Shown here: piece by piece, positions 1 to 64,000 of the stretch
Layout: every line of letters starts with the position of its first letter
How positions within the stretch are numbered: position 1 is the first letter of the stretch
Origin: Escherichia coli
GTDB lineage: Bacteria; Pseudomonadota; Gammaproteobacteria; Enterobacterales; Enterobacteriaceae
DNA length: 64,000 nucleotides
Assembly: GCF_030384885.1 (NCBI RefSeq)
Contig: NZ_CP128613.1
Direction: 5' to 3' (one strand)
Made by a program: the position numbers and the translations under genes
The notes under the pieces: model-generated
Databases searched by the model: none
Told to the model about the DNA's origin: nothing
The model's input: only the letters and a program-made list of their open reading frames with translations

Positions 1-62
1 CGTAACCACTCCTGGTGACGCTGTTCTGCCATCGCTGCTGAATAGGGTGATTGTTGGGCCAT
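1..62 (-). CDS. trpR: Trp repressor TrpR, N-terminal part only (gene runs off the window start)
   Basis: Reverse complement from the ATG at 60-62 translates MAQQSPYSAAMAEQRHQEW..., the TrpR N-terminus; position downstream of slt matches K-12 order. Confidence 0.8.
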   Translation of the reverse strand, partial: MAQQSPYSAAMAEQRHQEWL

Positions 63-109
63 AATATGTCGCCATTGTTAGCGGGGGAAGCAAAATGCCT
101 CCCCCGGTT

Positions 110-127
110 GTACTCGCTAAAGAGTAC
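110..127. promoter_or_regulatory. TrpR autoregulatory operator in the trpR promoter
   Basis: Near-palindrome GTACTCGCTAAAGAGTAC (reverse complement GTACTCTTTAGCGAGTAC) about 50 bp upstream of the trpR start; matches the known trp-operator half-site pattern. Confidence 0.6.
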
Positions 128-151
128 GATAGCATATCATAAACGTGCGGA

Positions 152-2089
152 TCAGTAACGACGTCCCCATTCCGTGGCGCTCATCAACGTTGGTTTATCC
201 CCCATGAAATAGCGGTAGTAAGCGTCATAAGCCAGCACGTTCTTCACATAACCGCGCGTCTCGGAGAACGGAATACTCTCGACAAATGCCACTGCGTCGA
301 TACGACCAGCGCTGTTGCCGAGCCAGGTGCGCACTCGTCCAGGTCCGGCGTTATAAGCTGCTGAGGCGAAAATACGGTTATTGCCAAACTGCTGATAAAC
401 ATATTGCAGGTAACTGGTGCCGATGTTGATGTTCGTTTCCGGATCCAGCAATTGCCCAGGGCTGCTGTAGCCAGGAATAGAGAACATCTTCACCGTATGG
501 GTCGCCGTACCATGCATAATCTGCATCAGCCCGCTGGCCCCTACCGGTGACTTCACTTTCGGATTCCAGGCGCTCTCCTGACGGGCAATCGCCATTGCAT
601 AGCTTTGCGGGATGTCTTTGCCGTTGGTGTAACGTTCGAAGAGATCGTTGTAGGCCAGTGGGAATCGTTCTTCCAGATGATCCCACAACTTCCCGGCGAT
701 CGTCGCCTGAACGCTGAGATCCCACCATTGGTTGTTGAAAGCATACCGTGCCAGCTGTGCCTGCTCTGTTTTTGACTTGCTCTTCACCAGATTGGCCCAC
801 TCGCTGCGCGCGGTGTTATCGAGATTCCAGTACATCAACTCGCGCACGCGCGCCATCTCCGGCCCCTGAGTCAGGGTGCTGTCAACATTCTGCGGCGCTT
901 TATCAATCTTCAGCTCATACTCTTCGCCGATGCGCTGTGCAGCAACCATCGGGTAGAAACCACGCTGTTGCATGAGTTGATGCAGAATCTCTTTCGCTTC
1001 AGCTTCGCGTCCGCGTTCCAGCAATAAATCGGCCTGCCAGTAACGCCATTCATCTTTCTCTTTCGCTTCCATCGGCAAACGCGCCAGCCAGGTATTCAGG
1101 CCACGCCGATCGCCAGTACCAAGCGCCATCCGCACTCGGCGTTCAATCAACGAGGTGGATTGCGAGCGCATAATGGCGTCATCGCGCCATTTCGCCTGCT
1201 CGTCGGTGACATCGTTGCCCATCAAACGCCAGGCGACGATATCGCGCAGTTCCTGAATCTGATCTTCATTAAGCTGCTGTGCCTGAGCAAGCGATGGAAT
1301 CATCAGCCGTGCATTTTCAGCATCCTGCCGCGCCACGCTGGCAAACGCCACCGCCGCCATTTGACGGGTAAAATCGGTCGCACCGGTTGTACGCGCGAAG
1401 GTCAGTACCGTATTAGGGTTGTTCGCCAGAGAAATAATCGCCGAGGCGATAGTCTGGTAATCAGCAGGCATCTGCCCTGCCAGCACTGTCACCAGGCCTG
1501 TGTTACCCGCTTTCATCGCCAGACGGATACGCTCCAGATACGCCAGCGGATCTTGTTTGCCTGACGCACGCCAGACGCTAAATAACTTGTCACAGGCGTT
1601 AGGCTGGCTCTTGCCGGTTAGCCACAGCTCTTTCGCCCCTTGCCAGGCTTCTTCACTCTGCCCGGTGTTCCATTTCGCATAGTAGTAATTACATTGCGCT
1701 TCGGTAGTTCCGGGCTTTTCCGGGCTAAAGGCTAACAAACCACGCCAGTCTTCACGCCGCGCCAGTTCATTGACGAAACGAGATTGCAGCGTGCGAGCGG
1801 GAGGAAGCGTGGGGTTAGCGCGAACAAAGTTAGTGACCGTCACCGCCGGTTGATTCATCAGGTCATCGGTGATCTGGCGGTATTCCAGATAGGGATAAAG
1901 TGGATAATCCTTCAGTCCAGGCATCATTTGTTCGACCACATCCATTTGTCGATTATCCCAGGCCTGCTTAATTTGCGCGTAACGGCTACGCTGCTCATCC
2001 AGTGAGTCGGCTCGCGCCACGCTGCTGACCGTCAGCAGACAGACACCGACAGCCAACAGCCGCCAGGTAACGTGTTTGGCTTTTTCCAC
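152..2089 (-). CDS. slt: Soluble lytic murein transglycosylase Slt70
   Basis: 645-aa ORF with signal peptide, superhelical N-terminal region and C-terminal lysozyme-like domain; correct length and synteny. Confidence 0.95.
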   Translation of the reverse strand: MEKAKHVTWRLLAVGVCLLTVSSVARADSLDEQRSRYAQIKQAWDNRQMDVVEQMMPGLKDYPLYPYLEYRQITDDLMNQPAVTVTNFVRANPTLPPARTLQSRFVNELARREDWRGLLAFSPEKPGTTEAQCNYYYAKWNTGQSEEAWQGAKELWLTGKSQPNACDKLFSVWRASGKQDPLAYLERIRLAMKAGNTGLVTVLAGQMPADYQTIASAIISLANNPNTVLTFARTTGATDFTRQMAAVAFASVARQDAENARLMIPSLAQAQQLNEDQIQELRDIVAWRLMGNDVTDEQAKWRDDAIMRSQSTSLIERRVRMALGTGDRRGLNTWLARLPMEAKEKDEWRYWQADLLLERGREAEAKEILHQLMQQRGFYPMVAAQRIGEEYELKIDKAPQNVDSTLTQGPEMARVRELMYWNLDNTARSEWANLVKSKSKTEQAQLARYAFNNQWWDLSVQATIAGKLWDHLEERFPLAYNDLFERYTNGKDIPQSYAMAIARQESAWNPKVKSPVGASGLMQIMHGTATHTVKMFSIPGYSSPGQLLDPETNINIGTSYLQYVYQQFGNNRIFASAAYNAGPGRVRTWLGNSAGRIDAVAFVESIPFSETRGYVKNVLAYDAYYRYFMGDKPTLMSATEWGRRY

Positions 2090-2299
2090 AAGCGCATCCT
2101 CTAAGTGTCAATACATCAATGCAGCGTCATGCCGCGTAATAGATTTATGCTAACCAGTCATTGCCGTTTACGCCACGTTACGGACACTTTTTTACTTTTA
2201 CTGCGAGGGTGATCGACCGGCTGGGATTAGATAAGGAAACAGGCTACACTTCGCCTTTGAAAACTCATCATCACGATAAACATAGAGGCGAAGTCCAAC

Positions 2300-3967
2300 G
2301 TGGCTCAATTCGTTTATACCATGCATCGTGTCGGCAAAGTTGTTCCGCCGAAACGTCATATTTTGAAAAACATCTCTCTGAGTTTCTTCCCTGGGGCAAA
2401 AATTGGTGTCCTGGGTCTGAACGGCGCGGGTAAGTCTACCCTGCTGCGCATTATGGCGGGCATTGATAAAGACATCGAAGGTGAAGCGCGTCCGCAGCCA
2501 GACATCAAGATTGGTTACCTGCCGCAGGAACCTCAGCTGAACCCGGAACACACCGTGCGTGAGTCCATTGAAGAAGCGGTTTCTGAAGTGGTTAACGCTC
2601 TGAAACGTCTGGATGAAGTGTATGCGCTGTACGCCGATCCGGATGCCGATTTTGACAAGCTGGCCGCTGAACAAGGCCGTCTGGAAGAGATCATTCAGGC
2701 TCATGACGGTCATAACCTGAACGTTCAGCTGGAGCGTGCGGCGGATGCGCTGCGTCTGCCGGACTGGGACGCGAAAATCGCTAACCTTTCCGGTGGTGAG
2801 CGTCGTCGCGTGGCATTGTGCCGCCTGCTGTTGGAAAAACCAGACATGCTGCTGCTCGACGAACCGACCAACCACCTGGATGCCGAATCCGTAGCGTGGC
2901 TGGAACGCTTCCTGCACGACTTCGAGGGCACCGTGGTGGCGATTACCCACGACCGTTACTTCCTCGATAACGTTGCAGGCTGGATCCTCGAACTTGACCG
3001 CGGTGAAGGTATTCCGTGGGAAGGTAACTACTCCTCCTGGCTGGAGCAGAAAGATCAGCGTCTGGCGCAGGAAGCTTCACAAGAAGCAGCGCGTCGTAAG
3101 TCGATCGAGAAAGAGCTGGAGTGGGTACGTCAGGGAACTAAAGGCCGTCAGTCGAAAGGTAAAGCACGTCTGGCGCGCTTTGAAGAGCTGAACAGCACCG
3201 AATATCAGAAACGTAACGAAACCAACGAACTGTTTATTCCACCTGGACCGCGTCTGGGCGATAAAGTGCTGGAAGTCAGCAACCTGCGTAAATCTTACGG
3301 CGATCGTCTGCTGATTGATGATCTGAGCTTCTCGATCCCTAAAGGGGCGATCGTCGGGATCATCGGTCCGAACGGCGCGGGTAAATCAACCCTGTTCCGT
3401 ATGATCTCTGGTCAGGAACAGCCAGACAGCGGCACCATCACTTTAGGTGAAACGGTGAAACTGGCATCTGTCGATCAGTTCCGTGACTCAATGGATAACA
3501 GCAAAACCGTTTGGGAAGAAGTTTCCGGCGGGCTGGATATCATGAAGATCGGTAACACCGAGATGCCAAGCCGCGCCTACGTTGGCCGCTTTAACTTTAA
3601 AGGGGTTGATCAGGGTAAACGCGTTGGCGAACTCTCCGGTGGTGAGCGTGGTCGTCTGCATCTGGCGAAGCTGCTGCAGGTTGGCGGCAACATGCTGCTG
3701 CTCGACGAACCGACCAACGACCTGGATATCGAAACCCTGCGTGCGCTGGAAAACGCCCTGCTGGAGTTCCCGGGCTGCGCGATGGTTATCTCGCACGACC
3801 GTTGGTTCCTCGACCGTATCGCCACACACATTCTGGATTACCAGGATGAAGGTAAAGTTGAGTTCTTTGAAGGTAACTTTACCGAGTACGAAGAGTACAA
3901 GAAACGCACGCTGGGCGCAGACGCGCTGGAGCCGAAGCGTATCAAGTACAAGCGTATTGCGAAGTAA
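2300..3967 (+). CDS. ettA: Energy-dependent translational throttle EttA (ABC-F ATPase)
   Basis: 555-aa ORF with two ABC cassettes (two Walker A GxxGAGKST motifs, two LSGGE signatures). Confidence 0.95.
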   Translation: MAQFVYTMHRVGKVVPPKRHILKNISLSFFPGAKIGVLGLNGAGKSTLLRIMAGIDKDIEGEARPQPDIKIGYLPQEPQLNPEHTVRESIEEAVSEVVNALKRLDEVYALYADPDADFDKLAAEQGRLEEIIQAHDGHNLNVQLERAADALRLPDWDAKIANLSGGERRRVALCRLLLEKPDMLLLDEPTNHLDAESVAWLERFLHDFEGTVVAITHDRYFLDNVAGWILELDRGEGIPWEGNYSSWLEQKDQRLAQEASQEAARRKSIEKELEWVRQGTKGRQSKGKARLARFEELNSTEYQKRNETNELFIPPGPRLGDKVLEVSNLRKSYGDRLLIDDLSFSIPKGAIVGIIGPNGAGKSTLFRMISGQEQPDSGTITLGETVKLASVDQFRDSMDNSKTVWEEVSGGLDIMKIGNTEMPSRAYVGRFNFKGVDQGKRVGELSGGERGRLHLAKLLQVGGNMLLLDEPTNDLDIETLRALENALLEFPGCAMVISHDRWFLDRIATHILDYQDEGKVEFFEGNFTEYEEYKKRTLGADALEPKRIKYKRIAK

Positions 3968-3978
3968 TGCGTAAAATG

Positions 3979-4008
3979 CCGGATGCGGCGCGCCAGCATC
4001 GCATCCGG
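3979..4008. repeat. REP-like GC-rich hairpin downstream of ettA
   Basis: Inverted repeat CCGGATGCG...CGCATCCGG immediately after the ettA stop codon. Confidence 0.4.
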
Positions 4009-4022
4009 TAATAGTTAAATGA

Positions 4023-4319
4023 TTAATGGGAGGCAAGTTCCCGGAAAAAGGCAGGATTTTCTTTAATTGTGGCAAGTACTTTTGCAGCCAATCCCGTAGG
4101 ATTTCTTCGCTTCGATTCCCAGCTTTTAATGGTATCCACACTGGTTCCCAGAGCTTTTGCCATCTCACTTTGCGAAACGTTGAGTTGCTCACGAATAGCT
4201 TTAACATCCGCAATTTCGTAGCGGGTCACCCGTGCAGGTTCTTTTAAACCTTGTTTAATCTCGACAGCCTCTTCCAGAGAGGTTTTCAACTCATCAAAAA
4301 AACTCATTTTATACCTCAC
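4023..4319 (-). CDS. HTH (XRE-like) antitoxin of a type II toxin-antitoxin pair, HigA-like
   Basis: 98-aa ORF with a C-terminal helix-turn-helix (...SQSEMAKALGTSVDTIKSWESKRR...); lies directly downstream of, and overlaps, the toxin ORF. Confidence 0.65.
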   Translation of the reverse strand: MRYKMSFFDELKTSLEEAVEIKQGLKEPARVTRYEIADVKAIREQLNVSQSEMAKALGTSVDTIKSWESKRRNPTGLAAKVLATIKENPAFFRELASH

Positions 4320-4641
4320 CTTTGAGCAGTTTCGTCAACTTCTTTAGTTGAGCTTTTTCCGTATCTGTCAGACTGTCTTTGGCATTCTTCGGATAGGCCA
4401 TAATCAAATAAATAATCTCTTCCGTCGCCAGAAAGTAAATTATTCTGACACTGCCACTTTTTCCCTGTGAACCCGCAGCCATTCGGACTTTACGCAATCC
4501 ACCAGTCTGCTGAATGAGATCACCTTTATCGGGAGTTCCGATGAGTTCTTTTTGCAATTCCTTTAATTCATCATCGGTTGCAATCTGCTTGATCTGACGC
4601 GTAAACATTGGCGTCTCTATAAATATTATCGCCTTGCCCAT
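4309..4641 (-). CDS. RelE/ParE-superfamily toxin, HigB-2-like
   Basis: About 110 aa when started at MGKAIIF (the track ORF carries an N-terminal extension). Contains ...GGLRKVRMAAGSQGKSGSVRIIYF..., resembling the GKSGGxRxIY signature of HigB-2-type killer proteins. GGGAGGGG Shine-Dalgarno 4 nt upstream of the ATG. Toxin precedes antitoxin. Confidence 0.65.
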   Translation of the reverse strand: MGKAIIFIETPMFTRQIKQIATDDELKELQKELIGTPDKGDLIQQTGGLRKVRMAAGSQGKSGSVRIIYFLATEEIIYLIMAYPKNAKDSLTDTEKAQLKKLTKLLKGEV

Positions 4642-4732
4642 TACCCCTCCCTGGCAGGTACATTGTACACCAAAATGGAGTACTAAGTACACTTTTGAAT
4701 CAGTAATATCACTCAACATCTTATAAAGATGA

Positions 4733-5965
4733 TTATCCCTGCTCCCCCATCATCTCCCGCACCAGCTCCACGCAGCGCAGGAAACGGCTGTCGTAATCGT
4801 CTTCTTCAACCCGCACAAATTCGATATTGTTCTCTTCCAGCATCTCCACCAGCAAGTTCTGGAACTCTTTGCGATCCACCGAACTGCCGAGACTGCGTAA
4901 ACCATCCGCCACCCACGGCGTGTTGTTCTCCAGCAGAATCACCAGATCAAAACGGTATTCATCGATCAGCGCCTGTACGAACGGATGCTCGCGCCCTTCG
5001 TACTTTTTGCAGAACGCCTGAGTTGTCACAAAATCGGTGTCGATAAACGCCACTTTATTGGCATATTTTACTGCAAAATCAATATATTGAGCGTGTCCAA
5101 GCGCGATTTTATCGTAGTCGGAATACTGCAATGCAATCTCATCGCCGCCAAGATGCGAAAAGACATAATCGCGACCATATTCCCATGCACTGGTAGTGTT
5201 GAAGATATTGGCAAGTTTGTTTACCAGGGTGGATTTACCGCTCGATTCGCCGCCGAGGATCGCCACGGTGCGCACAAAGAACGGCTTCACTTCGGTGGGA
5301 ATATATTCCCAGTAGCGGAACGGGTTTTCGCGGATCTGCGCACCGCTGATACTCATAAAGGTGCGTTTCGGATCGACCAACACCGTTTCGATCCCCAGAT
5401 GTTCCATATACTGCGGCGCGTCGGCTTCTTCCGAGGTGTAGATCAGATCCGGCTGGATCCCTTTTTCAGCCATAAACTTTTTGATGCCGTTGCTCCACAC
5501 ATCCCAGCCATGCGGATACGGCTCCATGCCCTCTTCGTTGAAAGCATGAATGCGAATATTTTTCTGATATTTAAAAGTTTGCAATAACCAGCGCAGACGA
5601 TCCGGCACCGTGGGCTGCTGCGACATGGCGCTATCTTCGAACAACGCGCGGTCGCGGGTATCGTCAAAGCCCATAATGATATGCAGTTCGTCAACCTGAC
5701 TACAGGCACGCTGGATAAGGTAGATATGTCCGGTATGCAGCGGGTAAAACTTACCGAATACAACACCAATAGTTTTCTTCTGCCGGGGAAATTCAAGTCC
5801 CAAATAACGGTGCAACGCCTCCAGCTTTTGCGCGCTGGGGCTTTTAATTTTGGCATTCAGTAACTGGCTTAAATACCCTTTGGTCATACCGCTGGCATCA
5901 GCCACCTGCTGTAGCGTACAGCCCTGTTGCTTGATGGCAGTTTTCAGATAATCAAATGACGACAT
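4733..5965 (-). CDS. nadR: NadR: NAD regulator, NMN adenylyltransferase and ribosylnicotinamide kinase
   Basis: N-terminus MSSFDYLKTAIKQQG... with HTH, then nucleotidyltransferase and P-loop kinase domains; 410 aa from the internal Met. Confidence 0.93.
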   Translation of the reverse strand: MSSFDYLKTAIKQQGCTLQQVADASGMTKGYLSQLLNAKIKSPSAQKLEALHRYLGLEFPRQKKTIGVVFGKFYPLHTGHIYLIQRACSQVDELHIIMGFDDTRDRALFEDSAMSQQPTVPDRLRWLLQTFKYQKNIRIHAFNEEGMEPYPHGWDVWSNGIKKFMAEKGIQPDLIYTSEEADAPQYMEHLGIETVLVDPKRTFMSISGAQIRENPFRYWEYIPTEVKPFFVRTVAILGGESSGKSTLVNKLANIFNTTSAWEYGRDYVFSHLGGDEIALQYSDYDKIALGHAQYIDFAVKYANKVAFIDTDFVTTQAFCKKYEGREHPFVQALIDEYRFDLVILLENNTPWVADGLRSLGSSVDRKEFQNLLVEMLEENNIEFVRVEEDDYDSRFLRCVELVREMMGEQG

Positions 5966-5985
5966 ATCTCCCTCCGTATCTCTCA

Positions 5986-7368
5986 TTATAAGTCGTCGAA
6001 CACGCTAAGCGCGTCGGAGAGTTTTTTAACGCCAAAAATCTGCATCCCTTCCGGCGCTTTTTTCGGCACGTTGGCTGCCGGAACAATCGCCCGCCGAAAA
6101 CCATGTTTCGCCGCTTCAGAAATCCGCTCCTGGCCGCTGGGCACCGGGCGGATCTCCCCTGCCAGCCCGACTTCACCAAACACCACCAGATCCTGCGGTA
6201 GTGGTCTGTCGCGCAGGCTGGAAACCATCGCCAGCAGTAACGCTAAATCGGCACTGGTTTCGGTTACCTTCACGCCACCGACCACATTCACAAACACATC
6301 CTGATCGGCCATTTGCAACCCACCGTGACGGTGCAGCACCGCCAGCAGGATTGCCAGACGGTTTTGCTCCAGCCCTACTGCGACGCGGCGTGGATTCGCC
6401 ATCATCGAGTGATCGACCAGCGCCTGGATCTCCACCAGCAGCGGACGCGTTCCTTCCCACACCACCATCACTGAGCTGCCGGAGGTCACTTCATCGCCGC
6501 GACTTAAGAAGATGGCGGAAGGGTTGCTAACTTCACGCAGTCCCTGTTCAGTCATCGCGAAGACGCCCAGCTCATTCACCGCGCCGAAACGGTTTTTATG
6601 GCTGCGTAAGGTGCGGAAACGGGAATCGGCATCGCCGTCCAGAAGCACCGAGCAGTCGATACAGTGTTCCAGCACTTTAGGGCCTGCCAGCGAACCATCT
6701 TTGGTTACGTGCCCCACCATGACAATCGCCACGCCACGCGTTTTGGCGAAGCGCGTCAGATAAGCCGCCGTTTCACGCACCTGCGCCACGCTGCCAGGTG
6801 ATGATTGTACATCCGCCATATGCATCACCTGGATGGAGTCAATTACCATCAGCTTCGGTTGCTCTTCTTCGGCAATCAGGCAGATCTGTTCGATGCTGGT
6901 TTCCGACAACATATTGAGATTGTCAGTCGGCAGGCCGAGGCGATGAGCGCGCATTGCCACCTGTTGCAGCGACTCTTCGCCGGTGACATACAGCGTTTTC
7001 ATCTGCTGGGCCAGTTTGCACAGCGTTTGCAGTAGCAGCGTGGATTTCCCTGCGCCTGGATTACCGCCAATCAGAATGGCGCTTCCCGGCACCACCCCAC
7101 CGCCTAATACGCGGTCGAACTCTTTAAATCCGGTTGAAAAACGCGGCAACTCCTCAAGGCTGATATCGGAAAGTTTCTGGACTTTTGCCACCCCGGCGCT
7201 ACCGGCATAGCCACTGAGACGCTCGTTACGCGCCACCGTTGGCGACGCAGCAAGACGCACCTCGGTGATGGTGTTCCAGGCATGGCAGGCGCTGCACTGC
7301 CCCTGCCAGCGCGGATAATCGGCCCCGCATTCATTACAAACAAAGGCGCGTTTTGGAGCTTTTGCCAC
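5986..7368 (-). CDS. radA: DNA repair protein RadA (Sms)
   Basis: C4 zinc finger (CNECGADYPRWQGQCSACHAWN), RecA-like ATPase with Walker A GNPGAGKST, Lon-like C-terminal domain; 460 aa from a likely GTG start. Confidence 0.93.
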   Translation of the reverse strand: MAKAPKRAFVCNECGADYPRWQGQCSACHAWNTITEVRLAASPTVARNERLSGYAGSAGVAKVQKLSDISLEELPRFSTGFKEFDRVLGGGVVPGSAILIGGNPGAGKSTLLLQTLCKLAQQMKTLYVTGEESLQQVAMRAHRLGLPTDNLNMLSETSIEQICLIAEEEQPKLMVIDSIQVMHMADVQSSPGSVAQVRETAAYLTRFAKTRGVAIVMVGHVTKDGSLAGPKVLEHCIDCSVLLDGDADSRFRTLRSHKNRFGAVNELGVFAMTEQGLREVSNPSAIFLSRGDEVTSGSSVMVVWEGTRPLLVEIQALVDHSMMANPRRVAVGLEQNRLAILLAVLHRHGGLQMADQDVFVNVVGGVKVTETSADLALLLAMVSSLRDRPLPQDLVVFGEVGLAGEIRPVPSGQERISEAAKHGFRRAIVPAANVPKKAPEGMQIFGVKKLSDALSVFDDL

Positions 7369-7416
7369 GGTGTACCTCGTTAATACTGTGCCGCCCGCAG
7401 GATGACGGGCGGACAA

Positions 7417-8385
7417 TTACTTCTGATTCAGGCTGCCAGAGAGGATGCAGAATACCCCCATCAGGTCAGCGTGACGGATGGTGACTTCCGTCTTTTCATT
7501 CACTTTTGGCTTGGCATGGTAGGCAATCCCCAGACCTGCCGCTTTGATCATCGGCAGGTCGTTGGCACCATCGCCAATCGCCACGGTTTGCGCCAGCGGG
7601 ATTTCATACTCCTGCGCCAGGCGGGTCAGGGTTTTCGCTTTATACTGAGCGTCTACAATGTCGCCAATCACATTACCGGTAAATTTACCGTCCATGATCT
7701 CCAGTTCATTGGCTACTACGGCGGTCAGGCGCAGCTTATCGCGCAGGTATTCGGCAAAGAAGGTAAAACCGCCGGAGGCAATCGCCACTTTCCAGCCCAG
7801 CGTTTCCAGCTTGAGTACCAGTTGCGTTAAGCCTGGCATCAGCGGCAGATTTTCACGCACCTGTTGCAGAATATTGGCGTCAGCGCCTTTCAGCGTTGCC
7901 ACTCGACTGCGCAAGCTGGCGGTAAAATCGAGTTCGCCGCGCATCGCCCGCTCGGTTACTTCCGCCACCATCTCGCCGGTTCCGGCCAGTTTGGCAATTT
8001 CGTCAATACATTCAATCTGAATGGCGGTGGAATCCATGTCCATCACCAGCAGACCTGGCGTGCGCAGATGCGGAATTTTCCCCAGCGGCGCGACATCCAG
8101 TTGTGCTTCATGGGCCAGGCGCGTAGCCCGGGCGGTAAGCGAACCTGCCAGACGAATCACCTGATAATCTTCCACGCACCAGGCGGCAACAATCACCATC
8201 GCTGCGCCCAGTTTGCTTTGGTACTGGGTCAGACGTTGTTTATCCAGCCCACGACCATACAGCAGCCAGCCGCTACGACCTGCGTGGTAATCCAGTGGCA
8301 TCACTTCATCACCACTTAATGAAAGAGGCAGACCTGGCCATAAAGAGACATCTTCAGGAAGGTCGCACCAGGTAATGTTAGGCAT
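7417..8385 (-). CDS. serB: Phosphoserine phosphatase SerB
   Basis: HAD-family DxDST motif (VMDMDSTAIQ); 322 aa from MPNITWCDLPEDV... Confidence 0.93.
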   Translation of the reverse strand: MPNITWCDLPEDVSLWPGLPLSLSGDEVMPLDYHAGRSGWLLYGRGLDKQRLTQYQSKLGAAMVIVAAWCVEDYQVIRLAGSLTARATRLAHEAQLDVAPLGKIPHLRTPGLLVMDMDSTAIQIECIDEIAKLAGTGEMVAEVTERAMRGELDFTASLRSRVATLKGADANILQQVRENLPLMPGLTQLVLKLETLGWKVAIASGGFTFFAEYLRDKLRLTAVVANELEIMDGKFTGNVIGDIVDAQYKAKTLTRLAQEYEIPLAQTVAIGDGANDLPMIKAAGLGIAYHAKPKVNEKTEVTIRHADLMGVFCILSGSLNQK

Positions 8386-8490
8386 TAAGGCTCCTGTAAA
8401 ATCGTTCGAAGCAGGGAAAATAACGCATGAGGCTACCTTGTATCCATTGCTTCTGGCAACATTAAGTCTCAAATTTTCAAAGGGTGGAAG

Positions 8491-9135
8491 ATGGCTCGCA
8501 CAAAACTGAAATTCCGGCTGCATCGGGCAGTGATTGTCCTGTTCTGTCTTGCCTTGTTAGTGGCGCTGATGCAGGGGGCATCATGGTTTAGTCAAAACCA
8601 CCAGCGACAGCGTAATCCGCAGCTGGAAGAACTGGCCCGCACCCTGGCGCGGCAGGTGACGCTGAACGTTGCACCGCTGATGCGTACCGACTCACCGGAT
8701 GAAAAACGCATTCAGGCGATCCTCGATCAGTTAACGGATGAAAGCCGTATCCTCGACGCGGGTGTGTATGACGAACAAGGCGATCTTATCGCACGTTCTG
8801 GCGAAAGCGTCGAAGTGCGCGACCGGCTGGCGCTCGACGGTAAAAAAGCGGGCGGCTATTTTAACCAGCAGATTGTCGAACCCATTGCAGGGAAAAATGG
8901 TCCGCTTGGCTATCTGCGCCTGACGCTCGACACCCATACGCTCGCCACCGAAGCTCAACAGGTGGATAACACCACTAACATTTTACGCCTGATGTTGTTG
9001 CTCTCGCTGGCAATCGGCGTAGTGCTGACCCGCACGCTGCTACAGGGTAAACGCACCCGCTGGCAGCAATCCCCCTTCCTGTTAACCGCCAGCAAACCGG
9101 TGTCGGAAGAGGAAGAAAGCGAGAAAAAAGAGTGA
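8491..9135 (+). CDS. ytjB: Inner-membrane protein YtjB (Smp)
   Basis: 214-aa ORF with N-terminal transmembrane segment, in the conserved position between serB and lplA. Confidence 0.85.
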   Translation: MARTKLKFRLHRAVIVLFCLALLVALMQGASWFSQNHQRQRNPQLEELARTLARQVTLNVAPLMRTDSPDEKRIQAILDQLTDESRILDAGVYDEQGDLIARSGESVEVRDRLALDGKKAGGYFNQQIVEPIAGKNGPLGYLRLTLDTHTLATEAQQVDNTTNILRLMLLLSLAIGVVLTRTLLQGKRTRWQQSPFLLTASKPVSEEEESEKKE

Positions 9136-9162
9136 CCCATTACTACAAGAAAGGAAATCGTT

Positions 9163-10179
9163 ATGTCCACATTACGCCTGCTCATCTCTGACTCTTACGA
9201 TCCGTGGTTTAACCTGGCGGTGGAGGAGTGTATTTTTCGCCAGATGCCCGCCACGCAGCGCGTTTTGTTTCTCTGGCGCAATGCCGACACGGTAGTGATT
9301 GGTCGCGCGCAGAACCCGTGGAAAGAGTGTAATACCCGGCGGATGGAAGAAGATAACGTTCGCCTGGCACGGCGCAGTAGCGGTGGCGGCGCGGTGTTCC
9401 ACGATCTCGGCAATACCTGTTTTACCTTCATGGCTGGCAAGCCGGAATACGATAAAACGATCTCCACCTCGATTGTGCTCAATGCACTGAACGCGCTCGG
9501 TGTCAGCGCCGAAGCGTCCGGACGTAACGATTTGGTGGTGAAAACCGCCGAAGGCGACCGTAAAGTCTCAGGCTCGGCCTATCGCGAAACCAAAGATCGT
9601 GGCTTCCATCACGGCACCTTGCTACTCAATGCCGACCTTAGCCGCCTGGCAAACTATCTCAACCCGGATAAAAAGAAACTGGCGGCGAAAGGCATTACGT
9701 CGGTACGTTCCCGCGTGACCAATCTGACCGAATTGCTGCCGGGAATTACCCACGAGCAGGTTTGCGAAGCCATAACCGAGGCCTTTTTCGCCCATTATGG
9801 CGAGCGTGTAGAAGCGGAAATTATCTCCCCGGACAAAACGCCGGACTTGCCGAACTTCGCCGAAACCTTTGCCCGCCAGAGTAGCTGGGAATGGAATTTC
9901 GGACAGGCTCCAGCGTTCTCGCATCTGCTGGATGAACGCTTTACCTGGGGCGGCGTAGAACTGCATTTCGACGTCGAAAAAGGCCATATCACCCGCGCCC
10001 AGGTGTTTACCGATAGCCTCAACCCCGCACCTCTGGAAGCTCTCGCCGGACGACTGCAAGGCTGCCTGTACCGCGCTGACATGCTGCAACAAGAGTGTGA
10101 AGCGCTGTTGGTTGACTTCCCTGAACAGGAAAAAGAGCTAAGGGAGTTGTCGACGTGGATGGCAGGGGCGGTGCGGTAA
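9163..10179 (+). CDS. lplA: Lipoate-protein ligase A
   Basis: 338-aa ORF beginning [25 protein letters not shown]...; synteny. Confidence 0.93.
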
Positions 10180-10210
10180 CTCGCTGATTAAAATATCCAG
10201 GGAAGGAAAT

Positions 10211-10474
10211 ATGATCGATCTGAAGAACCAGGAACGGGAGATTATCAATTTAATGTTCAGCCAGGGTATATCCTGGCTAACCGCCGTGCGTATCAGGCAT
10301 AAACTATCACTTGCTGAAGTTAGTAAAATGTTGGGTATCTCGATTAATTCTCTAAAACAAATCGAAAAGACGGAACGGCTTAGTTCAAACATCAAAAACA
10401 AAATGGCAGGAATTTATGGTTGTCTGCCAGAGTTGCTGATATGCCCTTACTGGATGACGGCTGAACATAAATGA
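10211..10474 (+). CDS. Small XRE-type HTH protein, possibly a remnant of or replacement for yjjJ
   Basis: 87-aa ORF with an RBS-like GGAAGGAAAT before the ATG and a helix-turn-helix (LSLAEVSKMLGISINSLKQIEK). It sits where K-12 has the roughly 1.3-kb HipA-like gene yjjJ; the lplA–deoD gap here is only about 455 bp. Confidence 0.4.
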   Translation: MIDLKNQEREIINLMFSQGISWLTAVRIRHKLSLAEVSKMLGISINSLKQIEKTERLSSNIKNKMAGIYGCLPELLICPYWMTAEHK

Positions 10475-10572
10475 ATAGATTCGTGAATAGATACTCGAAT
10501 GGATTTAATTTTCTATCCATATGAAAAATAATAGTGAATCTATAAATCAGTTGCTATTGATGAATAAATACT

Positions 10573-10601
10573 AAAAAGCCGGAGCGGTCTCCCGCTCCGG
10601 C
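10573..10601 (-). terminator. Rho-independent terminator of the deo operon (downstream of deoD)
   Basis: GC-rich hairpin GCCGGAGCGG-TCT-CCCGCTCCGGC followed by a U-tract on the minus strand. Confidence 0.7.
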
Positions 10602-10634
10602 TTCACACGACAATCGCCTTTCAGCGAAACACAA

Positions 10635-11354
10635 TTACTCTTTATCGCCCAGCAGAACGGATTCCAGTGCGATTTTGATCATGTCGTTGAAGGTGGTCTG
10701 ACGCTCAGCGGCAGTGGTCTGCTCGTGAGTGCGGATGTGGTCAGACACGGTGCAGATGGTCAGGGCTTTCGCGCCGAATTCTGCAGCGACGCCGTAGATA
10801 CCAGCAGCTTCCATTTCCACACCGAGAATGCCGTATTTTTCCATCACGTCGAACATTTCGCCGTCCGGAGAGTAGAACAGGTCAGCGGAGAACAGGTTAC
10901 CAACGCGCGCATCAATGCCCAGTGCTTTAGCTGCATCTACTGCGTTACGCACCATGTCGAAGTCAGCGATAGCTGCAAAGTCATGGTCTTTAAAACGGAT
11001 GCGGTTAACTTTGGAATCGGTGCAGGCACCCATACCAATCACTACGTCACGCAGTTTTACGTGCGGCAGAACTGCACCACAGGAACCAACGCGAATGATT
11101 TTCTTCACGCCGAAATCGGTGATCAGTTCTTTAGTGTAGATGGAGCAGGACGGGATACCCATACCGTGGCCCATTACAGAAATTTTGCGGCCTTTGTAAG
11201 TACCGGTGAAGCCCAGCATACCGCGAACGTTGTTCACTTCACGAGCATCTTCAAGGAAAGTTTCAGCAATATACTTCGCACGCAGCGGGTCGCCTGGCAT
11301 CAAAACTACGTCAGCGAAATCGCCCATTTCTGCATTAATGTGTGGAGTAGCCAT
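10635..11354 (-). CDS. deoD: Purine nucleoside phosphorylase DeoD
   Basis: 239 aa from [17 protein letters not shown]...; the track ORF is N-terminally over-extended. Confidence 0.95.
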
Positions 11355-11410
11355 CATTTTATCCTTTTTGTGACATATTAAAGGCGGAGTCACTGCTCCG
11401 CCCAAATCCA

Positions 11411-12655
<1,245 letters not shown>

Positions 12656-12685
12656 TCAAATTTAAATGATCAGATCAGTATACCG

Positions 12686-14008
12686 TTATTCGCTGATACG
12701 GCGATAGACAGTCGGTGTGCTTTCCGGTGCTTTATCGGCAAGTTTAATTGCCGCTTTCACCGCTTTCGCCGCTTCCTGCCAGCTGTTTTCGTCTTTCGCG
12801 TGGATAACCGCCAGCGGACGCTGACCGTCTACCTGGTCGCCCAGACGCGCCATATCAGTAAAGCCGACGCTGTAATCGATGGTGTCAGATGCCTGACGGC
12901 GACCGCCGCCCATTGCAACCACTGCCATTCCCAGCGCGCGGGTATCCATTTCACTGACAAAACCTTCGGTATCAGCATAGACTGCTTTCGTCAGCATCGC
13001 TGTCGGCAGATACTTCGCGTAGTTCTCAACGAAGTCGGTCGGGCCTTTTTGTGCCGCTACCATACGACCAAAGACTTCTGCCGCTTTACCGTTGTCCAGC
13101 ACCGCCTGCAATTTCGCGCGCGCTTCGGCGTCATCTTTCGCCAGTTTGCCGGAGATCAACATCTCCACGCACAGTGCCATCGTGACATCAAACAGACGCG
13201 GGTTACGATACTCACCAGTCAGGAACTGCACCGCTTCACGAACTTCAACCGCGTTACCGGCACTGGAGGCCAGCACCTGATTCATGTCGGTGAGTAGCGC
13301 GGTGGTGCGCACGCCAGCACCGTTAGCCACGCCAACAATCGCTTCGGCAAGGGCTTCAGAGAGTTCGTAGGTCGGCATAAACGCGCCGCTACCGACTTTC
13401 ACGTCCATCACCAGCGCATCCAGACCTTCCGCCAGTTTCTTCGCCAGGATCGAGGCGGTGATAAGCGGGATGGAATCCACGGTTGCGGTAATGTCGCGGG
13501 TCGCATAGAAACGTTTATCCGCCGGAGCCAGCGAGCTGGTCTGGCCGATAATCGCCACGCCAACATCTTTAATAATTTCGCGGAAACGGTTGTCATCCGG
13601 GAAGATGTCGAAGCCAGGGATGGATTCCAGTTTGTCGAGCGTACCGCCAGTATGGCCGAGGCCGCGACCGGAGATCATCGGAATATAGCCGCCGCAGGCA
13701 GCCACCATCGGCCCTAACATCAGCGAAGTCACATCGCCGACGCCGCCGGTGGAGTGTTTATCAACAATCGGGCCATTCAGATGCAGGCTTTTCCAGTCGA
13801 GAACGGTTCCTGAATCTCGCATCGCCATGGTCAGCGAGACACGCTCCGGCATTGTCATATCGTGGAAGAAAATGGTCATCGCGAGGGCGGCAATCTGCCC
13901 TTCGGAGATAGTGTTGTCGCGAATGCCGTTGATAAAGAAGCGAATTTCTTCATCGCTCAGCGCATGACCATCACGTTTTTTACGAATAATTTCTTGTGCG
14001 AGAAACAA
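12686..14008 (-). CDS. deoA: Thymidine phosphorylase DeoA
   Basis: 440-aa ORF beginning [29 protein letters not shown]... Confidence 0.95.
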
Positions 14009-14147
14009 GGTAACCTCCCGTGGAATAAGTTTGAAGGCGTTGTTGCCAGATGGCGGATGTTGTTATTGCCTGATGCAATGCTGACGCATCTTATCAGGCC
14101 TACAGGGGTACTCGACCCATAGCATCCACCCTCTGGCAAAAGGCAGC

Positions 14148-14927
14148 TTAGTAGCTGCTGGCGCTCTTACCGTCGCCGTGGCCCAGCGCTTTCAGCAGGC
14201 TTGCCAGCAGGCTGGAAGCACCAAAGCGGTAGTGACGCGCATCAGCCCAGTCAGCACCGAACAGTTCATCTGCAATCGCGAGATATTTCTGCGCATCTTC
14301 CGCAGTACGCACGCCGCCCGCCGGTTTGAAACCAACGGTTTTCTCTACGCCCATATCACGGATCACTTCCATCATGATGCGCGCGCTTTCCGGCGTCGCG
14401 TTCACTGCTACTTTACCGGTAGAGGTTTTGATGAAATCAGCACCCGCTTTAATGGATATTTCAGACGCTTTGCGGATCAGCGCTTCGTCTTTCAGTTCGC
14501 CGGTTTCGATGATCACTTTCAGCAGTACATTCGCTGCTGCGCAAGCCTCTTTACAGGCTTTCACCAGATCAAAACCAACCTGCTCGTTACCCGCCATCAG
14601 TGCACGGTACGGGAACACCACATCAACTTCATCGGCACCGTAGGCGATTGCCGCACGGGTTTCTGCCAGCGCGATTTCGATGTCGTCGTTACCGTGTGGG
14701 AAGTTAGTTACCGTAGCGATACGGATTTCCGGGGTGCCCTGCTCTTTCAGCGTTTTGCGAGCAATCGGGATAAAGCGAGGATAGATACAGATAGCGGCGG
14801 TATTACCGACCGGAGTTTTGGCCTGATGACACAGAGCGATCACTTTCTCGTCGGTATCGTCGTCATTCAGGGTGGTCAGGTCCATCAATTTCAGTGCACG
14901 CAGGCTGCTTGCTTTCAGATCAGTCAT
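14148..14927 (-). CDS. deoC: Deoxyribose-phosphate aldolase DeoC
   Basis: 259 aa from [26 protein letters not shown]... Confidence 0.95.
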
Positions 14928-14971
14928 TTCATTCTCCTGGCTTGTCGCCAATAAAATTCACCTTGCGAGTT

Positions 14972-14987
14972 TGTTAGTATTCTAACA
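14972..14987. promoter_or_regulatory. DeoR operator, promoter-proximal
   Basis: TGTTAGTATTCTAACA, one mismatch from the DeoR palindrome TGTTAGAA/TTCTAACA, 45 bp upstream of the deoC start. Confidence 0.6.
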
Positions 14988-15185
14988 TCGACTCCGCAAC
15001 ACACTTCGATATACATCACAATTAAGGAAATCTACTTACAAAATTGCATTACTGTAATGCGATCTGGTTCAAATAATTCACTTTCAAATGAATGCGTCAG
15101 TGGTGGCAAACGCATCAGGATCAAAGTGAACATCACGAAACTTCTTACAATGGCGCATCACCTTCGGCATAAAAAGGAACAGAAG

Positions 15186-16736
15186 ATGCCCACTTCTCAT
15201 GAAAATGCACTGCAACAACGTTGCCAGCAAATTGTCACCAGTCCGGTACTTAGCCCGGAGCAGAAGCGCCATTTTCTGGCGCTGGAAGCAGAAAACAATC
15301 TGCCTTACCCACAGCTTCCTGCCGAAGCCCGCCGCGCGCTGGATGAAGGTGTAATCTGCGATATGTTTGAAGGTCATGCGCCGTATAAACCGCGCTATGT
15401 CTTACCCGATTACGCCCGTTTTTTGGCCAACGGTTCCGAATGGCTGGAGCTGGAAGGCGCAAAAGATCTTGATGACGCACTCTCTCTGCTGACCATTCTT
15501 TACCACCACGTTCCTTCGGTCACATCGATGCCGGTCTACCTGGGGCAACTGGATGCGTTGTTGCAACCGTATGTTAGAATTCTAACACAAAACGAGATCG
15601 ATATTCGAATAAAACGTTTCTGGCGTTACCTCGACAGAACCCTGCCAGATGCCTTTATGCACGCCAATATTGGCCCGTCTGATTCGCCCATTACCCGTGC
15701 GATTTTACGGGCAGATTCAGAGCTGAAGCAGGTTTCACCTAACCTGACTTTTATCTACGATCCTGAAATCACCCCTGATGACCTGCTGCTGGAAGTGGCG
15801 AAAAACATCTGTGAATGTAGCAAACCGCACATCGCCAACGGTCCCGTGCATGATAAAATTTTCACAAATGGGGGCTACGGGATTGTGAGCTGTTACAACT
15901 CACTGCCGCTGGCGGGTGGTGGCAGTACGCTGGTACGCCTTAACCTGAAAGCCATTGCCGAGCGCAGCGAATCGCTGGATGACTTCTTTGCGCGCACTCT
16001 ACCGCACTACTGCCAGCAGCAGATCGCCATCATCGATGCGCGGTGTGAATTCCTCTATCAACAATCACACTTCTTTGAGAATAGCTTCCTGGTGAAAGAA
16101 GGGCTGATTAACCCTGAACGTTTTGTGCCAATGTTTGGCATGTATGGGCTGGCGGAAGCGGTTAACTTGCTGTGTGAAAAAGAAGGAGTTGCCGCGCGTT
16201 ACGGTAAAGAAGCCGCCGCAAATGAAGTGGGTTATCGCATTAGCGCGCAACTGGCGGAGTTTGTCGCCAATACCCCCGTGAAATATGGCTGGCAAAAACG
16301 CGCCATGTTACACGCACAGTCGGGGATAAGTTCCGATATCGGCACCACGCCGGGCGCGCGTTTGCCGTATGGCGATGAGCCAGATCCGATCACCCATCTG
16401 CAAACTGTCGCCCCGCATCATGCTTATTATTATTCCGGCATCAGCGACATTTTGACGCTCGACGAAACCATCAAACGTAATCCGCAGGCGCTGGTACAGC
16501 TTTGCCTCGGTGCCTTTAAAGCCGGAATGCGTGAATTTACCGCCAATGTCAGCGGTAACGATCTGGTTCGCGTTACCGGTTATATGGTGCGTTTGTCGGA
16601 TTTAGAAAAATATCGTGCCGAAGGTTCACGTACCAATACCACCTGGCTGGGAGAAGAAGCCGCACGCAACACTCGTATTCTGGAACGCCAGCCGCGCGTT
16701 ATAAGCCATGAACAGCAGATGCGCTTTAGTCAGTAA
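15186..16736 (+). CDS. yjjI: Glycyl-radical-enzyme-like protein YjjI
   Basis: 516 aa from [11 protein letters not shown]...; C-terminal RVTGY glycyl-radical-type motif; immediately followed by a radical-SAM activase gene. Confidence 0.85.
15573..15588. promoter_or_regulatory. DeoR operator, distal, perfect palindrome
   Basis: Perfect 16-bp palindrome TGTTAGAATTCTAACA, 601 bp from the proximal operator, consistent with the dual-promoter, looped deo control region; it lies inside the annotated yjjI reading frame. Confidence 0.6.
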
Positions 16737-17571
16737 GATTATCCCCTTCTCCTGCGTTGACGGGCCAGGTAGTCGTCTGGCTCTGTTTTTACAGGGCTGT
16801 AATCTGCGCTGCAAAAACTGTCACAATCCGTGGACAATGGGGCGCTGTAATGATTGCGGGGAGTGCGTGCCACAGTGTCCGCATCAGGCGTTGCAGATTG
16901 TTAACAGCAAAGTAGTGTGGAACGCAGCCGTCTGCGAGCAGTGTGATACCTGCCTGAAGATGTGTCCACAACATGCCACGCCAATGGCGCAATCCATGAA
17001 CGTGGACGAGGTGCTTAGTCACGTCCGCAAAGCGGTGCTGTTTATTGAAGGGATAACGGTAAGCGGCGGTGAAGCCACGACCCAGTTGCCGTTTGTGGTG
17101 GCGCTGTTTACTGCTATCAAAAATGATCCACAACTGTGTCATCTCACCTGTCTGGTGGACAGTAACGGCATGTTGAGCGAAACCGGCTGGGAAAAATTAC
17201 TCCCGGTGTGCGACGGCGCGATGCTCGATCTCAAAGCGTGGGGAAGCGAATGTCATCAACAGCTAACCGGACGCGATAATCAGCAGATTAAGCGCAGCAT
17301 CTGTTTGCTTGCAGAGCGCGGTAAGCTGGCGGAACTGCGTTTGCTGGTAATCCCTGGCCAGGTGGATTATTTGCAACACATCGAAGAACTGGCGGCGTTT
17401 ATCAAGGGACTTGGCGATGTTCCGGTACGCCTGAACGCGTTTCATGCCCACGGCGTGTATGGCGAGGCGCAAAGCTGGGCGAGCGCCACGCAGGAAGACG
17501 TTGAGCAGTTGGCTGATGCGTTACGGGAGCGCGGGGTGAGCCGGTTGATATTTCCGGCGCTGTATTTGTGA
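16708..17571 (+). CDS. yjjW: Glycyl-radical enzyme activating protein YjjW (radical SAM)
   Basis: CxxxCxxC radical-SAM motif (CNLRCKNC) plus two ferredoxin-like Cys clusters; 287 aa; overlaps the yjjI stop. Confidence 0.88.
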
Positions 17572-17572
17572 C

Positions 17573-17800
17573 ATGCCGGATGCGGCCTACGGTTCGGCAC
17601 AGACTTGTAGGCATGATAAAACGCGTCAAGCGTCGCATCAGGCATTGTGCGCCAACTGCCGGATGCGGCGTGAACGCCTTATCCGGCCTACGGTTCGGCA
17701 CAGACTTGTAGGCATGATAAGACGCGTCAGCGTCGCATCAGGCATTGTGCGTCGACTGCCGGATGCGGCGTGAACGCCTTATCCGGCTTACGAAGGGCAA
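17573..17800. repeat. REP/BIME cluster
   Basis: Two near-identical copies of a roughly 95-bp unit containing GCCGGATGCGGCGTGAACGCCTTATCCGGCCTAC palindromic elements. Confidence 0.8.
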
Positions 17801-17801
17801 A

Positions 17802-18584
17802 CTACCCACGAACGTTAAACACCGCATACGTGTTATTAAGCAACACTTCGGCAATCTCATCCGCGGGTTCCGGGCGTAACTCGCATAGCACGGCAAACAC
17901 ACGGGCGGCCTGCTCCGGGTGATTAGGCTGCCCCTGAAAACCATTGAGCGGCATATCCGGCGCGTCGGTTTCCAGCAACAACGATGCCAGCGGCAGCTTT
18001 GCGATGACATCGCGGGTTTTACTGGCGCGTGGATAGGTGATAGTACCGCCTACGCCAATTTTGTAGCCCAGCTGCACAAACCGTTCGGCCTGTTGCAGGC
18101 TGCCAGAAAAACCATGAACCACACCAGTGCGTGGCAAATTTTGGCGTTTAAGATGCATCGCCAGTTTGTCGTGCGTGCGCCGTGAATGAAGGATCACCGG
18201 CAGATCGTAGCGTTTCGCCAGTTTCAGTTGTTCATCAAGCAACCACTGCTGCCTCTCAAATTGCGGATCGTCACCAAAGAGATCCAGGCCGATCTCCCCC
18301 ACCGCCACCACCTTCGTCGGACGTCTTCCCAACGCCTGCTGTAACTGATCCAGCGATGCATCGTTATGTTTTTCCAACATCCCCGGATGCAACCCTAAAG
18401 CGGCATACAGCGGTTGATAATTTTCCGCTAACGCCTGCACGCGGGCAAAATTTGCCGCCTCGGTGGCCGGAACAATGATCTTGCCTACGCCCGCTTGTGC
18501 CGCGCGTTGCAGGCTGGCCTCTTCATCGCCACTAAACGGCGGGAAATCAAAATGGCAGTGGGTGTCGATAAAACGGCAAGTCAA
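17802..18584 (-). CDS. yjjV: TatD-family metal-dependent DNase/hydrolase YjjV
   Basis: 260-aa ORF with TatD-like HxH start (FIDTHCHFDFPPF); synteny. Confidence 0.85.
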   Translation of the reverse strand: MTCRFIDTHCHFDFPPFSGDEEASLQRAAQAGVGKIIVPATEAANFARVQALAENYQPLYAALGLHPGMLEKHNDASLDQLQQALGRRPTKVVAVGEIGLDLFGDDPQFERQQWLLDEQLKLAKRYDLPVILHSRRTHDKLAMHLKRQNLPRTGVVHGFSGSLQQAERFVQLGYKIGVGGTITYPRASKTRDVIAKLPLASLLLETDAPDMPLNGFQGQPNHPEQAARVFAVLCELRPEPADEIAEVLLNNTYAVFNVRG

Positions 18585-19654
18585 GCCAAATCCTCATTGT
18601 TAAATGTCGGGTCGTTCGCCTGTGGAGCGTCTATCACCTCGGCAACCAGCGTATCGTTGGCGACGGGCGCAGGCGGAATAACGATCGACTCCGGCGTCAC
18701 CACCGGCACCAGATGGCGGCTCAGCGGCGCTTTTTCAGTCAATAACTTACCGACCGTTGCCAGAAAATAACGCCCGCATAAACGCCCAAGTTTATAGTCT
18801 TCACGCAGCGCCGGAATCCGACTGCCGAGCGCGATACTATGTAATGGCTTCGGCGGATAAATTTCGAATATCCGCAGCTTGCCCGGTGGTTTCTCAATAA
18901 ATTGCTGAATCTCACGATAGCTGGTTTCATGATGCTGCACCAGATTGACCAGCGGCTGCAGGCTACTGTCACCCAGCCAGCGTTCCATGCGTTTGAACCA
19001 CTGTGGCGTGTAGTACATTTGTGACGGCACAGTGCGGATGACGACCAACGTTTTTGCTCCCTGCCTTGCCGCCTCTTTAACCGGGATCGCATCACTGATC
19101 CCACCATCCAGGTAGTTAATACCTTCCAGCGACACTCCGCTACGATAAAAGCCAGGTATCGCACTGGAGGCGCGAATCACATCCAGCCAGTTCTGTTTGT
19201 TTGGCAAAAAGTAATTCGGCGCATAGTCATCCTGACGACAAGCGCACATATAAAACGATTTGCCGCTGTCAAATAGCCGCGCTGCGGTGTCCATTTGCAA
19301 CGGCATCTGGCTTGCGGTGGCCTCCACCAGCCAGTCGAGATCGATAAGATTTCCTCCACGGACAAAGCGCAATGGATCGAAAAATTCGCGTTTTGTGGTA
19401 TAGCGCATGATGACTTTGCGCGCGTAACCGGGCTGATTGCAGATATACGCCGAGAGGTTCTGCGCCCCGGCAGATGTGCCGAGATAAAGATCGAAAGGAT
19501 TAAACTGCGCGCGCATAAACTCATCCAGCACGCCAGCTGTGAAAATTCCACGCTGCCCGCCGCCTTCGCACACCAGAGCTATTCGTCCAGGCTGGAACGG
19601 CCTTAGCGACAACGGCGCAATATTACCAAGCGTTACAGGTATTCGCTGCCCCAC
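18581..19654 (-). CDS. yjjU: Patatin-like phospholipase YjjU
   Basis: Patatin motifs GGGxRG (CEGGGQRGIFTAG) and GTSAG; start probably an internal GTG (track ORF extends to 19690). Confidence 0.8.
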   Translation of the reverse strand: MGQRIPVTLGNIAPLSLRPFQPGRIALVCEGGGQRGIFTAGVLDEFMRAQFNPFDLYLGTSAGAQNLSAYICNQPGYARKVIMRYTTKREFFDPLRFVRGGNLIDLDWLVEATASQMPLQMDTAARLFDSGKSFYMCACRQDDYAPNYFLPNKQNWLDVIRASSAIPGFYRSGVSLEGINYLDGGISDAIPVKEAARQGAKTLVVIRTVPSQMYYTPQWFKRMERWLGDSSLQPLVNLVQHHETSYREIQQFIEKPPGKLRIFEIYPPKPLHSIALGSRIPALREDYKLGRLCGRYFLATVGKLLTEKAPLSRHLVPVVTPESIVIPPAPVANDTLVAEVIDAPQANDPTFNNEDLA

Positions 19655-19775
19655 CTCTGCCTTCCTGTTTTTGTTGTGAAAGAATGACAAAGTAACGCAA
19701 TTTATTATTCGCTAAAACCGCAAAAGCCAGTCCGCTGGACTGGCTTTGGATAAAATTTTCTTAATGGTCTGAAAT

Positions 19776-19937
19776 CTAGGGTCGTTTTCGGCCCATGAAC
19801 AAACTCACCAGGAACAGAATAATCCCGACGACAAAGACAATTTTAGCTGCGCCCGCAGCGGTACCGGCCAGACCACCAAACCCAAGTGCGGCGGCGATTA
19901 ACGCGATAACCAGAAATATGATGCCCCAACGAAACAT
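19776..19937 (-). CDS. ytjA: Small membrane protein YtjA (DUF1328)
   Basis: 53-aa hydrophobic [25 protein letters not shown]... Confidence 0.7.
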
Positions 19938-20063
19938 AAGCGTCTCCTTTACCATAGTTAATGTCACCGCTTGATATGAGCGTGAAAATCACTCAATGCG
20001 ATATTTTTAGTGTGGTGCACATCGCGCCTCCCGACAAAGTTCGGGAGGTCGAATTACGACGAA

Positions 20064-20669
20064 TTACTTAGTTTTCAGATCATTTTTAACGCTTTTCACA
20101 CCATCTACCGCTTTGGCGATACTTTCAGCACGGTCGCTCTGTGCCTGAGAATCTACGGTACCGGAGAGCTGAACCACACCATCGGTGGTTTCAACTTTCA
20201 CTTTACGTGAAGGGACGATATCGTCCGCCAGCAGCTTGGCTTTGATTTCACTGGTGGTGGCGGTGTCACCCGCGTAGCCCTTCACAGAGCCTTCTTTAGC
20301 GTCGCGAACGTGCAGTTTGTCGCTGACAGAGGTCACGCCCTCAACACCTTTCGCCACTTTCACCGCCTCTTCGGCCTGGGCCTGGCTTTCAACGAAACCG
20401 CTCAGAGTCACGACTTTTTGATCGGTTTTGACAGAGATATCGGTGCTCTTGATGTTGTCATGATCCACCAGGGCCGCCTTCACTTTCGCGGTGATAGCGC
20501 TGTCATCCATGAAATTACCGACTTTATTCATAGAGCTATCGACTTTTTGCCCTGCGCTTTCATTGGTTGTCTGCGCGTTGTTTTCTGCGTAGGCAGAGCC
20601 GGTCGCGACGGCAGAGGTCAACATTACAGCCAGCAGAGTTTTCGAAATCTTCAGTCTTGTCATAGTCAT
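20064..20669 (-). CDS. osmY: Osmotically inducible periplasmic protein OsmY (two BON domains)
   Basis: 201 aa from [28 protein letters not shown] (signal peptide). Confidence 0.92.
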
Positions 20670-21061
20670 CGATTTATTCCTGTATGTTTGCTCGTAATTT
20701 GAGCCTGGCAACACGAGGTTGCATTGCTGAATAGGGAGAGACTTCACCCTCTACAGAAGTCAATGGTCTCCATCACAAAATCGATGGGTGATGAATAACG
20801 ACCATTACAGCCTCTGAATCAGTTATTAATATCGGTAGAATGACAATCGACGGCTTTAGATACTGATATCTACGCATTGAACGGTATTTAACGCCGTCAG
20901 AAATGTCATTACTTTGTTAAATATAGATCACAATTTTGAAACCGCTCGGGATATCAGCGAAAACATAAGCAAAAGTGAATGTTTTAAGAACATTCCGTAA
21001 GCGGCTAATAAGGAAGGGAAATTGACAGGGCGCAGCGGCTACCGCGCCCTGGAGGCAAGAA

Positions 21062-22651
21062 TTAATGCTCGCGAGTCTGGTGGAACTGAACGTCCGGATA
21101 ACGTTCCTGCGCCAGGCGCAGGTTGACCATGCTGGTAGCGATGTAAGCGAGGTTATCGCCGCCATCAAGCGCCAGTTGGCTTTCGTTCTTACGCTTGAAC
21201 TCTTCGAATTTCTTCGCGTCCGCACATTCTACCCAGCGTGCAGTGGCAACGTTGACTGACTCATACACTGCTTCAACGTTGTATTCGCTCTTCAGGCGCG
21301 CTACCACCACATCAAACTGCAGCACACCAACCGCACCAACGATCAGGTCGTTGTTGGAGATCGGACGGAACACCTGCACCGCCCCCTCTTCGGAAAGCTG
21401 TACCAGCCCTTTGAGCAGCTGTTTTTGCTTCAGCGGATCTTTCAGGCGGATACGACGGAACAGTTCCGGCGCAAAGTTCGGGATACCGGTGAACTTCATC
21501 ATCTCACCCTGGGTAAAGGTGTCGCCGATCTGAATAGTGCCGTGGTTGTGCAGACCAAGGATGTCGCCCGGATACGCTTCTTCAACATGCGAACGGTCGC
21601 CCGCCATAAAGGTCAGCGCGTCGGAGATCACCACATCTTTCGCGGTGCGCACCTGGCGCAGCTTCATACCTTTTTCATATTTACCAGATACCACACGCAT
21701 AAACGCCACGCGGTCGCGGTGTTTCGGGTCCATGTTGGCCTGAATTTTAAATACGAAGCCGGTAAATTTATCTTCGCTCGCCTCTACGATACGGGTATCA
21801 GTCTGACGCGGCATCGGCGCAGGTGCCCACTCTACCAGGCCATCCAGCATATGATCGACGCCGAAGTTACCCAGCGCAGTACCAAAGAACACTGGAGTGA
21901 TTTCGCCCGCAAGGAACAATTCTTTGTCGAACTCGTTAGACGCGCCTTTCACCAGTTCCAGTTCGTCACGCAGCTGCTGTGCCAGATCTTCACCAACCGC
22001 AGCATCGAGATCCGGATTATTCAGCCCTTTAACAATGCGGACTTCCTGAATGGTGTGGCCTTTACCGCTCTGATAGAGATAGGTTTCGTCTTTATAAAGG
22101 TGGTAAACACCTTTAAACAGCTTGCCGCAGCCAATCGGCCAGGTGATCGGCGCACAGCCGATTTTCAGCTCGTTCTCAACTTCATCGAGCAGCTCCATCG
22201 GATCGCGGATATCACGGTCAAGTTTGTTCATAAAGGTGAGGATCGGCGTATCGCGCAGACGGGTAACTTCCATCAGCTTACGGGTACGATCTTCAACACC
22301 TTTTGCGGCGTCGATAACCATCAGGCAGCAGTCCACCGCCGTCAGGGTACGATAGGTATCTTCCGAGAAGTCTTCGTGCCCGGGGGTGTCGAGCAGGTTA
22401 ACCAGGCAGTCGTGATACGGAAACTGCATCACAGACGTGGTAATGGAGATCCCACGCTGCTTTTCCATCTCCATCCAGTCCGACTTAGCGTGCTGGTTGG
22501 AACCACGGCCTTTTACTGTACCGGCGGTCTGAATGGCCTGTCCGAACAGCAGCACCTTCTCGGTGATGGTCGTTTTACCGGCGTCCGGGTGAGAAATAAT
22601 GGCAAAAGTGCGGCGCTTCGCCACCTCTTGCAAATAAGGAGACAACGTCAT
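21062..22651 (-). CDS. prfC: Peptide chain release factor 3 (GTPase)
   Basis: 529 aa from [28 protein letters not shown] (G1 motif), DTPGH. Confidence 0.95.
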
Positions 22652-22741
22652 AATTCTTTCTTCTTGAGTAAGCGGCATCGCGCCGCGCTTGTTGAAAACG
22701 AAAAATTGCGGCTATTTTACCCATCAATGGGGGGGAGGCAA

Positions 22742-23419
22742 TCAGTGTTTACACAGGAGCTGCTCCAGTTCGTGCAACGAAGAAACGGTCCAGGTAGGCG
22801 CGATGCCTTCTGGTTGCTCGCGATTGTGCGCATTCAGCCAGCAGGTCGCAAGCCCGGCGTTGATGCCACCGAGAATATCGGACTCGGCAGTGTCGCCAAC
22901 CATCAGCACGCGTGAACGGTCAGGATTGCCCGCCTGTTCCAGCGCATAATCGAAAATTTTCTTATTCGGTTTGGCTACGCCAACTTCTTCGGAAATCACC
23001 AGCAAATCGAAATAATCACGCAGGCCCGTGCGTTCCAGACGCACTTGCTGCAAGGCGCTAAAGCCGTTGGTGATGATGCCGATTTTGGCGTTGCCGCGAA
23101 TGGCATTAAGCAGGGAAACCGCGCCCGGCAGCGGCGTGCAAATTTCCGCCATCGCATTAATGAAGGCCTCGTTGAGTTTACCTGGCTCGACGTTCAGCCG
23201 TTCGGCCCAGCTCTCAAAACGCCCGTGCTGAAGCTGTAATGAAGTGATCGCGCCGTTTTGATAATCTACCCACAGGGGCTTGTTAACGGCCTGATAGTCC
23301 TGAAAATCTTCAGCGGTAAAAGTGACGCTGTAATCAAGAAACATCCGCTGCAGGCCGGTGAACGAGTCAAAGGTAAACAGCGTTTCATCGGCATCAAAGA
23401 AAATCCAGTCCCACTTCAT
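22742..23419 (-). CDS. yjjG: HAD-family pyrimidine 5'-nucleotidase YjjG
   Basis: 225-aa ORF with HAD motif [10 protein letters not shown]. Confidence 0.9.
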
Positions 23420-23433
23420 TATTCCACCTTGTC

Positions 23434-23880
23434 TTACATACTGATTGGCAACGCCATGATGATGGCGTCTTCGCGACCGTCCTTGGTGGGGTAGTAATTG
23501 CGGCGAATCGTCGCCTCGTTAAAGCCTAAACTTTCGTACAGGGCAATGGCGGCAGCGTTTGAGGCACGGACTTCCAGCCATAGCGTCGCCACGCCGCGTT
23601 TTTCCAGTTCGTCGATCAGATGTTCCAGCAGCGCCCTTCCCAGTCCCTGACGCTGATAGTCAGGATCGACCGCAATATTGAACAATGTAGCTTCATCCAG
23701 CACCACTTGCGTAATCGCAAACGCCGCCATTTTGCCGTTTTGCGTTAACTGAAAGTTGAGATAACGCTCGCCCTGATTACTGGCAAAGGTTTTTTCACTC
23801 CACGGAAAGGCGTGGGCGCGTTGTTCAATGTGGAAAGCCGTTGGTAAATCAGTCGTTTCGAGGGAAGAAATCGTGTTCAT
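23434..23880 (-). CDS. rimI: Ribosomal protein S18-alanine N-acetyltransferase RimI
   Basis: 148 aa from [12 protein letters not shown]...; GNAT motif [10 protein letters not shown]; start overlaps the holD end. Confidence 0.92.
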
Positions 23881-24262
23881 ATGTGCAAATTTGTTGCCAT
23901 AACGCGGCGCGTGCCGTTGGGTTTGCCCGTAATTCGGTGAGCGCCGGTGATGCCACCTGAGCGCCTTCCAGTGATAGCGGTTCATCAGTACCCAACCGCC
24001 AGCTGTTGCAGCGACTGCCTTGCGGCAGCATCGCGATTTTTTCTGGCGTCAGTTGCAGCACTTGATCGGGGCTGACGGTTAATGCACGCAGAACATCGCT
24101 CACCAGAGGATCGGTCAGGGCGGGAAGATCGTTTGCCACCATCACCAGACGGACGTGTGCCGGGATCGCAATGGCAATCTCCCCCTGCAACGCGCCAGGG
24201 CGACGCAGCGACCACTGGGTAATGCCCAGCTGCTGTAACTGCCAGTCTCGTCGGGATGTCAT
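23849..24262 (-). CDS. holD: DNA polymerase III psi subunit HolD
   Basis: 137-aa ORF; known holD–rimI overlap arrangement. Confidence 0.92.
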   Translation of the reverse strand: MTSRRDWQLQQLGITQWSLRRPGALQGEIAIAIPAHVRLVMVANDLPALTDPLVSDVLRALTVSPDQVLQLTPEKIAMLPQGSRCNSWRLGTDEPLSLEGAQVASPALTELRANPTARAALWQQICTYEHDFFPRND

Positions 24263-24364
24263 AGCGAATCGCTCCTGTTGTCAGGGGCGCAAATATAGCA
24301 AATTCGTCGATACCGCGCCAACATATGGCTATAATCGCCGCCAGTATCAATTGAGGAGCATTCC

Positions 24365-25396
24365 ATGTCTGCATTTACCCCGGCAAGTGAAGTCTTGCTG
24401 CGTCACAGTGATGATTTCGAACAAAGCCGTATTCTGTTTGCCGGAGACTTACAGGATGACCTGCCCGCGCGTTTAGATACCGCGGCCAGCCGTGCTCATA
24501 CCCAGCAATTCCACCATTGGCAGGTGTTAAGCCGCCAAATGGGTGATAACGCCCGTTTTAGCCTGGTGGCAACGGCGGATGACGTCGCAGATTGCGATAC
24601 GCTGATTTACTACTGGCCGAAGAACAAACCGGAAGCCCAGTTTCAGTTAATGAATTTACTTTCTCTGCTGCCGGTGGGGACGGATATTTTTGTTGTTGGC
24701 GAGAACCGCAGCGGCGTGCGCAGCGCCGAGCAGATGCTTGCAGATTATGCGCCGTTGAATAAAGTCGACAGCGCCCGTCGCTGTGGCCTCTATTTTGGTC
24801 GTCTGGAAAAACAGCCGGTATTTGATGCCGATAAATTCTGGGGCGAATACAGCGTCGATGGCCTGACGGTGAAAACGCTGCCTGGCGTGTTTAGCCGCGA
24901 CGGTCTGGATGTCGGTAGCCAGTTGCTGCTCTCGACGTTAACTCCGCACACGAAAGGTAAAGTGCTGGATGTCGGCTGCGGTGCAGGCGTTCTTTCAGTT
25001 GCCTTTGCACGCCACTCACCGAAGATTCGTCTCACGTTGTGCGATGTTTCTGCGCCAGCAGTTGAAGCCAGCCGTGCAACACTTGCGGCCAACGGTGCTG
25101 AAGGTGAAGTCTTTGCCAGCAACGTCTTTTCTGAGGTGAAAGGTCGTTTTGATATGATCATCTCCAATCCGCCGTTCCACGAGGGGATGCAAACCAGTCT
25201 GGATGCAGCACAAACGCTGATTCGCGGCGCGGTGCGTCATCTTAACAGCGGCGGCGAGCTGAGAATTGTGGCGAACGCCTTCCTGCCTTACCCGGACGTG
25301 CTGGATGAGACATTTGGCTTCCATGAAGTGATCGCGCAAACCGGGCGCTTCAAGGTGTATCGCGCCATTATGACCCGCCAGGCGAAGAAAGGTTAA
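24365..25396 (+). CDS. rsmC: 16S rRNA (guanine1207-N2)-methyltransferase RsmC
   Basis: 343-aa ORF with SAM-binding [11 protein letters not shown] and NPPFH motifs. Confidence 0.93.
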
Positions 25397-25399
25397 GTA

Positions 25400-25585
<186 letters not shown>

Positions 25586-25696
25586 GGACATTTTTCCAGC
25601 AATTACACCTCCGTCGATAATTAACTATTGACGAAAAGCTGAAAACCACTAGAATGCGCCTCCGTGGTAGCAATTCTTTTTAAGAATTGATGGTAT

Positions 25697-25783
25697 GCGA
25701 AGGTGGCGGAATTGGTAGACGCGCTAGCTTCAGGTGTTAGTGTCCTTACGGACGTGGGGGTTCAAGTCCCCCCCCTCGCACCA
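25697..25783 (+). tRNA. leuQ: tRNA-Leu (CAG), copy 1
   Basis: 87-nt sequence GCGAAGGTGGCGGAATTGGTAGACGCGCTAGCTTCAGGTG...CGCACCA: long variable arm, CAG anticodon, encoded CCA. Confidence 0.93.
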
Positions 25784-25811
25784 AAAACCACGTTGATATT
25801 GCTCGCACTGG

Positions 25812-25898
25812 GCGAAGGTGGCGGAATTGGTAGACGCGCTAGCTTCAGGTGTTAGTGTTCTTACGGACGTGGGGGTTCAAGTCCCCCCCCTCGCACCA
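25812..25898 (+). tRNA. leuP: tRNA-Leu (CAG), copy 2, with one substitution in the variable arm
   Basis: Identical to copies 1 and 3 except GTGTTC in place of GTGTCC (C to T) in the variable-arm stem. Confidence 0.93.
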
Positions 25899-25931
25899 AA
25901 CGAGGCGATATCAAAAAAGTAAGATGACTGT

Positions 25932-26018
25932 GCGAAGGTGGCGGAATTGGTAGACGCGCTAGCTTCAGGTGTTAGTGTCCTTACGGACGTGGGGGTTCAA
26001 GTCCCCCCCCTCGCACCA
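25932..26018 (+). tRNA. leuV: tRNA-Leu (CAG), copy 3
   Basis: Identical to copy 1. Confidence 0.93.
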
Positions 26019-26056
26019 ATTATCTTTACTTCCTTTCTTGTTTCTTCCTTGTTTTT

Positions 26057-26293
26057 TCATCCCTGATTCCAGTTCATTATCATCAGCATGACGCCAGCAA
26101 TAAGCGCCAGGCACGATGGTAGCAAAATGTAATGCCGTAACTGTTTGTGATACAACATCACTGGCGTCAACACCAATCCCATCAGAATAACAATCCGCCA
26201 CTGATCCGGCGATAAATCCCCATACGTCAGCCCTGCAATCAGCAATCCTGGCAGCAACACTCCCCAGCCACTGCCCAGCATACGTTGCAACAT
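26057..26293 (-). CDS. yjjZ: Small inner-membrane protein YjjZ
   Basis: 78 aa from MLQRMLGSGWGVLLPGLLIAG...; hydrophobic; position between the tRNAs and fhuF. Confidence 0.6.
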   Translation of the reverse strand: MLQRMLGSGWGVLLPGLLIAGLTYGDLSPDQWRIVILMGLVLTPVMLYHKQLRHYILLPSCLALIAGVMLMIMNWNQG

Positions 26294-26311
26294 GGTTTCA
26301 TCTCTTTCATT

Positions 26312-26330
26312 GATAATGATAACCAATATC
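26312..26330. promoter_or_regulatory. Fur-box-like sequence in the yjjZ/fhuF intergenic region
   Basis: GATAATGATAACCAATATC resembles the Fur consensus GATAATGATAATCATTATC; a second half-site (AATCATTATCATT) lies at about 26401-26419, just before fhuF. Confidence 0.5.
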
Positions 26331-26433
26331 ATATGATAATTTTTATCATTTGCAAGCCAGAGAAATCCCTTGCTATCGGGTAAACCTATCGCTAGGATTA
26401 GCAATCATTATCATTTAGATTACTATCCCGATT

Positions 26434-27222
26434 ATGGCCTATCGTTCCGCACCGCTCTATGAAGATGTTATCTGGCGAACGCATCTCCAGCCGCAGGATG
26501 CTGGACTTGCAGAAGCAGTACGGTCGACGATCGCAGAAAATCGTGAACATTTGCTGGAGTTTATCCGCCTGGATGAACCCGCCCCATTCAGTGCCCTGAC
26601 GCTGGCGCAATGGTCATCACCGAATGCGTTAAGTTCTCTGTTAGCTGTTTATTCCGATCATATCTACCGCAATCAACCAACGATGATCCGCGAGAATAAG
26701 CCGCTGATCTCCCTGTGGGCGCAATGGTACATCGGCCTGATGGTGCCGCCATTAATGCTGGCCCTGTTAACGCAGGAAAAAGCATTAGATGTGTCGCCGG
26801 AACATTTCCACGTTGAGTTTCACGAAACCGGACGCGCCGCCTGTTTCTGGGTCGATGTGTATGAAGATAAAAACGCAACACCACATTCACCGCAGCAGCG
26901 AATGGAAACGTTAATTAGCAAGGCGCTTGTTCCGGTTGTGCAAGCATTAGAAGCGACTGGAGAAATTAACGGTAAACTTATCTGGAGTAATACCGGTTAT
27001 TTGATCAACTGGTACCTCACTGAGATGAAGCAGCTGCTCGGCGAGGCGACGGTTGAATCGCTGCGCCATGCCCTCTTTTTTGAGAAAACGCTCACTACCG
27101 GTGAAGATAATCCACTCTGGCGTACCGTGGTGCTGCGCGACGGCCTGCTGGTGCGCCGCACTTGCTGCCAGCGTTATCGCTTGCCGGATGTGCAGCAATG
27201 TGGTGACTGTACGCTGAAATAG
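26434..27222 (+). CDS. fhuF: Ferric-siderophore reductase FhuF (2Fe-2S)
   Basis: 262-aa ORF ending with the C-terminal Cys cluster CCQRYRLPDVQQCGDC. Confidence 0.92.
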   Translation: MAYRSAPLYEDVIWRTHLQPQDAGLAEAVRSTIAENREHLLEFIRLDEPAPFSALTLAQWSSPNALSSLLAVYSDHIYRNQPTMIRENKPLISLWAQWYIGLMVPPLMLALLTQEKALDVSPEHFHVEFHETGRAACFWVDVYEDKNATPHSPQQRMETLISKALVPVVQALEATGEINGKLIWSNTGYLINWYLTEMKQLLGEATVESLRHALFFEKTLTTGEDNPLWRTVVLRDGLLVRRTCCQRYRLPDVQQCGDCTLK

Positions 27223-27260
27223 AAAAATTTGCCGGGGAAGTAAACCCGGCATTAAGCGTA

Positions 27261-27938
27261 TTAATAGGGGTGCAACACGTTACTTGCTTCGCAATGACGC
27301 ATACATAACAGAATGTCCGCGGCCTCCAACAACCCTGCATCAGAACTGACGCCCAGTTTCGACATTACATTAAATTTATGCGCGCGGATCGTTTTGATAT
27401 TGCGTTTAAGCTGCTCGGCAATTTGTGTCATTGAGTAGCCACGCGACATAAAGCGCAATATTTCTCTCTCCGTCGGGCTTAGCGTCCGGCTTTGGTTAAT
27501 GTACCACTGATTGTTCAATCGGTCGGTCGCCTGACGCACACCATTTAATGACAAAAAGAGTTCTTGATGAAAAATCTCCAGCGTCGACGCTTTACTTAAT
27601 ACACCGTCCAGCGGTGATGGCGACAATGAACCAATCAGCCGAGCTTCAATATCATCATCCGCAATAACTAAACGTCGGGTACGCGGAAACTTAATCGCCA
27701 GTTCAGTCAGGCAAGATAATCCCTCTCTGCGTTTACTTCTCATGGCAGAAAAAGAAAAAATGACCGCCGCAAATGAGATCCGCGACATGGCATCCTGAAA
27801 TGACTCCTGACTGGTATAGATATGGAGCTTATAAGGGTTACCCGCAAATTTTCTGAATAAACTCTCAATACCGATACTGCTCATGACGCATTTTTCTATG
27901 AGTGCGACATTTCTCTTCTTAATTCGGCTGTGTTCCAT
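27261..27938 (-). CDS. bglJ: LuxR-family transcriptional regulator BglJ
   Basis: 225-aa ORF with C-terminal LuxR-type HTH; overlaps yjjQ. Confidence 0.88.
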
Positions 27939-28621
27939 TCTGCGGCATCTCCATAAACAGAAGGCAAGTTAAGTTCTCTTGCACCCTGCGCGCTATTTAT
28001 CCATGCATACATTTCAGCGTTGCTGTGAATTGCCAGTCGACGCATCGCACTGTTTTTTTGGGCGCTGATAGTTTTATTACTTTTCTTAAGCAATGAAGCT
28101 ATCTGGTTGATGCCCCATCCTTTACCTAATAGCCGCAGTACTTTGCGCTCTGAAAGAGTGAGAATAACGGAGCGATAGCTAAAATCATGCGTTTCAGTCA
28201 TTGCCGGAGAGGTCAGCATGGCACTGATACGCTCTGCGTGCGTATTGCCAGAACGCACGGTCTTGACCAGATTCTCAATGGGTTCAACATCAGACAATAA
28301 TGTCGCCGTAGGGCACATGAGCAGTTCTACCGCCTGGGAATACCAGGAGCGTGACACCATGAAAACCCAGTGAATTTCCCGATATTGTGAGATTAAAGAA
28401 TAATAATGCTCACAAACAGAACGAGGATCTTCACTTTCACCGGCTAAATCTGCAATAACTAATCCGGAACGACGTAATTGTAATAAGGTAAGGTCCTCCG
28501 CAGAGGCGCTGGATATTATTTCATATTCAGGGAAGTGAGTCCTCATGACCTCTTTTAACCCTGCTTGCATAACAGGTATTTTACTGATAACAATTCCATT
28601 TTTGCAGCATCCTGGCAACAT
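27896..28621 (-). CDS. yjjQ: LuxR-family transcriptional regulator YjjQ
   Basis: 241-aa ORF with C-terminal LuxR-type HTH; upstream of and overlapping bglJ. Confidence 0.88.
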
Positions 28622-29241
28622 ATTTCCTCCACATCCACTGTCTAAAAATCATGATGGTCTATTCAGGATATTCATTCCTTAAATGTTTCCAGCAAATTAA
28701 TAGATTAAGCGAATAAATTATCCTTTGCATTCACTTTCATATCAGCATACTCCTGCTGCACAATAACTCCACTGCATGTGTCAGAAGGTTAGCATCAAAT
28801 GATAACCTGGTGAAATAGCCTGGAGACATTTAAAATATCTACATTAAGTTGTTAGAAATACTTAATGAAAAACAGAATTCTCATTCATTTAATTTATAAT
28901 TAAAAAATATTTCTTCTCGCAAAATAAAAAATCACACAATCAATATTTATTCAATAAAATCTGATAGTTTTATCTTTTGTAAAGCCTAAAAAAGCACTCA
29001 GTTATCGATAATCCCGATTCGTAAAAACCAGACCATACATTCATTATGTCGATAATATTCACGTTATAATTTATTTACAGCTTGAGATTATTCGTTTTTT
29101 ACCCTCCGAGCCTCTCCCGATAACCAGGATTAATCAGCGCAATTTTGATCTTAACCTGCCGCAAAACAACCGCGCTTCATGATACAAATGGATTCTCATA
29201 ATTTGAACAATACGCAGCGCGTCTATGACAAAGGGCGAGTT

Positions 29242-30476
<1,235 letters not shown>

Positions 30477-30583
30477 AATTGCCTCACTTAAAGCACGCGG
30501 ATGAGAGACAGCCTCCTCTCCTCCGTGTGTTACTATAAAAGTTATCTCCCTTCTCGTTCATCGTTCCATATTTGAGAAACAGT

Positions 30584-31123
30584 ATGTCTTCCAGAGTTTT
30601 GACCCCGGACGTCGTTGGTATTGACGCCCTGGTACACGATCACCAAACCGTTCTGGCAAAAGCTGAAGGCGGTGTGGTTGCCGTATTTGCTAACAATGCC
30701 CCGGCGTTTTATGCCGTCACGCCTGCGCGCCTGGCTGAACTGCTGGCGCTGGAAGAAAAGCTGGCGCGTCCAGGAAGCGATGTCGCTCTGGACGATCAAC
30801 TCTATCAGGAACCGCAAGCCGCTCCCGTTGCTGTACCCATGGGGAAATTCGCCATGTATCCGGACTGGCAACCCGATGCCGACTTTATCCGCCTGGCGGC
30901 GCTATGGGGCGTGGCGCTAAGAGAGCCGGTGACCACCGAAGAACTGGCCTCATTCATTGCCTACTGGCAGGCGGAAGGTAAAGTCTTTCACCATGTACAG
31001 TGGCAACAAAAACTGGCGCGCAGCCTGCAAATCGGCCGTGCCAGCAACGGCGGACTGCCGAAACGAGATGTGAACACGGTCAGCGAACCTGACAGCCAAA
31101 TTCCACCAGGATTCAGAGGGTAA
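30584..31123 (+). CDS. dnaT: Primosomal protein DnaT
   Basis: 179 aa from [30 protein letters not shown]... Confidence 0.93.
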
Positions 31124-31125
31124 CG

Positions 31126-31863
31126 ATGAAAAACGTTGGCGACCTGATGCAACGCCTGCAAAAAATGATGCCTGCCCATATCAAACCCGCATTCAAAACG
31201 GGCGAAGAACTGCTGGCCTGGCAGAAAGAGCAAGGGGCAATCCGCTCCGCCGCTCTCGAACGTGAAAACCGGGCGATGAAAATGCAGCGCACCTTTAACC
31301 GCTCCGGTATTCGTCCACTGCATCAGAACTGCTCCTTTGAGAACTATCGCGTTGAGTGTGAAGGGCAGATGAATGCGTTAAGCAAAGCACGCCAGTATGT
31401 CGAAGAGTTTGACGGCAACATCGCCAGCTTCATCTTTTCTGGCAAGCCAGGAACCGGCAAAAACCATCTGGCGGCGGCAATCTGCAACGAGCTACTGCTA
31501 CGCGGTAAATCCGTATTGATCATCACCGTGGCCGATATTATGTCGGCGATGAAAGATACCTTCAGGAATAGCGGTACCAGCGAAGAACAACTGCTTAACG
31601 ATCTGAGCAACGTTGATCTGCTGGTGATCGATGAGATCGGTGTGCAGACCGAATCAAAATACGAAAAAGTGATCATCAACCAGATCGTCGATCGCCGCTC
31701 TTCTTCCAAACGCCCAACCGGGATGCTGACCAACAGTAATATGGAAGAGATGACCAAGTTGCTGGGCGAACGCGTGATGGATCGTATGCGCCTGGGTAAC
31801 AGTTTGTGGGTGATCTTCAACTGGGATAGCTACCGTAGCCGGGTAACGGGTAAAGAGTATTAA
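31126..31863 (+). CDS. dnaC: Helicase loader DnaC
   Basis: 245-aa ORF with Walker A GKPGTGKNHLA; directly follows dnaT. Confidence 0.95.
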   Translation: MKNVGDLMQRLQKMMPAHIKPAFKTGEELLAWQKEQGAIRSAALERENRAMKMQRTFNRSGIRPLHQNCSFENYRVECEGQMNALSKARQYVEEFDGNIASFIFSGKPGTGKNHLAAAICNELLLRGKSVLIITVADIMSAMKDTFRNSGTSEEQLLNDLSNVDLLVIDEIGVQTESKYEKVIINQIVDRRSSSKRPTGMLTNSNMEEMTKLLGERVMDRMRLGNSLWVIFNWDSYRSRVTGKEY

Positions 31864-31911
31864 TCCCCGTTTCTGGCGGTATACTGCGACACAATTCCAC
31901 ATTGAGTAATA

Positions 31912-32406
31912 ATGATGAAAACTGTTAAACACCTTCTGTGCTGTGCCCTTGCCGCCAGCGCATTAATTTCCACCGGGGTGCATGCTGCATCCTGGAAAGA
32001 TGCGCTCTCCAGCGCCGCCAGCGAACTTGGCAACCAAAACAGCACGACACAAGAAGGCGGTTGGTCGCTCGCTTCATTAACTAGCTTGCTTAGCAGCGGG
32101 AACCAGGCCTTAAGCGCAGATAACATGAACAATGCCGCAGGCATACTGCAATACTGCGCGAAGCAGAAGTTGGCTTCGGTAACCGATGCCGAAAACATCA
32201 AGAACCAGGTGCTGGAAAAGCTGGGCCTGAACAGTGAAGAGCAAAAAGAAGACACCAACTATCTGGATGGCATTCAGGGTTTGCTGAAAACCAAAGATGG
32301 TCAGCAACTCAATCTGGATAACATCGGAACGACTCCGCTGGCAGAAAAGGTGAAAACCAAAGCCTGCGATCTGGTGTTAAAGCAGGGGCTAAACTTCATT
32401 TCCTGA
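31912..32406 (+). CDS. yjjA: Periplasmic protein YjjA
   Basis: 164-aa ORF with signal peptide MMKTVKHLLCCALAASALISTGVHA. Confidence 0.85.
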   Translation: MMKTVKHLLCCALAASALISTGVHAASWKDALSSAASELGNQNSTTQEGGWSLASLTSLLSSGNQALSADNMNNAAGILQYCAKQKLASVTDAENIKNQVLEKLGLNSEEQKEDTNYLDGIQGLLKTKDGQQLNLDNIGTTPLAEKVKTKACDLVLKQGLNFIS

Positions 32407-32659
32407 TCCGCGAAACGCCGCGTTTTAGCTGTTACCCGGCTGACGCGGCTCTCTCCTGCCCTTTTCCCTGCTCCTGGACGGTTTTCCCCCTGTTACACGG
32501 GAAGCGACCGTAATCAAAAAAGTCTGTTTATAAACTAATTCCTAACAACATCGCATTTTTTTGACACTAGAATTGCAGCAATATGGCGACGCCATTACAT
32601 TGTGCTTCTCAAAAAGCTTAAACGTTGGCTAAACGGCCCGGTTTAGTGAGGATCGCCCG

Positions 32660-34951
32660 TTGTCAGAACTACTCTCTTTCGCCCTTTTTCTCGCCTCTGT
32701 GCTCATTTACGCATGGAAAGCGGGACGTAACACCTGGTGGTTTGCAGCCACGTTAACGGTGCTGGGGCTATTTGTCGTTTTAAATATCACCCTGTTTGCC
32801 AGCGACTATTTTACTGGTGATGGTATTAACGACGCGGTTCTCTATACCTTAACCAACAGCCTGACCGGTGCTGGCGTCAGCAAATACATCCTGCCGGGTA
32901 TCGGCATTGTGCTGGGGCTGACGGCGGTGTTCGGTGCGCTGGGCTGGATCCTGCGCCGTCGTCGTCATCATCCGCACCATTTTGGTTACAGCCTGCTGGC
33001 ACTCTTACTGGCGCTGGGTTCAGTGGATGCCAGCCCGGCATTTCGTCAGATAACGGAACTGGTGAAATCCCAGTCACGCGACGGCGACCCGGACTTTGCG
33101 GCTTATTATAAAGAGCCGTCGAAAACTATCCCTGACCCGAAACTCAACCTGGTTTATATCTACGGCGAAAGTCTCGAGCGAACCTATTTTGATAACGAAG
33201 CTTTCCCGGATCTCACGCCTGAACTGGGCGCGTTGAAAAATGAAGGCCTGGATTTCAGCCACACGCAGCAGCTGCCAGGAACGGATTACACGATTGCGGG
33301 CATGGTGGCTTCTCAGTGCGGCATACCGCTGTTTGCCCCCTTTGAAGGCAACGCCTCCGCCTCTGTCTCCAGCTTCTTCCCGCAGAACATCTGTCTGGGC
33401 GATATCCTGAAAAACTCGGGTTATCAGAACTATTTCGTGCAGGGCGCGAATCTGCGTTTTGCCGGTAAAGATGTTTTCCTGAAGTCGCACGGCTTCGACC
33501 ATTTATATGGCTCAGAAGAGCTGAAAAGCGTGGTGGCAGACCCACACTATCGCAACGACTGGGGATTCTACGACGATACCGTGCTGGATGAAGCGTGGAA
33601 AAAGTTTGAAGAGCTTTCCCGCTCTGGCCAGCGATTCTCACTGTTTACCCTGACGGTCGATACCCATCACCCGGATGGTTTTATCTCGCGCACCTGTAAC
33701 CGCAAAAAATATGATTTTGACGGTAAGCCAAATCAGTCATTCAGTGCGGTAAGTTGCAGCCAGGAGAACATCGCAACGTTTATCAACAAAATCAAAGCAT
33801 CACCGTGGTTTAAGGATACCGTTATCGTCGTCTCGTCTGACCATTTAGCGATGAACAACACGGCGTGGAAATACCTCAATAAGCAAGATCGCAATAATCT
33901 GTTTTTCGTCATTCGTGGCGACAAGCCGCAGCAAGAGACGCTGGCGGTGAAGCGTAACACGATGGATAACGGCGCGACGGTGCTGGACATTCTCGGTGGC
34001 GATAACTATCTCGGACTTGGTCGTAGCAGTTTATCCGGGCAGTCAATGTCGGAAATCTTCCTCAATATCAAAGAGAAAACATTGGCGTGGAAGCCAGATA
34101 TCATCCGCCTGTGGAAATTCCCTAAAGAGATGAAAGAGTTCACCATCGACCAGCAGAAAAACATGATTGCCTTCTCGGGTAGCCATTTCCGTTTGCCGCT
34201 GCTGTTGCGGGTTTCAGACAAGCGCGTGGAACCGCTGCCGGAAAGTGAATACTCAGCACCACTGCGTTTCCAGTTGGCCGATTTTGCTCCACGCGACAAT
34301 TTCGTCTGGGTTGACCGTTGCTATAAGATGGCACAACTCTGGGCTCCGGAACTGGCACTTTCCACCGACTGGTGTGTCTCGCAAGGGCAGCTTGGCGGTC
34401 AGCAAATTGTCCAGCATGTTGATAAAACAACATGGAAGGGCAAAACGGCATTTAAAGATACGGTCATCGACATGGCGCGTTACAAAGGCAATGTCGATTC
34501 GCTGAAGATTGTTGATAACGATATTCGCTACAAAGCCGACAGCTTCATTTTTAACGTCGCCGGTGCGCCGGAAGAGGTGAAACAATTTAGTGGGATTTCC
34601 CGTCCGGAGTCGTGGGGCCGCTGGTCCAACGCGCAGTTGGGCGATGAAGTCAAAATCGAGTACAAGCATCCGCTGCCGAAGAAATTTGACCTGGTGATTA
34701 CCGCCAAAGCATACGGCAATAACGCCAGCCGTCCTATTCCGGTACGCGTAGGCAATGAAGAACAAACCCTTGTGCTGGGCAATGAAGTAACCACCACCAC
34801 GCTGCATTTCGATAACCCAACCGATGCTGACACGCTGGTGATTGTGCCACCTGAACCCGTCTCAACCAATGAAGGGAATATCCTCGGACACTCGCCGCGT
34901 AAGCTTGGTATCGGCATGGTGGAAATTAAAGTGGTGGAACGTGAAGGGTAA
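32660..34951 (+). CDS. opgB: Phosphoglycerol transferase I (OPG biosynthesis)
   Basis: 763-aa ORF with N-terminal transmembrane segments and sulfatase-like domain; synteny. Confidence 0.92.
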
Positions 34952-35085
34952 TTCCTGACTGATTTGTAGGTCGCATAAGGTGCGACCTACACACCTTCTC
35001 CGGCTCACAACACATTATTAAGAAACAAAAAAAACAGCGCCCAACACTTCCCCGGACGCTGCATGGCAACTTTAATAATCTCGCC

Positions 35086-36111
35086 TTATAAGAAAGTAAT
35101 TACACCCTTAATCAACTCACGGTTGTTAATCACATCGCGCTCATAGGTTTCTGCCAGCGTGGCGAACGGATAGCGATGGGTTAACATCATGTCGGCAGTG
35201 ATTTTTCCTTCCGCCATCAGTCGACCGACTTTAGCGAAATCTTCCGGCGTGGCGTTGCGGCTGCCCATCATCGTCGTTTCTTTTTTATGGAATTCCGGAT
35301 CGGAGAACTGCAACTCACCTTTAAACAGACCGACAAATACCACCGTGCCGCCGTGACGAATCAGATTTACGGTGTTATTCATCGCATGTTGATTACCTGT
35401 CGCGTCGATCACTTTCTGCGCCAGCGAACCACCAAACTGCGCCCGCAGCTGCGCGTCAAAATCTTCGGCTGACGGGTCCAGCACGGGCAACTCCAGACGC
35501 GTTGCCACATGTTCTCGGCGTGCCGGACTGGTATCCGCCACCACCACCTGTGCGCCATCAGCTTTAGCGATTGCCGCCGCGCCCAGACCGATTGGCCCCG
35601 CCCCGACCACCAGCACCTGCTCGCCGGGAGCAATGGCTGCACGACGCACCGCATGTGCGCTAATAGCGAAAGGTTCAATCAATGCTGCCGCCTGCGGGTC
35701 AATACCGTCTGCGGGCAAAATGTTCGCCACCGGCACGCTCAAATACTCACTAAAACCACCATCCTGATGCACACCAATGACTGAAATTTTTTCACAGCAA
35801 TTGGTTCGACCGCTTTTACATGCCGGGCATTGCTGACAGGCAACATAAGGGATCACAGCAACTTGCTGACCATTTTTAAGATCAGCAATATTTTTACCCA
35901 GCCCAACAATCTCCCCACATATTTCATGGCCTAAAACGCGTGGATAACTAAAAAATGGTTGATTTCCACCCCAGGCATGAATATCGGTACCGCAAATCCC
36001 GACAGACTTAATTTTTATTAATGCTTCATTGTCACCCGGAATAGGTATCTCACGTTGTTTCCAGACTAATTCTTTCGGCTGCTGGCAAATTAAAACATTC
36101 ATCGTAGACAT
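35086..36111 (-). CDS. lgoD: L-galactonate 5-dehydrogenase (zinc-dependent ADH family)
   Basis: GHEICGEI zinc-ADH motif and Rossmann GAGPIGLG; about 340 aa from an internal Met. Confidence 0.88.
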   Translation of the reverse strand: MSTMNVLICQQPKELVWKQREIPIPGDNEALIKIKSVGICGTDIHAWGGNQPFFSYPRVLGHEICGEIVGLGKNIADLKNGQQVAVIPYVACQQCPACKSGRTNCCEKISVIGVHQDGGFSEYLSVPVANILPADGIDPQAAALIEPFAISAHAVRRAAIAPGEQVLVVGAGPIGLGAAAIAKADGAQVVVADTSPARREHVATRLELPVLDPSAEDFDAQLRAQFGGSLAQKVIDATGNQHAMNNTVNLIRHGGTVVFVGLFKGELQFSDPEFHKKETTMMGSRNATPEDFAKVGRLMAEGKITADMMLTHRYPFATLAETYERDVINNRELIKGVITFL

Positions 36112-36249
36112 GATTCGGCTCTCCATTTTTTGTTGCCTTAGATATCAATGAAAATGAAAAATGGCAGCGGAACGGAAAATCTGTTTTGTGAAAACACACG
36201 CATAAAAATGTTTTAAATCGGGTTTTAATGGACTCACAAGGAGGAAAAT

Positions 36250-37164
36250 ATGAGTCGCTCACAAAATTTACGCCACAATGTGATTAACCAGGTCATTGAT
36301 GATATGGCGCGGGGTCACATCCCTTCCCCACTTCCATCGCAAAGTGCGCTGGCGGAAATGTACAACATCAGCCGCACCACAGTGCGCCATATTCTCAGCC
36401 ACTTACGCGAATGCGGCGTCTTGACGCAGGTTGGAAACGACTATGTTATTGCGCGTAAACCTGACCATGATGACGGTTTCGCCTGTACTACCGCTTCAAT
36501 GAGTGAACAAAACAAAGTGTTTGAGCAGGCTTTTTTCACGATGATAAACCAGCGCCAGTTACGCCCAGGGGAAACTTTTTCTGAACTGCAACTGGCTCGG
36601 GCCGCGGGTGTCAGCCCGGTTGTAGTAAGAGAATATCTTTTAAAATTCGGTCGTTATAATCTTATTCAGAGCGAAAAGCGCGGCCAGTGGAGCATGAAGC
36701 AATTCGATCAATCCTACGCCGAGCAGCTGTTTGAGCTACGCGAAATGCTCGAAACTCATTCACTTCAGCACTTTCTCAACCTACCTGATCATGATCCCCG
36801 CTGGCTGCAGGCGAAAACCATGCTCGAACGTCATCGGCTACTGCGTGACAACATCGGCAATAGCTTCCGCATGTTCTCGCAACTTGACAGAGATTTTCAC
36901 TCCTTACTGCTTTCAGCTGCCGATAATATCTTTTTTGATCAATCGCTTGAGATCATCTCAGTCATCTTTCATTTTCACTATCAATGGGACGAAAGCGATC
37001 TTAAACAGCGCAATATCATTGCCGTCGATGAGCATATGACCATTCTCAGCGCTCTGATTTGCCGCAGTGACCTGGATGCCACCCTTGCGCTCCGTAACCA
37101 TTTGAATTCAGCTAAACAATCAATGATTCGATCCATTAATGAGAACACGCGTTATGCTCATTAA
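36250..37164 (+). CDS. lgoR: GntR/FadR-family regulator of L-galactonate catabolism
   Basis: 304-aa ORF with N-terminal GntR-type HTH; synteny. Confidence 0.85.
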   Translation: MSRSQNLRHNVINQVIDDMARGHIPSPLPSQSALAEMYNISRTTVRHILSHLRECGVLTQVGNDYVIARKPDHDDGFACTTASMSEQNKVFEQAFFTMINQRQLRPGETFSELQLARAAGVSPVVVREYLLKFGRYNLIQSEKRGQWSMKQFDQSYAEQLFELREMLETHSLQHFLNLPDHDPRWLQAKTMLERHRLLRDNIGNSFRMFSQLDRDFHSLLLSAADNIFFDQSLEIISVIFHFHYQWDESDLKQRNIIAVDEHMTILSALICRSDLDATLALRNHLNSAKQSMIRSINENTRYAH

Positions 37165-37378
37165 GTACGGATTAAAAACAGCAAACTATTAGCGGGTGCA
37201 CGGTTTTATCAAAAGATAAATACCGGAAAATTCCCGCTTACCTATGCTCACAATCAGTCGACTAAAAATGTTTTTGTGAGCGGTAGTAAAGTCCTAAAAC
37301 TTTTACCTGCCGTTAATGTCAACCTTGCGTAATGCACAATTACGTAAACAATTAAAATTATAAATACAGGAGTCCGGC

Positions 37379-38740
37379 GTGGAAAAAGAAAATATCACCC
37401 TCGATCCGCGTTCTTCATTTACTCCATCTTCGTCGGCAGATATTCCCGTGCCACCAGATGGATTAGTTCAACGCAGTACCCGAATTAAACGCATTCAAAC
37501 CACCGCCATGTTGTTATTATTTTTTGCGGCGGTAATCAATTATCTCGACCGCAGTTCACTGTCGGTAGCAAATTTAACGATTCGTGAAGAATTGGGATTA
37601 AGTGCCACCGAAATCGGCGCTTTGCTCTCCGTGTTTTCACTCGCTTACGGGATTGCGCAACTTCCTTGCGGCCCACTATTGGATCGTAAAGGCCCGCGCC
37701 TGATGCTGGGACTGGGGATGTTCTTCTGGTCACTGTTCCAGGCAATGTCTGGCATGGTGCACAGCTTTACGCAGTTCGTGTTGGTGCGTATAGGTATGGG
37801 GATTGGTGAAGCGCCGATGAACCCATGCGGTGTAAAAGTCATTAACGACTGGTTCAACATCAAAGAGCGCGGACGCCCGATGGGCTTCTTCAACGCAGCT
37901 TCTACCATTGGCGTTGCCGTAAGCCCACCGATTCTGGCGGCGATGATGCTGGTGATGGGCTGGCGCGGGATGTTTATTACCATTGGTGTGTTGGGTATTT
38001 TTCTCGCCATCGGTTGGTATATGCTCTATCGCAACCGCGAGCACGTAGAACTGACTGCCGTTGAACAAGCCTATCTCAATGCCGGTAGCGTCAATGCCCG
38101 CCGTGATCCACTCAGTTTTGCTGAATGGCGCAGCCTGTTCCGTAACCGCACAATGTGGGGAATGATGCTCGGATTCAGTGGCATCAATTACACTGCGTGG
38201 CTGTATCTGGCCTGGCTTCCTGGTTACCTGCAAACAGCCTATAATCTGGATTTAAAAAGCACAGGATTGATGGCGGCTATCCCTTTCCTGTTTGGGGCTG
38301 CCGGGATGCTGGTCAACGGTTACGTTACCGACTGGCTGGTCAAAGGGGGAATGGCTCCGATTAAAAGCCGTAAGATCTGCATTATTGCCGGGATGTTCTG
38401 TTCTGCCGCCTTTACGCTGGTCGTACCGCAAGCGACAACATCCATGACGGCGGTTCTGCTGATTGGCATGGCACTGTTCTGCATTCACTTTGCTGGAACA
38501 TCCTGCTGGGGATTGATCCATGTCGCTGTCGCTTCTCGCATGACTGCATCGGTGGGCAGTATCCAGAACTTTGCCAGCTTCATCTGCGCTTCTTTCGCGC
38601 CGATCATTACTGGTTTTATTGTCGATACCACCCACTCATTCCGTCTGGCGCTAATCATCTGCGGTTGCGTCACCGCGGCGGGTGCACTGGCATACATCTT
38701 CCTGGTTCGTCAGCCGATCAACGACCCACGTAAAGATTAA
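37379..38740 (+). CDS. lgoT: MFS L-galactonate:H+ symporter
   Basis: 453-aa, 12-TM MFS transporter; apparent GTG start. Confidence 0.88.
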   Translation: MEKENITLDPRSSFTPSSSADIPVPPDGLVQRSTRIKRIQTTAMLLLFFAAVINYLDRSSLSVANLTIREELGLSATEIGALLSVFSLAYGIAQLPCGPLLDRKGPRLMLGLGMFFWSLFQAMSGMVHSFTQFVLVRIGMGIGEAPMNPCGVKVINDWFNIKERGRPMGFFNAASTIGVAVSPPILAAMMLVMGWRGMFITIGVLGIFLAIGWYMLYRNREHVELTAVEQAYLNAGSVNARRDPLSFAEWRSLFRNRTMWGMMLGFSGINYTAWLYLAWLPGYLQTAYNLDLKSTGLMAAIPFLFGAAGMLVNGYVTDWLVKGGMAPIKSRKICIIAGMFCSAAFTLVVPQATTSMTAVLLIGMALFCIHFAGTSCWGLIHVAVASRMTASVGSIQNFASFICASFAPIITGFIVDTTHSFRLALIICGCVTAAGALAYIFLVRQPINDPRKD

Positions 38741-38747
38741 TTTCCCT

Positions 38748-38781
38748 ATGCCCGATAACATTTTGCTTATCGGGCATTTTA
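38748..38781. terminator. Hairpin terminator between convergent lgoT and tsr
   Basis: ATGCCCGATAA...TTATCGGGCAT inverted repeat followed by TTTT. Confidence 0.6.
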
Positions 38782-38787
38782 TGGCGA

Positions 38788-40443
38788 TTAAAACGTTTCC
38801 CAGTTCTCTCCGCTATCTGCCACGGCCATTTTACGCGGCGCAGCTGGCGTCACGGTTTTTACCACAGCCGATGTTTCACGCTGCTGTTGCTGAATCCGGA
38901 ACACTGCCACAGCTTCGGTCAGGCGACTGGCCTGCTCTTCCAGCGCGGCGGCGGCAGCGGCAGATTCTTCCACCAGCGCAGCGTTCTGTTGAGTTACCCG
39001 GTCCATCTCAGCAACCGCTAAGCCAACCTGATCGATACCACGGCTCTGCTCATCAGAAGCCGAAGCAATTTCGCCCATAATGTCCGTCACGCGGGTCACA
39101 GCGCTGACAATCTCTGCCATGGTTTCCCCGGCGCTTTCGACCAGCGTAGAGCCAACATCCACTTTGCCCACCGAGTCTTCAATCAGGCTTTTAATTTCGC
39201 GAGCCGCCTGAGCGCTACGCTGGGCCAGATTACGCACTTCTCCCGCAACCACCGCAAAACCGCGCCCTTGCTCACCCGCACGCGCTGCTTCAACCGCCGC
39301 GTTCAAAGCCAGAATATTGGTCTGGAAGGCAATGCCGTCAATTACGCTGATAATATCGGCGATTTTCTGCGAGCTGGTGGAGATATCGCGCATGGTCTGC
39401 ACCACGTTATCCACCACTTTGCCGCCACGTTGCGCCGTTTCGGAAGCACTTAACGCCAGGTGGCTGGCCTGACGCGCATTTTCGGCGTTCTGCTTCACCG
39501 TTGCGGTCAGTTGCTCCATGCTGGCTGCCGTCTCTTCCAGCGAAGCGGCCTGTTGCTCGGTGCGCGAAGAAAGATCGTTATTGCCGGTGGCGATTTCGCT
39601 GGCACCGCTATAGATAGCATTGGCCCCGTTGCGCACATCACCGACGGTACGCATCAGCTCTCCCTGCATATGGCGCAAACTCTCTGCCAGTTGCCCCATC
39701 TCATTAGAACCATCCACCTCAATCGGTTTCACCAGATCGCCACCTGCAATATGACGAATGCTGTCAATCAGGCGATTCATTGGCGCTACCAACGAGGCTT
39801 TAATACCGAACCAGACGGCGAAGATGACTGCCAGTACGACGATCATCACGCCCACCAGAATCCACATCGCCTGGCTGTAGGAGGCATTGTTATCGCTGAC
39901 AGCGATATCATAGAGCCGATCGTTTTGCTCCATGTAAGCCACATACTGCTTCTCGAAACCGTCCTGATATCCCTGAGTCGGCTGATCAAAGAATTCGTTG
40001 ATTTTGCCTGCACCTAACAGTTGGATCAGTTCCGCCAGCGCATTGTGATAAATATCGTAATTACGTTTGATCTCTGCCGCTGCGGCGGTGCTCTGACGCG
40101 GGTCACGCGGCAATGCTTCGTAATCCGCCCAGTTTTTTTCCGCCTGTTTCAGCGAAATACTGGCACTCTGCATCAGCTCGGCAACGGTTGAACCGCTACC
40201 AATATTGTTCTGATCCATCATGTAGCGGATACCTGCGCGGTTGAGGGTGTTACGCGTCTGCAACAACGCGACCCAGCTGCCATTCAGCGTGGATTGCTGT
40301 TGGCGAATGGTTTGTAAAACAGTGAAATTTTCTTTGTCATTCTTTAAGGCATTAAAGAACAGACCGCCTGATGTCAGTTGTAAAAGGCCAAAAACGGCCA
40401 AAACCAGCAGTAAGCTGGTCACGATCTTGATACGTTTTAACAT
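38788..40443 (-). CDS. tsr: Serine chemoreceptor Tsr (methyl-accepting chemotaxis protein I)
   Basis: 551 aa from [22 protein letters not shown]...; HAMP and methyl-accepting domains; C-terminal NWETF pentapeptide. Confidence 0.95.
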
Positions 40444-40582
40444 GGTTTCTCTTTCCACTAGACAGATACACTGGTTGTCGGCCTGGTGGTGGAAAACTTT
40501 ATGCTGTGGAAAAGCGTCGGCACTGCTTTTGTTGCAGCAAACTTGCGTTTTTTGTGAGGGTCACACTCTATAGCGGCAGTTT

Positions 40583-41488
40583 ATGGTACAAAGTATCAAT
40601 CTTCTTCGAACCAGTGATACTCCTATGGCTTATAGCATCGATATCATCTCCTGCATTACCGAACGATTTATGGCGTTAACAGCCACTGAAAAGCGTATCG
40701 CACAATTTATTCTTGATGATGTCCCCGCCGCGGTGGAACTGCCAATTGCTGAGCTGGCACGGTTAACGCAAACCAGTCAGGCGTCGGTGACGCGTTTTGC
40801 CCGTGCTCTGGGGTGTAAAGATGTCCGCGAGCTGAAAGTCAAACTGGCGCAGTCACTGGCTATCGGGCAGCGGTTTATTCTCGATGTACCGGATCTTGAC
40901 GGTGTTCAGGGGATCTACGAAGCGATTATTAGCGTGCTGGAAACGCATCGTCGTTCGCTGGATATGAATGCCATCAGCCAGGCGGTAAGCTGGTTAAGTC
41001 AGGCGCGGCAAATTCTTGCATTGGGAACTGGCGGCGGTTCCACCATCTGTTCACAGGAGATTCAGTACCGTTTATTCCGTCTGGGGCTACCTGTGGTTAG
41101 TCAGAATGATGCCCTGATGATGAGAATGATGTGCTCGGCAGTGATGCCGCAGGATGTGGTGATTGTGCTGTCGCTGGGCGGTTATACACCGGAAATCATC
41201 GAAAGTGCGGCAATCGCCCGTCAGTATGGCGCGCGTGTTATTGCCATTACGCCAGCACAAACACCGCTGGCGGAACAGGTGGATCTGGTATTGCCGTTAC
41301 TGGTTCAGGAAAGTGATTACATCTTTAAGCCCACCCCTTCCCGCTACGCGGTGTTAGCCATGGTCGATGTACTGGCAACAGAACTGGCAATGGCAAATAA
41401 AGCGCAGGCGAAAGATCGCCTGCGGCGGATAAAACTGGTGTTAGACAGCCACCGTGGGGGCGCTAACCGCCAGCCACTTGGCGATTAG
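40583..41488 (+). CDS. RpiR/MurR-family transcriptional regulator (HTH plus SIS sugar-phosphate-binding domain)
   Basis: N-terminal HTH (EKRIAQFILDD...ELARLTQTSQASVTRFARALG) and C-terminal SIS-like region; true start may be the Met at 40625. Absent between tsr and btsT in my recollection of K-12. Confidence 0.75.
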   Translation: MVQSINLLRTSDTPMAYSIDIISCITERFMALTATEKRIAQFILDDVPAAVELPIAELARLTQTSQASVTRFARALGCKDVRELKVKLAQSLAIGQRFILDVPDLDGVQGIYEAIISVLETHRRSLDMNAISQAVSWLSQARQILALGTGGGSTICSQEIQYRLFRLGLPVVSQNDALMMRMMCSAVMPQDVVIVLSLGGYTPEIIESAAIARQYGARVIAITPAQTPLAEQVDLVLPLLVQESDYIFKPTPSRYAVLAMVDVLATELAMANKAQAKDRLRRIKLVLDSHRGGANRQPLGD

Positions 41489-41497
41489 CATTGTCGG

Positions 41498-42967
41498 TTA
41501 TGCTTCTTCAGGTTTGGTGATCACGACACTCTGGTTTTCACGCTCATTGGTGATAATAGCCAGAGCTTCTTCCCGGCTGACCTGACTTGCTGGCGTTACC
41601 AGCGTCACCACTACGCCAGCGAACAGGCTGCCCAGCACTGACGGAATACACGGGTTACCCCAGTAAGCCAGCCAGTCGGCATTCATCAGCACCACAATGG
41701 ACATCACCATACCGCTCACTAACGCCGCCAGCGCGCCCTGCCAGTTAAAGCGTAGCCAGAAGCGACCGAGAATCGAGCAGATAAACAGCCCGGACATCAG
41801 CATCGAAATCATTTTGGTAATGTAGCTGATGATGTCATTAGAGGTCAGAGCAAAGACCAGCGCCAGGCCAATAACAAAGGTCAACATACAGCGTGAGTAA
41901 GTAATGGCCTTGTCCTCCGGCGGCATTCTGCCGGTAATCATGGTGTAGACGTCGCGCATCATAATCGCCACCGCCGCGATGGCATCGGAGCTGGCGGAAG
42001 ACATGGTGGCTGAAAGCCCGGCAATCAGCACCACCAGCCCAAGAATGGCAGGTAAGAAACTGGTCGCGAACAAGAAGGCGTAGTTGCTGTTTTCCAGATT
42101 TGGGTTCATGGTGAACGCCGCCATGCCGATAATGGCAGGCAGAATCGAGAAGAACAGATACAACACGCCAGTAATAACAAATGAACGCCGTACAGAGGGA
42201 ACGTCTTTTCCCGAGTAAATACGCTGGCGATAAGATGGTGTGGCCAGTACGCCGACACCAATAACCAGCGCCAGCGAAAGCGCAGGCAGCACGCCCATTT
42301 TATCAATCGCAAACAGGCTCATCGCTTTTGGGTCCATCGCCTGTTCAATCGCACTCCAGCCACCAACGTGAACAACGGCAAGAATAGCCATTAATATAAA
42401 GCCAAAGAACAGAATTAGGGCCTGAATAGTATCTGTCCACACTACCGCCGAATAACCGCCGATAATAACGTAAATCGCAAAAGCTAAGGCAATAATTAAT
42501 TTTGCCACCGTAAGATCAATACCTGTTGCCCAGGCAAGATACATACTTCCACCTAATATATGCGCCCCCAGCCAGCCAATAGAGGCAATAAATATCATCA
42601 GGCCGACAATATTTTTAATTAAATGGCTGCCGCCAGTATAATAAGATATTTCTTCACTCATGGTCATAAAACGTAATTTACGTACCGGTGCAAACAGCCA
42701 CGCCACCAGTAATATACCTACGGCCCCACCGACGCCATAAAGCATTCCGGCCCAGCCATTGCTGTAGCCAAAGCCCACTGCGCCCATACTGGAACCCGTG
42801 CCAACCATCGTGGCAACGGTTGACCCCAGCGTCAGAAACAGCGGCAGCGAACGCCCGCCCAGCAGAAAATCTTCTCCGCTTTTCTGATTACGAGAAACAA
42901 ACCAACCAAGCCAAATCATGGCGATGGCATAAATAATAAAGCCGACTAAAAAGATATGACTGTTCAT
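41498..42967 (-). CDS. Sodium:solute symporter family transporter
   Basis: 489-aa polytopic membrane protein with SSS-like N-terminal region (GGRSLPLFLTLGSTVATMVGTGSSMGAVGFGY...). Confidence 0.75.
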   Translation of the reverse strand: MNSHIFLVGFIIYAIAMIWLGWFVSRNQKSGEDFLLGGRSLPLFLTLGSTVATMVGTGSSMGAVGFGYSNGWAGMLYGVGGAVGILLVAWLFAPVRKLRFMTMSEEISYYTGGSHLIKNIVGLMIFIASIGWLGAHILGGSMYLAWATGIDLTVAKLIIALAFAIYVIIGGYSAVVWTDTIQALILFFGFILMAILAVVHVGGWSAIEQAMDPKAMSLFAIDKMGVLPALSLALVIGVGVLATPSYRQRIYSGKDVPSVRRSFVITGVLYLFFSILPAIIGMAAFTMNPNLENSNYAFLFATSFLPAILGLVVLIAGLSATMSSASSDAIAAVAIMMRDVYTMITGRMPPEDKAITYSRCMLTFVIGLALVFALTSNDIISYITKMISMLMSGLFICSILGRFWLRFNWQGALAALVSGMVMSIVVLMNADWLAYWGNPCIPSVLGSLFAGVVVTLVTPASQVSREEALAIITNERENQSVVITKPEEA

Positions 42968-43069
42968 AATTCACATCCTGCCAGTAGAGAGAGAATAATG
43001 TAAGAGTTCCCGGAGTGCTGAATGTATTCAGCACTCAATTGCGGTCTGTTTTTTTAATTCTTAAATTTA

Positions 43070-43465
43070 TTAGCGGGTCGCGTTATAACAGGTCACATCG
43101 ACTTCGACTTTACAATCGACAACCAGATCAGCCACACAACAAATACGTGCAGGCGGATTCTCGCCAAAAAATTCTCTGAATACTTTATTAAATGACTGGA
43201 AATAGCGGGCGTCGGTCAGGATCACTTTCACGTGAACCACATCCGCCAGGCTATAACCGGTTTCAGTCATGATGTCGACACAGTTTTGGATCGCCAGTCG
43301 TGACTGTTCAACGATTCCGCCTTCTATCACTTCACCGTTTTTCATGGGTGTTTGCCCGGAGACGTACAGCCAGCCGCCCGCCTCAACCGCCCTGGCAAAA
43401 GGCAAATGCTGCCCGCCAGTGCCTGTTCCACCTTCCGTACCGTAACGTTTAATGCTCATATTCAC
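43070..43465 (-). CDS. RidA/YjgF-family reactive-intermediate (enamine/imine) deaminase
   Basis: About 130 aa with RidA-like fold signature (...ARICCVADLV...); directly downstream of the aminoacylase gene. Confidence 0.7.
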   Translation of the reverse strand: MNMSIKRYGTEGGTGTGGQHLPFARAVEAGGWLYVSGQTPMKNGEVIEGGIVEQSRLAIQNCVDIMTETGYSLADVVHVKVILTDARYFQSFNKVFREFFGENPPARICCVADLVVDCKVEVDVTCYNATR

Positions 43466-43468
43466 TCC

Positions 43469-44920
43469 TTAATGTGAGGTCTGCCGGCGCAGGAAGCGTC
43501 CCGCACGGCCTGTAATATGTTTATCGCGACCATAGCTCATAACGCCGTTCACCATCACCGCCTCAATGCCATCTGCCGGGCGTTTGGGATCAGAAAAGCT
43601 GGCAACATCACGAATGGTTTGTGGATCGAACAACACCAGGTCCGCAAAATAGCCAACTTTCACCAGTCCACGCTGGGGCAGGCGAAAACGGCTGGCAGAA
43701 AGCCCGGTCATTTTGTGGATAGCCGTGGTCAGTGGGAATAAGCCTTCATCACGGCAATAGTGGCCCAGCACACGAGGGAAGGCGCCCCATAAACGTGGAT
43801 GCGGCATGGGATCATTGGGCAGGCCGTCAGAGCCAATCATACTGACCGGATAACTCAACACTCGGCGGACGTCGCGCTCGTCCATGTTGTAATAGATAGC
43901 CCCGGCAGGCATTAGCAGCTTCGCGGCCTCCAGCATACTCATCTGCCAGTCGATGGCGATTTGCGCCAGTGTTTTTCCGGCCTGCTGCGGATGTGTTTGT
44001 GACCAGGTGATCACAATATCGAATTCGTCGGTGACTTGTTTGAGATCCAGCGTTGATGAACTGGCTGAGTAAGGGTAGACATCGCAGCCAATTTCCTGGT
44101 GTTGACGCATTTGGTCAAAAAAAGCCAACGTTTCTTTTGTCCGCCCCCAGTTTTTCGCCCCGGCGCATTTATGGTGGGAAACCACGACAGGCACTTTGCC
44201 ATGACGCCCAATACGAAACGCCTCATCCAGGGCATCGAGAATCGGTTCAAATTCAGAACGCAGATGGGTGGTATAAACGCCCTTCTCACCGGCTAATTCT
44301 TCCGCCAGCGCCATGACTTCTTCGGTAGTCGCCTGAAATGCTGTGGCATAGGCCAGCCCGGAACTTAACCCCAGCGCCCCCTGACTCAACGCCAGACGTA
44401 AGTCGGCACGCATAGCGGCAATTTCATCCACCGTCGCCGGGCGAAACAGGTCGTCCATATGGTTATTACGCAGCGCCGTATGACCAATCAGCGTGCCAAC
44501 GTTCAGTGACGGCCTGGCTGCTTCCACTGCCTGGGCATAGCTTTCAACGGTAGGATAAATAAAGTGCTCTGCTTCCCCCAGCAGATTCATCGGGTCAGGA
44601 ACTTCGCCTTTCATTTTCGCCGACGCCGCACTGATCCCGCAGTTACCGACAATCACCGTGGTGATCCCCTGGCTGATCTTTGGCAGATATTCCGGGATGC
44701 GAATAACGTTGATATCGTCATGGGTATGAACGTCGATAAACCCTGGTGCCAGCACCCGCCCTTCCCCGTCAATGACCTGCTGCGCCGTAACGTTAAGCGC
44801 AGGGGCAATATCGACAATCCGATCACCTGTTATTGCCACGTCACCGCGAAATTCAGGGCCGCCGCTACCGTCGATAACGGTCACATTTTTGATTAACCAG
44901 TCAACCTGCATGTTCGTCAC
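43469..44920 (-). CDS. N-acyl-D-amino-acid deacylase (D-aminoacylase), amidohydrolase superfamily
   Basis: 483-aa ORF with metal-binding HxH near the N-terminus (GFIDVHTHDD) and D-aminoacylase-like architecture. Confidence 0.7.
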   Translation of the reverse strand: MTNMQVDWLIKNVTVIDGSGGPEFRGDVAITGDRIVDIAPALNVTAQQVIDGEGRVLAPGFIDVHTHDDINVIRIPEYLPKISQGITTVIVGNCGISAASAKMKGEVPDPMNLLGEAEHFIYPTVESYAQAVEAARPSLNVGTLIGHTALRNNHMDDLFRPATVDEIAAMRADLRLALSQGALGLSSGLAYATAFQATTEEVMALAEELAGEKGVYTTHLRSEFEPILDALDEAFRIGRHGKVPVVVSHHKCAGAKNWGRTKETLAFFDQMRQHQEIGCDVYPYSASSSTLDLKQVTDEFDIVITWSQTHPQQAGKTLAQIAIDWQMSMLEAAKLLMPAGAIYYNMDERDVRRVLSYPVSMIGSDGLPNDPMPHPRLWGAFPRVLGHYCRDEGLFPLTTAIHKMTGLSASRFRLPQRGLVKVGYFADLVLFDPQTIRDVASFSDPKRPADGIEAVMVNGVMSYGRDKHITGRAGRFLRRQTSH

Positions 44921-45111
44921 TCCATTTCTGCAATGGTGACAAGTTAACCATTTACAAGGACGAAAAACAGTGGAAAACTACGCAAAACCCAGATGATTTT
45001 CTGATACTTTTATTCATAAATCATAAGATAAATAAACTAAATATTTATATTTCATTTAGTTACAAATGATACTCATATCCGATACGGTGAAAAACTTAAA
45101 AGGTGAATGTT

Positions 45112-46332
45112 ATGAAATACCACTCTGAACCTCTGGTTCCCCATAAATCTGCCCTGATGCAAATGCCCGCAAATCTCCTTGCCGAAGATGTCTGTTTACC
45201 TGCCGCGATCATTAAAAAGCAGGCCCTGGAGAACAACATTACGTGGATGCAGCGTTATGCTGACGCGCGCGGCGTTTCACTGGCACCGCACGGTAAAACG
45301 ACCATGACGCCGTGGATTTTTCAGGCGCAGCAGGCCGCAGGTGCCTGGGCAATAGGTGTCGGTAGCGCATGGCAGGCTGGTGCGGCAATGGCGAGCGGTA
45401 TTCAGCGAGTGCTGATGGTTAACCAGTTGGTCGGCAAGGCGAATATGCAGTTGATTGCCCAGTTGCAACGGCATTACCCGACGGTCGATTTTATCTGCTG
45501 TATCGACAGCATTGAGAACGCCCGCGCTTTGTCTGCCTTTTTTGCCAGTCAGCAACAGACACTGAACGTGATGATTGAGTTGGGTGTTCCCGGCGGACGC
45601 TGTGGTTGCCGCTCAACGGATGCCGCACTGGCACTGGCTAAACAGGCGGCCCAATTACCAGGGCTACGTCTGCGCGGGCTTGAGTTATATGAAGGTGTTT
45701 TACACGGTGACGATCCACAACCGCAGGTAGAAGCACTGCTGCGGGATGCCGCACAACTGGCCTGTGATATGGCAAGTCTGGTTGATGGCGAGTTTATTCT
45801 CACCGGAGCAGGCACTGTCTGGTATGACGTGGTGTGCAATATCTGGCTGGCGGCAGAAAAGCCTGATAACTGCCGCATTGTTATTCGCCCTGGCTGCTAC
45901 ATCACTCACGACACCGGGATCTACGACGCGGCACAACAACAGTTGCTTGCCCGCGATCCTGTGGCCTGCGATCTGGCAGGCGATCTCACATCTGCGCTGG
46001 AACTGGTCGCCATGGTGCAATCGGTGCCGGAAGCTGATCGTGCGGTGGTAAATTTTGGTAAGCGTGATTGCGCCTTCGACGCCGGACTGCCGCAACCAGT
46101 CGCCCACTATCGCAACGGCAAATCACTGGCATTTGATCCACAGGCGATTCGCAGTACAGGCATTATGGATCAGCACTGCATGTTGCAACTGTCAGCTAAT
46201 AGCGACGTGCAAGTGGGGGATATTCTGGTGTTTGGCACATCGCATCCGTGCCTGACCTTCGACAAATGGAAAACGTTGTTATTGGCTGATGACGACTACA
46301 ACGTACTGGCGGAATTAGACACTCTCTTCTAA
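45112..46332 (+). CDS. PLP-dependent alanine-racemase-fold enzyme, DSD1 / D-threonine-aldolase / D-serine-dehydratase-like
   Basis: About 406 aa; PHGKT motif (putative PLP-lysine) typical of the DSD1/D-threonine aldolase family; RBS-like AAAGGTG upstream. Confidence 0.65.
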   Translation: MKYHSEPLVPHKSALMQMPANLLAEDVCLPAAIIKKQALENNITWMQRYADARGVSLAPHGKTTMTPWIFQAQQAAGAWAIGVGSAWQAGAAMASGIQRVLMVNQLVGKANMQLIAQLQRHYPTVDFICCIDSIENARALSAFFASQQQTLNVMIELGVPGGRCGCRSTDAALALAKQAAQLPGLRLRGLELYEGVLHGDDPQPQVEALLRDAAQLACDMASLVDGEFILTGAGTVWYDVVCNIWLAAEKPDNCRIVIRPGCYITHDTGIYDAAQQQLLARDPVACDLAGDLTSALELVAMVQSVPEADRAVVNFGKRDCAFDAGLPQPVAHYRNGKSLAFDPQAIRSTGIMDQHCMLQLSANSDVQVGDILVFGTSHPCLTFDKWKTLLLADDDYNVLAELDTLF

Positions 46333-46337
46333 GAATA

Positions 46338-46369
46338 CCCCTTCGGTTAATTATCGAAGGGGCATTTTT
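46338..46369 (+). terminator. Rho-independent terminator after the DSD1-like gene
   Basis: CCCCTTCG...CGAAGGGG hairpin followed by a T-tract. Confidence 0.7.
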
Positions 46370-46415
46370 ATTGTGATCTCAATCACATATCCACCCGACG
46401 AATAATTCTTGCCCA

Positions 46416-46443
46416 ACCGCTTACCGCCATTCCTGACCGCTTA
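46416..46443. promoter_or_regulatory. BtsR (YehT) response-regulator binding site upstream of btsT
   Basis: Direct repeat ACCGCTTA – 12 nt – ACCGCTTA, matching the described ACC(G/T)CTTA direct-repeat motif, about 140 bp upstream of the btsT start. Confidence 0.55.
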
Positions 46444-46584
46444 CGTCCCTAAAATAACCACTCAGTTATTTACCTTACTTTACGCGCGCGTAACTCTGGC
46501 AACATCACTGCAGGATAGCGGTCAATTTACCTCCTCAAACGCAACGCAAACCTAGAACGGCTTCGGCCAACTATTAATCAATAC

Positions 46585-48750
46585 ATGCCAGGTTTTACTA
46601 TGGATACTAAAAAGATATTCAAGCACATACCCTGGGTGATTCTCGGAATCATCGGTGCATTCTGCCTCGCGGTAGTTGCATTACGTCGGGGGGAGCACGT
46701 CAGTGCCCTGTGGATCGTGGTCGCCTCTGTGTCGGTGTATCTGGTGGCTTATCGCTACTACAGTCTGTACATCGCCCAGAAAGTGATGAAACTCGACCCC
46801 ACGCGCGCGACGCCTGCGGTTATTAACAATGACGGTCTGAACTATGTTCCGACCAACCGTTACGTGTTGTTTGGTCACCACTTCGCCGCTATCGCCGGTG
46901 CGGGTCCGCTGGTTGGTCCGGTTCTCGCCGCGCAGATGGGCTACCTGCCTGGCACTCTGTGGCTGCTGGCGGGGGTAGTGCTGGCCGGTGCGGTACAGGA
47001 CTTTATGGTGCTGTTTATCTCCTCTCGCCGTAACGGTGCATCTCTCGGTGAGATGATCAAAGAAGAGATGGGGCCAGTGCCGGGGACTATCGCGCTGTTT
47101 GGCTGTTTCTTAATCATGATCATCATCCTCGCCGTTCTGGCGCTGATTGTGGTTAAAGCCCTGGCCGAAAGTCCGTGGGGTGTCTTCACCGTTTGCTCAA
47201 CCGTACCAATTGCGCTGTTTATGGGTATCTACATGCGCTTTATCCGTCCGGGACGTGTAGGTGAAGTCTCTGTTATTGGTATCGTGCTGCTGGTTGCCTC
47301 TATCTACTTCGGTGGCGTAATTGCTCACGATCCGTACTGGGGTCCGGCACTGACCTTTAAAGACACCACCATTACCTTCGCGCTGATTGGCTATGCGTTT
47401 GTTTCCGCACTGCTGCCGGTGTGGCTGATCCTCGCACCGCGCGACTATCTGGCAACCTTCCTGAAAATCGGCGTTATCGTCGGCCTGGCGCTGGGTATCG
47501 TGGTGTTGAACCCGGAACTGAAAATGCCTGCGATGACGCAGTACATTGACGGTACTGGCCCGCTGTGGAAAGGCGCTCTGTTCCCGTTCCTGTTCATCAC
47601 CATCGCCTGTGGTGCGGTATCTGGCTTCCACGCGCTGATCTCTTCCGGTACGACGCCGAAACTGCTGGCTAACGAAACCGACGCGCGTTTCATTGGCTAC
47701 GGCGCAATGCTGATGGAGTCCTTCGTGGCGATTATGGCGCTGGTTGCTGCATCCATCATCGAACCGGGTCTTTACTTCGCGATGAATACCCCGCCTGCGG
47801 GCCTTGGCATCACCATGCCTAACCTGCATGAAATGGGTGGCGAGAACGCGCCGATCATCATGGCGCAGCTGAAAGACGTTACCGCACACGCGGCAGCGAC
47901 TGTCAGCTCCTGGGGCTTCGTGATTTCGCCAGAGCAGATCCTGCAAACCGCGAAAGACATTGGTGAGCCTTCTGTCCTGAACCGTGCAGGTGGTGCGCCG
48001 ACGCTGGCGGTAGGTATCGCTCACGTGTTCCACAAAGTGCTGCCGATGGCTGACATGGGCTTCTGGTATCACTTCGGTATTCTGTTCGAAGCCCTGTTCA
48101 TCCTGACCGCGCTGGATGCGGGTACCCGTTCTGGCCGCTTTATGCTGCAAGACCTGCTGGGTAACTTCATCCCGTTCCTGAAAAAAACCGATTCTCTGGT
48201 TGCCGGTATCATCGGTACTGCGGGCTGTGTGGGTCTGTGGGGCTACCTGCTGTATCAGGGCGTGGTCGATCCGCTGGGCGGCGTTAAGAGCCTGTGGCCG
48301 CTGTTCGGTATCTCCAACCAGATGCTGGCAGCCGTAGCGCTGGTACTGGGCACCGTTGTGCTGATTAAGATGAAGCGCACCCAATACATCTGGGTGACTG
48401 TTGTTCCGGCTGTATGGCTGCTTATCTGCACCACCTGGGCGCTGGGCCTGAAACTGTTCAGCACCAACCCGCAGATGGAAGGCTTCTTCTATATGGCAAG
48501 CCAGTACAAAGAGAAGATTGCTAACGGTACTGACCTGACGGCACAGCAGATTGCCAACATGAACCACATCGTTGTGAACAACTACACCAACGCGGGCCTG
48601 AGTATTCTGTTCCTGATTGTGGTGTACAGCATCATCTTCTACGGTTTCAAAACCTGGTTGAAGGTGCGTAACAGCGACAAACGTACTGACAAAGAAACAC
48701 CGTACGTTCCAATCCCGGAAGGCGGCGTGAAGATCTCTTCGCACCACTAA
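46585..48750 (+). CDS. btsT: CstA-family pyruvate/H+ symporter BtsT (YjiY)
   Basis: 721-aa polytopic CstA-family ORF; synteny with yjiX and yjiA. Confidence 0.92.
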   Translation: MPGFTMDTKKIFKHIPWVILGIIGAFCLAVVALRRGEHVSALWIVVASVSVYLVAYRYYSLYIAQKVMKLDPTRATPAVINNDGLNYVPTNRYVLFGHHFAAIAGAGPLVGPVLAAQMGYLPGTLWLLAGVVLAGAVQDFMVLFISSRRNGASLGEMIKEEMGPVPGTIALFGCFLIMIIILAVLALIVVKALAESPWGVFTVCSTVPIALFMGIYMRFIRPGRVGEVSVIGIVLLVASIYFGGVIAHDPYWGPALTFKDTTITFALIGYAFVSALLPVWLILAPRDYLATFLKIGVIVGLALGIVVLNPELKMPAMTQYIDGTGPLWKGALFPFLFITIACGAVSGFHALISSGTTPKLLANETDARFIGYGAMLMESFVAIMALVAASIIEPGLYFAMNTPPAGLGITMPNLHEMGGENAPIIMAQLKDVTAHAAATVSSWGFVISPEQILQTAKDIGEPSVLNRAGGAPTLAVGIAHVFHKVLPMADMGFWYHFGILFEALFILTALDAGTRSGRFMLQDLLGNFIPFLKKTDSLVAGIIGTAGCVGLWGYLLYQGVVDPLGGVKSLWPLFGISNQMLAAVALVLGTVVLIKMKRTQYIWVTVVPAVWLLICTTWALGLKLFSTNPQMEGFFYMASQYKEKIANGTDLTAQQIANMNHIVVNNYTNAGLSILFLIVVYSIIFYGFKTWLKVRNSDKRTDKETPYVPIPEGGVKISSHH

Positions 48751-48758
48751 CCGTGTTT

Positions 48759-48786
48759 AGCCCCGCTTCGGCGGGGCTTTGTTCTT
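48759..48786 (+). terminator. Hairpin after btsT
   Basis: AGCCCCGC-TTCG-GCGGGGCT followed by TTGTTCTT. Confidence 0.55.
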
Positions 48787-48799
48787 ATCAGAGTGAACT

Positions 48800-49003
48800 A
48801 TGTTTGGTAACTTAGGACAGGCAAAAAAATATCTCGGCCAGGCGGCAAAGATGTTGATTGGCATTCCAGACTACGACAACTACGTCGAGCATATGAAGAC
48901 CAACCATCCCGACAAGCCGTACATGAGCTATGAAGAATTCTTCCGCGAACGCCAGAACGCGCGCTACGGCGGCGATGGTAAAGGCGGTATGCGCTGTTGT
49001 TAA
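48800..49003 (+). CDS. yjiX: Small protein YjiX (YbdD/YjiX family)
   Basis: 67-aa [31 protein letters not shown]...; co-located with the CstA-family gene. Confidence 0.85.
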
Positions 49004-49013
49004 TGGAGAGAGC

Positions 49014-49970
49014 ATGAACCCGATTGCAGTTACCCTACTCACCGGTTTTTTAGGCGCAGGCAAAACCACCCTGCTGCGCCATATTCTTAATGAACAGCAC
49101 GGCTACAAAATTGCCGTGATTGAAAACGAATTCGGCGAAGTCTCCGTTGATGATCAACTGATTGGCGACCGCGCCACGCAGATCAAAACGCTGACCAACG
49201 GCTGCATCTGTTGTTCGCGCTCCAACGAGCTGGAGGACGCGCTACTCGACCTGCTGGATAATCTCGACAAGGGCAATATTCAGTTCGACCGTCTGGTCAT
49301 TGAATGCACAGGCATGGCCGATCCCGGCCCGATTATTCAGACCTTTTTCTCCCATGAGATTTTATGCCAGCGTTACCTGCTGGACGGCGTGATTGCGCTG
49401 GTGGATGCGGTACATGCCGATGAGCAGATGAACCAGTTCACCATCGCCCAGTCACAGGTTGGCTACGCCGACCGCATTCTGCTGACCAAAACCGACGTCG
49501 CAGGCGAAGCAGAAAAACTGCGTGAACGCCTGGCGCGCATCAACGCCCGCGCACCGGTCTACACCGTCACCCACGGCGACATCGATCTGGGCCTGCTGTT
49601 CAACACCAACGGTTTTATGCTGGAAGAAAACGTCGTCAGCACCAAACCACGTTTCCACTTTATCGCGGATAAACAAAACGATATTTCGTCGATTGTGGTG
49701 GAACTGGATTACCCGGTAGATATCAGCGAAGTTTCCCGCGTGATGGAAAACCTGCTGCTGGAGTCGGCGGATAAACTGCTACGTTACAAAGGGATGCTGT
49801 GGATTGACGGCGAACCTAATCGCCTGTTGTTCCAGGGCGTCCAGCGCCTCTACAGCGCCGACTGGGACCGCCCGTGGGGCGATGAAAAACCGCATAGCAC
49901 TATGGTGTTTATCGGGATTCAGCTGCCGGAGGATGAGATTCGGGCAGCGTTTGCGGGGTTGAGGAAGTAA
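49014..49970 (+). CDS. yjiA: CobW/COG0523-family metal-binding GTPase YjiA
   Basis: 318 aa from MNPIAVTLLTGFLGAGKTTLL (Walker A); CICC motif. Confidence 0.92.
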   Translation: MNPIAVTLLTGFLGAGKTTLLRHILNEQHGYKIAVIENEFGEVSVDDQLIGDRATQIKTLTNGCICCSRSNELEDALLDLLDNLDKGNIQFDRLVIECTGMADPGPIIQTFFSHEILCQRYLLDGVIALVDAVHADEQMNQFTIAQSQVGYADRILLTKTDVAGEAEKLRERLARINARAPVYTVTHGDIDLGLLFNTNGFMLEENVVSTKPRFHFIADKQNDISSIVVELDYPVDISEVSRVMENLLLESADKLLRYKGMLWIDGEPNRLLFQGVQRLYSADWDRPWGDEKPHSTMVFIGIQLPEDEIRAAFAGLRK

Positions 49971-49979
49971 GGGGTTATG

Positions 49980-50010
49980 GGCCGGATAAGGCGCAGCCGC
50001 ATCCGGCCTG
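49980..50010. repeat. REP element
   Basis: GCCGGATAAGGCGCAGCCGCATCCGGC palindromic unit between yjiA and mrr. Confidence 0.6.
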
Positions 50011-50015
50011 ATATT

Positions 50016-50930
50016 TCACTCAAAATAGTCCATATCCAGTTTCGGCACCTTCAACAAACGTGAAGAAACCCCTACTTCGTTTTCGATCATTAAGTGCACC
50101 AGGCGTTCCCCATCAACCAACACCATACCCTCGACGGATTGGGCAAAGTCACGCGCCTGAGAAGTAAATCCAGAAGTGGTAATAAACACCCCACGTTTCG
50201 CTTTTTGCCCAGCCAGTGCGCCGTAAAATGCCTGTAATTCTGGCCTGCCTACAGTATTCTGCCAACGTTTTGCCTGAACATAAACTTTCTCCAGGCCAAG
50301 TTTATCAAGCGATATCACACCATCGATGCCACCATCTCCAGTACCGCCAACACGCTGCAAATCATCACGGTGGCCGCCATACCCCAGGCGATGCAAAACA
50401 TCCAGAACAATGACTTCAAAGCGCGAAGGAGAAACCTGCAATAAGTTTTCCAGAACCTCATCAGCCACCGCATCACGAAGCTCTTTTAGCGCCTGATCTA
50501 ACCGATCGTCCGGGCTGCTCTTTGCAAGTTCTTCATGATCGGGAGAGTCGGCTTTCGGATCTAAATCGACGGCATCCGGCCGTGACTTAAGTTTGACATT
50601 CACAAAAGCGAAGGCCAGATGGTTCGTCTCCTGCTCCGTCATTGGCTGGGGATGAGACGCAACCCAGTCAAAACCCGCAGGAGTCAGGCACCATTTGCCA
50701 CGCGACAAACTTTGCGACAACCCGGCACGTTTTAAACGGTCATGCGCCCAGCCTGCACGATTTTTATAAACAAGTTGTCCGCTGGTAATGACTTTCGCTC
50801 GCTGGCTGTCATCCAGTCCTAATGCATCCGCGGCAGCCTCATGAACATCACGCGCGGCTGCACCTTCCGGTTTTGTTGCCAGATAACGCAGAACAGGTTC
50901 AATAAATTTGTCATAGGTAGGAACCGTCAT
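50016..50930 (-). CDS. mrr: Mrr modification-dependent (type IV) restriction endonuclease
   Basis: 304-aa ORF with N-terminal winged-helix region and C-terminal Mrr-cat nuclease domain; adjacent to hsdR. Confidence 0.9.
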   Translation of the reverse strand: MTVPTYDKFIEPVLRYLATKPEGAAARDVHEAAADALGLDDSQRAKVITSGQLVYKNRAGWAHDRLKRAGLSQSLSRGKWCLTPAGFDWVASHPQPMTEQETNHLAFAFVNVKLKSRPDAVDLDPKADSPDHEELAKSSPDDRLDQALKELRDAVADEVLENLLQVSPSRFEVIVLDVLHRLGYGGHRDDLQRVGGTGDGGIDGVISLDKLGLEKVYVQAKRWQNTVGRPELQAFYGALAGQKAKRGVFITTSGFTSQARDFAQSVEGMVLVDGERLVHLMIENEVGVSSRLLKVPKLDMDYFE

Positions 50931-51117
50931 AGTACATCCTTGCAGAATCAGGTAGATGTTTTTCGGCTACTATAACACTACCAAAATAGACGAACACGTT
51001 AGAAATGAGTCAGTTGCTGTGACCGTGGTCATTGCCCGGAAAGGTACAGAAAGCTAAGATGAGATGTTATGGGCCTTAAATATTTGGACAGGCCCGCACA
51101 GCAATGGATTAATAACA

Positions 51118-54100
51118 ATGATGAATAAATCCAATTTTGAATTCCTGAAGGGCGTCAACGACTTCACTTATGCCATCGCCTGTGCGGCGGAAAATAACTA
51201 CCCGGATGATCCCAACACGACGCTGATTAAAATGCGTATGTTTGGCGAAGCCACAGCGAAACATCTTGGTCTGTTACTCAACATCCCCCCTTGTGAGAAT
51301 CAACACGATCTCCTGCGCGAACTCGGCAAAATCGCCTTCGTTGATGACAACATCCTCTCTGTATTTCACAAATTACGCCGCATTGGTAACCAGGCGGTGC
51401 ACGAATATCATAACGATCTCGACGATGCCCAGATGTGCCTGCGGCTCGGGTTCCGCCTGGCTGTCTGGTACTACCGTCTGGTCACCAAAGATTATGACTT
51501 CCCGGTGCCGGTGTTTGTGTTGCCGGAACGTGGTGAAAACCTCTATCACCAGGAAGTGCTGACGCTAAAACAACAGCTTGAACAGCAGGCGCGAGAAAAA
51601 GCGCAGACTCAGGCGGAAGTGGAAGCGCAACAGCAGAAGCTGGTTGCCCTGAACGGCTATATCGCCATTCTGGAAGGCAAGCAGCAGGAAACCGAAGCGC
51701 AAACCCTGGCTCGCCTTGCGGCACTGGAAGCACAGCTCGCCGAGAAGAACGCGGAACTGGCAAAACAGACCGAACAGGAACGTAAGGCTTACCACAAAGA
51801 AATTACCGATCAGGCCATCAAGCGCACACTCAACCTTAGCGAAGAAGAGAGTCGCTTCCTGATTGACGCGCAACTGCGTAAAGCAGGCTGGCAGGCCGAC
51901 AGCAAAACCCTGCGCTTCTCCAAAGGCGCACGCCCTGAACCCGGCGTCAATAAAGCCATTGCTGAATGGCCGACCGGCAAAGATGAAACGGGTAATCAGG
52001 GCTTTGCGGATTATGTGCTGTTTGTCGGCCTCAAACCCATCGCGGTGGTAGAGGCGAAACGTAAAAATATCGACGTTCCCGGCAAGCTCAATGAGTCTTA
52101 TCGCTACAGCAAATGCTTCGATAATGGCTTCCTGCGGGAAACCTTGCTTGAGCACTACTCACCGGATGAAGTGCATGAAGCGGTGCCGGAGTATGAAACC
52201 AGCTGGCAGGACACCAGCGGCCAACAACGGTTTAAAATCCCCTTCTGCTACTCGACCAACGGGCGCGAATACCGCGCAGCAATGAAAACTAAAAGCGGCA
52301 TCTGGTATCGCGACGTGCGTGATACCCGTAATATGTCGAAAGCCTTACCCGAGTGGCATCGCCCGGAAGAGCTGCTGGAAATGCTCGGCAGTGAACCGCA
52401 AAAACAGAATCAGTGGTTTGCCGATAACCCTGGCATGAGCGAGCTGGGCCTGCGTTATTATCAGGAAGATGCCGTCCGCGCGGTTGAAAAGGCAATCGTC
52501 AAGGGTCAACAAGAGATCCTGCTGGCGATGGCGACCGGTACCGGTAAAACCCGTACGGCAATCGCCATGATGTTCCGCCTGATCCAGTCCCAACGTTTTA
52601 AACGCATTCTCTTCCTTGTGGATCGCCGTTCTCTTGGCGAGCAGGCGCTGGGGGCGTTTGAAGATACGCGTATTAACGGCGACACCTTCAACAGCATTTT
52701 CGACATTAAAGGTCTGACGGATAAATTCCCGGAAGACAGCACCAAAATTCACGTTGCCACCGTACAGTCGCTGGTGAAACGCACCCTGCAATCAGATGAA
52801 CCAATGCCGGTGGCCCGTTACGACTGTATCGTCGTTGACGAAGCGCATCGCGGCTATATTCTCGATAAAGAGCAGACCGAAGGCGAGCTGCAGTTCCGCA
52901 GCCAGCTGGATTACGTCTCTGCCTACCGTCGCATTCTCGATCACTTCGATGCGGTAAAAATCGCCCTCACCGCCACCCCGGCGCTGCATACGGTGCAGAT
53001 TTTCGGCGAGCCGGTTTACCGTTATACCTACCGTACCGCGGTTATCGACGGTTTTCTGATCGACCAGGATCCGCCGATCCAAATCACCACCCGCAACGCC
53101 CAGGAGGGAGTTTATCTCGCCAAAGGCGAGCAGGTTGAGCGCATCAGCCCGCAGGGGGAAGTGATCAACGACACCCTGGAAGACGATCAGGATTTTGAGG
53201 TCGCCGACTTTAACCGTGGCCTGGTGATCCCGGCGTTTAACCGCGCCGTCTGTAACGAACTCACCAACTACCTTGACCCGACCGGGTTACAAAAAACGCT
53301 GGTCTTCTGCGTCACTAATGCTCATGCCGATATGGTGGTGGAAGAGCTGCGTGCCGCGTTCAAGAAAAAGTATCCGCAACTGGAGCACGACGCGATCATC
53401 AAGATCACTGGTGATGCCGATAAAGACGCGCGCAAAGTGCAGACCATGATCACCCGCTTCAATAAAGAGCGGCTGCCCAATATCGTGGTAACCGTCGACC
53501 TGCTGACGACCGGCGTCGATATTCCGTCGATCTGTAATATCGTGTTCCTGCGTAAAGTACGCAGCCGCATTCTGTACGAACAGATGAAAGGCCGCGCCAC
53601 GCGCTTATGCCCGGAGGTGAATAAAACCAGCTTTAAGATTTTTGACTGTGTCGATATCTACAGCACGCTGGAGAGCGTCGACACCATGCGTCCGGTGGTG
53701 GTGCGTCCGAAGGTGGAACTGCAAACGCTGGTCAACGAAATTACCGATTCAGAAACCTATAAAATCACCGAAGCGGATGGCCGCAGTTTTGCCGAGCACA
53801 GCCATGAACAACTGGTGGCGAAGCTCCAGCGCATCATCGGCCTGGCCACGTTTAACCGTGACCGCAGCGAAACGATAGATAAACAGGTGCGTCGTCTGGA
53901 TGAGCTATGCCAGGACGCGGCGGGCGTGAACTTTAACGGCTTCGCCTCGCGCCTGCGTGAAAAAGGGCCGCACTGGAGCGCCGAAGTCTTTAACAAACTG
54001 CCTGGCTTTATCGCCCGTCTGGAAAAGCTGAAAACGGACATCAACAACCTGAATGATGCGCCGATCTTCCTCGATATCGACGATGAAGTGGTGAGTGTAA

Positions 54101-54630
54101 AATCGCTGTACGGTGATTACGACACGCCGCAGGATTTCCTCGAAGCCTTTGACTCGCTGGTGCAACGTTCCCCGAACGCGCAACCGGCATTGCAGGCAGT
54201 TATTAATCGCCCGCGCGATCTCACCCGTAAAGGGCTGGTCGAGCTACAGGAGTGGTTTGACCGCCAGCACTTTGAGGAATCTTCCCTGCGCAAAGCATGG
54301 AAAGAGACGCGCAATGAAGATATCGCCGCCCGGCTGATTGGTCATATTCGCCGCGCTGCGGTGGGCGATGCGCTGAAACCGTTTGAGGAACGTGTCGATC
54401 ACGCGCTGACGCGTATCAAGGGCGAAAACGACTGGAGCAGCGAGCAATTAAGCTGGCTCGATCGTTTAGCGCAGGCGCTGAAAGAGAAAGTGGTGCTCGA
54501 CGACGATGTCTTCAAAACCGGCAATTTCCACCGTCGCGGCGGGAAGGCGATGCTGCAAAGAACCTTTGACGATAATCTCGACAGCCTGCTCGATAAATTC
54601 AGCGATTATATCTGGGACGAACTGGCCTGA
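51118..54630 (+). CDS. hsdR: Type I restriction enzyme R subunit HsdR
   Basis: 1170 aa from MMNKSNFEFLKG...; SF2 helicase motifs (LLAMATGTGKT Walker A, DEAH-like VVDEAHRG). Confidence 0.95.
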   Translation: MMNKSNFEFLKGVNDFTYAIACAAENNYPDDPNTTLIKMRMFGEATAKHLGLLLNIPPCENQHDLLRELGKIAFVDDNILSVFHKLRRIGNQAVHEYHNDLDDAQMCLRLGFRLAVWYYRLVTKDYDFPVPVFVLPERGENLYHQEVLTLKQQLEQQAREKAQTQAEVEAQQQKLVALNGYIAILEGKQQETEAQTLARLAALEAQLAEKNAELAKQTEQERKAYHKEITDQAIKRTLNLSEEESRFLIDAQLRKAGWQADSKTLRFSKGARPEPGVNKAIAEWPTGKDETGNQGFADYVLFVGLKPIAVVEAKRKNIDVPGKLNESYRYSKCFDNGFLRETLLEHYSPDEVHEAVPEYETSWQDTSGQQRFKIPFCYSTNGREYRAAMKTKSGIWYRDVRDTRNMSKALPEWHRPEELLEMLGSEPQKQNQWFADNPGMSELGLRYYQEDAVRAVEKAIVKGQQEILLAMATGTGKTRTAIAMMFRLIQSQRFKRILFLVDRRSLGEQALGAFEDTRINGDTFNSIFDIKGLTDKFPEDSTKIHVATVQSLVKRTLQSDEPMPVARYDCIVVDEAHRGYILDKEQTEGELQFRSQLDYVSAYRRILDHFDAVKIALTATPALHTVQIFGEPVYRYTYRTAVIDGFLIDQDPPIQITTRNAQEGVYLAKGEQVERISPQGEVINDTLEDDQDFEVADFNRGLVIPAFNRAVCNELTNYLDPTGLQKTLVFCVTNAHADMVVEELRAAFKKKYPQLEHDAIIKITGDADKDARKVQTMITRFNKERLPNIVVTVDLLTTGVDIPSICNIVFLRKVRSRILYEQMKGRATRLCPEVNKTSFKIFDCVDIYSTLESVDTMRPVVVRPKVELQTLVNEITDSETYKITEADGRSFAEHSHEQLVAKLQRIIGLATFNRDRSETIDKQVRRLDELCQDAAGVNFNGFASRLREKGPHWSAEVFNKLPGFIARLEKLKTDINNLNDAPIFLDIDDEVVSVKSLYGDYDTPQDFLEAFDSLVQRSPNAQPALQAVINRPRDLTRKGLVELQEWFDRQHFEESSLRKAWKETRNEDIAARLIGHIRRAAVGDALKPFEERVDHALTRIKGENDWSSEQLSWLDRLAQALKEKVVLDDDVFKTGNFHRRGGKAMLQRTFDDNLDSLLDKFSDYIWDELA

Positions 54631-54830
54631 CACGTATACACTTCATCCTTCAGGCTGCCTCTGCGTTGGCTGCGCTCGTTCACCCCGGTCACGTACTTCT
54701 GTACGCTCCCGGGGATTCACTCACTTGCCGCCTTGATGCAACCTGAATGATTTTGTGTATATTACCCTCGGCAATTTCTTCTTCTGCGGCCCGATGAATT
54801 TGGGCCGCTGCTTAATTTACGGAACTCACA

Positions 54831-56420
54831 ATGAACAATAACGATCTGGTCGCGAAGCTGTGGAAGCTGTGCGACAACCTGCGCGATGGCGGCGTTTCCT
54901 ATCAAAACTACGTCAATGAACTCGCCTCGCTGCTGTTTTTGAAAATGTGTAAAGAAACCGGACAGGAAGCGGAATACCTGCCGGAAGGCTACCGCTGGGA
55001 TGACCTGAAATCCCGTATCGGCCAGGAGCAGTTGCAGTTCTACCGTAACCTGCTGGTACATCTGGGCGCCGACAATCAAAAGCTGGTGCAGGCAGTGTTC
55101 CAGAACGTCAACACCACCATTACCCAGCCGAAACAGTTGACCGAGCTGGTCAGCAATATGGATTCACTGGACTGGTACAACGGCGCGCACGGTAAGTCGC
55201 GCGATGACTTCGGCGATATGTACGAAGGGCTGTTGCAGAAGAACGCGAATGAAACCAAGTCTGGCGCGGGCCAGTACTTCACCCCGCGTCCGCTGATTAA
55301 AACCATTATTCATCTGCTGAAACCGCAGCCGCGTGAAGTGGTGCAGGACCCGGCGGCAGGTACGGCGGGCTTTTTGATTGAAGCCGACCGCTATGTTAAG
55401 TCGCAAACTAATGATCTGGACGACCTTGATGGCGACACGCAGGATTTCCAGATCCACCGCGCGTTTATCGGCCTCGAACTGGTGCCCGGCACCCGTCGTC
55501 TGGCACTGATGAACTGCCTGCTGCACGATATTGAAGGCAACCTCGACCACGGCGGCGCAATCCGTCTGGGCAACACCCTGGGCAGCGACGGTGAAAACCT
55601 GCCGAAAGCGCATATTGTCGCCACTAACCCGCCGTTTGGCAGCGCCGCAGGCACCAACATTACCCGCACCTTTGTTCACCCGACCAGCAACAAACAGTTG
55701 TGCTTTATGCAGCATATTATCGAAACGCTGCATCCCGGCGGTCGTGCGGCGGTCGTGGTGCCGGATAACGTACTGTTTGAAGGCGGCAAAGGCACCGACA
55801 TCCGTCGTGACCTGATGGATAAGTGTCATCTGCACACCATTCTGCGTCTGCCGACCGGTATTTTTTACGCGCAGGGCGTGAAAACCAACGTGCTGTTCTT
55901 TACCAAAGGGACGGTGGCGAATCCGAATCAGGATAAGAACTGTACCGACGACGTGTGGGTGTACGACCTGCGTACCAATATGCCGAGCTTCGGCAAGCGC
56001 ACGCCGTTTACCGACGAGCATTTGCAGCCGTTTGAGCGCGTGTATGGCGAAGACCCGCACGGTTTAAGCCCGCGCACTGAAGGGGAATGGAGTTTTAACG
56101 CCGAAGAGACGGAAGTTGCCGACAGCGAAGAGAACAAAAACACCGATCAGCATCTGGCCACCAGCCGCTGGCGCAAGTTCAGCCGCGAGTGGATCCGCAC
56201 CGTGAAATCCGATTCGCTGGATATCTCCTGGCTGAAAGATAAAGACAGCATCGACGCCGACAGCCTGCCGGAGCCGGATGTGTTAGCGGCAGAAGCGATG
56301 GGTGAACTGGTACAGGCATTGGGTGAACTGGATGCGCTGATGCGTGAACTGGGGGCGAGCGATGAGGCGGATGCACAGCGTCAGTTGCTGGAAGAAGCGT
56401 TTGGTGGGGTGAAAGAATGA
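54831..56420 (+). CDS. hsdM: Type I R-M N6-adenine DNA methyltransferase subunit HsdM
   Basis: 529-aa ORF with NPPF catalytic motif (IVATNPPFGSAAG) and SAM-binding region. Confidence 0.95.
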   Translation: MNNNDLVAKLWKLCDNLRDGGVSYQNYVNELASLLFLKMCKETGQEAEYLPEGYRWDDLKSRIGQEQLQFYRNLLVHLGADNQKLVQAVFQNVNTTITQPKQLTELVSNMDSLDWYNGAHGKSRDDFGDMYEGLLQKNANETKSGAGQYFTPRPLIKTIIHLLKPQPREVVQDPAAGTAGFLIEADRYVKSQTNDLDDLDGDTQDFQIHRAFIGLELVPGTRRLALMNCLLHDIEGNLDHGGAIRLGNTLGSDGENLPKAHIVATNPPFGSAAGTNITRTFVHPTSNKQLCFMQHIIETLHPGGRAAVVVPDNVLFEGGKGTDIRRDLMDKCHLHTILRLPTGIFYAQGVKTNVLFFTKGTVANPNQDKNCTDDVWVYDLRTNMPSFGKRTPFTDEHLQPFERVYGEDPHGLSPRTEGEWSFNAEETEVADSEENKNTDQHLATSRWRKFSREWIRTVKSDSLDISWLKDKDSIDADSLPEPDVLAAEAMGELVQALGELDALMRELGASDEADAQRQLLEEAFGGVKE

Positions 56421-57805
56421 GTTTCAACTCAACATCAAAAGAATTAATTGAGCAAAATATCAATGGGTTACTTTCAAGCCATGAGAGCTGGTTACGTATT
56501 CCAATGGATTCCGTAGCAAACATCACAAACGGTTTTGCTTTTAAGTCGGCAGAATTTAATAATCGTAAAGATGGTGTACCATTAATTAGAATTCGTGATG
56601 TTCTTAAAGGTAGTACATCGACTTATTACTCGGGGCAAATTCCTGAGGGATATTGGGTATATCCCGAAGACTTAATCGTGGGAATGGATGGTGATTTTAA
56701 TACAACTATATGGCGCTCGGAGCCCGCTCTGTTAAATCAACGAGTATGTAAAATCGAAGTTCAGGAAGACAAATACAATAAAAGATTTTTCTATCATGCC
56801 TTACCAGGATATTTATCCGCAATCAATGCAAATACGTCCTCGGTTACTGTAAAGCATCTTTCTTCCAGGACACTTCAAGATACCCTACTTCCGTTGCCAC
56901 CACTTGCCGAACAAAAAATCATCGCTGAAAAACTCGATACGCTGCTGGCGCAGGTAAACAGCACCAAAGCACGTCTTGAGCAAATCCCACAAAACCTGAA
57001 ACGTTTTCGTCAGGCGGTGCTTCATGTTGCAGTGAGCGGGAAATTAACTGAAAAATGGCGATTAGAAAATGCAACTTTAGAAAACTCATACGAATGGAAG
57101 GTGCAATCTTTATCTGATCTTGGTGTTTTAGCTCGAGGTAAATCTAAACATCGACCTAGAAACGATCCTCGCCTATTTGGGGATAAGTATCCATTTATTC
57201 AAACAGGTGAAGTTGCCAATAGTTCAGGAAGAATTAAAAGAGCAAATAAATTTTATAGTGAGTTTGGTTTATCACAAAGCAAGCTATTTCCAAAAGATAC
57301 CTTATGTATAACTATTGCTGCCAACATTGCGGATACAGCCATATTAGAGATTGAGGCATGTTTCCCGGACAGTGTCGTTGGTTTCATTTCTGATAAAGAT
57401 AAATCTCATGTATCCTTTGTGAAGTATCTAATTGATGTTAACAAAGATAATCTTGAAGCATTTGCACCAGCTACAGCACAAAAAAATATTAACTTAAAGG
57501 TTTTAAACGAACTTAAACTTCCTATTCCTGATATTAAAGAACAAGCCGAAATCGTTCGCCGCGTCGAGCAACTCTTCGCCTACGCCGACACCATAGAAAA
57601 ACAGGTCAACAACGCCCTGGCCCGCGTCAACAACCTGACGCAATCCATCCTGGCAAAAGCGTTCCGTGGTGAACTCACCGCCCAGTGGCGGGCCGAAAAC
57701 CCGGATTTGATCAGCGGAGAAAACAGCGCCGCCGCGTTGCTGGAAAAAATCAAAGCTGAACGCGCAGCCAGCGGGGGTAAAAAAGCCTCACGTAAAAAAT
57801 CCTGA
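56417..57805 (+). CDS. hsdS: Type I R-M specificity subunit HsdS (type IA family) with non-K-12 target-recognition domains
   Basis: 462-aa ORF overlapping the hsdM stop. Central (LPPLAEQKIIAEKLDTLLAQV...) and C-terminal (EQAEIVRRVEQLFAYADTIEKQVNNALARVNNLTQSILAKAFRGELTAQWR...) conserved regions are type IA-like; both variable domains differ from my recollection of the K-12 protein. Confidence 0.85.
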   Translation: MSFNSTSKELIEQNINGLLSSHESWLRIPMDSVANITNGFAFKSAEFNNRKDGVPLIRIRDVLKGSTSTYYSGQIPEGYWVYPEDLIVGMDGDFNTTIWRSEPALLNQRVCKIEVQEDKYNKRFFYHALPGYLSAINANTSSVTVKHLSSRTLQDTLLPLPPLAEQKIIAEKLDTLLAQVNSTKARLEQIPQNLKRFRQAVLHVAVSGKLTEKWRLENATLENSYEWKVQSLSDLGVLARGKSKHRPRNDPRLFGDKYPFIQTGEVANSSGRIKRANKFYSEFGLSQSKLFPKDTLCITIAANIADTAILEIEACFPDSVVGFISDKDKSHVSFVKYLIDVNKDNLEAFAPATAQKNINLKVLNELKLPIPDIKEQAEIVRRVEQLFAYADTIEKQVNNALARVNNLTQSILAKAFRGELTAQWRAENPDLISGENSAAALLEKIKAERAASGGKKASRKKS

Positions 57806-57817
57806 ACATTATTTTCT

Positions 57818-57842
57818 GGCGCACCTTTCCGGTGCGCTTTTT
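57818..57842 (+). terminator. Rho-independent terminator after hsdS
   Basis: GGCGCACC-TTTCC-GGTGCGC followed by TTTTT. Confidence 0.7.
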
Positions 57843-57937
57843 ATTATTTCACGCCAATCATAACCCACATAAATATATTTAAATCATTCCAGAAATTGCC
57901 CATTTTATTCTATTTTTAGCTGGACTTTCCCCATATT

Positions 57938-57957
57938 TACTGATGATATATCCAGGT
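57938..57957. promoter_or_regulatory. LexA (SOS) box upstream of symE
   Basis: TACTGATGATATATCCAGGT has the CTG-N10-CAG form of the LexA consensus (TACTGTATATATATACAGTA), about 80 bp upstream of the symE ATG. Confidence 0.5.
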
Positions 57958-57961
57958 ATTT

Positions 57962-58038
57962 AGCGCGGTGCGGATGTGCGCCAACACACCCGCACCGCTA
58001 ATCACAATCCCTATTTCTAAGGAATAGTAATCATGACT
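57962..58038 (-). ncRNA. symR: SymR cis-antisense sRNA (approximate bounds)
   Basis: On the minus strand a TAGAAT -10-like hexamer lies just inside the symE 5' end with a predicted start near 58038; a perfect 9-bp inverted repeat (GCGGTGCGG...CCGCACCGC, 57963-57997) sits at the expected 3' end. Consistent with the known ~77-nt SymR overlapping the symE start. Confidence 0.4.
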
Positions 58039-58374
58039 GACACGCATTCTATTGCACAACCGTTCGAAGCAGAAGTCTCCCCGGCAAATAACCGTCAATT
58101 AACCGTGAGTTATGCGAGTCGCTACCCGGATTACAGCCGTATTCCCGCCATCACCCTGAAAGGTCAGTGGCTGGAAGCCGCCGGTTTTGCCACCGGCACG
58201 GCGGTAGATGTCAAAGTGATGGAAGGCTGTATTGTCCTCACCGCCCAACCACCCGCCCCCGAAGAGAGCGAACTGATGCAGTCACTGCGCCAGGTGTGCA
58301 AACTGTCAGCGCGTAAACAAAAGCAGGTGAAGGAGTTTATTGGGGTGATTGCCGGTAAACAGAAAGTCGCGTAA
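58033..58374 (+). CDS. symE: SOS-induced type I toxin SymE (AbrB/SpoVT-fold, promotes RNA cleavage)
   Basis: 113-aa [37 protein letters not shown]...; located between hsdS and mcrB as in K-12. Confidence 0.88.
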
Positions 58375-58535
58375 CAGCGTTTACTCCCGGTTAACCACCG
58401 GGAGCCTTCCACTGACTCAATAGAAACTTTCCCCCTCAGTAAATATTTACCAGTCTGATTTTGCAGTAAAAATCTATTGTTTCAGTACGTTGCGAAAGCG
58501 ATAATAGAGGCTTAGCAATGAGGAAGGCATATCTT

Positions 58536-59915
58536 ATGGAATCTATTCAACCCTGGATTGAAAAATTTATTAAGCAAGCACAGCAACAACGTTCGCAATC
58601 CACTAAAGATTATCCAACGTCTTACCGTAACCTGCGAGTAAAATTGAGTTTCGGTTATGGTAATTTTACGTCTATTCCCTGGTTTGCATTTCTTGGAGAA
58701 GGTCAGGAAGCTTCTAACGGTATATATCCCGTTATTCTCTATTATAAAGATTTTGATGAGTTGGTTTTGGCTTATGGTATAAGCGACACGAATGAACCAC
58801 ATGCCCAATGGCAGTTCTCTTCAGACATACCTAAAACAATCGCAGAGTATTTCCAGGCAACTTCAGGTGTATATCCTAAAAAATACGGACAGTCCTATTA
58901 CGCCTGTTCCCAAAAAGTCTCACAGGGTCTTGATTATACCCGGTTTGCCTCCATGCTGGACAACATAATCAACGACTATAAATTAATATTTAATTCTGGC
59001 AAGAGTGTTATTCCACCTATGTCAAAAACTGAATCATACTGTCTGGAAGATGCGTTAAATGATTTGTTTATCCCTGAAACCACGATAGAGACGATACTCA
59101 AACGATTAACCATCAAAAAAAATATTATCCTCCAGGGGCCGCCCGGCGTTGGAAAAACCTTTGTTGCACGCCGTCTGGCTTACTTGCTGACAGGGGAAAA
59201 GGCTCCGCAACGCGTCAATATGGTTCAGTTCCATCAATCTTATAGCTATGAGGATTTTATACAGGGCTATCGTCCGAATGGTGTCGGCTTCCGACGTAAA
59301 GACGGTATATTTTACAATTTTTGTCAGCAAGCTAAAGAGCAGCCAGAGAAAAAGTATGTTTTTATTATAGATGAAATCAATCGTGCCAATCTCAGTAAAG
59401 TATTTGGCGAAGTGATGATGTTAATGGAACATGATAAACGAGGTGAAAACTGGTCTGTTCCCTTAACCTACTCCGAAAACGATGAAGAACGATTCTATGT
59501 TCCGGAGAATGTTTATATTATCGGTTTAATGAATACTGCCGATCGCTCTCTGGCCGTTGTTGATTATGCCCTGCGCAGACGATTTTCTTTCATAGATATT
59601 GAGCCAGGTTTTGATACGCCACAGTTCCGGAATTTTTTACTGAATAAAAAAGCAGAACCTTCATTTGTTGAATCTTTATGCCAAACAATGAACGAGTTAA
59701 ACCAGGAAATCAGCAAAGAGGCCACTATCCTTGGGAAAGGATTCCGCATTGGGCATAGTTACTTCTGCTCCGGGTTGGAAGATGGCACATCTCCTGATAC
59801 GCAATGGCTTAAGGAAATTGTGATGACGGATATCGCCCCTTTACTCGAAGAATATTTCTTTGATGATCCCTATAAACAACAGATATGGACCGACAAATTA
59901 TTAGGTGACTCATAG
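58536..59915 (+). CDS. mcrB: McrB, GTP-dependent 5-methylcytosine-specific restriction subunit (AAA+)
   Basis: 459 aa from MESIQPWIEKFIKQAQQQRS...; Walker A GPPGVGKT; AT-rich coding sequence. Confidence 0.93.
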   Translation: MESIQPWIEKFIKQAQQQRSQSTKDYPTSYRNLRVKLSFGYGNFTSIPWFAFLGEGQEASNGIYPVILYYKDFDELVLAYGISDTNEPHAQWQFSSDIPKTIAEYFQATSGVYPKKYGQSYYACSQKVSQGLDYTRFASMLDNIINDYKLIFNSGKSVIPPMSKTESYCLEDALNDLFIPETTIETILKRLTIKKNIILQGPPGVGKTFVARRLAYLLTGEKAPQRVNMVQFHQSYSYEDFIQGYRPNGVGFRRKDGIFYNFCQQAKEQPEKKYVFIIDEINRANLSKVFGEVMMLMEHDKRGENWSVPLTYSENDEERFYVPENVYIIGLMNTADRSLAVVDYALRRRFSFIDIEPGFDTPQFRNFLLNKKAEPSFVESLCQTMNELNQEISKEATILGKGFRIGHSYFCSGLEDGTSPDTQWLKEIVMTDIAPLLEEYFFDDPYKQQIWTDKLLGDS

Positions 59916-60961
59916 TGGAACAGCCCGTGATACCTGTCCGTAATATCTATTACATGCTTACCTATGCATGGGGTTATTTACAGGAAATTAAGCAGGCCGA
60001 CCTTGAAGCCATTCCCGGTAACAATCTTCTTGATATCCTGGGGTATGTATTAAATAAAGGGGTTTTACAGCTTTCACGCCGAGGGCTTGAGCTTGATTAC
60101 AATCCTAATACAGAAATCATTCCTGGCATCAAAGGGCGAATAGAGTTTGCTAAAACAATACGCGGCTTCCATCTTAATCATGGGAAAACCGTCAGTACGT
60201 TTGATATGCTTAATGAAGACACGCTGGCTAACCGAATTATAAAAAGCACATTAGCCATGTTAATTAAGCATGAAAAGTTAAACTCAGCCATCAGAGATGA
60301 AGCTCGTTCACTTTATAGAAAATTACCGGGCATTAGCACTCTTCATTTAACTCCACAGCATTTCAGCTATCTGAATGGCGGAAAAAATACGCGTTATTAT
60401 AAATTCGTTATAAGTGTCTGCAAGTTCATCGTCAATAATTCTATTCCAGGTCAAAACAAAGGACACTACCGTTTCTATGATTTTGAAAGAAACGAAAAAG
60501 AGATGTCATTACTTTATCAAAAGTTTCTTTATGAATTTTGCCGCCGTGAATTAACGTCTGCAAACACAACCCGCTCTTATTTAAAATGGGATGCATCGAG
60601 CATATCGGATCAGTCACTTAATTTGTTACCTCGAATGGAAACTGACATCACCATTCGCTCATCAGAAAAAATACTTATCGTTGACGCCAAATACTATAAG
60701 AGCATTTTTTCACGACGAATGGGCTCAGAAAAATTTCATTCTCAAAATCTTTATCAACTGATGAATTACTTATGGTCGTTAAAGCCTGAAAATGGCGAAA
60801 ACATAGGGGGCTTATTAATATACCCCCACGTAGATACCGCAGTGAAACATCGTTATAAAATTAATGGCTTCGATATTGGCTTGTGTACCGTCAATTTAGG
60901 TCAGGAATGGCCGTGTATACATCAAGAATTACTCGACATTTTCGGTGAATATCTCAAATAA
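59915..60961 (+). CDS. mcrC: McrC, nuclease subunit of McrBC
   Basis: 348-aa ORF starting at a GTG that overlaps the mcrB stop; PD-(D/E)xK-like C-terminal region (...IVDAKYYK...). Confidence 0.92.
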   Translation: MEQPVIPVRNIYYMLTYAWGYLQEIKQADLEAIPGNNLLDILGYVLNKGVLQLSRRGLELDYNPNTEIIPGIKGRIEFAKTIRGFHLNHGKTVSTFDMLNEDTLANRIIKSTLAMLIKHEKLNSAIRDEARSLYRKLPGISTLHLTPQHFSYLNGGKNTRYYKFVISVCKFIVNNSIPGQNKGHYRFYDFERNEKEMSLLYQKFLYEFCRRELTSANTTRSYLKWDASSISDQSLNLLPRMETDITIRSSEKILIVDAKYYKSIFSRRMGSEKFHSQNLYQLMNYLWSLKPENGENIGGLLIYPHVDTAVKHRYKINGFDIGLCTVNLGQEWPCIHQELLDIFGEYLK

Positions 60962-61017
60962 GCGGTAAGTTTTATAGAAAATACCGCTCCCGACACCACA
61001 TCGGGAGCGGCTCATCA

Positions 61018-61353
61018 TCAGGAGGCGATCACCTCCACCAGCACATCCGTTGCCCAGCTCTCTTCACTGTTGACCACATTCCCTTCCTGACAAGCTTGAT
61101 CCATTTTGACTAACTGGAAAGAAACGTCATCGCGGAAATCAAAGTAATGCCATTGCGATGAAAAGTTGATGCGCCAGTAGCCCATCCCCTGATCGAAGCG
61201 GATCTTCAATACCTGACCATCCTCAAAAGTCACCGTCAGTTTACGATGGTGAGGGATATCGCGCGGCGAGTCGAACACCGTCAGTTCTACCGGCCTGCCC
61301 AGCGCAGCAGCAAACCACTGATCAGCGAAATCCTGAAAATCCGCTATGCTCAT
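61018..61353 (-). CDS. Hypothetical protein, downstream member of a coupled gene pair
   Basis: 111-aa ORF whose ATG overlaps the stop of the upstream 277-aa ORF (ATGA overlap); no motif I can recognise. Confidence 0.4.
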
Positions 61354-62183
61354 CCAGTCATGGAAAGGCCGGTTAGCAGTCCATTCAAAAAATGCGTTCC
61401 TGTTTCATCATCTAACGGTATTGGAAACTCGCTTCGCCAGGTAGGGTGAACCTTATCAAGCTGTTGTACTGGTTCTTTGTGATTTATTAGGTTGTGAGTA
61501 AGTACTAAGGAATTGAGGTTATCAGCCATATGACTGATAAGTTCTACAGAGGTATCTTCGCTAAAAACAGTAGGCAGCGCTGATTTTTCTATGACAGCTC
61601 TTGCCAGCGAAAGGGCTGAAAAACCTGACTGCTTTGCTTGCTCATATTGTCCAAGGATCCTGGAGAAAACAGCCAGAAAGCGACTGTCTGATTCTTTGAG
61701 TAGCCGGAAAGGTAAACCACCTTCACTGAATAATGTTCCGAGAAAATTGCGTCGTTCAGATTCATAAAATCGAATTGGGCGCAGCCAGTAATCTTCCATC
61801 CCTTTCGGTACGATAGTACCAAGCTCTGTGGCGGTGAATGAAATCCCTATTTTTTTATATATAGGGTCCCACGTCCATCCGCATTGCCGTTCATAATCCC
61901 TGCGGTACCACTCAGAGCAAAAAAGAACAAAACAGGCAGCAAAGTCCCTATTACATATATTAGATTGTGATTGACCGACTGCACGGAGTAGCTGCGTTAA
62001 TTGGGTATATTCATCATTGGTTGCATGATATTCATAAAGAGGACGGCCATCCGGTTGTCTCAACCCTCTAAGATTCACAAAGTTACTTAGCCAGGAAGTA
62101 CATTTTACCCATGAAATGTATTCTGATTGACCCAAAGCAAGCTCCTTAGAGATAAAAGATACAAAAACAAAACCCCACAACAT
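61350..62183 (-). CDS. Hypothetical protein, upstream member of a coupled gene pair (may correspond to part of the K-12 yjiV/yjiT pseudogene region)
   Basis: 277-aa ORF convergent with mcrC; weak RBS; preceded by a markedly AT-rich spacer of about 460 bp. Confidence 0.4.
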
Positions 62184-62643
62184 TTCTAATTTGAAAGAAA
62201 ACCTTTCAGAATATTGTATAGTTACTCAGGCGGCAACAACTATTTTTTCAGGTCGATACTATAAATCAATTTTAGATAAAAATGATATCAACCATCTATT
62301 AATCACAACTCATTTATCACCTGATTTTATAATTTCAAATGAAAATAAATCTCAAACAATCAAAAAGTATTCAGTAGCTGACATTTAACTTTCCAGGATA
62401 TAAAACAATTAGAGAAACTGCACAATAGCGAATAATGAGAGTTGTAAAGTCAGTCAAAAAACACAAGTAATCACTGTGCGTTTTTTGACCGTTATCGACA
62501 TGAGTTTAAAGAGGTTAGTGAAGAAGATATTCCTGTACACTCCATACCTATTGATGAATTGTCTCGGGAAAATTTTTATAACTTAATATAAAAACATAAA
62601 AACGTTTTATTATATATAAATCTATATCCCCCCTCACTCCACA

Positions 62644-62808
62644 TCCTCCCTGCGTAACCCGATATCCCTCAACCGCTCATCACTCATCTGCTGTAACACG
62701 CGTCGGGTCTGCATTTGCCGCCGCCAACGCCTCACCGCCTGCCAGAGTTGCACAAGGCCGATAAACGGCGCTTTAGCTCTGTTTTCGTGAAATTCCATCT
62801 GCTGCCTC
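62644..62808 (-). CDS. yjiS: DUF1127-family small protein YjiS
   Basis: Not in the supplied track (under 60 aa). Reverse-strand translation gives MEFHENRAKAPFIGLVQLWQAVRRWRRQMQTRRVLQQMSDERLRDIGLRREDVE (54 aa). Confidence 0.75.
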
Positions 62809-62974
62809 CTCATCTTTCAGAGGCTTCATCATCCGCCTTCTGGCAGTTCACAATACAGATGCAAATATTAGTTTTATTTAACATACAGACAGGTTAAAAC
62901 AACATCTGCATCCGGTTTTTTAGCCTCATCTGTACCGGTTTTTCTCTCTGTATGGTCCAAATAAGGAGTACAGC

Positions 62975-64000
62975 ATGACGCGTTATCAACATCTGGCGAC
63001 TCTGCTTGCCGAACGGATTGAGCAAGGGCTGTATCGTCACGGGGAGAAATTGCCGTCGGTGCGCAGCTTAAGTCAGGAGCACGGCGTCAGTATCAGCACC
63101 GTGCAGCAGGCGTATCAGACGCTGGAGACGATGAAGCTCATCACTCCGCAGCCGCGTTCGGGTTATTTTGTCGCACAACGTAAAGCCCAGCCGCCAGTAC
63201 CGCCGATGACGCGTCCGGTGCAGCGCCCGGTGGAAATTACCCAGTGGGATCAGGTGCTGGATATGCTGGAGGCGCATAGCGACAGTGCCATTGTTCCGTT
63301 AAGCAAAAGCACGCCGGATGTCGAAACGCCCAGCCTGAAACCGCTGTGGCGGGAGCTAAGCCGGGTGGTGCAGCATAATCTGCAAACCGTTCTCGGTTAT
63401 GACTTGTTAGCCGGTCAGCGAGTATTGCGAGAGCAGATTGCCCGCCTGATGCTCGACAGCGGCTCGGTGGTCACCGCCGATGACATCATCATCACCAGCG
63501 GCTGCCATAACTCGATGTCGCTGGCGTTAATGGCAGTGTGTAAACCGGGCGATATTGTCGCGGTCGAATCCCCCTGTTATTACGGTTCGATGCAGATGCT
63601 GCGCGGCATGGGCGTGAAAGTGATTGAAATCCCAACCGATCCAGAAACTGGCATCAGCGTTGAAGCGCTGGAACTCGCGCTGGAACAGTGGCCGATTAAA
63701 GGCATCATTCTGGTGCCAAACTGTAATAATCCGCTGGGATTTATTATGCCGGACGCACGCAAACGGGCCGTTCTCTCTCTCGCTCAGCGTCATGATATTG
63801 TGATTTTTGAAGATGATGTCTACGGCGAACTGGCGACGGAGTATCCGCGCCCGCGGACCATTCATTCCTGGGATATCGACGGGCGAGTGCTGTTGTGCAG
63901 CTCGTTCAGTAAAAGCATTGCACCAGGCCTGCGCGTGGGCTGGGTCGCGCCGGGACGTTATCACGATAAACTGCTGCATATGAAATATGCCATCAGCAGC
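62975..64000 (+). CDS. yjiR: MocR-family regulator YjiR (GntR HTH fused to aminotransferase-like PLP domain); 3' end beyond the window
   Basis: Not in the supplied track (no stop within the window). Translation from the ATG at 62975 gives MTRYQHLATLLAERIEQGLYRHGEKLPSVRSLSQEHGVSISTVQQAYQTLE... (GntR HTH), then an aminotransferase fold with SFSKSIAPGLRVGW (PLP-lysine motif); RBS AAGGAG upstream. Confidence 0.85.
   Translation, partial: MTRYQHLATLLAERIEQGLYRHGEKLPSVRSLSQEHGVSISTVQQAYQTLETMKLITPQPRSGYFVAQRKAQPPVPPMTRPVQRPVEITQWDQVLDMLEAHSDSAIVPLSKSTPDVETPSLKPLWRELSRVVQHNLQTVLGYDLLAGQRVLREQIARLMLDSGSVVTADDIIITSGCHNSMSLALMAVCKPGDIVAVESPCYYGSMQMLRGMGVKVIEIPTDPETGISVEALELALEQWPIKGIILVPNCNNPLGFIMPDARKRAVLSLAQRHDIVIFEDDVYGELATEYPRPRTIHSWDIDGRVLLCSSFSKSIAPGLRVGWVAPGRYHDKLLHMKYAISS

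Follow-up and report, generated by a model that had tools for sequence, protein, structure and literature searches.

A five-gene ong-type cluster between tsr and btsT of Escherichia coli with a predicted role in catabolism of an N-acetylated amino sugar acid

The characterised pathway for N-acetyl-D-glucosaminate (GlcNAc1A) has an OngR/OngIT/OngD/OngB/OngC core (PMC9537276, PMC12017989). In Pseudoalteromonas prydzensis ACAM 620, where the ong cluster serves oxidative chitin utilisation (Nat Commun 2022, PMC9537276), these five functions (RpiR repressor, SSS importer, RidA, deacetylase and PLP deaminase) are accompanied by OngA, KdgK and a TonB receptor. OngR works as a repressor, OngIT is the inner-membrane importer of GlcNAc1A, and growth on this compound is abolished by knockout of ongB, ongC, ongD, ongIT or kdgK (PMC9537276). 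Supplementary Data 3 of the same study (Jiang et al. 2022) also contains E. coli strains with ongC-ongB-ongD-ongIT-ongR in that order and without kdgK, ongA and lpmo (PMC9537276). The cluster analysed here belongs to this known kind of system and probably represents its E. coli version. Amino sugar acids are also converted to a keto-deoxy sugar acid phosphate, which is cleaved by an aldolase, in the D-glucosaminate PTS (dga) pathway of Salmonella. Compared by description, the dga pathway differs in being PTS-dependent, in having a phosphorylated intermediate and an unrelated ammonia-lyase, and in the absence of a deacetylase, an SSS transporter and RidA.

The tsr–btsT locus and its relation to ong clusters

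In the 64-kb window (the whole stretch of DNA that was analysed), the gap between tsr and btsT is filled by about 5.9 kb with five genes, encoding an RpiR regulator, an SSS symporter, RidA, a D-aminoacylase-like amidohydrolase and a DSD1-like PLP enzyme (Table 1). All five ORFs are intact at the positions and in the orientations given by an earlier, sequence-only reading, and their coordinates agree with the co-directional aminoacylase–RidA pair and the divergent PLP gene that it described. The RefSeq annotation of an identical region in strain Z142-3 gives the same five products. As that reading had also supposed, the cluster is absent from K-12-type genomes, in which tsr adjoins btsT with a 377-bp spacer. 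Relative to K-12, the alignment bounds the extra DNA at about 40504-46432; homology with the gap of O157 type continues down to 46371, and therefore the right edge was set at about 46370. Only 9 bp separate the symporter gene from the convergent regulator gene.

Table 1. Features of the tsr–btsT region (positions within the window)
Feature	Position	Strand	Basis or remark
tsr	38788-40443	-	left flank
Extra DNA missing from K-12-type tsr-btsT spacers	40504..46370		blastn against the empty K-12-type site (L082; left edge) and the O157 variant (L083; right edge); right junction also read in the sequence
RpiR ORF	40583/40625-41488	+	two candidate starts
Palindrome TGGTAC-AAA-GTATCA, candidate autoregulatory operator	40584..40598		about 25 nt upstream of regulator start
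OngR-like MurR/RpiR (HTH_6 + SIS) regulator, 287 aa	40625..41488	+	NCBIfam HexR/RpiR matches; PGAP start
OngIT-like sodium:solute symporter, 489 aa	41498..42967	-	TIGR00813 SSS
Perfect 11-bp-arm palindrome/hairpin GAGTGCTGAAT-AC-ATTCAGCACTC	43013..43036		RidA-symporter spacer
OngD-like RidA family protein, 129 aa	43070..43459 (ORF to 43465)	-	TIGR00004 Rid family
OngB-like predicted N-acetyl-hexosaminate deacetylase (D-aminoacylase fold), 480 aa	43469..44911 (ORF to 44920)	-	PDB matches
Invariant box TGATACTTTTATTCA	45002..45016		divergent B/C promoter region
8-bp inverted repeat AACTAAAT-N11-ATTTAGTT	45035-45042 and 45054-45061		B/C intergenic spacer
OngC-like predicted fold-type III PLP deaminase/dehydratase, 406 aa	45112..46332 (ORF from 45103)	+	Pfam Ala_racemase_N + D-ser_dehydrat
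Intrinsic-terminator-like hairpin and T-run	46338..46362	+	directly 3' of PLP gene; terminator scan, 10-pair stem, 6 GC pairs
CRP-like site TGTGATCTCAATCACA	46372..46387		retained right of insert; sequence reading
btsT	46600-48750	+	right flank

All five genes match OngR, OngIT, OngD, OngB and OngC of Vibrio ong clusters. Leaving aside the amidohydrolase, identities range from 43 to 84%: 50-54% for the regulator (77-91% with its enterobacterial orthologues), 67-69% for the symporter, 82-84% for RidA and 43-45% for the PLP enzyme (P. prydzensis OngC was compared via the Vibrio orthologues only). The gene order B-D-IT is common to the E. coli and Vibrio clusters, whereas the regulator gene of E. 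coli, unlike those of P. prydzensis and Vibrio, lies at the far end and is convergent with the symporter gene. One Vibrio cluster also holds KdgK, Eda and a GH20 hexosaminidase. The E. coli cluster differs from these systems in having no GH20 OngA, TonB-dependent receptor, KdgK or LPMO in its genome context. Neither the cluster nor the 64-kb window contains a PfkB KdgK or other kinase; no aldolase, GH20 OngA homologue or outer-membrane receptor was found in the window either, and this was counted against assignment to the ong pathway.

Encoded proteins and proposed pathway

The amidohydrolase aligns without gaps over 474 residues with PpOngB (PDB 9kb1; E 3.5e-167, 53.6% identity), a structurally characterised GlcNAc1A deacetylase. 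Of 15 residues that contact GlcNAc1A in the PpOngB complex, 14 are identical in the E. coli protein, and the conserved sugar-binding residues include Ser292, Gln298, Glu226, Ser290 and Ser291; the sole difference is at position 348 (Asn here, Gly in PpOngB). The OngB-type Cys/His/His metal site and catalytic Asp are present, and PpOngB and KleDacyl agree with the E. coli protein at His65, His67, Cys94, His219, His249 and Asp365. Family matches of the five proteins are a D-aminoacylase fold, Ala_racemase_N/D-ser_dehydrat, Rid, SSS and HTH_6+SIS. The pocket of the amidohydrolase is of OngB type (Ser 292, Gln 298, small or polar residues at 193, 256 and 348). True D-aminoacylases, which match the E. 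coli protein at lower identity (E 1e-136 and 1e-115), agree with it in fold, in the Cys/His/His + HxH metal site and catalytic Asp, and in the residues that hold the carboxylate and acetamido groups; they are told apart from OngB by Thr at 292 and Leu or Arg at 298. Their side-chain pocket, hydrophobic (AfDam Leu298, Thr, Phe191, Met254, Met346) or basic (Bb3285 Arg295), is absent here, the equivalents of AfDam Leu298, Thr292, Phe191, Met254 and Met346 being Gln, Ser, Ala, Ala and Asn.

KleDacyl, a 'D-acylase' of Klebsiella pneumoniae (PDB 9G5M/9GV8; PMC12149444), is the nearest homologue with a solved structure, 84.2% identical over 480 residues (comparison with 9g5m), and shares the Ser-Ser-Ser/Gln/Asn pocket. 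It is very likely an orthologue inside the same cluster type; a Klebsiella-like locus (L084) shows 85% identity. KleDacyl has been characterised solely as a biocatalyst on N-acetyl-D-amino acids, with weak activity (only about 47 M-1 s-1 on N-acetyl-D-Met), and its side-chain pocket holds a polyol (glycerol) via Glu220, Lys248 and Asn342 (PMC12149444).

The PLP enzyme matches PDB 3gwq, labelled 'D-serine deaminase', at 45% identity (E 4.6e-107). Two motifs are conserved in both proteins, HGK with Lys62, presumably the PLP-binding lysine, and SHPC with His378-x-Cys380, which we take to be the C-terminal metal site. The DSD1-type family (D-serine dehydratase, D-threonine aldolase, D-threo-3-hydroxyaspartate dehydratase) shares both domains, the PLP lysine motif and His-x-Cys, but is distant (E 1e-14 to 1e-28), and the E. 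coli enzyme falls in a separate OngC/'cryptic DSD' (3gwq) clade, in which the member that has been characterised uses D-glucosaminate. In RidA, a PPAR motif provides the conserved Arg105.

In the scheme that we infer for transport, enzyme activities and regulation, the SSS symporter (OngIT homologue) would take up the sugar acid and the metal-dependent amidohydrolase (OngB homologue) would remove its acetyl group. The fold-type III PLP enzyme (OngC homologue) would then catalyse alpha,beta-elimination of the C3 hydroxyl with release of ammonia, giving 2-keto-3-deoxy-hexonate, and RidA (OngD homologue) would accelerate hydrolysis of the enamine/imine. The RpiR/SIS protein (OngR homologue) would keep the divergent operons repressed in the absence of substrate, and the keto-deoxy acid would be taken over by core enzymes encoded elsewhere in E. 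coli, KdgK/Eda for a gluco-configured substrate and DgoK/DgoA for a galacto-configured one. Enterobacterial sister clusters contain in-operon genes for a keto-deoxy-hexonate kinase and aldolase, and the pathway product is therefore likely to be a keto-deoxy sugar acid. The sequence of uptake, deacylation, PLP-dependent elimination/deamination and RidA action on the imine proposed in the sequence-only reading is retained, with 2-keto-3-deoxy-hexonate, and not pyruvate or 2-oxobutyrate, as the predicted product of deamination.

DNA elements and distribution

The regulator ORF had been assigned a start at 40583. The true start is most likely 40625, because this is the PGAP start and an ATG common to all orthologues, whereas the ATG at 40583 lies within a conserved palindrome. 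The palindrome (two mismatches at most) occurs in 15/16 enterobacterial sister loci, S. odorifera being the one without, and in each of the three further E. coli copies examined; it is always upstream of the RpiR gene and was found nowhere else in 1.58 Mb of loci searched. It is a candidate autoregulatory operator. The GTATCA half-site is common to this palindrome and to the box TGATACTTTTATTCA, which is invariant, bar one T/C column, in 13/13 aligned enterobacterial spacers. The hairpin in the RidA-symporter spacer recurs in S. odorifera, in Citrobacter and in the Klebsiella-like locus; the last two carry a compensatory change from T/A to C/G. The inverted repeat pointed out previously between the divergent genes lies exactly at 45035-45061 but is probably due to chance: its right arm is unconserved among 12 orthologous spacers, and an equivalent repeat arises in 215/2000 shuffles (11%) of this spacer (29% GC). 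An equivalent of the CRP-like site, TGTGATATGAATCACA, is held by the K-12-type spacer, and we assume that the site belongs to the btsT control region.

A survey across E. coli, as the sequence-only reading had proposed, found the five-gene cluster in 194/5426 complete genomes (3.6%). In 193 genomes none of the five ORFs is disrupted (identity 97.8-100%); an IS3 insertion was seen in one strain and a partial copy in one. A pN/pS of 0.06-0.07 between E. coli alleles shows purifying selection on these genes. Elsewhere, the cluster adjoins tsr in Leclercia, and five-gene forms are also present in Franconibacter and Shimwellia. No flanking direct repeats, IS, integrase or tRNA target were found at the extra DNA, whose GC content resembles that of its flanks. 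The earlier term 'island' overstates mobility, since Citrobacter freundii has the cluster at the equivalent position between btsT and tsr; it is an enterobacterial locus with patchy retention and not a mobile element.

Alternative substrates and status of the cluster

Judged by homology, the five genes probably constitute an ong-type catabolic module for an N-acetyl-2-amino-2-deoxy-D-hexonate, with GlcNAc1A as the expected substrate. The choice of C4 epimer is inferred, and the same enzymology would suit N-acetyl-D-galactosaminate in the enterobacterial variant, via D-galactosaminate and 2-keto-3-deoxy-D-galactonate to DgoK/DgoA (DeLey-Doudoroff branch) instead of KdgK/Eda; we regard this as possible, if somewhat doubtful. 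In 11/16 enterobacterial sister loci (including Leclercia, C. freundii, the Klebsiella-like locus, S. odorifera, Cedecea, Rahnella and Buttiauxella), the operon contains, between symporter and regulator, genes for a DGOK-family kinase (PF05035) and an aldolase of DgoA type, whereas the chitin-associated clusters of Vibrio and P. prydzensis have PfkB KdgK and Eda in their place. With NF006600 the aldolase reaches 302 bits (cutoff 207), with the eda model only 116. Identity is 50-55% between the kinase and E. coli DgoK and 66-70% between the aldolase and E. coli DgoA, as against only 28-36% to Vibrio Eda. The predominance of DgoK/DgoA paralogues over KdgK/Eda therefore suggests that the true substrate may be the galacto epimer, and weighs against GlcNAc1A being the exact one. 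Asn occupies position 348 of the deacetylase in 16/16 enterobacterial sister loci and 8 loci of Burkholderiales and Achromobacter, Gly or Cys in KdgK-carrying loci, and in KleDacyl the equivalent Asn touches the bound polyol beside Glu220, the C4-OH ligand in PpOngB. However, this pattern could stem from phylogeny rather than function, every other sugar-contacting PpOngB residue is conserved, and the E. coli cluster has no dgoK/dgoA, the seven-gene form occurring in no E. coli genome. LPMO-bearing Serratia species also have the DgoK/DgoA flavour, the Paraburkholderia dgoK/dgoA come after a distinct IclR-type regulator and may form an adjacent operon without relation to the cluster, and no publications were found that describe catabolism of N-acetylgalactosaminate or a natural source of it. 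The inducer of the core dgo operon is D-galactonate, and this was also counted against the galacto epimer.

The module had previously been taken for one acting on N-acyl-D-amino acids, and GlcNAc1A is formally such a compound, but it is a sugar acid. That the cluster serves ordinary N-acyl-D-amino acids (e.g. N-acetyl-D-Ser, D-Thr or D-Met), the PLP enzyme dehydrating or cleaving the freed D-amino acid, appears quite improbable. KleDacyl is enantiospecific on N-acetyl-D-Met, N-acetyl-D-Phe, N-acetyl-D,L-Trp and N-acetyl-D,L-ABA, but its efficiency is very low (Km 19-32 mM, kcat/Km 1.5-2.8 min-1 mM-1), and PpOngB and two homologues were inactive towards all of ten N-acetyl-D-amino acids, N-acetyl-D-Ser among them. 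OngC does deaminate D-Ser and D-Thr in vitro, and such substrates are implied by the RefSeq names ('D-aminoacylase', 'amino acid deaminase') and the label of 3gwq, the top PDB match of the PLP enzyme. Against this stand the substituted D-aminoacylase pocket and a regulator of the SIS-domain type that senses sugar derivatives; the kinase and aldolase of the sister clusters would be pointless if the products were amino acids. Most improbable of all is a non-functional, decaying remnant of the seven-gene enterobacterial cluster, disappearing from E. coli after loss of dgoK/dgoA. The rarity of the cluster, the missing kinase and aldolase genes, and the IS3-interrupted and partial copies would fit such decay, but the near-identical intact ORFs in 193 genomes, the low pN/pS and the five-gene forms of Franconibacter and Shimwellia would not, and core dgoK/dgoA are present in at least 5021/5426 E. 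coli genomes.

We therefore keep to an ong-type module with GlcNAc1A as its probable substrate. The E. coli cluster was already known from a published supplement; its substrate, which the sequence-only reading had considered not deducible from sequence, can now be inferred as to class through homology to OngR, OngIT, OngD, OngB and OngC.

Gene content and relationship to the ong pathway

The presence of five genes between tsr and btsT, recognized earlier from the sequence alone, was confirmed and all the ORFs are intact (table below). The region is 100% identical in strain Z142-3, where RefSeq gives the same five products. The gene families that had been named were also confirmed by NCBIfam and Pfam profile matches; precomputed Pfam matches of the orthologues are HTH_6+SIS, SSF, Ribonuc_L-PSP, Amidohydro_3 and Ala_racemase_N+D-ser_dehydrat.

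Features of the tsr–btsT interval and of its conserved non-coding elements (window positions)
Feature	Position	Strand	Remarks
tsr	38788-40443	minus	left flank of cluster
Palindrome TGGTAC-AAA-GTA(C/T)CA	40584-40598		~25 nt upstream of regulator start
RpiR/SIS regulator	40625-41488	plus	intact ORF
Sodium:solute symporter	41498-42967	minus	intact ORF
Palindrome GAGTGCTGAAT-AC-ATTCAGCACTC	43013-43036		perfect, 11-bp arms; RidA-symporter spacer
RidA protein	43070-43459	minus	intact ORF
D-aminoacylase-like amidohydrolase	43469-44911	minus	intact ORF
Invariant box TGAATAAAAGTATCA	45002-45016	plus	B/C spacer; has GTATCA half-site of regulator-upstream palindrome
DSD1-like PLP enzyme	45112-46332	plus	intact ORF
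btsT	46600-48750	plus	right flank of cluster

OngB is the deacetylase starting the catabolism of N-acetyl-D-glucosaminate (GlcNAc1A; 2-acetamido-2-deoxy-D-gluconate), a hallmark product of LPMO-oxidised chitin (PMC9537276; PMC12017989). In Pseudoalteromonas prydzensis, the ong cluster encodes the RpiR repressor OngR, the SSS importer OngIT, OngB, OngC and the RidA protein OngD, together with a GH20 hexosaminidase, KdgK and a TonB receptor (PMC9537276); the E. coli genes are exactly its five-gene cytoplasmic and inner-membrane core. OngC is a fold-type III PLP deaminase converting D-glucosaminate to KDG and ammonia, and growth on GlcNAc1A is abolished by knockout of ongB, ongC, ongD, ongIT or kdgK (PMC9537276). 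A homologue scan with one genome per species gave 80 loci. Three Vibrio loci share the B-D-IT order of E. coli; protein identity to E. coli is 50-54% for R, 43-45% for C, 61% for B, 82-84% for D and 67-69% for IT. In V. europaeus, genes for a PfkB KdgK, for Eda and for a GH20 enzyme follow. It is therefore probable, with good confidence, that the five genes form an ong-type module for an N-acetyl-hexosaminate, with transport, enzymatic activities and regulation predicted from the P. prydzensis counterparts. The assignment is not new for E. coli, since E. coli strains (e.g. CVM N36401PS, E308) already appear in Supplementary Data 3 of Jiang et al. as '+' for the ong cluster and '-' for lpmo, with locus tags ordered ongC, ongB, ongD, ongIT, ongR and without kdgK or ongA (PMC9537276). 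The E. coli cluster was catalogued in that 2022 supplement, yet neither discussed nor tested there.

The amidohydrolase is 84.2% identical to KleDacyl, a 'D-acylase' of Klebsiella pneumoniae (9G5M), and aligns ungapped over 474 residues with PpOngB, the structurally characterised deacetylase of P. prydzensis (9KB1; E 3.5e-167; 53.6% identity). Fifteen residues bind GlcNAc1A or shape its pocket in PpOngB (JBC 2025 structure paper, PMC12017989), and 14 of them are identical in the E. coli protein, the sole change being Gly348 to Asn. The kept residues include Ser292, Gln298, Glu226, Ser290, Ser291, Ala193, Ala256, the carboxylate and acetamido anchors and the catalytic Asp; the metal ligands (HxH, Cys, His, His) are invariant in the alignment. 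The position of Ser292 is occupied by Thr in true D-aminoacylases, an S292T mutant retaining 1.3% of efficiency, and that of Gln298 by Leu in AfDam and Arg in D-Glu deacylase (PMC12017989). Ten N-acetyl-D-amino acids were tried with PpOngB and two homologues and gave no detectable activity. KleDacyl is very inefficient (N-acetyl-D-Met: Km 32 mM, kcat/Km 2.8 min-1 mM-1, ~47 M-1 s-1) and holds a glycerol in its side-chain pocket, touching Glu220, Lys248 and Asn342 (PMC12149444); both properties fit a polyol-binding site with promiscuous acylase activity. The interpretation of the cluster as an N-acyl-D-amino-acid module is thus partly supported: its general chemical logic holds, because GlcNAc1A is formally an N-acyl-D-amino acid, and its specific reading as a pathway for ordinary D-amino acids is not favoured.

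Distribution and genomic status of the cluster

The cluster is missing from K-12, as the sequence-only reading had stated: the tsr-btsT spacer is only 377 bp in K-12-type genomes. Alignment to this empty site and to the O157 gap variant sets the bounds of the extra DNA at ~40504-46370. Of 5426 complete E. coli genomes, 194 (~4%) contain the cluster interior, with 97.8-100% identity and every time on the chromosome; carriers include SMS-3-5, ETEC O6:H16 and many poultry isolates. About 20 of 60 sampled cluster-positive genomes are of chicken or other bird origin (APEC O2-211, O78:H4 APEC and others), which hints at lineage or host enrichment.

That reading had also presented the genes as an island. 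If this is taken to mean mobile DNA, it was not borne out: neither integrase genes nor IS elements were found at the cluster, repeats do not border it, its composition is not anomalous, and the same slot is filled in Citrobacter freundii, with btsT, then C-B-D-IT-dgoK-dgoA-R, then tsr and lgoT. The Leclercia cluster is located between hpa genes and tsr. Identity between E. coli and Citrobacter is 81-94% for the five cluster proteins and 86-95% for their neighbours BtsT, Tsr and LgoT. Comparison of E. coli alleles with SMS-3-5 and with an ETEC O6:H16 strain gives pN/pS values of 0.060 and 0.070, respectively. Because of this absence of mobility marks, the synteny with Citrobacter, the flank-like identities and the low pN/pS, the cluster looks like an old enterobacterial locus, patchily kept in E. 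coli under continuing selection, rather than like a relic or a recently acquired mobile segment.

The content of the tsr-btsT gap (40444-46599) differs among E. coli strains, at least five states being seen. K-12 types lack any insert, ~2070 of 5426 genomes have an 11-gene hpa (4-hydroxyphenylacetate) cluster there, O157:H7 has one 543-bp hypothetical gene and the window has the ong-like cluster alone; in ETEC O6:H16 M9682-C1 the ong-like cluster is accompanied by a hydroxyproline-catabolism cluster (4-hydroxyproline epimerase, FAD oxidoreductases, DHDPS-family protein, aldehyde dehydrogenase, APC permease and Ldh-family oxidoreductase). Compared with a K-12-type genome, the tsr-side flank (40301-40503) is only 92% identical and the btsT-side flank (46433-46698) 99%, which suggests separate recombination histories left and right of the gap. 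Past btsT-yjiX-yjiA, the window's strain carries mrr and the type I restriction-modification gene hsdR beyond yjiA (15617-18201 of fetched locus L001), a segment known as the 'immigration control region', variable too.

Conserved elements in the regulatory DNA

All three other E. coli copies and 15 of 16 enterobacterial sister loci (the exception being Serratia odorifera) have the palindrome upstream of the regulator gene, with no occurrence elsewhere in 1.58 Mb of fetched DNA; it overlaps an upstream ATG previously taken as the regulator start. Besides its invariant box, the B/C spacer contains two more conserved blocks, closer to the B start. Citrobacter, a Klebsiella-like locus and S. odorifera also have the RidA-symporter palindrome; a compensatory change replaces T/A by C/G in the first two, and S. 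odorifera has a G·U wobble. The palindrome has no T-run behind it on the transcribed strand, and could be an RNA stability element or the operator of an internal symporter promoter. The conserved elements are putative binding sites of the regulator. An inverted repeat with 8-bp arms, offered previously, is indeed present at 45035-45061. It was rejected as an operator: its right arm is not conserved among 12 orthologous spacers and 11% of shuffles of the divergent B/C spacer (29% GC) equal it by chance. An Rfam scan of the region gave no matches. The flanks retain the sigma-28-like promoter of tsr and, on the btsT side, a CRP-like site (46372-46387) together with direct repeats ahead of that gene.

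Configuration of the substrate

The exact epimer is a matter of prediction, to which the sister clusters contribute. Two extra operon genes lie between the symporter and regulator genes in 11 of the 16 enterobacterial sister loci (Leclercia, isolate RIT691, Cedecea sulfonylureivorans, three Rahnella species, Enterobacter sp. R1, Buttiauxella, C. freundii, the Klebsiella-like locus and S. odorifera). One encodes a DGOK-family kinase (PF05035, 302 bits) and the other a DgoA-type aldolase (NF006600, 302 bits for a cutoff of 207; only 116 bits with the eda model). The kinase matches E. coli DgoK with 50-55% identity and the aldolase E. coli DgoA with 66-70%; identity of the two to Vibrio Eda is 28-36%. 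In contrast, the chitin-associated clusters of Vibrio and Pseudoalteromonas have a PfkB KdgK (a 318-aa 'sugar kinase' in P. prydzensis); Eda is part of the cluster in Vibrio but is encoded outside it in P. prydzensis. The gene after ongIT in Klebsiella and S. odorifera is labelled 'kdgK' in Supplementary Data 4 of PMC9537276. This label conflicts with the Pfam assignment, since the same position in the fetched Klebsiella-like and S. odorifera loci is occupied by DGOK (2-keto-3-deoxy-galactonokinase family), followed by a DgoA-type aldolase; it is not a PfkB KdgK there.

PLP-dependent elimination leaves C4 untouched; therefore, a KDGal kinase and a KDPGal aldolase imply a galacto-configured substrate, N-acetyl-D-galactosaminate (GalNAc1A). 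Extended to all enterobacterial ong-like clusters, including the five-gene form of E. coli, this would mean an undescribed GalNAc1A pathway instead of one for chitin-derived GlcNAc1A, a proposal that we hold to be rather unlikely. The route may lead from GalNAc1A through D-galactosaminate and 2-keto-3-deoxy-galactonate to KDPGal, Asn348 of the deacetylase would be the specificity switch, and oxidised mucin- or diet-derived GalNAc could be the source in the gut. Consistent with a galacto substrate, all Enterobacterales, Burkholderiales and Achromobacter loci have Asn at position 348, which is Gly or Cys in Pseudomonas, Andreprevotia, Vibrio and PpOngB, and the equivalent Asn of KleDacyl adjoins the Glu which binds the C4 hydroxyl in PpOngB. 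Several points speak against a galacto substrate, however: the residue-348 pattern may mirror phylogeny, Serratia species with LPMOs also carry the DgoK/DgoA flavour, and the E. coli form is without dgoK and dgoA, the seven-gene form occurring in no E. coli genome. A literature search on galactosaminate or GalNAc1A catabolism, or on a glucosaminate lyase link, returned nothing relevant, GalNAc1A as such a substrate included. The dgoK/dgoA adjacency in Paraburkholderia was set aside as ambiguous, with a separate IclR-type regulator in between, and may be coincidence. Identities of the PLP enzyme failed as a guide to KdgK or DgoK flavour, the E. coli protein being ~40-47% identical to all. Core dgoK/dgoA are found in at least 5021 of 5426 E. 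coli genomes and the species also has kdgK and eda; therefore, a gluco or a galacto product could be metabolised.

Many genomes of the Pseudomonas fluorescens and syringae groups (loci L014-L081; e.g. L028 7642-11437) have only a GntP-family transporter, RpiR and an OngB-like deacetylase, ~62-63% identical to the E. coli protein and with Gly at 348. Neither OngC nor RidA was found within 10 kb of those loci, which suggests that the deacetylated product enters a D-glucosaminate pathway whose genes lie in another part of the genome; the fluorescens-group loci were of no help for substrate assignment.

The cluster belongs to a known, recently described kind of system; since E. coli was already catalogued, its overall interest is modest and the result is largely ordinary for a genome scan. 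Nevertheless, a concrete substrate class, oxidised N-acetyl amino sugars, is now tied to E. coli accessory genes whose RefSeq names are only generic ('D-aminoacylase', 'amino acid deaminase'). The comparison also suggests that KleDacyl, a biocatalysis enzyme, is really a sugar-acid deacetylase, and DgoK/DgoA in the enterobacterial sister clusters pose the new and specific question of gluco versus galacto epimer. Cluster-bearing E. coli may exploit a nutrient closed to K-12.

Follow-up and report, generated by a model that had tools for sequence, protein, structure and literature searches.

Genomic Context of btsT

The stretch of E. coli DNA analyzed here (64 kb, hereafter the window) carries on its plus strand, at 46600–48750, the gene btsT (yjiY), which RefSeq annotates as encoding a pyruvate/H+ symporter of 716 aa. 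External pyruvate is sensed by BtsS, which together with BtsR activates btsT (PMC5431176; PMC7730263; PMC10653868). In K-12, BtsR (YehT, a response regulator of the LytTR type) binds the region of the btsT promoter that contains the two elements called box1 and box2 below (PMC4847170). The locus is therefore already known as a BtsR-controlled promoter, and it is seen here in a strain other than K-12. The btsR gene itself lies outside the window, as does btsS; of 5426 complete E. coli genomes, 5425 have btsR, and the near-identical strain 2013C-4282 belongs to this collection. Translation from the annotated start codon of btsT begins with MDTKKIFK, a start common to orthologues at 90–100% identity in 80 genomes. 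Another in-frame ATG at 46585, 15 nt before the annotated start and inside the leader, gives the longer mechanical ORF of 721 aa.

The upstream neighbor of btsT differs from that in K-12, as the preliminary description had stated. In place of the divergent tsr of K-12, the window has an amino acid deaminase gene that is co-directional with btsT (RefSeq CDS 45112–46332, plus strand, within an ORF at 45103–46332) and ends at 46332. Over 31 kb, the window is 99.965% identical, with one indel, to E. coli strain 2013C-4282 (blastn), and the names of the accessory genes are taken from the RefSeq annotation of that strain. Its gene order is tsr (minus strand), a MurR/RpiR regulator, a sodium:solute symporter, RidA, an N-acyl-D-amino-acid deacylase, the amino acid deaminase, and btsT-yjiX-yjiA. 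The accessory segment absent from K-12, of which the deaminase is the last gene, extends approximately from 40504 to 46371 and takes the place of about 90 bp of the K-12 tsr–btsT spacer. On its left, homology to K-12 (tsr and the region upstream of it) stops at about 40503, while on its right colinearity resumes at a CRP-like site that begins at 46372. The deaminase is found next to btsT in 159 of 5426 complete E. coli genomes.

No indel interrupts the 228 nt from the CRP-like site to the ATG of btsT, over which the window is colinear with K-12, and from box1 to the ATG the two agree at 162 of 164 positions. These two comparisons place the end of the accessory segment upstream of 46372, not between the repeat and btsT, and they bear out the proposal that the control region was left intact. 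In a megablast comparison, similarity to K-12 breaks at about 46433, between the two copies of the repeat; this break was rejected as the island junction since the region is colinear, and it reflects allelic divergence. A terminator reported at 46338–46369 was recovered by a terminator scan, with a stem at 46338–46362 followed by CATTTTTATT. As an intrinsic terminator on the plus strand it spans 46338–46372 and consists of a 10-bp stem (CCCCTTCGGT/ATCGAAGGGG) and a T tract, and it would block read-through from the deaminase gene. With the accessory cluster stopping short of the CRP site and closed by a terminator of its own, the control of btsT should be insulated as well as intact, and pyruvate-responsive expression would be undisturbed by the neighboring D-amino-acid cluster.

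No mobility genes are found among the five annotated genes between tsr and btsT, which have metabolic, transport, and regulatory functions. The label "mobile genomic island" was set aside, as no integrase or transposase is annotated there. The locus is more aptly seen as a recombination hot spot that can hold any of several alternative accessory cassettes, of which this segment is one. In other strains the tsr–btsT gap is occupied by the hpa operon (L003), a hydroxyproline-type oxidoreductase cluster (L004), a hypothetical gene in O157:H7 (L006), or an IS3 element (L007), and it is empty in K-12, Nissle, and FDAARGOS_1289. When these arrangements are aligned to the window, identity begins inside the terminator for hpa-type strains and at the CRP site for the hydroxyproline-type strain. 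Apart from the IS3 insertion, all of the arrangements seen keep the CRP site and the three boxes described below. The tsr–btsT gap can accordingly be viewed as an E. coli hot spot of cassette exchange, the right edge of which lies just short of the CRP site in the aligned cassette types.

Two further features of this gap deserve mention. The terminators that follow the deaminase gene and hpaC (L003, L090, L091) have in common a TAAG stop-codon context, the stem arms (CCCCTTC / CGAAGGGG), and the T tract, with unrelated loops. A shared stem with a differing loop suggests either cassette exchange with its breakpoint inside the stem-loop or retention of an ancestral terminator in both cases. In strain ABWA45 (L007), the IS3-family element sits in the btsT leader with its breakpoint at the equivalent of about 46519, just past the predicted transcription start site (TSS). 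The insertion separates btsT from its promoter, its BtsR boxes, and the CRP site, and control of btsT may be lost or rewired as a result.

Architecture of the btsT Promoter

The preliminary description had drawn attention to a direct repeat upstream of btsT, and the sequence reads as given there: ACCGCTTA at 46416–46423, a spacer of 12 nt (CCGCCATTCCTG), and ACCGCTTA again at 46436–46443. The arrangement ACCGCTTA-N12-ACCGCTTA is found once in the window even when up to two mismatches are allowed, against an expectation of 0.03 from shuffled sequences. The degenerate form ACCRCTYA has 10 matches in the window, three of which fall inside 49 bp at this locus. All three matches to ACC[G/A]CT[C/T]A have the same (plus) orientation, and they start at 46416, 46436, and 46457. 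They are referred to here as box0 (ACCGCTTA, 46416–46423), which is the upstream copy of the repeat, box1 (ACCGCTTA, 46436–46443), which is the downstream copy, and box2 (ACCACTCA, 46457–46464), which lies 13 bp past box1.

The boxes are spaced 20–21 bp from start to start, or about two helical turns, which would put them on one face of the DNA. When a conserved 5′ purine is included, each box becomes a 9-mer, RACCGCTYA, and the gaps are 11–12 nt (12–13 bp between the 8-nt cores). This places the boxes within the known architecture of LytTR operators, in which repeats of 9–11 nt are separated by spacers of 11–13 nt and flanking DNA matters for binding (PMC4847170). The distance from the repeat to btsT had been given as about 140 bp, a value measured to the upstream in-frame ATG at 46585, where the mechanical ORF starts. 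The annotated, conserved start codon at 46600 lies 156 nt from the end of the repeat, so the earlier figure is 15 nt too short.

Upstream of the boxes, at 46372–46387, is the CRP-like site TGTGATCTCAATCACA, the sole perfect TGTGA-N6-TCACA in the window (0.04 expected by chance). This palindrome stands in a promoter region known to be CRP-dependent, as btsT expression requires cAMP/CRP (PMC5431176; PMC7730263), and it is a putative CRP-binding site.

Because a scan with the sigma-70 consensus found no canonical promoter on the plus strand, the −10 element and the TSS were assigned from conservation and from the numbering of a published reporter. The putative extended −10 element, TGGCAACAT (46497–46505, plus strand), corresponds to a conserved block, TCTGGCAnGAT, in a 33-sequence alignment of the window, K-12, and 31 genus-level representatives. 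The TSS is predicted at about 46512, 7 nt past this element, and the published reporter 'PbtsT -212/+88' (PMC10653868) would then fit an 88-nt leader (46512–46599, plus strand) that ends just before the ATG. On this predicted numbering the centers fall at −51.5 for box2, −72.5 for box1, −92.5 for box0, and about −132.5 for the CRP site.

The leader is interrupted in some relatives. An insert of about 123 bp just before the ribosome-binding region (L003:3228-3354, at the equivalent of about 46580) is carried by E. albertii, Escherichia sp. E1V33 (also L010, L011), and E. coli of the hpa type; among E. coli, 2065 of 5426 genomes have it. The insert resembles an ERIC element (GTGAATCCCC...GGGGTGA). 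Translation of btsT is also subject to the action of CsrA (PMC5431176; PMC7730263; PMC10653868).

Location of the Published BtsR Site

The original finding on BtsR/YehT has been summarized as a direct repeat whose copies are 13 bp apart (PMC4222967). The K-12 'yjiY YehT binding site' oligo used by the laboratory that defined the site is CCTTTGCCGCTCAACCGCAAAACTGACCGCTTACATCCCTAAAATAACCACTCAGTTA (PMC4847170). Within this oligo, the boxes are arranged as GCCGCTCA-N12-ACCGCTTA-N13-ACCACTCA. The YehT/BtsR motif is said to have been given as ACC[G/A]CT[C/T]A in the 2012 abstract by Kraxenberger, and the K-12 oligo is consistent with that form. With boxes of 8 nt, ACCGCTTA-N13-ACCACTCA is the sole arrangement in the oligo that fits both a 13-bp spacer and the alternatives [G/A] at position 4 and [C/T] at position 7, and it is therefore taken to be the published site. 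Judged by sequence and position, this site corresponds to 46436–46464 of the window, with box1 as its upstream half and box2 as its downstream half. Both boxes are positional orthologues of the K-12 elements, with identical sequence and equal distances to the ATG (−164 and −143). Box0 lies outside the published two-box site and is a candidate third phased box of the BtsR type.

The preliminary description had taken the pair at 46416–46443 for the BtsR site. This identification stands insofar as both copies fit the box consensus, but the pair is displaced upstream by one repeat unit, and box1 is all that it has in common with the published site. The alternative that the 46416–46443 pair is nevertheless the described site draws on that same fit and on the reach of the K-12 SPR oligo, which spans about −101 to −44 on the predicted numbering and so extends across the box0 position, where it takes in the degenerate box0 of K-12. 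Against it, the spacer of the pair is 12 bp and the published one is 13 bp, a length found in the window between box1 and box2 only and matched in the K-12 oligo by ACCGCTTA-N13-ACCACTCA alone when 8-nt boxes are used. In addition, the reported alternatives at positions 4 and 7 are exactly the differences between box1 and box2, and the box0 position in K-12 reads GCCGCTCA, which is outside the consensus. We consider this alternative very improbable. For annotation, the BtsR operator of the strain is best placed at 46436–46464, or at 46416–46464 if box0 is counted.

Conservation of Box0 Across Enterobacterales

To place box0 in a wider context, btsT loci were collected from 80 species-level Enterobacterales genomes, and the upstream regions of the 78 usable loci, which represent 36 genus-level groups, were scanned. 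One layout is found in all 78: a CRP-like site, box0 at +44 bp, box1 a further 20 bp downstream, and box2 20–21 bp beyond that. The distance of 44 bp between the CRP-like site and box0 is fixed in every one of these loci. Box0 is exact in 55/78 loci and has at most one mismatch in 77/78. The corresponding values are 69/78 and 78/78 for box1, and 55/78 and 78/78 for box2. At control offsets displaced by half a period, neither exact matches nor matches with at most one mismatch occur (0/78 for both), and the mean is 3.4–4.4 mismatches. One full period upstream of box0, an exact match is seen in 1/78 loci and a match with at most one mismatch in 10/78, and one period downstream of box2 these values are 1/78 and 4/78. 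Pairs of exact boxes occur almost solely at offsets of 20, 21, 40, and 41 bp. The register was chosen to minimize mismatches, which leans slightly toward a three-box arrangement; the contrast with the control offsets far exceeds what such a bias could yield.

The same picture is obtained from the 33-sequence alignment, in which conservation is confined to blocks at the CRP site, the three boxes, and the core promoter, and the spacers between the boxes are scrambled. The form of box0 present in the window, ACCGCTTA, is also the most frequent one across taxa (34/78). What these comparisons appear to add to the known promoter is a third phased box that is as conserved as box2 across 36 genus-level groups and degenerate in K-12. 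This is a modest extension, and a testable one.

Some lineages depart from the three-box layout in detail. Four phased boxes instead of three are present in some genera, including Pantoea (L078) and Phytobacter (L039 and L056), as well as at locus L076. In Enterobacter, Leclercia, Lelliottia, and Silvania (L047, L051, L057, L060, L062, L068), box0 reads ACCACTCG or ACCGCTCG and is contained in a conserved inverted repeat, GGCGAGCC(T/G)GAACC(A/G)CTCGCC, which hints at an extra or alternative element in this group. One further locus (L070, CACSKA010000015.1) is labeled Chryseobacterium sp. 18061; it has a btsT of the Enterobacteriaceae type (93% identity) with a full CRP and box promoter, and it is probably a case of assembly contamination or mislabeling.

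Promoter Haplotypes in E. coli

The btsT promoter of the window and the K-12 YehT/BtsR site in the yjiY (btsT) promoter (Kraxenberger et al. 2012, J Bacteriol 194:4272) belong to the same locus and gene, and they have identical box1 and box2 sequences with the same 13-bp spacing. They differ upstream of box1. Identity to K-12 is 14/16 in the CRP site, 8/28 in the spacer between the CRP site and box0, 6/8 in box0, and 6/12 in the spacer between box0 and box1. Box0 matches the consensus in the window (ACCGCTTA), whereas K-12 has the degenerate form GCCGCTCA. The 64 bp between the start of the CRP site and box1 are of another, widespread haplotype, and the upstream neighbor is the accessory gene cluster, not tsr.

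The haplotype of 46389–46435 is carried by 2261/5426 genomes, and the exact 47-mer is carried by only 3/5426 (blastn with the 47-mer). The perfect identity of the two copies of the repeat is thus due to a rare C-to-T change at 46422. The box0 allele of other island-bearing and of hpa-type E. coli is ACCGCTCA, and both ACCGCTTA and ACCGCTCA are within the consensus. O157 has a third distal-promoter haplotype, and E. albertii has the K-12 type. To judge from this pattern, the distal half of the promoter consists of old, deeply diverged haplotypes. In all of the E. coli distal haplotypes seen, the CRP site and box0 are kept in place, and this retention reads as a second footprint, one within the species.

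A Candidate Three-Box Operator

The reading that we consider likely is that the repeat at 46416–46443 represents the two upstream boxes of an array of three BtsR boxes, all in the same orientation, in the btsT promoter. In this arrangement, external pyruvate sensed by BtsS would lead to activated BtsR, the monomers of which would load cooperatively onto the phased boxes. Box2 would set BtsR beside RNA polymerase, while box0 and box1 would give additional or nucleating affinity. Help from upstream would come from cAMP-CRP, and the promoter downstream of the boxes would be a weak one of the extended −10 type. Like the −10 and TSS assignments, BtsR occupancy of box0 and the order of loading are inferred. 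Two observations run counter to this reading. K-12 regulates btsT with a degenerate box0, so an exact box0 is not strictly required, and a CRP site centered at about −132.5 is unusually distant for direct class I contact.

It is also conceivable that box0 is conserved for a reason other than BtsR: as the site of another factor, through a need for a particular DNA shape or bend between CRP and BtsR, or as a contact for alpha-CTD. The tolerance of a degenerate box0 in K-12 would agree with this, as would the Enterobacter, Leclercia, and Lelliottia forms of box0 (ACCACTCG or ACCGCTCG), which sit in an inverted repeat (GGCGAG...CTCGCC). A different factor, however, is not expected to require the same sequence as the BtsR boxes, and in 36 genus-level groups box0 repeats the 8–9-mer of the known boxes, shares their orientation, and keeps strictly to their 20-bp phasing, next to a spacer that is unconstrained. 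For these reasons a role of box0 unrelated to BtsR is regarded as unlikely. A chance similarity, or a local duplication that is neutral and without function, could be invoked because the perfect identity of the copies hangs on the single rare SNP at 46422. Yet the 0.03 matches expected by chance in the window, the conserved position of box0 across genera despite diverged flanks, and its retention in three deeply diverged distal-promoter haplotypes of E. coli make this explanation extremely hard to credit.

A broader proposal can also be made, which we rate as slightly less likely than not. The natural BtsR operator of Enterobacterales may be an array of three boxes (four in some genera), in which box0 and box1, with their 12-bp spacer, are ancestral and possibly nucleating and box0 has been weakened in K-12. 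The natural alleles GCCGCTCA, ACCGCTCA, and ACCGCTTA might then tune the threshold or the pulse shape of pyruvate-induced btsT expression. Should this proposal be true, the operator of the model strain K-12 would understate the system. A functional box0 would also refine the picture of how LytTR regulators assemble on promoters, and it would explain why about 25 nt of upstream sequence is needed in the published binding oligo.

Relation to Other Promoters

The combination of a perfect TGTGA-N6-TCACA upstream of the sites of a specific activator, together with known CRP dependence, recalls CRP-assisted promoters of the class III-like type. In those promoters CRP is classically located at −61.5 to −92.5, whereas the CRP site of btsT is at about −132.5 from the predicted TSS.

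Among LytTR systems, direct repeats of about 9–11 nt placed 11–13 nt apart are likewise found in the operator of YpdB (PyrR) in the yhjX promoter, in AgrA P2/P3, and in the operators of PlnC and VirR. These have been described as two-repeat operators, whereas nearly all of the Enterobacterales examined have three phased repeats in the btsT promoter. For YpdB, a paralogue of BtsR, monomers bind sequentially and cooperatively to one high-affinity and one low-affinity site (PMC4847170). The YpdB recognition sequence, GGCATTTCAT, is unrelated to the BtsR box. In the YpdB oligo from the yhjX promoter (PMC4847170), the two GGCATTTCAT repeats are preceded by about 23 nt, in which a degenerate copy, GTCATTCATT, is located one period upstream. 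A third phased box may therefore be shared by both E. coli LytTR systems.

Follow-up and report, generated by a model that had tools for sequence, protein, structure and literature searches.

A predicted K-12-like Immigration Control Region in Escherichia coli with a rare hsdS allele

Gene content and surroundings of the locus

Within the 64-kb stretch of Escherichia coli DNA analysed here (the window), seven ORFs lie contiguously from 50016 to 60961: mrr on the minus strand, hsdR, hsdM and hsdS on the plus strand, symE with its antisense RNA SymR, and mcrB and mcrC on the plus strand (Table 1). All seven are full-length with no internal stops. The span of 10,946 bp agrees with the size of about 11 kb given in the initial annotation, which had also placed mrr divergent from hsdR across a shared spacer of about 190 bp; we found 187 bp. 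The published Immigration Control Region (ICR) sits between yjiA and yjiN (PMC12707154; PMC3874165). Here yjiA is directly left of mrr, and the right end of the window falls in yjiR, short of yjiN. In strain 2013C-4282 (NZ_CP027579.1) the gene order rightward is yjiS-yjiR-rpn-mdtM-yjiN.

We compared the segment with the ICR of K-12. Gene order, orientation, overlaps and spacers are all alike, and SymR, the LexA box and the ERIC element occupy matching places. Mrr is identical in both amino acids and nucleotides, and amino acid identity is 98.9% for HsdR, 97.5% for HsdM, 98.5% for McrB, 98.6% for McrC and 94.7% for SymE. Strain 2013C-4282 differs by 1 mismatch in 11,876 bp over 49500-61375, is 100% identical over 61374-64000, and has ICR genes given the same names by RefSeq annotation. 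The mrr-hsdRMS-symE-mcrBC layout was found again in 576 of 5426 complete E. coli genomes.

Table 1. Features of the locus in window coordinates; functions are those predicted from family membership.
Feature	Coordinates	Strand	Description
yjiA	49014-49970		Conserved anchor directly left of mrr
mrr	50016..50930	-	304 aa; type IV modification-dependent restriction endonuclease; N-terminal winged helix and Mrr_cat nuclease
mrr-hsdR divergent intergenic region	50931..51117	.	187 bp, 42% GC
hsdR	51118..54630	+	1170 aa; type IA restriction/translocase subunit, PD-(D/E)xK nuclease and DEAD-box motor
ERIC/IRU-type dispersed palindromic repeat	54639..54762	.	In the hsdR-hsdM spacer; long hairpin
hsdM	54831..56420	+	529 aa; type IA N6-adenine methyltransferase subunit
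hsdS	56417..57805	+	462 aa; type IA specificity subunit; 4-nt overlap with hsdM (ATGA)
Terminator-like hairpin and T-run	57818..57838	+	Downstream of hsdS; 8 pairs, 6 GC, then TTTTTATTATT
LexA-box core CTG-N10-CAG (predicted)	57940..57955	+	symE promoter; aligns with the K-12 site
SymR	57962..58038	-	77-nt cis-antisense RNA antitoxin over the symE 5' UTR and start codon
symE	58033..58374	+	113 aa; SOS-induced AbrB/MazE-fold toxin; ATG at 58033
mcrB	58536..59915	+	459 aa; GTP-specific AAA+ motor, 5-methylcytosine-binding subunit
mcrC	59915..60961	+	348 aa; PD-D/ExK nuclease subunit; GTG start sharing 1 nt with the mcrB stop (TAGTG)
Terminator-like hairpin, strong	60983..61011	-	13 pairs; would serve the Druantia operon on the minus strand
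druE C-terminal remnant	61018..61375	-	111-aa ORF, residues 2004-2114 of a 2114-aa helicase-nuclease
Deletion junction	61374..61375	.	8,529 bp of druH-druE gone relative to strain 2013C-4282; clean
druH (yjiT) N-terminal remnant	61350..62183	-	Residues 1-254 of 1096 and a 7-aa out-of-frame tail

Restriction modules and the hsdS allele

Mrr carries a winged-helix DNA-binding domain (Pfam Mrr_N, residues 6-91, 3e-20) fused to a C-terminal nuclease (Mrr_cat, residues 164-281, 1.5e-39), both above cut-off, and matched the PADLOC mREase_IV profile over its full length (residues 1-304, 579.8 bits). The PD-(D/E/Q)xK nuclease residues D203, Q219 and K221 are all present. Complete identity to the characterised K-12 protein suggests that cleavage is limited to methylated (m6A/m5C) DNA: the winged helix would bind foreign m6A or m5C patterns, and the PD-QxK nuclease would then cut. 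The spacer between mrr and hsdR matches K-12 at 185 of 187 nt and is expected to contain the promoters of both genes; a consensus promoter scan gave no convincing candidate either in this spacer or in the one between hsdR and hsdM.

HsdR scored 1740 bits against the NCBIfam HsdR equivalog NF008521 (cut-off 729) and 2803 bits against PADLOC REase_I, and its motifs are intact (D298, E312, K314, GTGKT474 and DEAH574). We rejected the start of the longest ORF, at 51064: REase_I aligns only from residue 19 of that ORF, and the PADLOC profile, the NCBIfam profile and the RefSeq annotation all support the start listed in Table 1. HsdM matched Pfam N6_Mtase (1.5e-94) and HsdM_N as well as PADLOC MTase_I (765 bits), with NPPF at residue 266. 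The 200-bp spacer between the two genes contains a repeat that matches Rfam V_AS5 below threshold (44.9 bits) and is present at a median of ~12 copies per E. coli genome; we take its GTGACCGGGGTGAACGAGCG core to resemble the ERIC2 primer.

Cross-hybridisation and complementation are the criteria that define type I families. At this locus hsdR is followed by an overlapping hsdM-hsdS pair, the type IA layout, and HsdR and HsdM combine intact motifs with the close similarity to EcoKI expected of that family. An HsdM2S1 complex would methylate adenines in a bipartite target set by the two target recognition domains (TRDs) of HsdS, and HsdR2M2S1 on an unmethylated target would reel DNA in with ATP and cut at a distance.

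HsdS matched PADLOC Specificity_I (560 bits), Pfam Methylase_S in two stretches, and the EcoKI HsdS structure 2Y7C in the PDB. As in type IA subunits, it has two variable TRDs, set apart by central and C-terminal regions that are conserved within the family. Identity to EcoKI HsdS is 40.8% overall; the central region (~residues 160-215) is near-identical, as is or more so the C-terminal stretch of ~95 residues (identical or nearly so), whereas both TRDs diverge. The target of EcoKI is AAC N6 GTGC. That specificity was rejected for the present allele, as neither TRD aligns with those of EcoKI and the score of 377 bits against the EcoKI-type equivalog falls below its cut-off of 662. The first 213 residues, comprising TRD1 and the central conserved region, are 93% identical to the HsdS of BL21 (EcoBI, target TGA N8 TGCT). 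HsdR and HsdM share the IA family with their EcoBI counterparts, but at the DNA level the two C-terminal TRDs are unrelated, the match to BL21 ending at nt 603. The allele would thus differ from EcoBI in its second half-site and possibly in spacer length. This TRD2 was found in 6 of the 5426 complete genomes and the whole allele in 4; strain 2013C-4282 carries it as well.

By these alignments hsdS is a rare recombinant allele that joins an EcoBI-like TRD1 and a rare TRD2 to the conserved central and C-terminal regions of the IA family, and its predicted specificity is therefore not that of EcoKI. From the likeness of TRD1 to EcoBI we infer that the 5' half-site is TGA. More tentatively, the allele may specify a type IA target TGA-N(6-8)-? 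outside the classically characterised IA enzymes, and the truncated DruH described below (254 aa) may also still be expressed and keep some activity of the DruH N-terminal region, a combination that we rate as somewhat doubtful; neither reading alters the nature of the island. A restriction island that is K-12-like but of non-K specificity is relevant for transforming the strain and for reading its methylome. The terminator-like hairpin downstream of hsdS is identical in K-12.

McrB scored 1103 bits against NCBIfam NF008457 (cut-off 637), contains Pfam MrcB_N and AAA_5, and matched PDB 6UT6_A over its full length (1047.5 bits, E = 0), with 3SSC also matched. An N-terminal m5C-binding domain thus precedes an AAA+ GTPase with the GxxxxGK(T/S), DxxG and NTAD signatures, found as GPPGVGKT at 201-208, DKRG at 300-303 and NTAD at 333-336, which we take from the McrB literature to be the motif positions. 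Codon 162 is ATG, and this internal Met162 corresponds to the first residue of McrB-S, the short form. Its partner McrC, encoded by the overlapping gene, matched Pfam McrBC (1e-26), NCBIfam NF007277 (450 bits, cut-off 338) and, full-length, PDB 6HZ4_M (786 bits), and has the PD-D/ExK site in place (D244, D257 and K259). PADLOC 2.0 supported Mrr and HsdRMS through the profiles given above and gave no match to McrC and only weak REase_II matches to McrB, so we draw the McrBC call from Pfam, NCBIfam and PDB. McrB hexamers would bind R-m5C sites and, jointly with McrC, use GTP hydrolysis to drive DNA translocation; McrC would then cleave between two such sites. We checked the Mrr, HsdRMS and McrBC assignments for any failure of homology, and the proteins align full-length with Mrr, EcoKI and McrBC.

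SymE/SymR as a module apart from restriction

SymE matched Pfam SymE_toxin (PF08845; 76.7 bits, 1.4e-21) and NCBIfam NF010128 (228.5 bits, cut-off 132). SymR matched Rfam RF01809 over its full length of 1-77 (93.1 bits, gathering score 61, E = 1.8e-17), with a predicted fold of -41.4 kcal/mol (z = -7.2). The pair therefore has the composition of a type I toxin-antitoxin, a SymE_toxin protein with an antisense RNA overlapping its 5' end, and the symE promoter contains a candidate LexA operator, which differs from that of K-12 by one A-to-C change. In the published work symE (yjiW) has a LexA site and is SOS-induced, and SymE/SymR is a type I toxin-antitoxin under LexA, SymR and Lon control (PMC1891008). 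By analogy, LexA would repress symE here and SymR would mask its ribosome-binding site and start codon; DNA damage would lead to synthesis of SymE and growth arrest, for which RNA cleavage was first proposed and nucleoid condensation is now reported.

The initial annotation counted four defence modules. All four gene assignments are backed by matches in Pfam, PADLOC, NCBIfam, Rfam or the PDB, but counting SymE/SymR as defence overstates the case, since this module under SOS control is a type I toxin-antitoxin or a nucleoid binder rather than an established defence system. We consider it somewhat more probable than not that SymE/SymR is a selfish toxin-antitoxin or an SOS-regulated nucleoid protein that is merely co-localised, which would leave three live defence systems. 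SymE has no match among the PADLOC models, and symE/symR occurs in 2859 of 5426 genomes, far above any single restriction cassette here, and is thus not tied to those cassettes. Against this, a role in abortive infection has emerged for many toxin-antitoxin systems, and a 2025 review of the ICR names symE symR when listing toxin-antitoxin systems found alongside ICR restriction families (PMC12707154). According to Kawano et al., the pair could be a selfish element that shares its location with mobile hot spots (PMC1891008). Subsequent work describes SymE as a DNA-binding, nucleoid-condensing protein and favours nucleoid compaction over RNA cleavage (PMC11894785, citing Thompson 2022).

Druantia III debris, integrity and mosaic history

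An ORF pair beyond mcrC had been put forward as uncharacterised. PADLOC, NCBIfam and residue mapping instead identify it as what is left of a fifth system, Druantia type III: the N terminus of DruH/YjiT and the C terminus of DruE. The druE remnant matched PADLOC DruE3 at profile positions 1955-2053 of 2055 (74 bits) and corresponds exactly to the end of WP_032185828.1 from strain 2013C-4282; the 56-bp gap between it and the convergent mcrC holds the 13-pair hairpin. The druH remnant matched PADLOC DruH3 at positions 3-257 of 1100 (462 bits) and NCBIfam YjiT_fam at positions 1-237 of 1090 (340 bits). Its annotated start corresponds to 62135, and the native upstream region is intact. DruH is a YjiT-family protein, the E. 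coli representative of that family is in the ICR, and the first Ig-like domain of the reference DruH spans residues 257-464 (PMC13192584); the fragment here stops just short of that domain.

Strain 2013C-4282 has an intact Druantia III (DruE, 2114 aa; YjiT/DruH, 1096 aa), whereas the deletion in the window leaves ~12% of the ~9.65-kb operon and removes the entire helicase-nuclease core of DruE. The junction shows 2-bp (TA) microhomology and, as one contiguous druH-druE match, was absent from all complete E. coli genomes searched. The deletion is different from and larger than that in the yjiT/yjiV pseudogenes of K-12. We rejected a working Druantia III, which would have DruH and the helicase-nuclease DruE at their full lengths of ~1100 and ~2100 aa: with DruH 1-254 and DruE 2004-2114 left, the remnant cannot be a working system. 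Reading the pair as Druantia III debris, not as a new gene pair, spares follow-up on a non-feature.

Destruction of this adjoining system raises the question of whether the cluster itself is partly dead and at least one restriction system among Mrr, HsdRMS and McrBC persists as a relic, silent or inactive. Disruptions of hsdS are common in laboratory strains, for example IS1 in BL21 hsdS, and AT-rich genes, here mcrBC and hsdS, are typical targets of H-NS silencing. We consider such decay improbable, given seven uninterrupted ORFs and proteins that, HsdS excepted, are 94.7-100% identical to functional K-12 counterparts with motifs intact. None of the catalytic or nucleotide-binding residues checked is substituted relative to K-12, and identity to K-12 is 100% in the symE-mcrB spacer and 98.9% in the mrr-hsdR spacer.

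We computed GC content and codon usage for each gene. The GC content of mcrB is 0.403 (GC3 0.387) and that of mcrC 0.381 (GC3 0.370), compared with 0.541 for hsdR, 0.562 for hsdM, 0.543 for yjiA, 0.541 for symE and 0.511 for the whole window, bearing out the earlier description of mcrBC as AT-rich (38-40% against 54-56% for hsdR, hsdM and yjiA). The flanks had been described as core genes, which did not hold: hsdS (0.412, GC3 0.352) and the DruH remnant (0.424) are likewise AT-rich, and the immediate neighbours of mcrBC are therefore island cassettes. Codon-usage distance among the intact ICR genes is highest in mcrC, hsdS and mcrB. Nucleotide identity to K-12 is similarly uneven, at 100% for mrr, 95.5% for hsdM, 95.9% for symE and 97.3-99.6% (mostly ~97.9%) for the remaining genes compared. 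Unevenness in both GC content and divergence indicates that the cassettes were probably acquired and exchanged separately, one more example of ICR cassette exchange that is already textbook. Gain of the whole 11-kb block in a single horizontal transfer would suit the contiguity of the genes and the recurrence of the layout but is unlikely, given the range of GC within the block (0.38 in mcrC to 0.56 in hsdM; GC3 0.35-0.69), the jumps in K-12 identity, the independently swapped hsdS TRDs and the differing population frequencies of the modules (mrr in 943, IA-type hsdS in 922, mcrBC in 581 and symE in 2859 of the 5426 genomes).

We therefore favour separate exchange of cassettes, and read the segment, with a probability of about 0.95, as the E. 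coli ICR in its K-12-like 'type IA' configuration, a mosaic of independently acting cassettes to the right of yjiA whose gene functions are predicted from intact sequence and family membership. The ICR, also known as defence hotspot 36, is textbook biology, and the finding serves mainly as context; the island is ordinary except for its rare hsdS and the wrecked fifth defence system adjoining it. Between prfC and yjjG, where strain 2013C-4282 carries a ~48.6-kb prophage, the window has none.

Gene content of the Immigration Control Region

The initial annotation had placed four contiguous defence modules in about 11 kb, and all seven of its genes were found uninterrupted at exactly the positions claimed, in a block of 10,946 bp. 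Only the start of hsdR was moved: the longest open reading frame (ORF) begins at 51064, but profiles from PADLOC and NCBIfam align from ORF residue 19, and 51118 was adopted. A divergent spacer of 187 bp separates mrr from hsdR; hsdM shares ATGA with hsdS, and mcrB and mcrC overlap by one base (TAGTG).

Features of the region, from the ORF list for 47000-64000 and direct translation; identity is at the amino-acid level to the K-12 derivative J53
Feature	Position	Strand	Identity (%)	GC	GC3	Residues inspected or match
yjiA				0.543		
mrr	50016-50930	-	100	0.506	0.459	D203, Q219, K221
hsdR	51118-54630	+	98.9	0.541		D298, E312, K314, GTGKT474, DEAH574
ERIC/IRU-like imperfect palindromic repeat	54639-54762					sub-threshold Rfam V_AS5
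hsdM	54831-56420	+	97.5	0.562		NPPF266
hsdS	56417-57805	+	40.8	0.412	0.352	
putative LexA core CTG-N10-CAG	57940-57955					aligned with K-12 site
SymR	57962-58038	-				Rfam 93.1 bits, gathering score 61; full model 1-77
symE	58033-58374	+	94.7	0.541		
mcrB	58536-59915	+	98.5	0.403	0.387	GPPGVGKT201-208, DKRG300-303, NTAD333-336, Met162 (short form)
mcrC	59915-60961	+	98.6	0.381	0.370	D244, D257, K259
druE remnant (111 aa)	61018-61353	-				PADLOC DruE3, profile positions 1955-2053 of 2055
druH remnant (277 aa)	61350-62183	-		0.424		PADLOC DruH3, positions 3-257 of 1100, 462 bits
whole window				0.511		

Searches of Pfam, PADLOC, NCBIfam, Rfam and PDB upheld the Mrr, HsdRMS, SymE/SymR and McrBC assignments. 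Mrr carries Mrr_N and Mrr_cat domains (Pfam) and matches PADLOC mREase_IV over its full length (580 bits). HsdR matched ResIII, HSDR_N and EcoEI_R_C, HsdM matched N6_Mtase and HsdM_N, and HsdS matched Methylase_S twice (Pfam), with PADLOC scores of 2803 bits (REase_I), 765 bits (MTase_I) and 560 bits (Specificity_I), respectively; the HsdR equivalog in NCBIfam scored 1740 bits, above its cut-off of 729. McrB (AAA_5 and MrcB_N) and McrC (McrBC family) were likewise recognized by Pfam and by NCBIfam equivalogs (1103 bits versus 637 and 450 versus 338), and both matched structures of the E. coli McrBC complex (PDB 6UT6 and 6HZ4) over their full length. In PADLOC, SymE and McrC had no match and McrB had only weak ones, of type II; we read this gap as a matter of the models in its library, since NCBIfam and PDB match E. 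coli McrB and McrC full-length. None of the catalytic or motif residues inspected in HsdR, HsdM, McrB, McrC and Mrr was substituted relative to K-12; residue letters were read off the sequence, and their numbering follows the enzyme literature.

The E. coli strain 2013C-4282 (NZ_CP027579.1) differs by one base in 11,876 across 49500-61375, and its RefSeq annotation gives gene names identical to those assigned here. Part of the region can be matched in 5394 of the 5426 complete E. coli genomes, but no more than 576 of them have 80% or more of its 13-kb layout. The Immigration Control Region (ICR, alias hotspot 36) was originally defined by mcrBC-hsd-mrr and is a variable segment from yjiA to yjiN (yjiS in older work), where type IA, IB or ID systems accompany Mrr, McrBC or GmrSD and the toxin-antitoxin modules include symE symR (PMC12707154 section 60; PMC3874165). 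The observation and its interpretation are correct and already known; the corrections concern the hsdR start, hsd specificity, the AT-richness of hsdS, the class of SymE/SymR and the identity of the ORF pair beyond mcrC.

Specificity of HsdS and the SymE/SymR module

The central conserved region and last ~95 residues of HsdS belong to the type IA (EcoKI) family, whereas both target-recognition domains (TRDs) are unlike those of EcoKI. The first 603 nt of hsdS match that of E. coli B (BL21), which is interrupted by IS1, at 96.8%, and the proteins share 93% identity over their first 213 residues. The N-terminal TRD is usually assigned the trinucleotide half of the target. As TRD1 matches this EcoBI-type gene and EcoBI recognizes TGA N8 TGCT (PMC3874165, Table 1), we infer that the 5' half-site is TGA. 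Only 6 of the 5426 genomes have TRD2, and 4 have the entire allele. Strains 2013C-4282, Z142-3, 2020CK-00188 and R32_14_1F have this hsdS, whose product is WP_072004068.1. A protein search with TRD2 yielded 2320 relatives at 50-76% identity from many phyla, all labelled 'type I restriction enzyme S subunit'; none of them carried a named specificity by which its half-site could be assigned. The allele is an ordinary product of TRD shuffling. Judged from its sequence, the system has a specificity other than that of EcoKI and should not carry that name.

SymE matched SymE_toxin (Pfam) and its NCBIfam equivalog (228 bits versus 132). The start codon of symE, at 58033, lies within the stretch covered by SymR, which is predicted to fold into two hairpins (-41.4 kcal/mol, z = -7.2), the first with several substitutions relative to K-12. 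The LexA box differs from that of K-12 symE by one A-to-C change at 57953, beside the CAG arm (TACTGATGATATATCCAGGTA). SymE is controlled by LexA, SymR and Lon (PMC1891008); a passage in PMC11894785, citing Thompson et al. 2022, questions its RNase activity and favours DNA binding and nucleoid compaction. Of the four modules claimed as defence, SymE/SymR is present (Pfam, NCBIfam, Rfam), but it belongs with toxin-antitoxin modules rather than with established defence systems.

Composition and probable exchange of cassettes

The proposal that mcrBC is AT-rich agreed with GC content and codon usage per gene, but the property is not that of mcrBC alone: three cassettes share it, hsdS included. 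With 23 core genes in the window as the reference, codon-usage distance was highest among intact ICR genes for mcrC (0.49), hsdS (0.44) and mcrB (0.42); core genes of similar length mostly lay at 0.2-0.3, although the measure is noisy (btsT, 0.43). Nucleotide identity to K-12 was 100% for mrr (915/915) and the symE-mcrB spacer, ~97.9% for hsdR, mcrB, mcrC and yjiA, 95.9% for symE and 95.5% for hsdM. Undiverged mrr adjoins yjiA and hsdR, each ~2.1% divergent, with hsdM at 4.5%, and this contrast with its flanks is a sharp recombination mosaic inside the island. Carriage among the 5426 genomes was 943 for mrr, 922 for IA-type hsdS, 581 for mcrBC and 2859 for symE/symR, counts inflated by the many K-12 laboratory derivatives. 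Because composition, identity to K-12 and module frequency are all uneven, we consider it likelier that the cassettes were acquired and exchanged separately than that a single block was transferred.

Druantia III remnants and neighbouring sites

The two minus-strand ORFs past mcrC, described initially as uncharacterised, had no match in Pfam; PADLOC, NCBIfam (YjiT family, for the 277-aa ORF) and alignment with 2013C-4282 instead identified them as the DruE C terminus and DruH/YjiT N terminus. At the corresponding place, both genes of 2013C-4282 are intact and encode a DruE of 2114 aa and a YjiT/DruH of 1096 aa. Relative to it, the window has a clean 8,529-bp deletion, with flanks 100% identical on both sides and a junction at 61374/61375 with 2-bp TA microhomology. 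The window retains residues 1-254 of DruH, followed by seven out-of-frame residues, together with the C-terminal 111 residues of DruE. According to a 2026 preprint (PMC13192584), DruH is a member of the YjiT family, which in E. coli is represented within the ICR, and the first Ig-like domain of DruH spans residues 257-464; the fragment therefore ends just short of that domain. Given these matches and the deletion, the pair is the debris of a dead fifth defence system, Druantia III. K-12 is damaged differently and less extensively here, with yjiT and yjiV as pseudogenes. A 160-bp probe found the junction in no complete E. coli genome; two genomes matched it only in two pieces within ~695 bp, suggestive of different deletions.

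Upstream of the druH remnant, 62184-62700 is very AT-rich (32% GC, 517 bp) and overlaps yjiS (62634-62798, minus strand); K-12 is 99.6% identical over 62184-62633. In the hsdR-hsdM spacer, an antisense RNA gene (V_AS5) was ruled out (44.9 bits against a threshold of 96): the element is a dispersed ERIC/IRU repeat with a median of ~12 copies per E. coli genome, and K-12 carries it at the matching place in a spacer 99.5% identical. A terminator-like GC-rich hairpin (54786-54808, plus strand; 9 pairs, 7 of them GC) precedes the hsdM start codon by only ~22 bp, within the expected leader or promoter region; it may be an hsdR terminator, an attenuator or a REP-like element. A promoter consensus scan was uninformative, with 13 found versus 16.9 expected from shuffled controls and nothing in the expected promoter spacers. 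Elsewhere in the window, prfC is joined directly to yjjG at ~22587-22628, whereas 2013C-4282 has a ~48.6-kb prophage between them, with its integrase beside yjjG; the 42 bp at this join match both prophage flanks and look like an attachment-site core.

Follow-up and report, generated by a model that had tools for sequence, protein, structure and literature searches.

EcoKI of Escherichia coli K-12, EcoBI of E. coli B and EcoUTI89I (Eco646I), which reads CCA(N7)CTTC, are described restriction–modification systems of type IA. The EcoKI site is AAC(N6)GTGC, and the EcoBI site is TGA(N8)TGCT (PMC2490747). Experiments with UTI89 demonstrated that an exchange of hsdS alone within type IA alters the specificity (Mehershahi and Chen 2021, PMC8287963).

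By the mechanism established for type I enzymes, and proposed for the system studied here, one HsdS and two HsdM subunits would form a methyltransferase, and the addition of two HsdR subunits would yield an ATP-dependent restriction enzyme. Each target-recognition domain (TRD) of HsdS would recognize one of the two parts of a bipartite site and present one adenine for N6-methylation, while two conserved HsdS helices would set the spacing between the TRDs. In the sites of EcoKI, EcoBI and EcoDI, 9 positions separate the A that is methylated in half-site 1 from the T that pairs with the methylated A in half-site 2; EcoUTI89I fits this spacing if the first T of CTTC opposes the methylated A. Allelic TRD exchange within the EcoKI family has been a textbook subject since the 1980s.

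Organization of the hsd Locus

The window, i.e., the whole stretch of 64,000 nucleotides of E. coli DNA that was analyzed, includes mrr, hsdR, hsdM, hsdS, symE and mcrBC, the standard immigration control region of E. coli. The gene order btsT-yjiA-mrr-hsdR-hsdM-hsdS-symE-mcrB-mcrC was the same as in K-12 and UTI89, and the locus is thus allelic with the hsd locus of K-12.

The first gene of the system, hsdR (51118..54630, plus strand), is intact and encodes the restriction (translocase/endonuclease) subunit of 1170 aa; the program-made ORF reaches further upstream, to an ATG at 51064. Its product matched the NCBIfam profile NF008521 (type I R-M endonuclease) with 1740 bits and was 98.9% identical to K-12 HsdR across all 1170 aa (13 substitutions). 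The next gene, hsdM (54831..56420, plus strand), is also intact and encodes the m6A methyltransferase subunit of 529 aa, which was 97.5% identical to K-12 HsdM over its full length (13 substitutions). Both subunits had been described as EcoKI-like in an earlier sequence-only reading of this DNA, and these values bear that out. In E. coli 2013C-4282, hsdR is annotated at the matching position, and the gene corresponding to hsdM carries the same name.

The specificity subunit is encoded by hsdS (56417..57805, plus strand), an intact ORF of 462 aa whose ATG overlaps the hsdM stop codon by 4 nt (ATGA). A terminator-like hairpin followed by a T-run (57818..57848, plus strand; GGCGCACC-TTTCC-GGTGCGC) begins 13 nt past the hsdS stop codon. 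The terminator scan gave 8 pairs for it, 6 of which are G-C, and its sequence is also kept in the EcoBI-type locus. We regard it as a putative terminator.

Domain Structure of HsdS and Comparison with EcoKI

Based on Pfam annotation, HsdS contains two Methylase_S domains (PF01420) at aa 28–191 (E 1.1e-18) and aa 226–401 (E 1.4e-20). The protein scored 376 bits against NF007278 (type I specificity subunit), below the equivalog cut-off of 662 bits, as expected since the allele differs. WP_072004068.1 from E. coli 2013C-4282 is the same protein (100% identity) and occurs on 273 contigs in public data under a generic name only.

Four parts of the gene can be distinguished, all on the plus strand. 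TRD1 (56417..56890, aa 1–158) is of the EcoBI type, as judged by identity to TRD1 of EcoBI HsdS. It is followed by the central conserved region typical of type IA HsdS (56891..57022, aa 159–202), which comprises the coiled-coil spacer and the HsdM contact. The pattern PLPPLAEQKIIAEKLDTLLAQV.STKAR.EQIPQ.LKRFRQAVL in this region is common to EcoKI, EcoBI, EcoUTI89I and a Salmonella allele described below. The TRD2 module (57023..57532, aa 203–372) is of neither K nor B type, its identity being 16% to EcoKI TRD2 and 21% to EcoBI TRD2. The C-terminal conserved region of type IA HsdS (57533..57805, aa 373–462) completes the protein.

In the region-by-region comparison with EcoKI HsdS, identity was 16.9% in TRD1 (aa 1–158), 87.7% in the central region (aa 159–215), 16.2% in TRD2 (aa 216–370) and 97.8% in the C-terminal region (aa 371–462). 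Hence, HsdS has the conserved central and C-terminal regions of type IA flanking two variable TRDs, in agreement with the earlier reading, and its TRDs are not K-12-like. By sequence identity, which serves here as a proxy for the complementation, cross-hybridization and antibody cross-reaction that define the family, the system with this HsdS is of type IA (EcoKI family). It shares with EcoKI near-identical HsdR and HsdM subunits, the conserved HsdS regions, the gene order and the neighbors mrr, symE and mcrBC, but differs from it in both TRDs, which are unrelated.

The sequence-only reading had proposed that both variable domains diverge from K-12, whose protein was said to begin with MSAGKLPEGW. 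The K-12 protein does begin in this way, HsdS of the window starts with MSFNSTSKELIEQNI, and neither variable domain was identical to its EcoKI counterpart. Since neither TRD is related to the K-12 domain in the same place, the EcoKI site AAC(N6)GTGC would not be expected for this allele, as had been anticipated.

The GC content was 0.376 in TRD1 and 0.340 in TRD2, compared with 0.485 and 0.548 in the conserved parts of hsdS and 0.562 in hsdM. The variable domains are therefore AT-rich relative to their flanks, as stated in the sequence-only reading, but this feature does not set a swapped allele apart from that of K-12, whose TRDs have a GC content just as low (0.373 and 0.342). Type IA TRDs are thus AT-rich in general, and the feature is not a mark of a recent swap in this strain.

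TRD1 and Its Relationship to EcoBI

The window system has the locus, the HsdR/HsdM family and the conserved HsdS regions in common with EcoBI. Moreover, TRD1 was 95.6% identical at the amino acid level (151/158) to TRD1 of EcoBI HsdS, the reference being the protein named 'EcoBI specificity subunit' in UniRef. The two domains differ by seven substitutions (S21I, E23D, P29S, A45S, S67N, T103A and R107C, window residue first), with a dN/dS of 0.23, and EcoBI HsdS has the same unusual long N-terminus (MSFNSTSKELIEQNINGLL). This type of TRD1 was found in 114 of 5426 complete E. coli genomes.

The likeness does not extend to TRD2, which is unrelated to that of EcoBI (20.9% identity). At the nucleotide level, similarity to EcoBI hsdS stops at nt 57019 and returns at 57537, and the window HsdS is 12 codons shorter (462 vs. 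474 aa). Given the 95.6% identity of TRD1, half of the specificity is predictable, and half-site 1 is predicted to be TGA. The second half-site should differ from that of EcoBI, since the TRD2 domains are unrelated.

A Related Allele in Salmonella

The same pair of TRD1 and TRD2 was found in a Salmonella enterica allele (P0149, NCTC genome LR134141.1) at the orthologous mrr-hsdRMS-symE locus. Its HsdS has the same length as that of the window (462 aa) and is 83.6% identical to it overall, with 84.8% in TRD1 and 74.7% in TRD2; for the Salmonella HsdM, identity is 94.5%. One source labels this homologue 'StySJI subunit S'. We distrust the label, which is probably an automatic best-hit name: StySJI recognizes GAG(N6)GTRC and is made of the StySB and StySP TRDs.

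In comparison with the Salmonella allele, dN/dS was 0.025 for TRD1 and 0.145 for TRD2, indicating purifying selection. The Escherichia–Salmonella dS was about 3 (saturated) for TRD1, 1.1 for TRD2 and 0.48 for hsdM. This pattern would fit a long-term upkeep of specificity alleles by frequency-dependent selection, but it is also compatible with TRDs that were acquired separately from elsewhere.

Distribution and Shuffling of TRD2

TRD2 was present in only 6 of 5426 complete E. coli genomes, and the family to which it belongs is highly conserved and occurs in at least 582 species genomes. Several alleles combine TRD2 with another TRD1. The HKUOPY1 allele has a 97.4% identical TRD2 next to a different TRD1, strain A30 likewise combines this TRD2 with another TRD1, the P0163 allele joins the TRD1 of EcoUTI89I (100%) to a window-type TRD2, and in the P0162 and P0164 alleles the window-type TRD2 is accompanied by further TRD1s. 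In this way, at least five different TRD1s, that of the window included, are paired with TRD2 at the hsd locus. Conversely, the B-like TRD1 is paired with other TRD2s in EcoBI, P0167 and P0169, which makes at least four TRD2s in all. The allele is a clear natural case of TRD shuffling. EcoUTI89I itself shares the locus and the family with the window system, but neither of its TRDs resembles those of the window HsdS.

Predicted Recognition Site

From the 9-position spacing, a site of the form TGA(N8)T..., or one with fewer N after TGA and a second half-site that places its T at position 12, would be expected. As for the second half-site, the closest relative of TRD2 linked to a determined motif is the C-terminal TRD of HsdS from plasmid pSYSX of Synechocystis sp. 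PCC 6803 (47% identity). The site of the pSYSX enzyme (M.Ssp6803V) is GGA(N7)TTGG (PMC6105098); this motif belongs to the whole enzyme, and either half may be that of the TRD in question. In addition, the pSYSX system is of a different type I family with other conserved regions and spacing. This one 47%-identical relative weakly suggests TTGG, which we favor, or TCC as half-site 2.

Motifs with TTGG have been published for C. chauvoei, F. litoralis, Leptolyngbya PCC 6406 and Desulforegula; GGA(N7)TTGG, GAA(N7)TTGG and GAT(N8)TTGG are among the TTGG-containing sites. The comparison of TRD2 with TTGG enzymes covered the Synechocystis HsdS only (47% identity). With the Synechocystis TRD as a protein query, no HsdS of a named TTGG enzyme was present among the matches listed, all of which were short (up to 277–300 aa). 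Of the organisms with the 80 top-ranking loci of the TRD2 family (at least 582 in total), six named ones were checked, and all six were absent from the supplement of Blow et al. A tblastn search of plasmids for relatives of TRD2 yielded Synechocystis pSYSX, L. cremoris p3107E and an E. coli plasmid; a published motif exists for Synechocystis only, and the paper on L. cremoris 3107 reports no methylome.

Two other guides to half-site 2 were considered and rejected. TRD2 did not resemble TRD1 of EcoUTI89I, which reads CCA, and this leaves a plain CCA/TGG half-site unsupported. In the sequence search of the PDB, EcoKI HsdS matched the window HsdS via the conserved regions only, and the best match to TRD2 was TRD1 of M. 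jannaschii MJ0130 (1YF2), whose motif, CAA(N7)TGG or GAY(N5)GTAA, provides no usable half-site.

A literature search on 2013C-4282 yielded phylogeny papers only, one on HKUOPY1 yielded nothing relevant, and neither brought up a methylome or restriction assay of the allele. When type I motifs that start with TGA or end in TCA were searched for in full texts, the matches were to EcoBI itself, to CRP sites and to unrelated passages, and a full-text literature search for the peptide KHRPRN gave zero matches.

Alternative Explanations

An EcoBI-like TRD1 would also be expected of an EcoBI isoschizomer, and, in principle, two TRDs need not be related to recognize the same bases; for this allele to be an isoschizomer of EcoBI (or EcoKI), the unrelated TRD2 would have to read TGCT too. 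However, TRD2 is just 21% and 16% identical to the TRD2 domains of EcoBI and EcoKI, and the site of the enzyme with its nearest relative, GGA(N7)TTGG, contains neither TGCT nor GTGC. To our knowledge, type I TRDs that share a half-site resemble each other recognizably, and they do so even between families, as the GAG TRDs of types IA and IB show. We therefore consider isoschizomerism extremely improbable. Another alternative is a change in the first half of the site. The known specificity belongs to the EcoBI form of TRD1 only, in which residues 103 and 107 are A and C instead of the T and R of the window, and the window form TTIWRS is that of the majority among relatives, with EcoBI as the outlier. 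If the seven substitutions had altered half-site 1, an active system would recognize a site not starting with TGA. TRDs as similar as these are normally given the same half-site, and, with 95.6% identity and a dN/dS of 0.23, such a change appears unlikely.

It is also conceivable that the intact genes encode a system that is inactive in this strain, because it is poorly expressed or because a substitution disables it, in which case there would be no new active specificity. Silent type I systems are known, such as that of Synechocystis pSYSG; HsdR and HsdM each carry 13 substitutions relative to K-12, and the active state is only predicted. On the other hand, the hsdR, hsdM and hsdS ORFs are all full length, the identical HsdS recurs on 273 contigs, and this level of substitution is normal for type IA alleles, as the 94.5% identity of the Salmonella HsdM illustrates. 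Strong purifying selection on the TRDs in comparison with Salmonella (dN/dS 0.025 and 0.145) likewise argues for function, and inactivity seems very unlikely to us.

Taken together, the hsdS of the window is very probably an intact type IA specificity allele whose site is neither AAC(N6)GTGC nor TGA(N8)TGCT. More tentatively, by joining a B-type TRD1 to this TRD2 the allele may represent a type IA specificity not described so far, with TGA(N8)TTGG or TGA(N8)TCC as the predicted site, and perhaps an old lineage kept in both Escherichia and Salmonella; we hold this to be possible, if somewhat doubtful.

Significance

The allele is an ordinary example of long-known allelic variation and conceptually nothing new. 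The exact protein was already public. The practical value is modest: a restriction barrier and an m6A motif unlike those of the laboratory strains K-12 and B are predicted. They would be relevant to transforming or conjugating DNA into strains of the lineage, Escherichia cryptic clade I, some isolates of which are Shiga-toxin-positive, and to reading the methylomes of these strains. Furthermore, the allele directs attention to a very widespread and strongly conserved TRD family.

Structure of the hsdS Allele

The sequence-only reading placed hsdS at 56417-57805, and an intact ORF on the + strand encoding 462 aa was confirmed there, its ATG overlapping the hsdM stop codon (ATGA). Two Pfam Methylase_S domains (aa 28-191 and aa 226-401) were found in HsdS. 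The HsdR and HsdM proteins, proposed to be EcoKI-like, are 98.9% and 97.5% identical to those of K-12 over their full length. The K-12 HsdS does begin with MSAGKLPEGW, as that reading had it, and the window protein begins with MSFNSTSKELIEQNI. As that reading also supposed, the framework is retained and both target-recognition domains differ: the central (aa 159-215) and C-terminal conserved regions are 87.7% and 97.8% identical to EcoKI, and TRD1 (aa 1-158) and TRD2 (aa 216-370) only 16.9% and 16.2%. By every feature that can be tested on sequence, the system belongs to type IA, while its TRDs, tested in the same way, make it neither the EcoKI nor the EcoBI specificity allele.

The TRDs are indeed AT-rich relative to their flanks (GC 0.376 for TRD1 and 0.340 for TRD2, against 0.485 and 0.548 in the conserved hsdS segments and 0.562 in hsdM), but this does not mark a recent swap. 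Equally low values are seen in the TRDs of K-12 (0.373 and 0.342), so low GC characterizes type IA TRDs generally.

Identity and Combinations of the TRDs

Judged from its sequence, TRD1 is the TRD1 of EcoBI. It is 95.6% identical (151/158 residues) to that of the 474-aa HsdS of strain P27_L1_05.20, which UniRef names the EcoBI specificity subunit, and the window DNA tracks the EcoBI-type allele to nt 57019, after which similarity is nil until 57537. At two of the seven substituted positions, 103 and 107, it is EcoBI that stands apart among the relatives. The B-type TRD1 is present in 114 of the 5426 complete genomes of E. coli searched. In BL21(DE3) (NC_012892.2, L003 1501-3603), hsdS is split by IS1A (IS1) after about codon 214, which agrees with the known hsdS(B) r-m- genotype.

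TRD2 is unrelated to its counterparts in K (16%) and B (21%), and its DNA was found in only 6 of the 5426 genomes. Four of these (2013C-4282, 2020CK-00188, Z142-3 and R32_14_1F) carry the same allele as the window, and the copy in the other two, HKUOPY1 and A30, is 96.7% identical. Beyond E. coli, members of the TRD2 family that are 50–77% identical to the window domain were found in the genomes of at least 582 species of Proteobacteria, Chloroflexi, Cyanobacteria, Firmicutes, Bacteroidetes and Archaea, and share motifs including RGKSKHRPRND, YPFIQTGD/E, CFPDSVVGF and APATAQKNINL. The relatives at the compared loci (L015-L094), 54–77% identical to the window TRD2, span Pseudomonas, Aliivibrio, cyanobacteria, Clostridia, Bacteroidetes and archaeal MAGs. 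Such conservation seems unusually strong for a domain usually termed variable.

The exchange of TRDs yielding new type IA specificities is classical, as in the StySP/StySB/StySQ/StySJ hybrids. In a full-length protein search, TRD2 was paired at type IA loci with at least five types of TRD1: the B type in the window allele, the HKUOPY1 type (homologues P0154 and P0157), and those of homologues P0162, P0164 and P0163, the last being 100% identical to the EcoUTI89I TRD1. Thus, HKUOPY1 HsdS shares TRD2 with the window (97.4% identity) and has another TRD1 (15%). Conversely, the B-type TRD1 occurs with other TRD2s in EcoBI itself, P0167 and P0169. The exact window protein is deposited as WP_072004068.1, seen on 273 contigs, under the generic name 'restriction endonuclease subunit S'; we found no characterization of the allele.

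The same pair of TRDs was found in Salmonella enterica (P0149, 83.6% identity) at an orthologous mrr-hsdR-hsdM-hsdS locus (LR134141.1, L010 6001-7389 compared with window 56417-57805). Between the two species, hsdM shows 94.5% amino acid identity, dS 0.48 and dN/dS 0.067; TRD1 shows 84.8%, dS of about 3 (saturated, pS 0.74) and 0.025; and TRD2 shows 74.7%, 1.1 and 0.145. Synonymous divergence in the conserved hsdS segments is 0.3–0.6. From these values it follows that both TRDs are functionally constrained, and that their sequences are either much older than the surrounding framework or of different donor origin.

Organization of the Immigration Control Region

According to the ORF list, the NCBIfam hits and the annotation at a public locus of identical sequence, the immigration control region of E. 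coli occupies window 48-64 kb. Downstream of btsT (46585-48750, +) and yjiA (48930-49970, +) lie mrr (50016-50930, -), hsdR (51118-54630, +), hsdM (54831-56420, +) and hsdS, followed by a terminator-like hairpin (57818-57838), symE (58033-58374, +) and the AT-rich genes mcrB (58536-59915, +; GC 0.403) and mcrC (59915-60961, +; GC 0.381). Both hsdR and hsdM are intact. Since mcrB, mcrC and mrr are intact as well, the complement of modification-dependent restriction genes beside the type I system is complete and K-12-like. The SymR antitoxin RNA (57962-58038, -; Rfam RF01809, 93 bits) is antisense to the symE start, and the SymE/SymR pair occupies the same place between hsdS and mcrB in K-12. 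In HKUOPY1, a helicase gene directly follows symE, and mcrBC is absent.

Over window 48417-61375, a single mismatch in 12,959 nt separates the sequence from that of 2013C-4282, whose complete genome belongs to Escherichia cryptic clade I and has stx1 (PMC10100065). Window 61374-64000 matches that genome at 100% identity 8.5 kb further along, which indicates an 8,528-bp deletion (L095 538-9065) in the source of the window. Lost are the greater parts of yjiT and of a 6.3-kb DEAD/DEAH-box helicase gene; the aligned flanks share two bases at the junction (61374/61375), and remnant ORFs of 111 aa (61018-61353, -) and 277 aa (61350-62183, -) are left. Pseudogene remnants are likewise found at this position in K-12. 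A contiguous match to the whole 14 kb (window 48417-64000) was found in none of the complete genomes searched.

Predicted Recognition Site

Type I systems methylate DNA through an HsdS1-HsdM2 complex and restrict it through HsdS1-HsdM2-HsdR2; each TRD is responsible for one half-site, and within a family the exchange of hsdS alone alters specificity. A type IA switch of this kind was shown experimentally with MG1655 hsdS installed in UTI89 (PMC8287963). EcoBI recognizes TGA(N8)TGCT (PMC2490747). By way of its EcoBI-like TRD1, the window enzyme would read TGA as half-site 1. In EcoKI, EcoBI and EcoDI, the methylated A of half-site 1 lies nine positions away from the T that pairs with the methylated A in half-site 2, and EcoUTI89I fits this spacing if the first T of CTTC opposes the methylated A. 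Together with TGA, the spacing would place a T at position 12, giving TGA(N8)T....

No half-site assignment for the TRD2 family was found in the literature consulted. The only relative found with a determined motif is the TRD at the C terminus of the HsdS encoded on Synechocystis pSYSX, 47% identical to TRD2, and M.Ssp6803V of this plasmid methylates GGA(N7)TTGG/CCAA(N7)TCC (PMC6105098), which makes TTGG or TCC the candidates for half-site 2. We tentatively favor TTGG, because CCAA/TTGG recurs across very different phyla, matching the breadth of the family: GAA(N7)TTGG in C. chauvoei, GAT(N8)TTGG in F. litoralis and CAAY(N8)TTGG in Leptolyngbya PCC 6406, with the half-site present in Desulforegula too.

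The seven substitutions in TRD1 may have altered half-site 1, though this is rather unlikely. It is quite improbable that the system is intact yet silent, as purifying selection and the recurrence of the identical protein speak against it. That the unrelated TRD makes the enzyme an isoschizomer of EcoBI or EcoKI is the least credible of these readings, with hardly any chance of being right. The prediction that the window allele specifies a site that is neither that of EcoKI nor that of EcoBI is well supported.

Follow-up and report, generated by a model that had tools for sequence, protein, structure and literature searches.

The stretch of Escherichia coli DNA analysed here, 64 kb in length and referred to throughout as the window, carries an hsdS-type open reading frame at 56417..57805, symE at 58033..58374, and McrB- and McrC-type open reading frames that begin at 58518 and 59915, all of them on the + strand. 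This order is that of the immigration-control region of K-12, for which the RefSeq annotation gives mcrC, mcrB, symE, the ncRNA symR and hsdS. The 712-bp interval between hsdS and mcrB is 100% identical to that of E. coli 2013C-4282 and about 96.6% identical to that of K-12-type strains, and over the intergenic region and the 5′ part of symE the window and K-12 agree at 98% of positions. In the E. coli loci that we compared, a type I restriction-modification gene (hsdS or hsdR) immediately precedes symE in every case, and its association with restriction-modification genes and mobile islands was already remarked by Kawano et al. (PMC1891008).

The symE coding sequence, recognised from the list of open reading frames, from its identity to K-12 and from a Pfam match, specifies a protein of 113 aa that is identical to K-12 SymE at 107 of 113 residues (95%). 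Its product scores 76.7 bits against the Pfam model PF08845 (SymE_toxin), for which the cut-off is 29, and with its reading frame intact it belongs to this family. Nine nucleotides before the ATG, the sequence reads AAGGA (58019..58023, + strand), the apparent Shine-Dalgarno element, where K-12 carries GGAG. This element is covered by the antisense RNA SymR, and its occlusion by SymR is the model put forward for K-12 (PMC1891008, PMC4147584).

SymR itself, a 77-nt RNA of the type I antitoxin class, occupies 57962..58038 on the − strand. It is recognised by the Rfam covariance model RF01809 at 93.1 bits, against a gathering threshold of 61, over model positions 1-77 (E = 2.2e-18), and it is the top Rfam match of the whole window. 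The 5′ end of SymR (58038) corresponds to the sixth base of the symE reading frame, 3 nt past the ATG (58033), such that the two genes overlap by 6 nt; the annotation of K-12 shows the same ends (symR 4579835..4579911, symE 4579499..4579840). The other Rfam matches above gathering threshold are unrelated to symE/SymR, and comprise three naRNA4 (REP-type) elements among 17610-17788 and 25475-25557 (− strand) and three tandem tRNA genes with identical scores at 25697-26015 (+ strand).

We conclude with high confidence that this region is the symE/SymR regulatory module of E. coli and that it is intact in the strain from which the window derives. The earlier note on this DNA had come to the same view from the match to the described SymR/SymE regulation, and its claim of intactness is upheld by a full-length SymR above threshold, the K-12 geometry, a symR promoter identical to that of K-12 and an intact symE reading frame. 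The match to K-12 requires some qualification: the promoter is indeed identical, but K-12 and the window disagree at 9 of the 77 SymR positions and at one base of the LexA box. PGAP-annotated E. coli strains list only an ‘endoribonuclease SymE’ and omit symR, whereas the K-12 RefSeq record has a ‘nucleoid-associated protein SymE’ plus the symR ncRNA (b4347/b4625). The module is thus confirmed as intact in a strain for which annotation of the PGAP type still lists only symE, and as an endoribonuclease.

Occurrence within E. coli and across genera

Among 5426 complete E. coli genomes, the 199-bp block at 57902-58100 is present in 2869, with identities of 91-100% to the window. Identity over this block is at least 99% in only seven of these 2869 symE-carrying genomes, and among the matches listed 2013C-4282 is the only one at 100%. 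In many strains the alignment begins only at 57902, the left boundary of the conserved module; homology between strains begins about 96 nt past the hsdS stop codon. When 12 E. coli alleles are compared, there is almost no variation in the CTG and CAG triplets of the LexA box, in the symR −10, around the +1 or in either hairpin stem, and the most variable part is the loop of the 5′ hairpin, around the symE Shine-Dalgarno element, which is hypervariable. As judged from these alleles, the differences between the window and K-12 in SymR are common natural variants.

To cover other genera, species-representative genomes were scanned once with a DNA pattern built from the Rfam-conserved SymR positions 12-43. 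The scan returned 38 loci, 37 of them usable, from Escherichia, Citrobacter, Enterobacter, Klebsiella, Raoultella, Kluyvera, Leclercia, Lelliottia, Kosakonia, Pseudocitrobacter, Silvania and Pantoea; the LexA box was counted over 38 loci, i.e., these 37 and the window. The search pattern placed no constraint on the LexA box, the −10 or the 3′ hairpin. All 37 usable loci have ATG-ACT opposite SymR positions 1-6, a −10 at the equivalent place, and a symE-like reading frame, usually of 95-115 aa, a few being shorter through an early stop codon or the end of the extracted segment.

Truncated symE frames accompanied by a recognisable SymR occur in Pseudocitrobacter vendiensis (30 aa), Ca. Pantoea persica (42 aa) and Leclercia adecarboxylata (83 aa), and a good LexA box is still present at the first and last of these. 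These loci are apparent symE pseudogenes in which the antisense gene is still in place. Two diverged copies of symE/SymR were encountered in Raoultella planticola, where both lie on one contig, and in Ca. Pantoea gossypiicola; the paired copies differ in the sequence of the 3′ hairpin and in the type of LexA box. A further variant of the LexA box reads ATATGTCCAG. Two contigs from metagenome-assembled genomes labelled Bacillota (JAEWTL010000091.1 and JAEYGZ010000044.1) contain an E. coli-type module with a 113-aa SymE whose N-terminus is almost that of the window, and are probably contaminated or mis-binned.

The symR promoter inside symE

SymR was described in K-12 as a 77-nt RNA whose promoter resides within the symE reading frame (Kawano 2007, PMC1891008). 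In the window, the −10 hexamer TAGAAT runs from 58051 to 58046 on the − strand (ATTCTA on the + strand), inside symE codons 5-7; it matches TATAAT at five of six bases and is situated 7 nt upstream of the SymR +1 (58038). A silent change of symE from CATTCT to CACTCC abolished SymR in K-12 and raised SymE about 7-fold (Kawano 2007, PMC1891008). CATTCT sits at 58045-58050 of the window, where this mutation would alter TAGAAT at its second and fifth bases (positions 2 and 5). From 58033 to 58097, which encompasses the symR promoter region, the window and K-12 are identical base for base. The earlier proposal of a TAGAAT element on the opposite strand, directing an antisense start a few nucleotides inside symE, is therefore borne out, in that the element is the K-12 one and stands at the experimentally defined position.

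A weak candidate for the −35, TTCTGC (58069..58074, − strand), precedes the −10 with a spacer of exactly 17 nt and matches TTGACA at just two of six positions. Because the −35 is poor, a consensus sigma-70 scan of 57700-58500, which called zero promoters on either strand, is silent at symR, and this negative result is uninformative for a promoter whose −10 has been defined experimentally in K-12.

Across genera, TAGAAT or TACAAT is present in 35 of the 36 distinct loci, though the residues encoded there alternate between His-Ser and Asp-Cys. Entropy at third codon positions is near zero at symE codons 5-8, which contain the −10, versus 1-1.9 bits in neighbouring codons, and falls to 0.18 at codons 13-14, the site of the candidate −35, where 32 of 36 distinct loci have TTCTGG or TTCTGC. 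Because synonymous sites of symE are frozen beneath both the −10 and the candidate −35, selection must be maintaining the symR promoter, and has held it in place across about 12 genera.

Structure and 3′ end of SymR

SymR folds into two hairpins with a minimum free energy of −41.4 kcal/mol (z = −7.2). The 5′ stem-loop (58000..58038, − strand; positions 1-39 of the Rfam structure) is complementary to the symE Shine-Dalgarno element and start codon, and forms 13 of the 15 model pairs in the window allele and all 15 in K-12, the two mismatched pairs, A11.G29 and C17.A23, being absent from K-12. Eight of the nine positions at which SymR differs from K-12 fall in this 5′ hairpin and Shine-Dalgarno region. 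The remaining difference turns the A44.C71 mismatch of K-12 into a G-C pair, and so produces an uninterrupted 3′ stem.

This 3′ stem-loop, recognised from an inverted repeat, from folding and from covariation, spans 57965..57998 on the − strand and has, in the SymR sense, 15 bp of which 10 are G-C, closed by the 4-nt loop UGGC. Its arms are perfect over 9 bp (57965-57973 and 57990-57998) and 93% complementary when extended to 14 nt. The perfect 9-bp-arm repeat that the earlier note had placed at 57963-57997 is thus real and lies at the SymR 3′ end, with its coordinates displaced by 1-2 nt. SymR terminates at 57962, 3 nt beyond the stem. The 8-nt tip of the hairpin (57979-57986) reads GTTGGCGC in the SymR sense in both the window and K-12, and its reverse complement, GCGCCAAC, is found in E. 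coli ST131, in Enterobacter sp. Bisph1 and in one Raoultella metagenome-assembled genome, which looks like recurrent inversion of the tip with preservation of the structure.

The hairpin had been described as terminator-like, and this description is correct insofar as it marks the SymR 3′ end, but neither the window nor any of the 38 loci has a run of T after it. Of the two features of an intrinsic terminator, the GC-rich stem-loop is present and the U-rich tract is absent, the tail reading GCU AAAUACCU. It is therefore unlikely that symR transcription is halted by true Rho-independent termination at this hairpin (57965-57998). A strong GC-rich stem of 15 bp with a 4-nt loop, located precisely at the annotated 3′ end and conserved with covariation, does speak for a terminator; however, what follows the stem is GCU and then AAAUACCUGG, without a U-tract, and a terminator scan that calls the hsdS terminator at 57818-57838, only 130 bp away, passes over the SymR hairpin. 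Moreover, the first 8 nt past the SymR 3′ end hold just 0-3 T in 38 of 38 loci, and there is instead a conserved AAATA (SymR sense; window position 57954-57961). The hairpin is thus not a canonical U-tract terminator, and is most safely read as a structural and stability element of the SymR 3′ end.

A rather doubtful, though conceivable, extension is that the 3′ hairpin has no part in termination, and that polymerase coming from symR continues into the LexA box and on across the symE promoter. The 77-nt RNA would then be produced by cleavage at AAAUA and exonucleolytic trimming back to the 3′ hairpin, and convergent transcription would add to the known trans repression a component in cis, by occluding PsymE or through collisions there, and perhaps by displacing LexA. 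If true, such read-through could explain some of the increase, roughly 3-fold, that symE mRNA shows in the −10 mutant.

We also considered, and rejected, a role of bound LexA as a roadblock that sets the SymR 3′ end. Just 4 nt separate this end (57962) from the edge of the LexA 20-mer (57957), and a polymerase stalled against bound LexA has its active site, given the footprint of the enzyme, about 13-15 nt upstream. The roadblock fails because the stalled active site would fall inside the hairpin. In addition, the level of SymR in K-12 is unchanged upon SOS induction (PMC1891008), which likewise speaks against it.

With no U-tract at any of the loci, the 3′ end of this very stable RNA may arise either by termination at the hairpin or by trimming of a longer transcript back to it. 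In K-12, SymR showed no decay 60 min after rifampicin, and its stability was credited to ‘two strong hairpins’ (PMC1891008).

Selection on the antisense strand

Across 39 distinct sequences, the 3′ helix has compensatory changes at 8 of 14 pairs, with 97.4% of cells paired, and pairing falls to 20-50% in controls in which the register is slid. The extra pair 44-71 also covaries, being A-U in 16 sequences, G-C in 10, G-U in 10 and A.C in 3.

Because any helix in a cis-antisense pair exists on both strands, the conserved hairpins might serve chiefly in the mRNA (+ strand), giving structure to the symE 5′ UTR, for example to sequester the Shine-Dalgarno element or to stabilise the message, with the structure of the antisense RNA as a by-product. 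The mRNA strand does fold significantly (−29.8 kcal/mol, z = −4.2), with the Shine-Dalgarno element inside a small hairpin. Nevertheless, we consider this explanation very unlikely, for the fold in the SymR sense, at the energy and z-score given above, is far more stable, and pairing consistently favours SymR: 97.1% of the 3′ helix is paired in the SymR sense versus 84.1% on the mRNA strand, and 88.5% versus 72.0% of the 5′ helix. The SymR strand pairs better because many of its pairs are G-U, and a G-U pair in SymR corresponds to an A.C mismatch in the mRNA. This asymmetry in pairing, along with the folding energies, indicates that selection acts on the antisense RNA.

The LexA box and a candidate symE promoter

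Upstream of symE, at 57938..57957 (strand not assigned), is the LexA (SOS) box TACTGATGATATATCCAGGT, which shares 19 of 20 bases with the symE/yjiW box of K-12. Its CTG-N10-CAG core, CTGATGATATATCCAG, occupies 57940..57955, 78 nt upstream of the symE ATG. The K-12 box was reported as a LexA site by Fernandez de Henestrosa (2000), as cited in PMC1891008, and it has a heterology index (HI) of 7.9 and LexA-dependent expression (PMC11228462).

The earlier note had based this box on the CTG-N10-CAG pattern, which by itself is uninformative, occurring 26 times in the 64-kb window versus 13.9 expected. The box is nevertheless present by the more exacting measure that the note had named, i.e., a position weight matrix, here symmetrised and derived from 18 published operators (Table 4 of PMC3009722) with symE excluded. 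Over the entire 64 kb, the site at 57938..57957 ranks first, with 13.65 bits. For comparison, the leave-one-out scores of validated weak operators are 6.6 for polB, 13.5 for dinB, 14.7 for dinG and 15.9 for uvrD. Of dinucleotide-shuffled versions of the full 64 kb, 18% contain a site of at least 13.65 bits, a rate of 0.195 such sites per 64 kb or about 3e-4 per promoter region of 100 bp. The runner-up, TACTGAATAAAAAAGCAGAA (59638-59657, 11.2 bits), lies inside mcrB, is within the range of shuffled sequences and probably arose by chance.

The score is thus modest and at the weak end of validated operators, and what makes this a credible LexA site is its position, its conservation and its identity to K-12. 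The box is placed identically in 35 of the 38 loci, as a CTG-N10-CAG that ends 6-12 nt from the SymR 3′ end, where the chance expectation, from the background frequency in the same loci, is 0.011 per locus. It is very unlikely that the one difference from K-12, a C in place of A before CAG, weakens or inactivates the site in this strain: it does cost 1.4 bits relative to the K-12 version (…ATACAGGT, 15.07 bits), leaving a score at the foot of the validated range for a pattern whose bare form is frequent in the window, but 7 of the 18 operators used for the matrix, uvrB, recN, ruvA and dinI among them, also have C here, as do 11 of 12 sampled E. coli alleles, with K-12 as the outlier, and the position of the box is kept across genera. 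The K-12 LexA box is, in other words, the minority allele.

Conserved spacing also points to a promoter for symE. Of the 38 loci, drawn from about 12 genera, 31 carry TGGACT, the candidate −35 (57921..57926, + strand, in the window), and from it to the CTG of the downstream LexA box the distance is 12-13 nt in every case. Although the sigma-70 scan calls no promoter here, we infer that the symE promoter consists of TGGACT, a 17-nt spacer and TGATAT (57944-57949), with the TG of the LexA box as a possible extended −10. In this arrangement the operator would cover the symE −10, and transcription would start near 57956-57958, with SymR spanning nearly the whole 5′ UTR. Another pairing, TTTACT-16-TATTTA (57935-57962), is disfavoured because insertions of 1-6 nt between the box and TATTTAG in other genera stretch its spacer to as much as 22 nt, whereas the distance from TGGACT to the box stays at 12-13 nt.

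Discussion

The elements of the symE/SymR module are present in the window, in their proper positions, intact and conserved, and both the structure of the antisense RNA and its promoter are under selection. The system is already known, and the window holds a common natural allelic form of it that has little import beyond annotation.

How the module operates has been shown for K-12, in which LexA represses symE transcription and Lon degrades SymE (PMC1891008, PMC4147584). There, SymR is constitutive and in about 10-fold excess, and its repression of symE is mostly translational, with an effect of about 3-fold on the mRNA level (PMC1891008); this repression needs neither RNase III nor Hfq, and LexA, SymR and Lon repress SymE additively (PMC1891008). 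Given the near-identity of the two regions, LexA repression, SymR expression and translational repression would be expected to carry over to the present strain.

By analogy, symE would be controlled at two levels from these roughly 150 bp, as part of an SOS-controlled pair resembling a type I toxin-antitoxin system. LexA at 57938-57957, overlapping or abutting the symE promoter, would keep transcription off until DNA damage triggers LexA cleavage. On the opposite strand, a constitutive promoter within symE codons 5-14 would fire from 58038 to yield the 77-nt SymR, a stable RNA with perfect complementarity to the 5′ UTR of symE, its Shine-Dalgarno element and the first 6 nt of its reading frame. 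Pairing of SymR with the symE mRNA would act chiefly by keeping ribosomes from binding, and to a lesser degree through the stability of the mRNA, and the 3′ stem-loop would define and protect the mature end of SymR, adding to its unusual stability. The view of SymE as an RNA-cleaving toxin has been challenged by a report that it binds DNA and condenses the nucleoid (Thompson 2022, summarised in PMC11894785), and ‘toxin-antitoxin’ may be a loose label for symE/SymR.

The closest known system is K-12 symE/symR itself (yjiW/RyjC; Kawano, Aravind and Storz 2007; RF01809), with which the window shares the placement between hsdS and mcrB, the two-hairpin SymR and the site of the LexA box, and from which it differs in the Shine-Dalgarno element (AAGGA and not GGAG) and in the C, not A, before CAG in the LexA box. 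Like tisB/istR-1 and dinQ/agrB, symE/SymR combines control of the toxin gene through a LexA box with a constitutive small RNA that blocks translation of the toxin. However, SymR is a true cis-antisense RNA lying over the Shine-Dalgarno element and AUG, unlike the divergently encoded IstR-1 and AgrB, whose complementarity to their targets is limited; and SymE is a soluble protein of 113 aa with an AbrB/MazE fold, whereas the toxins of these two systems are small membrane peptides. The stability of SymR and the instability of the SymE protein, a substrate of Lon, reverse the usual arrangement (PMC1891008, PMC4147584). With plasmid antisense control of the hok/sok type, the module has in common a cis antisense RNA whose promoter is inside or opposite the 5′ region of its target and which represses translation, but Sok is unstable and acts via cleavage by RNase III, whereas SymR is stable and independent of both RNase III and Hfq.
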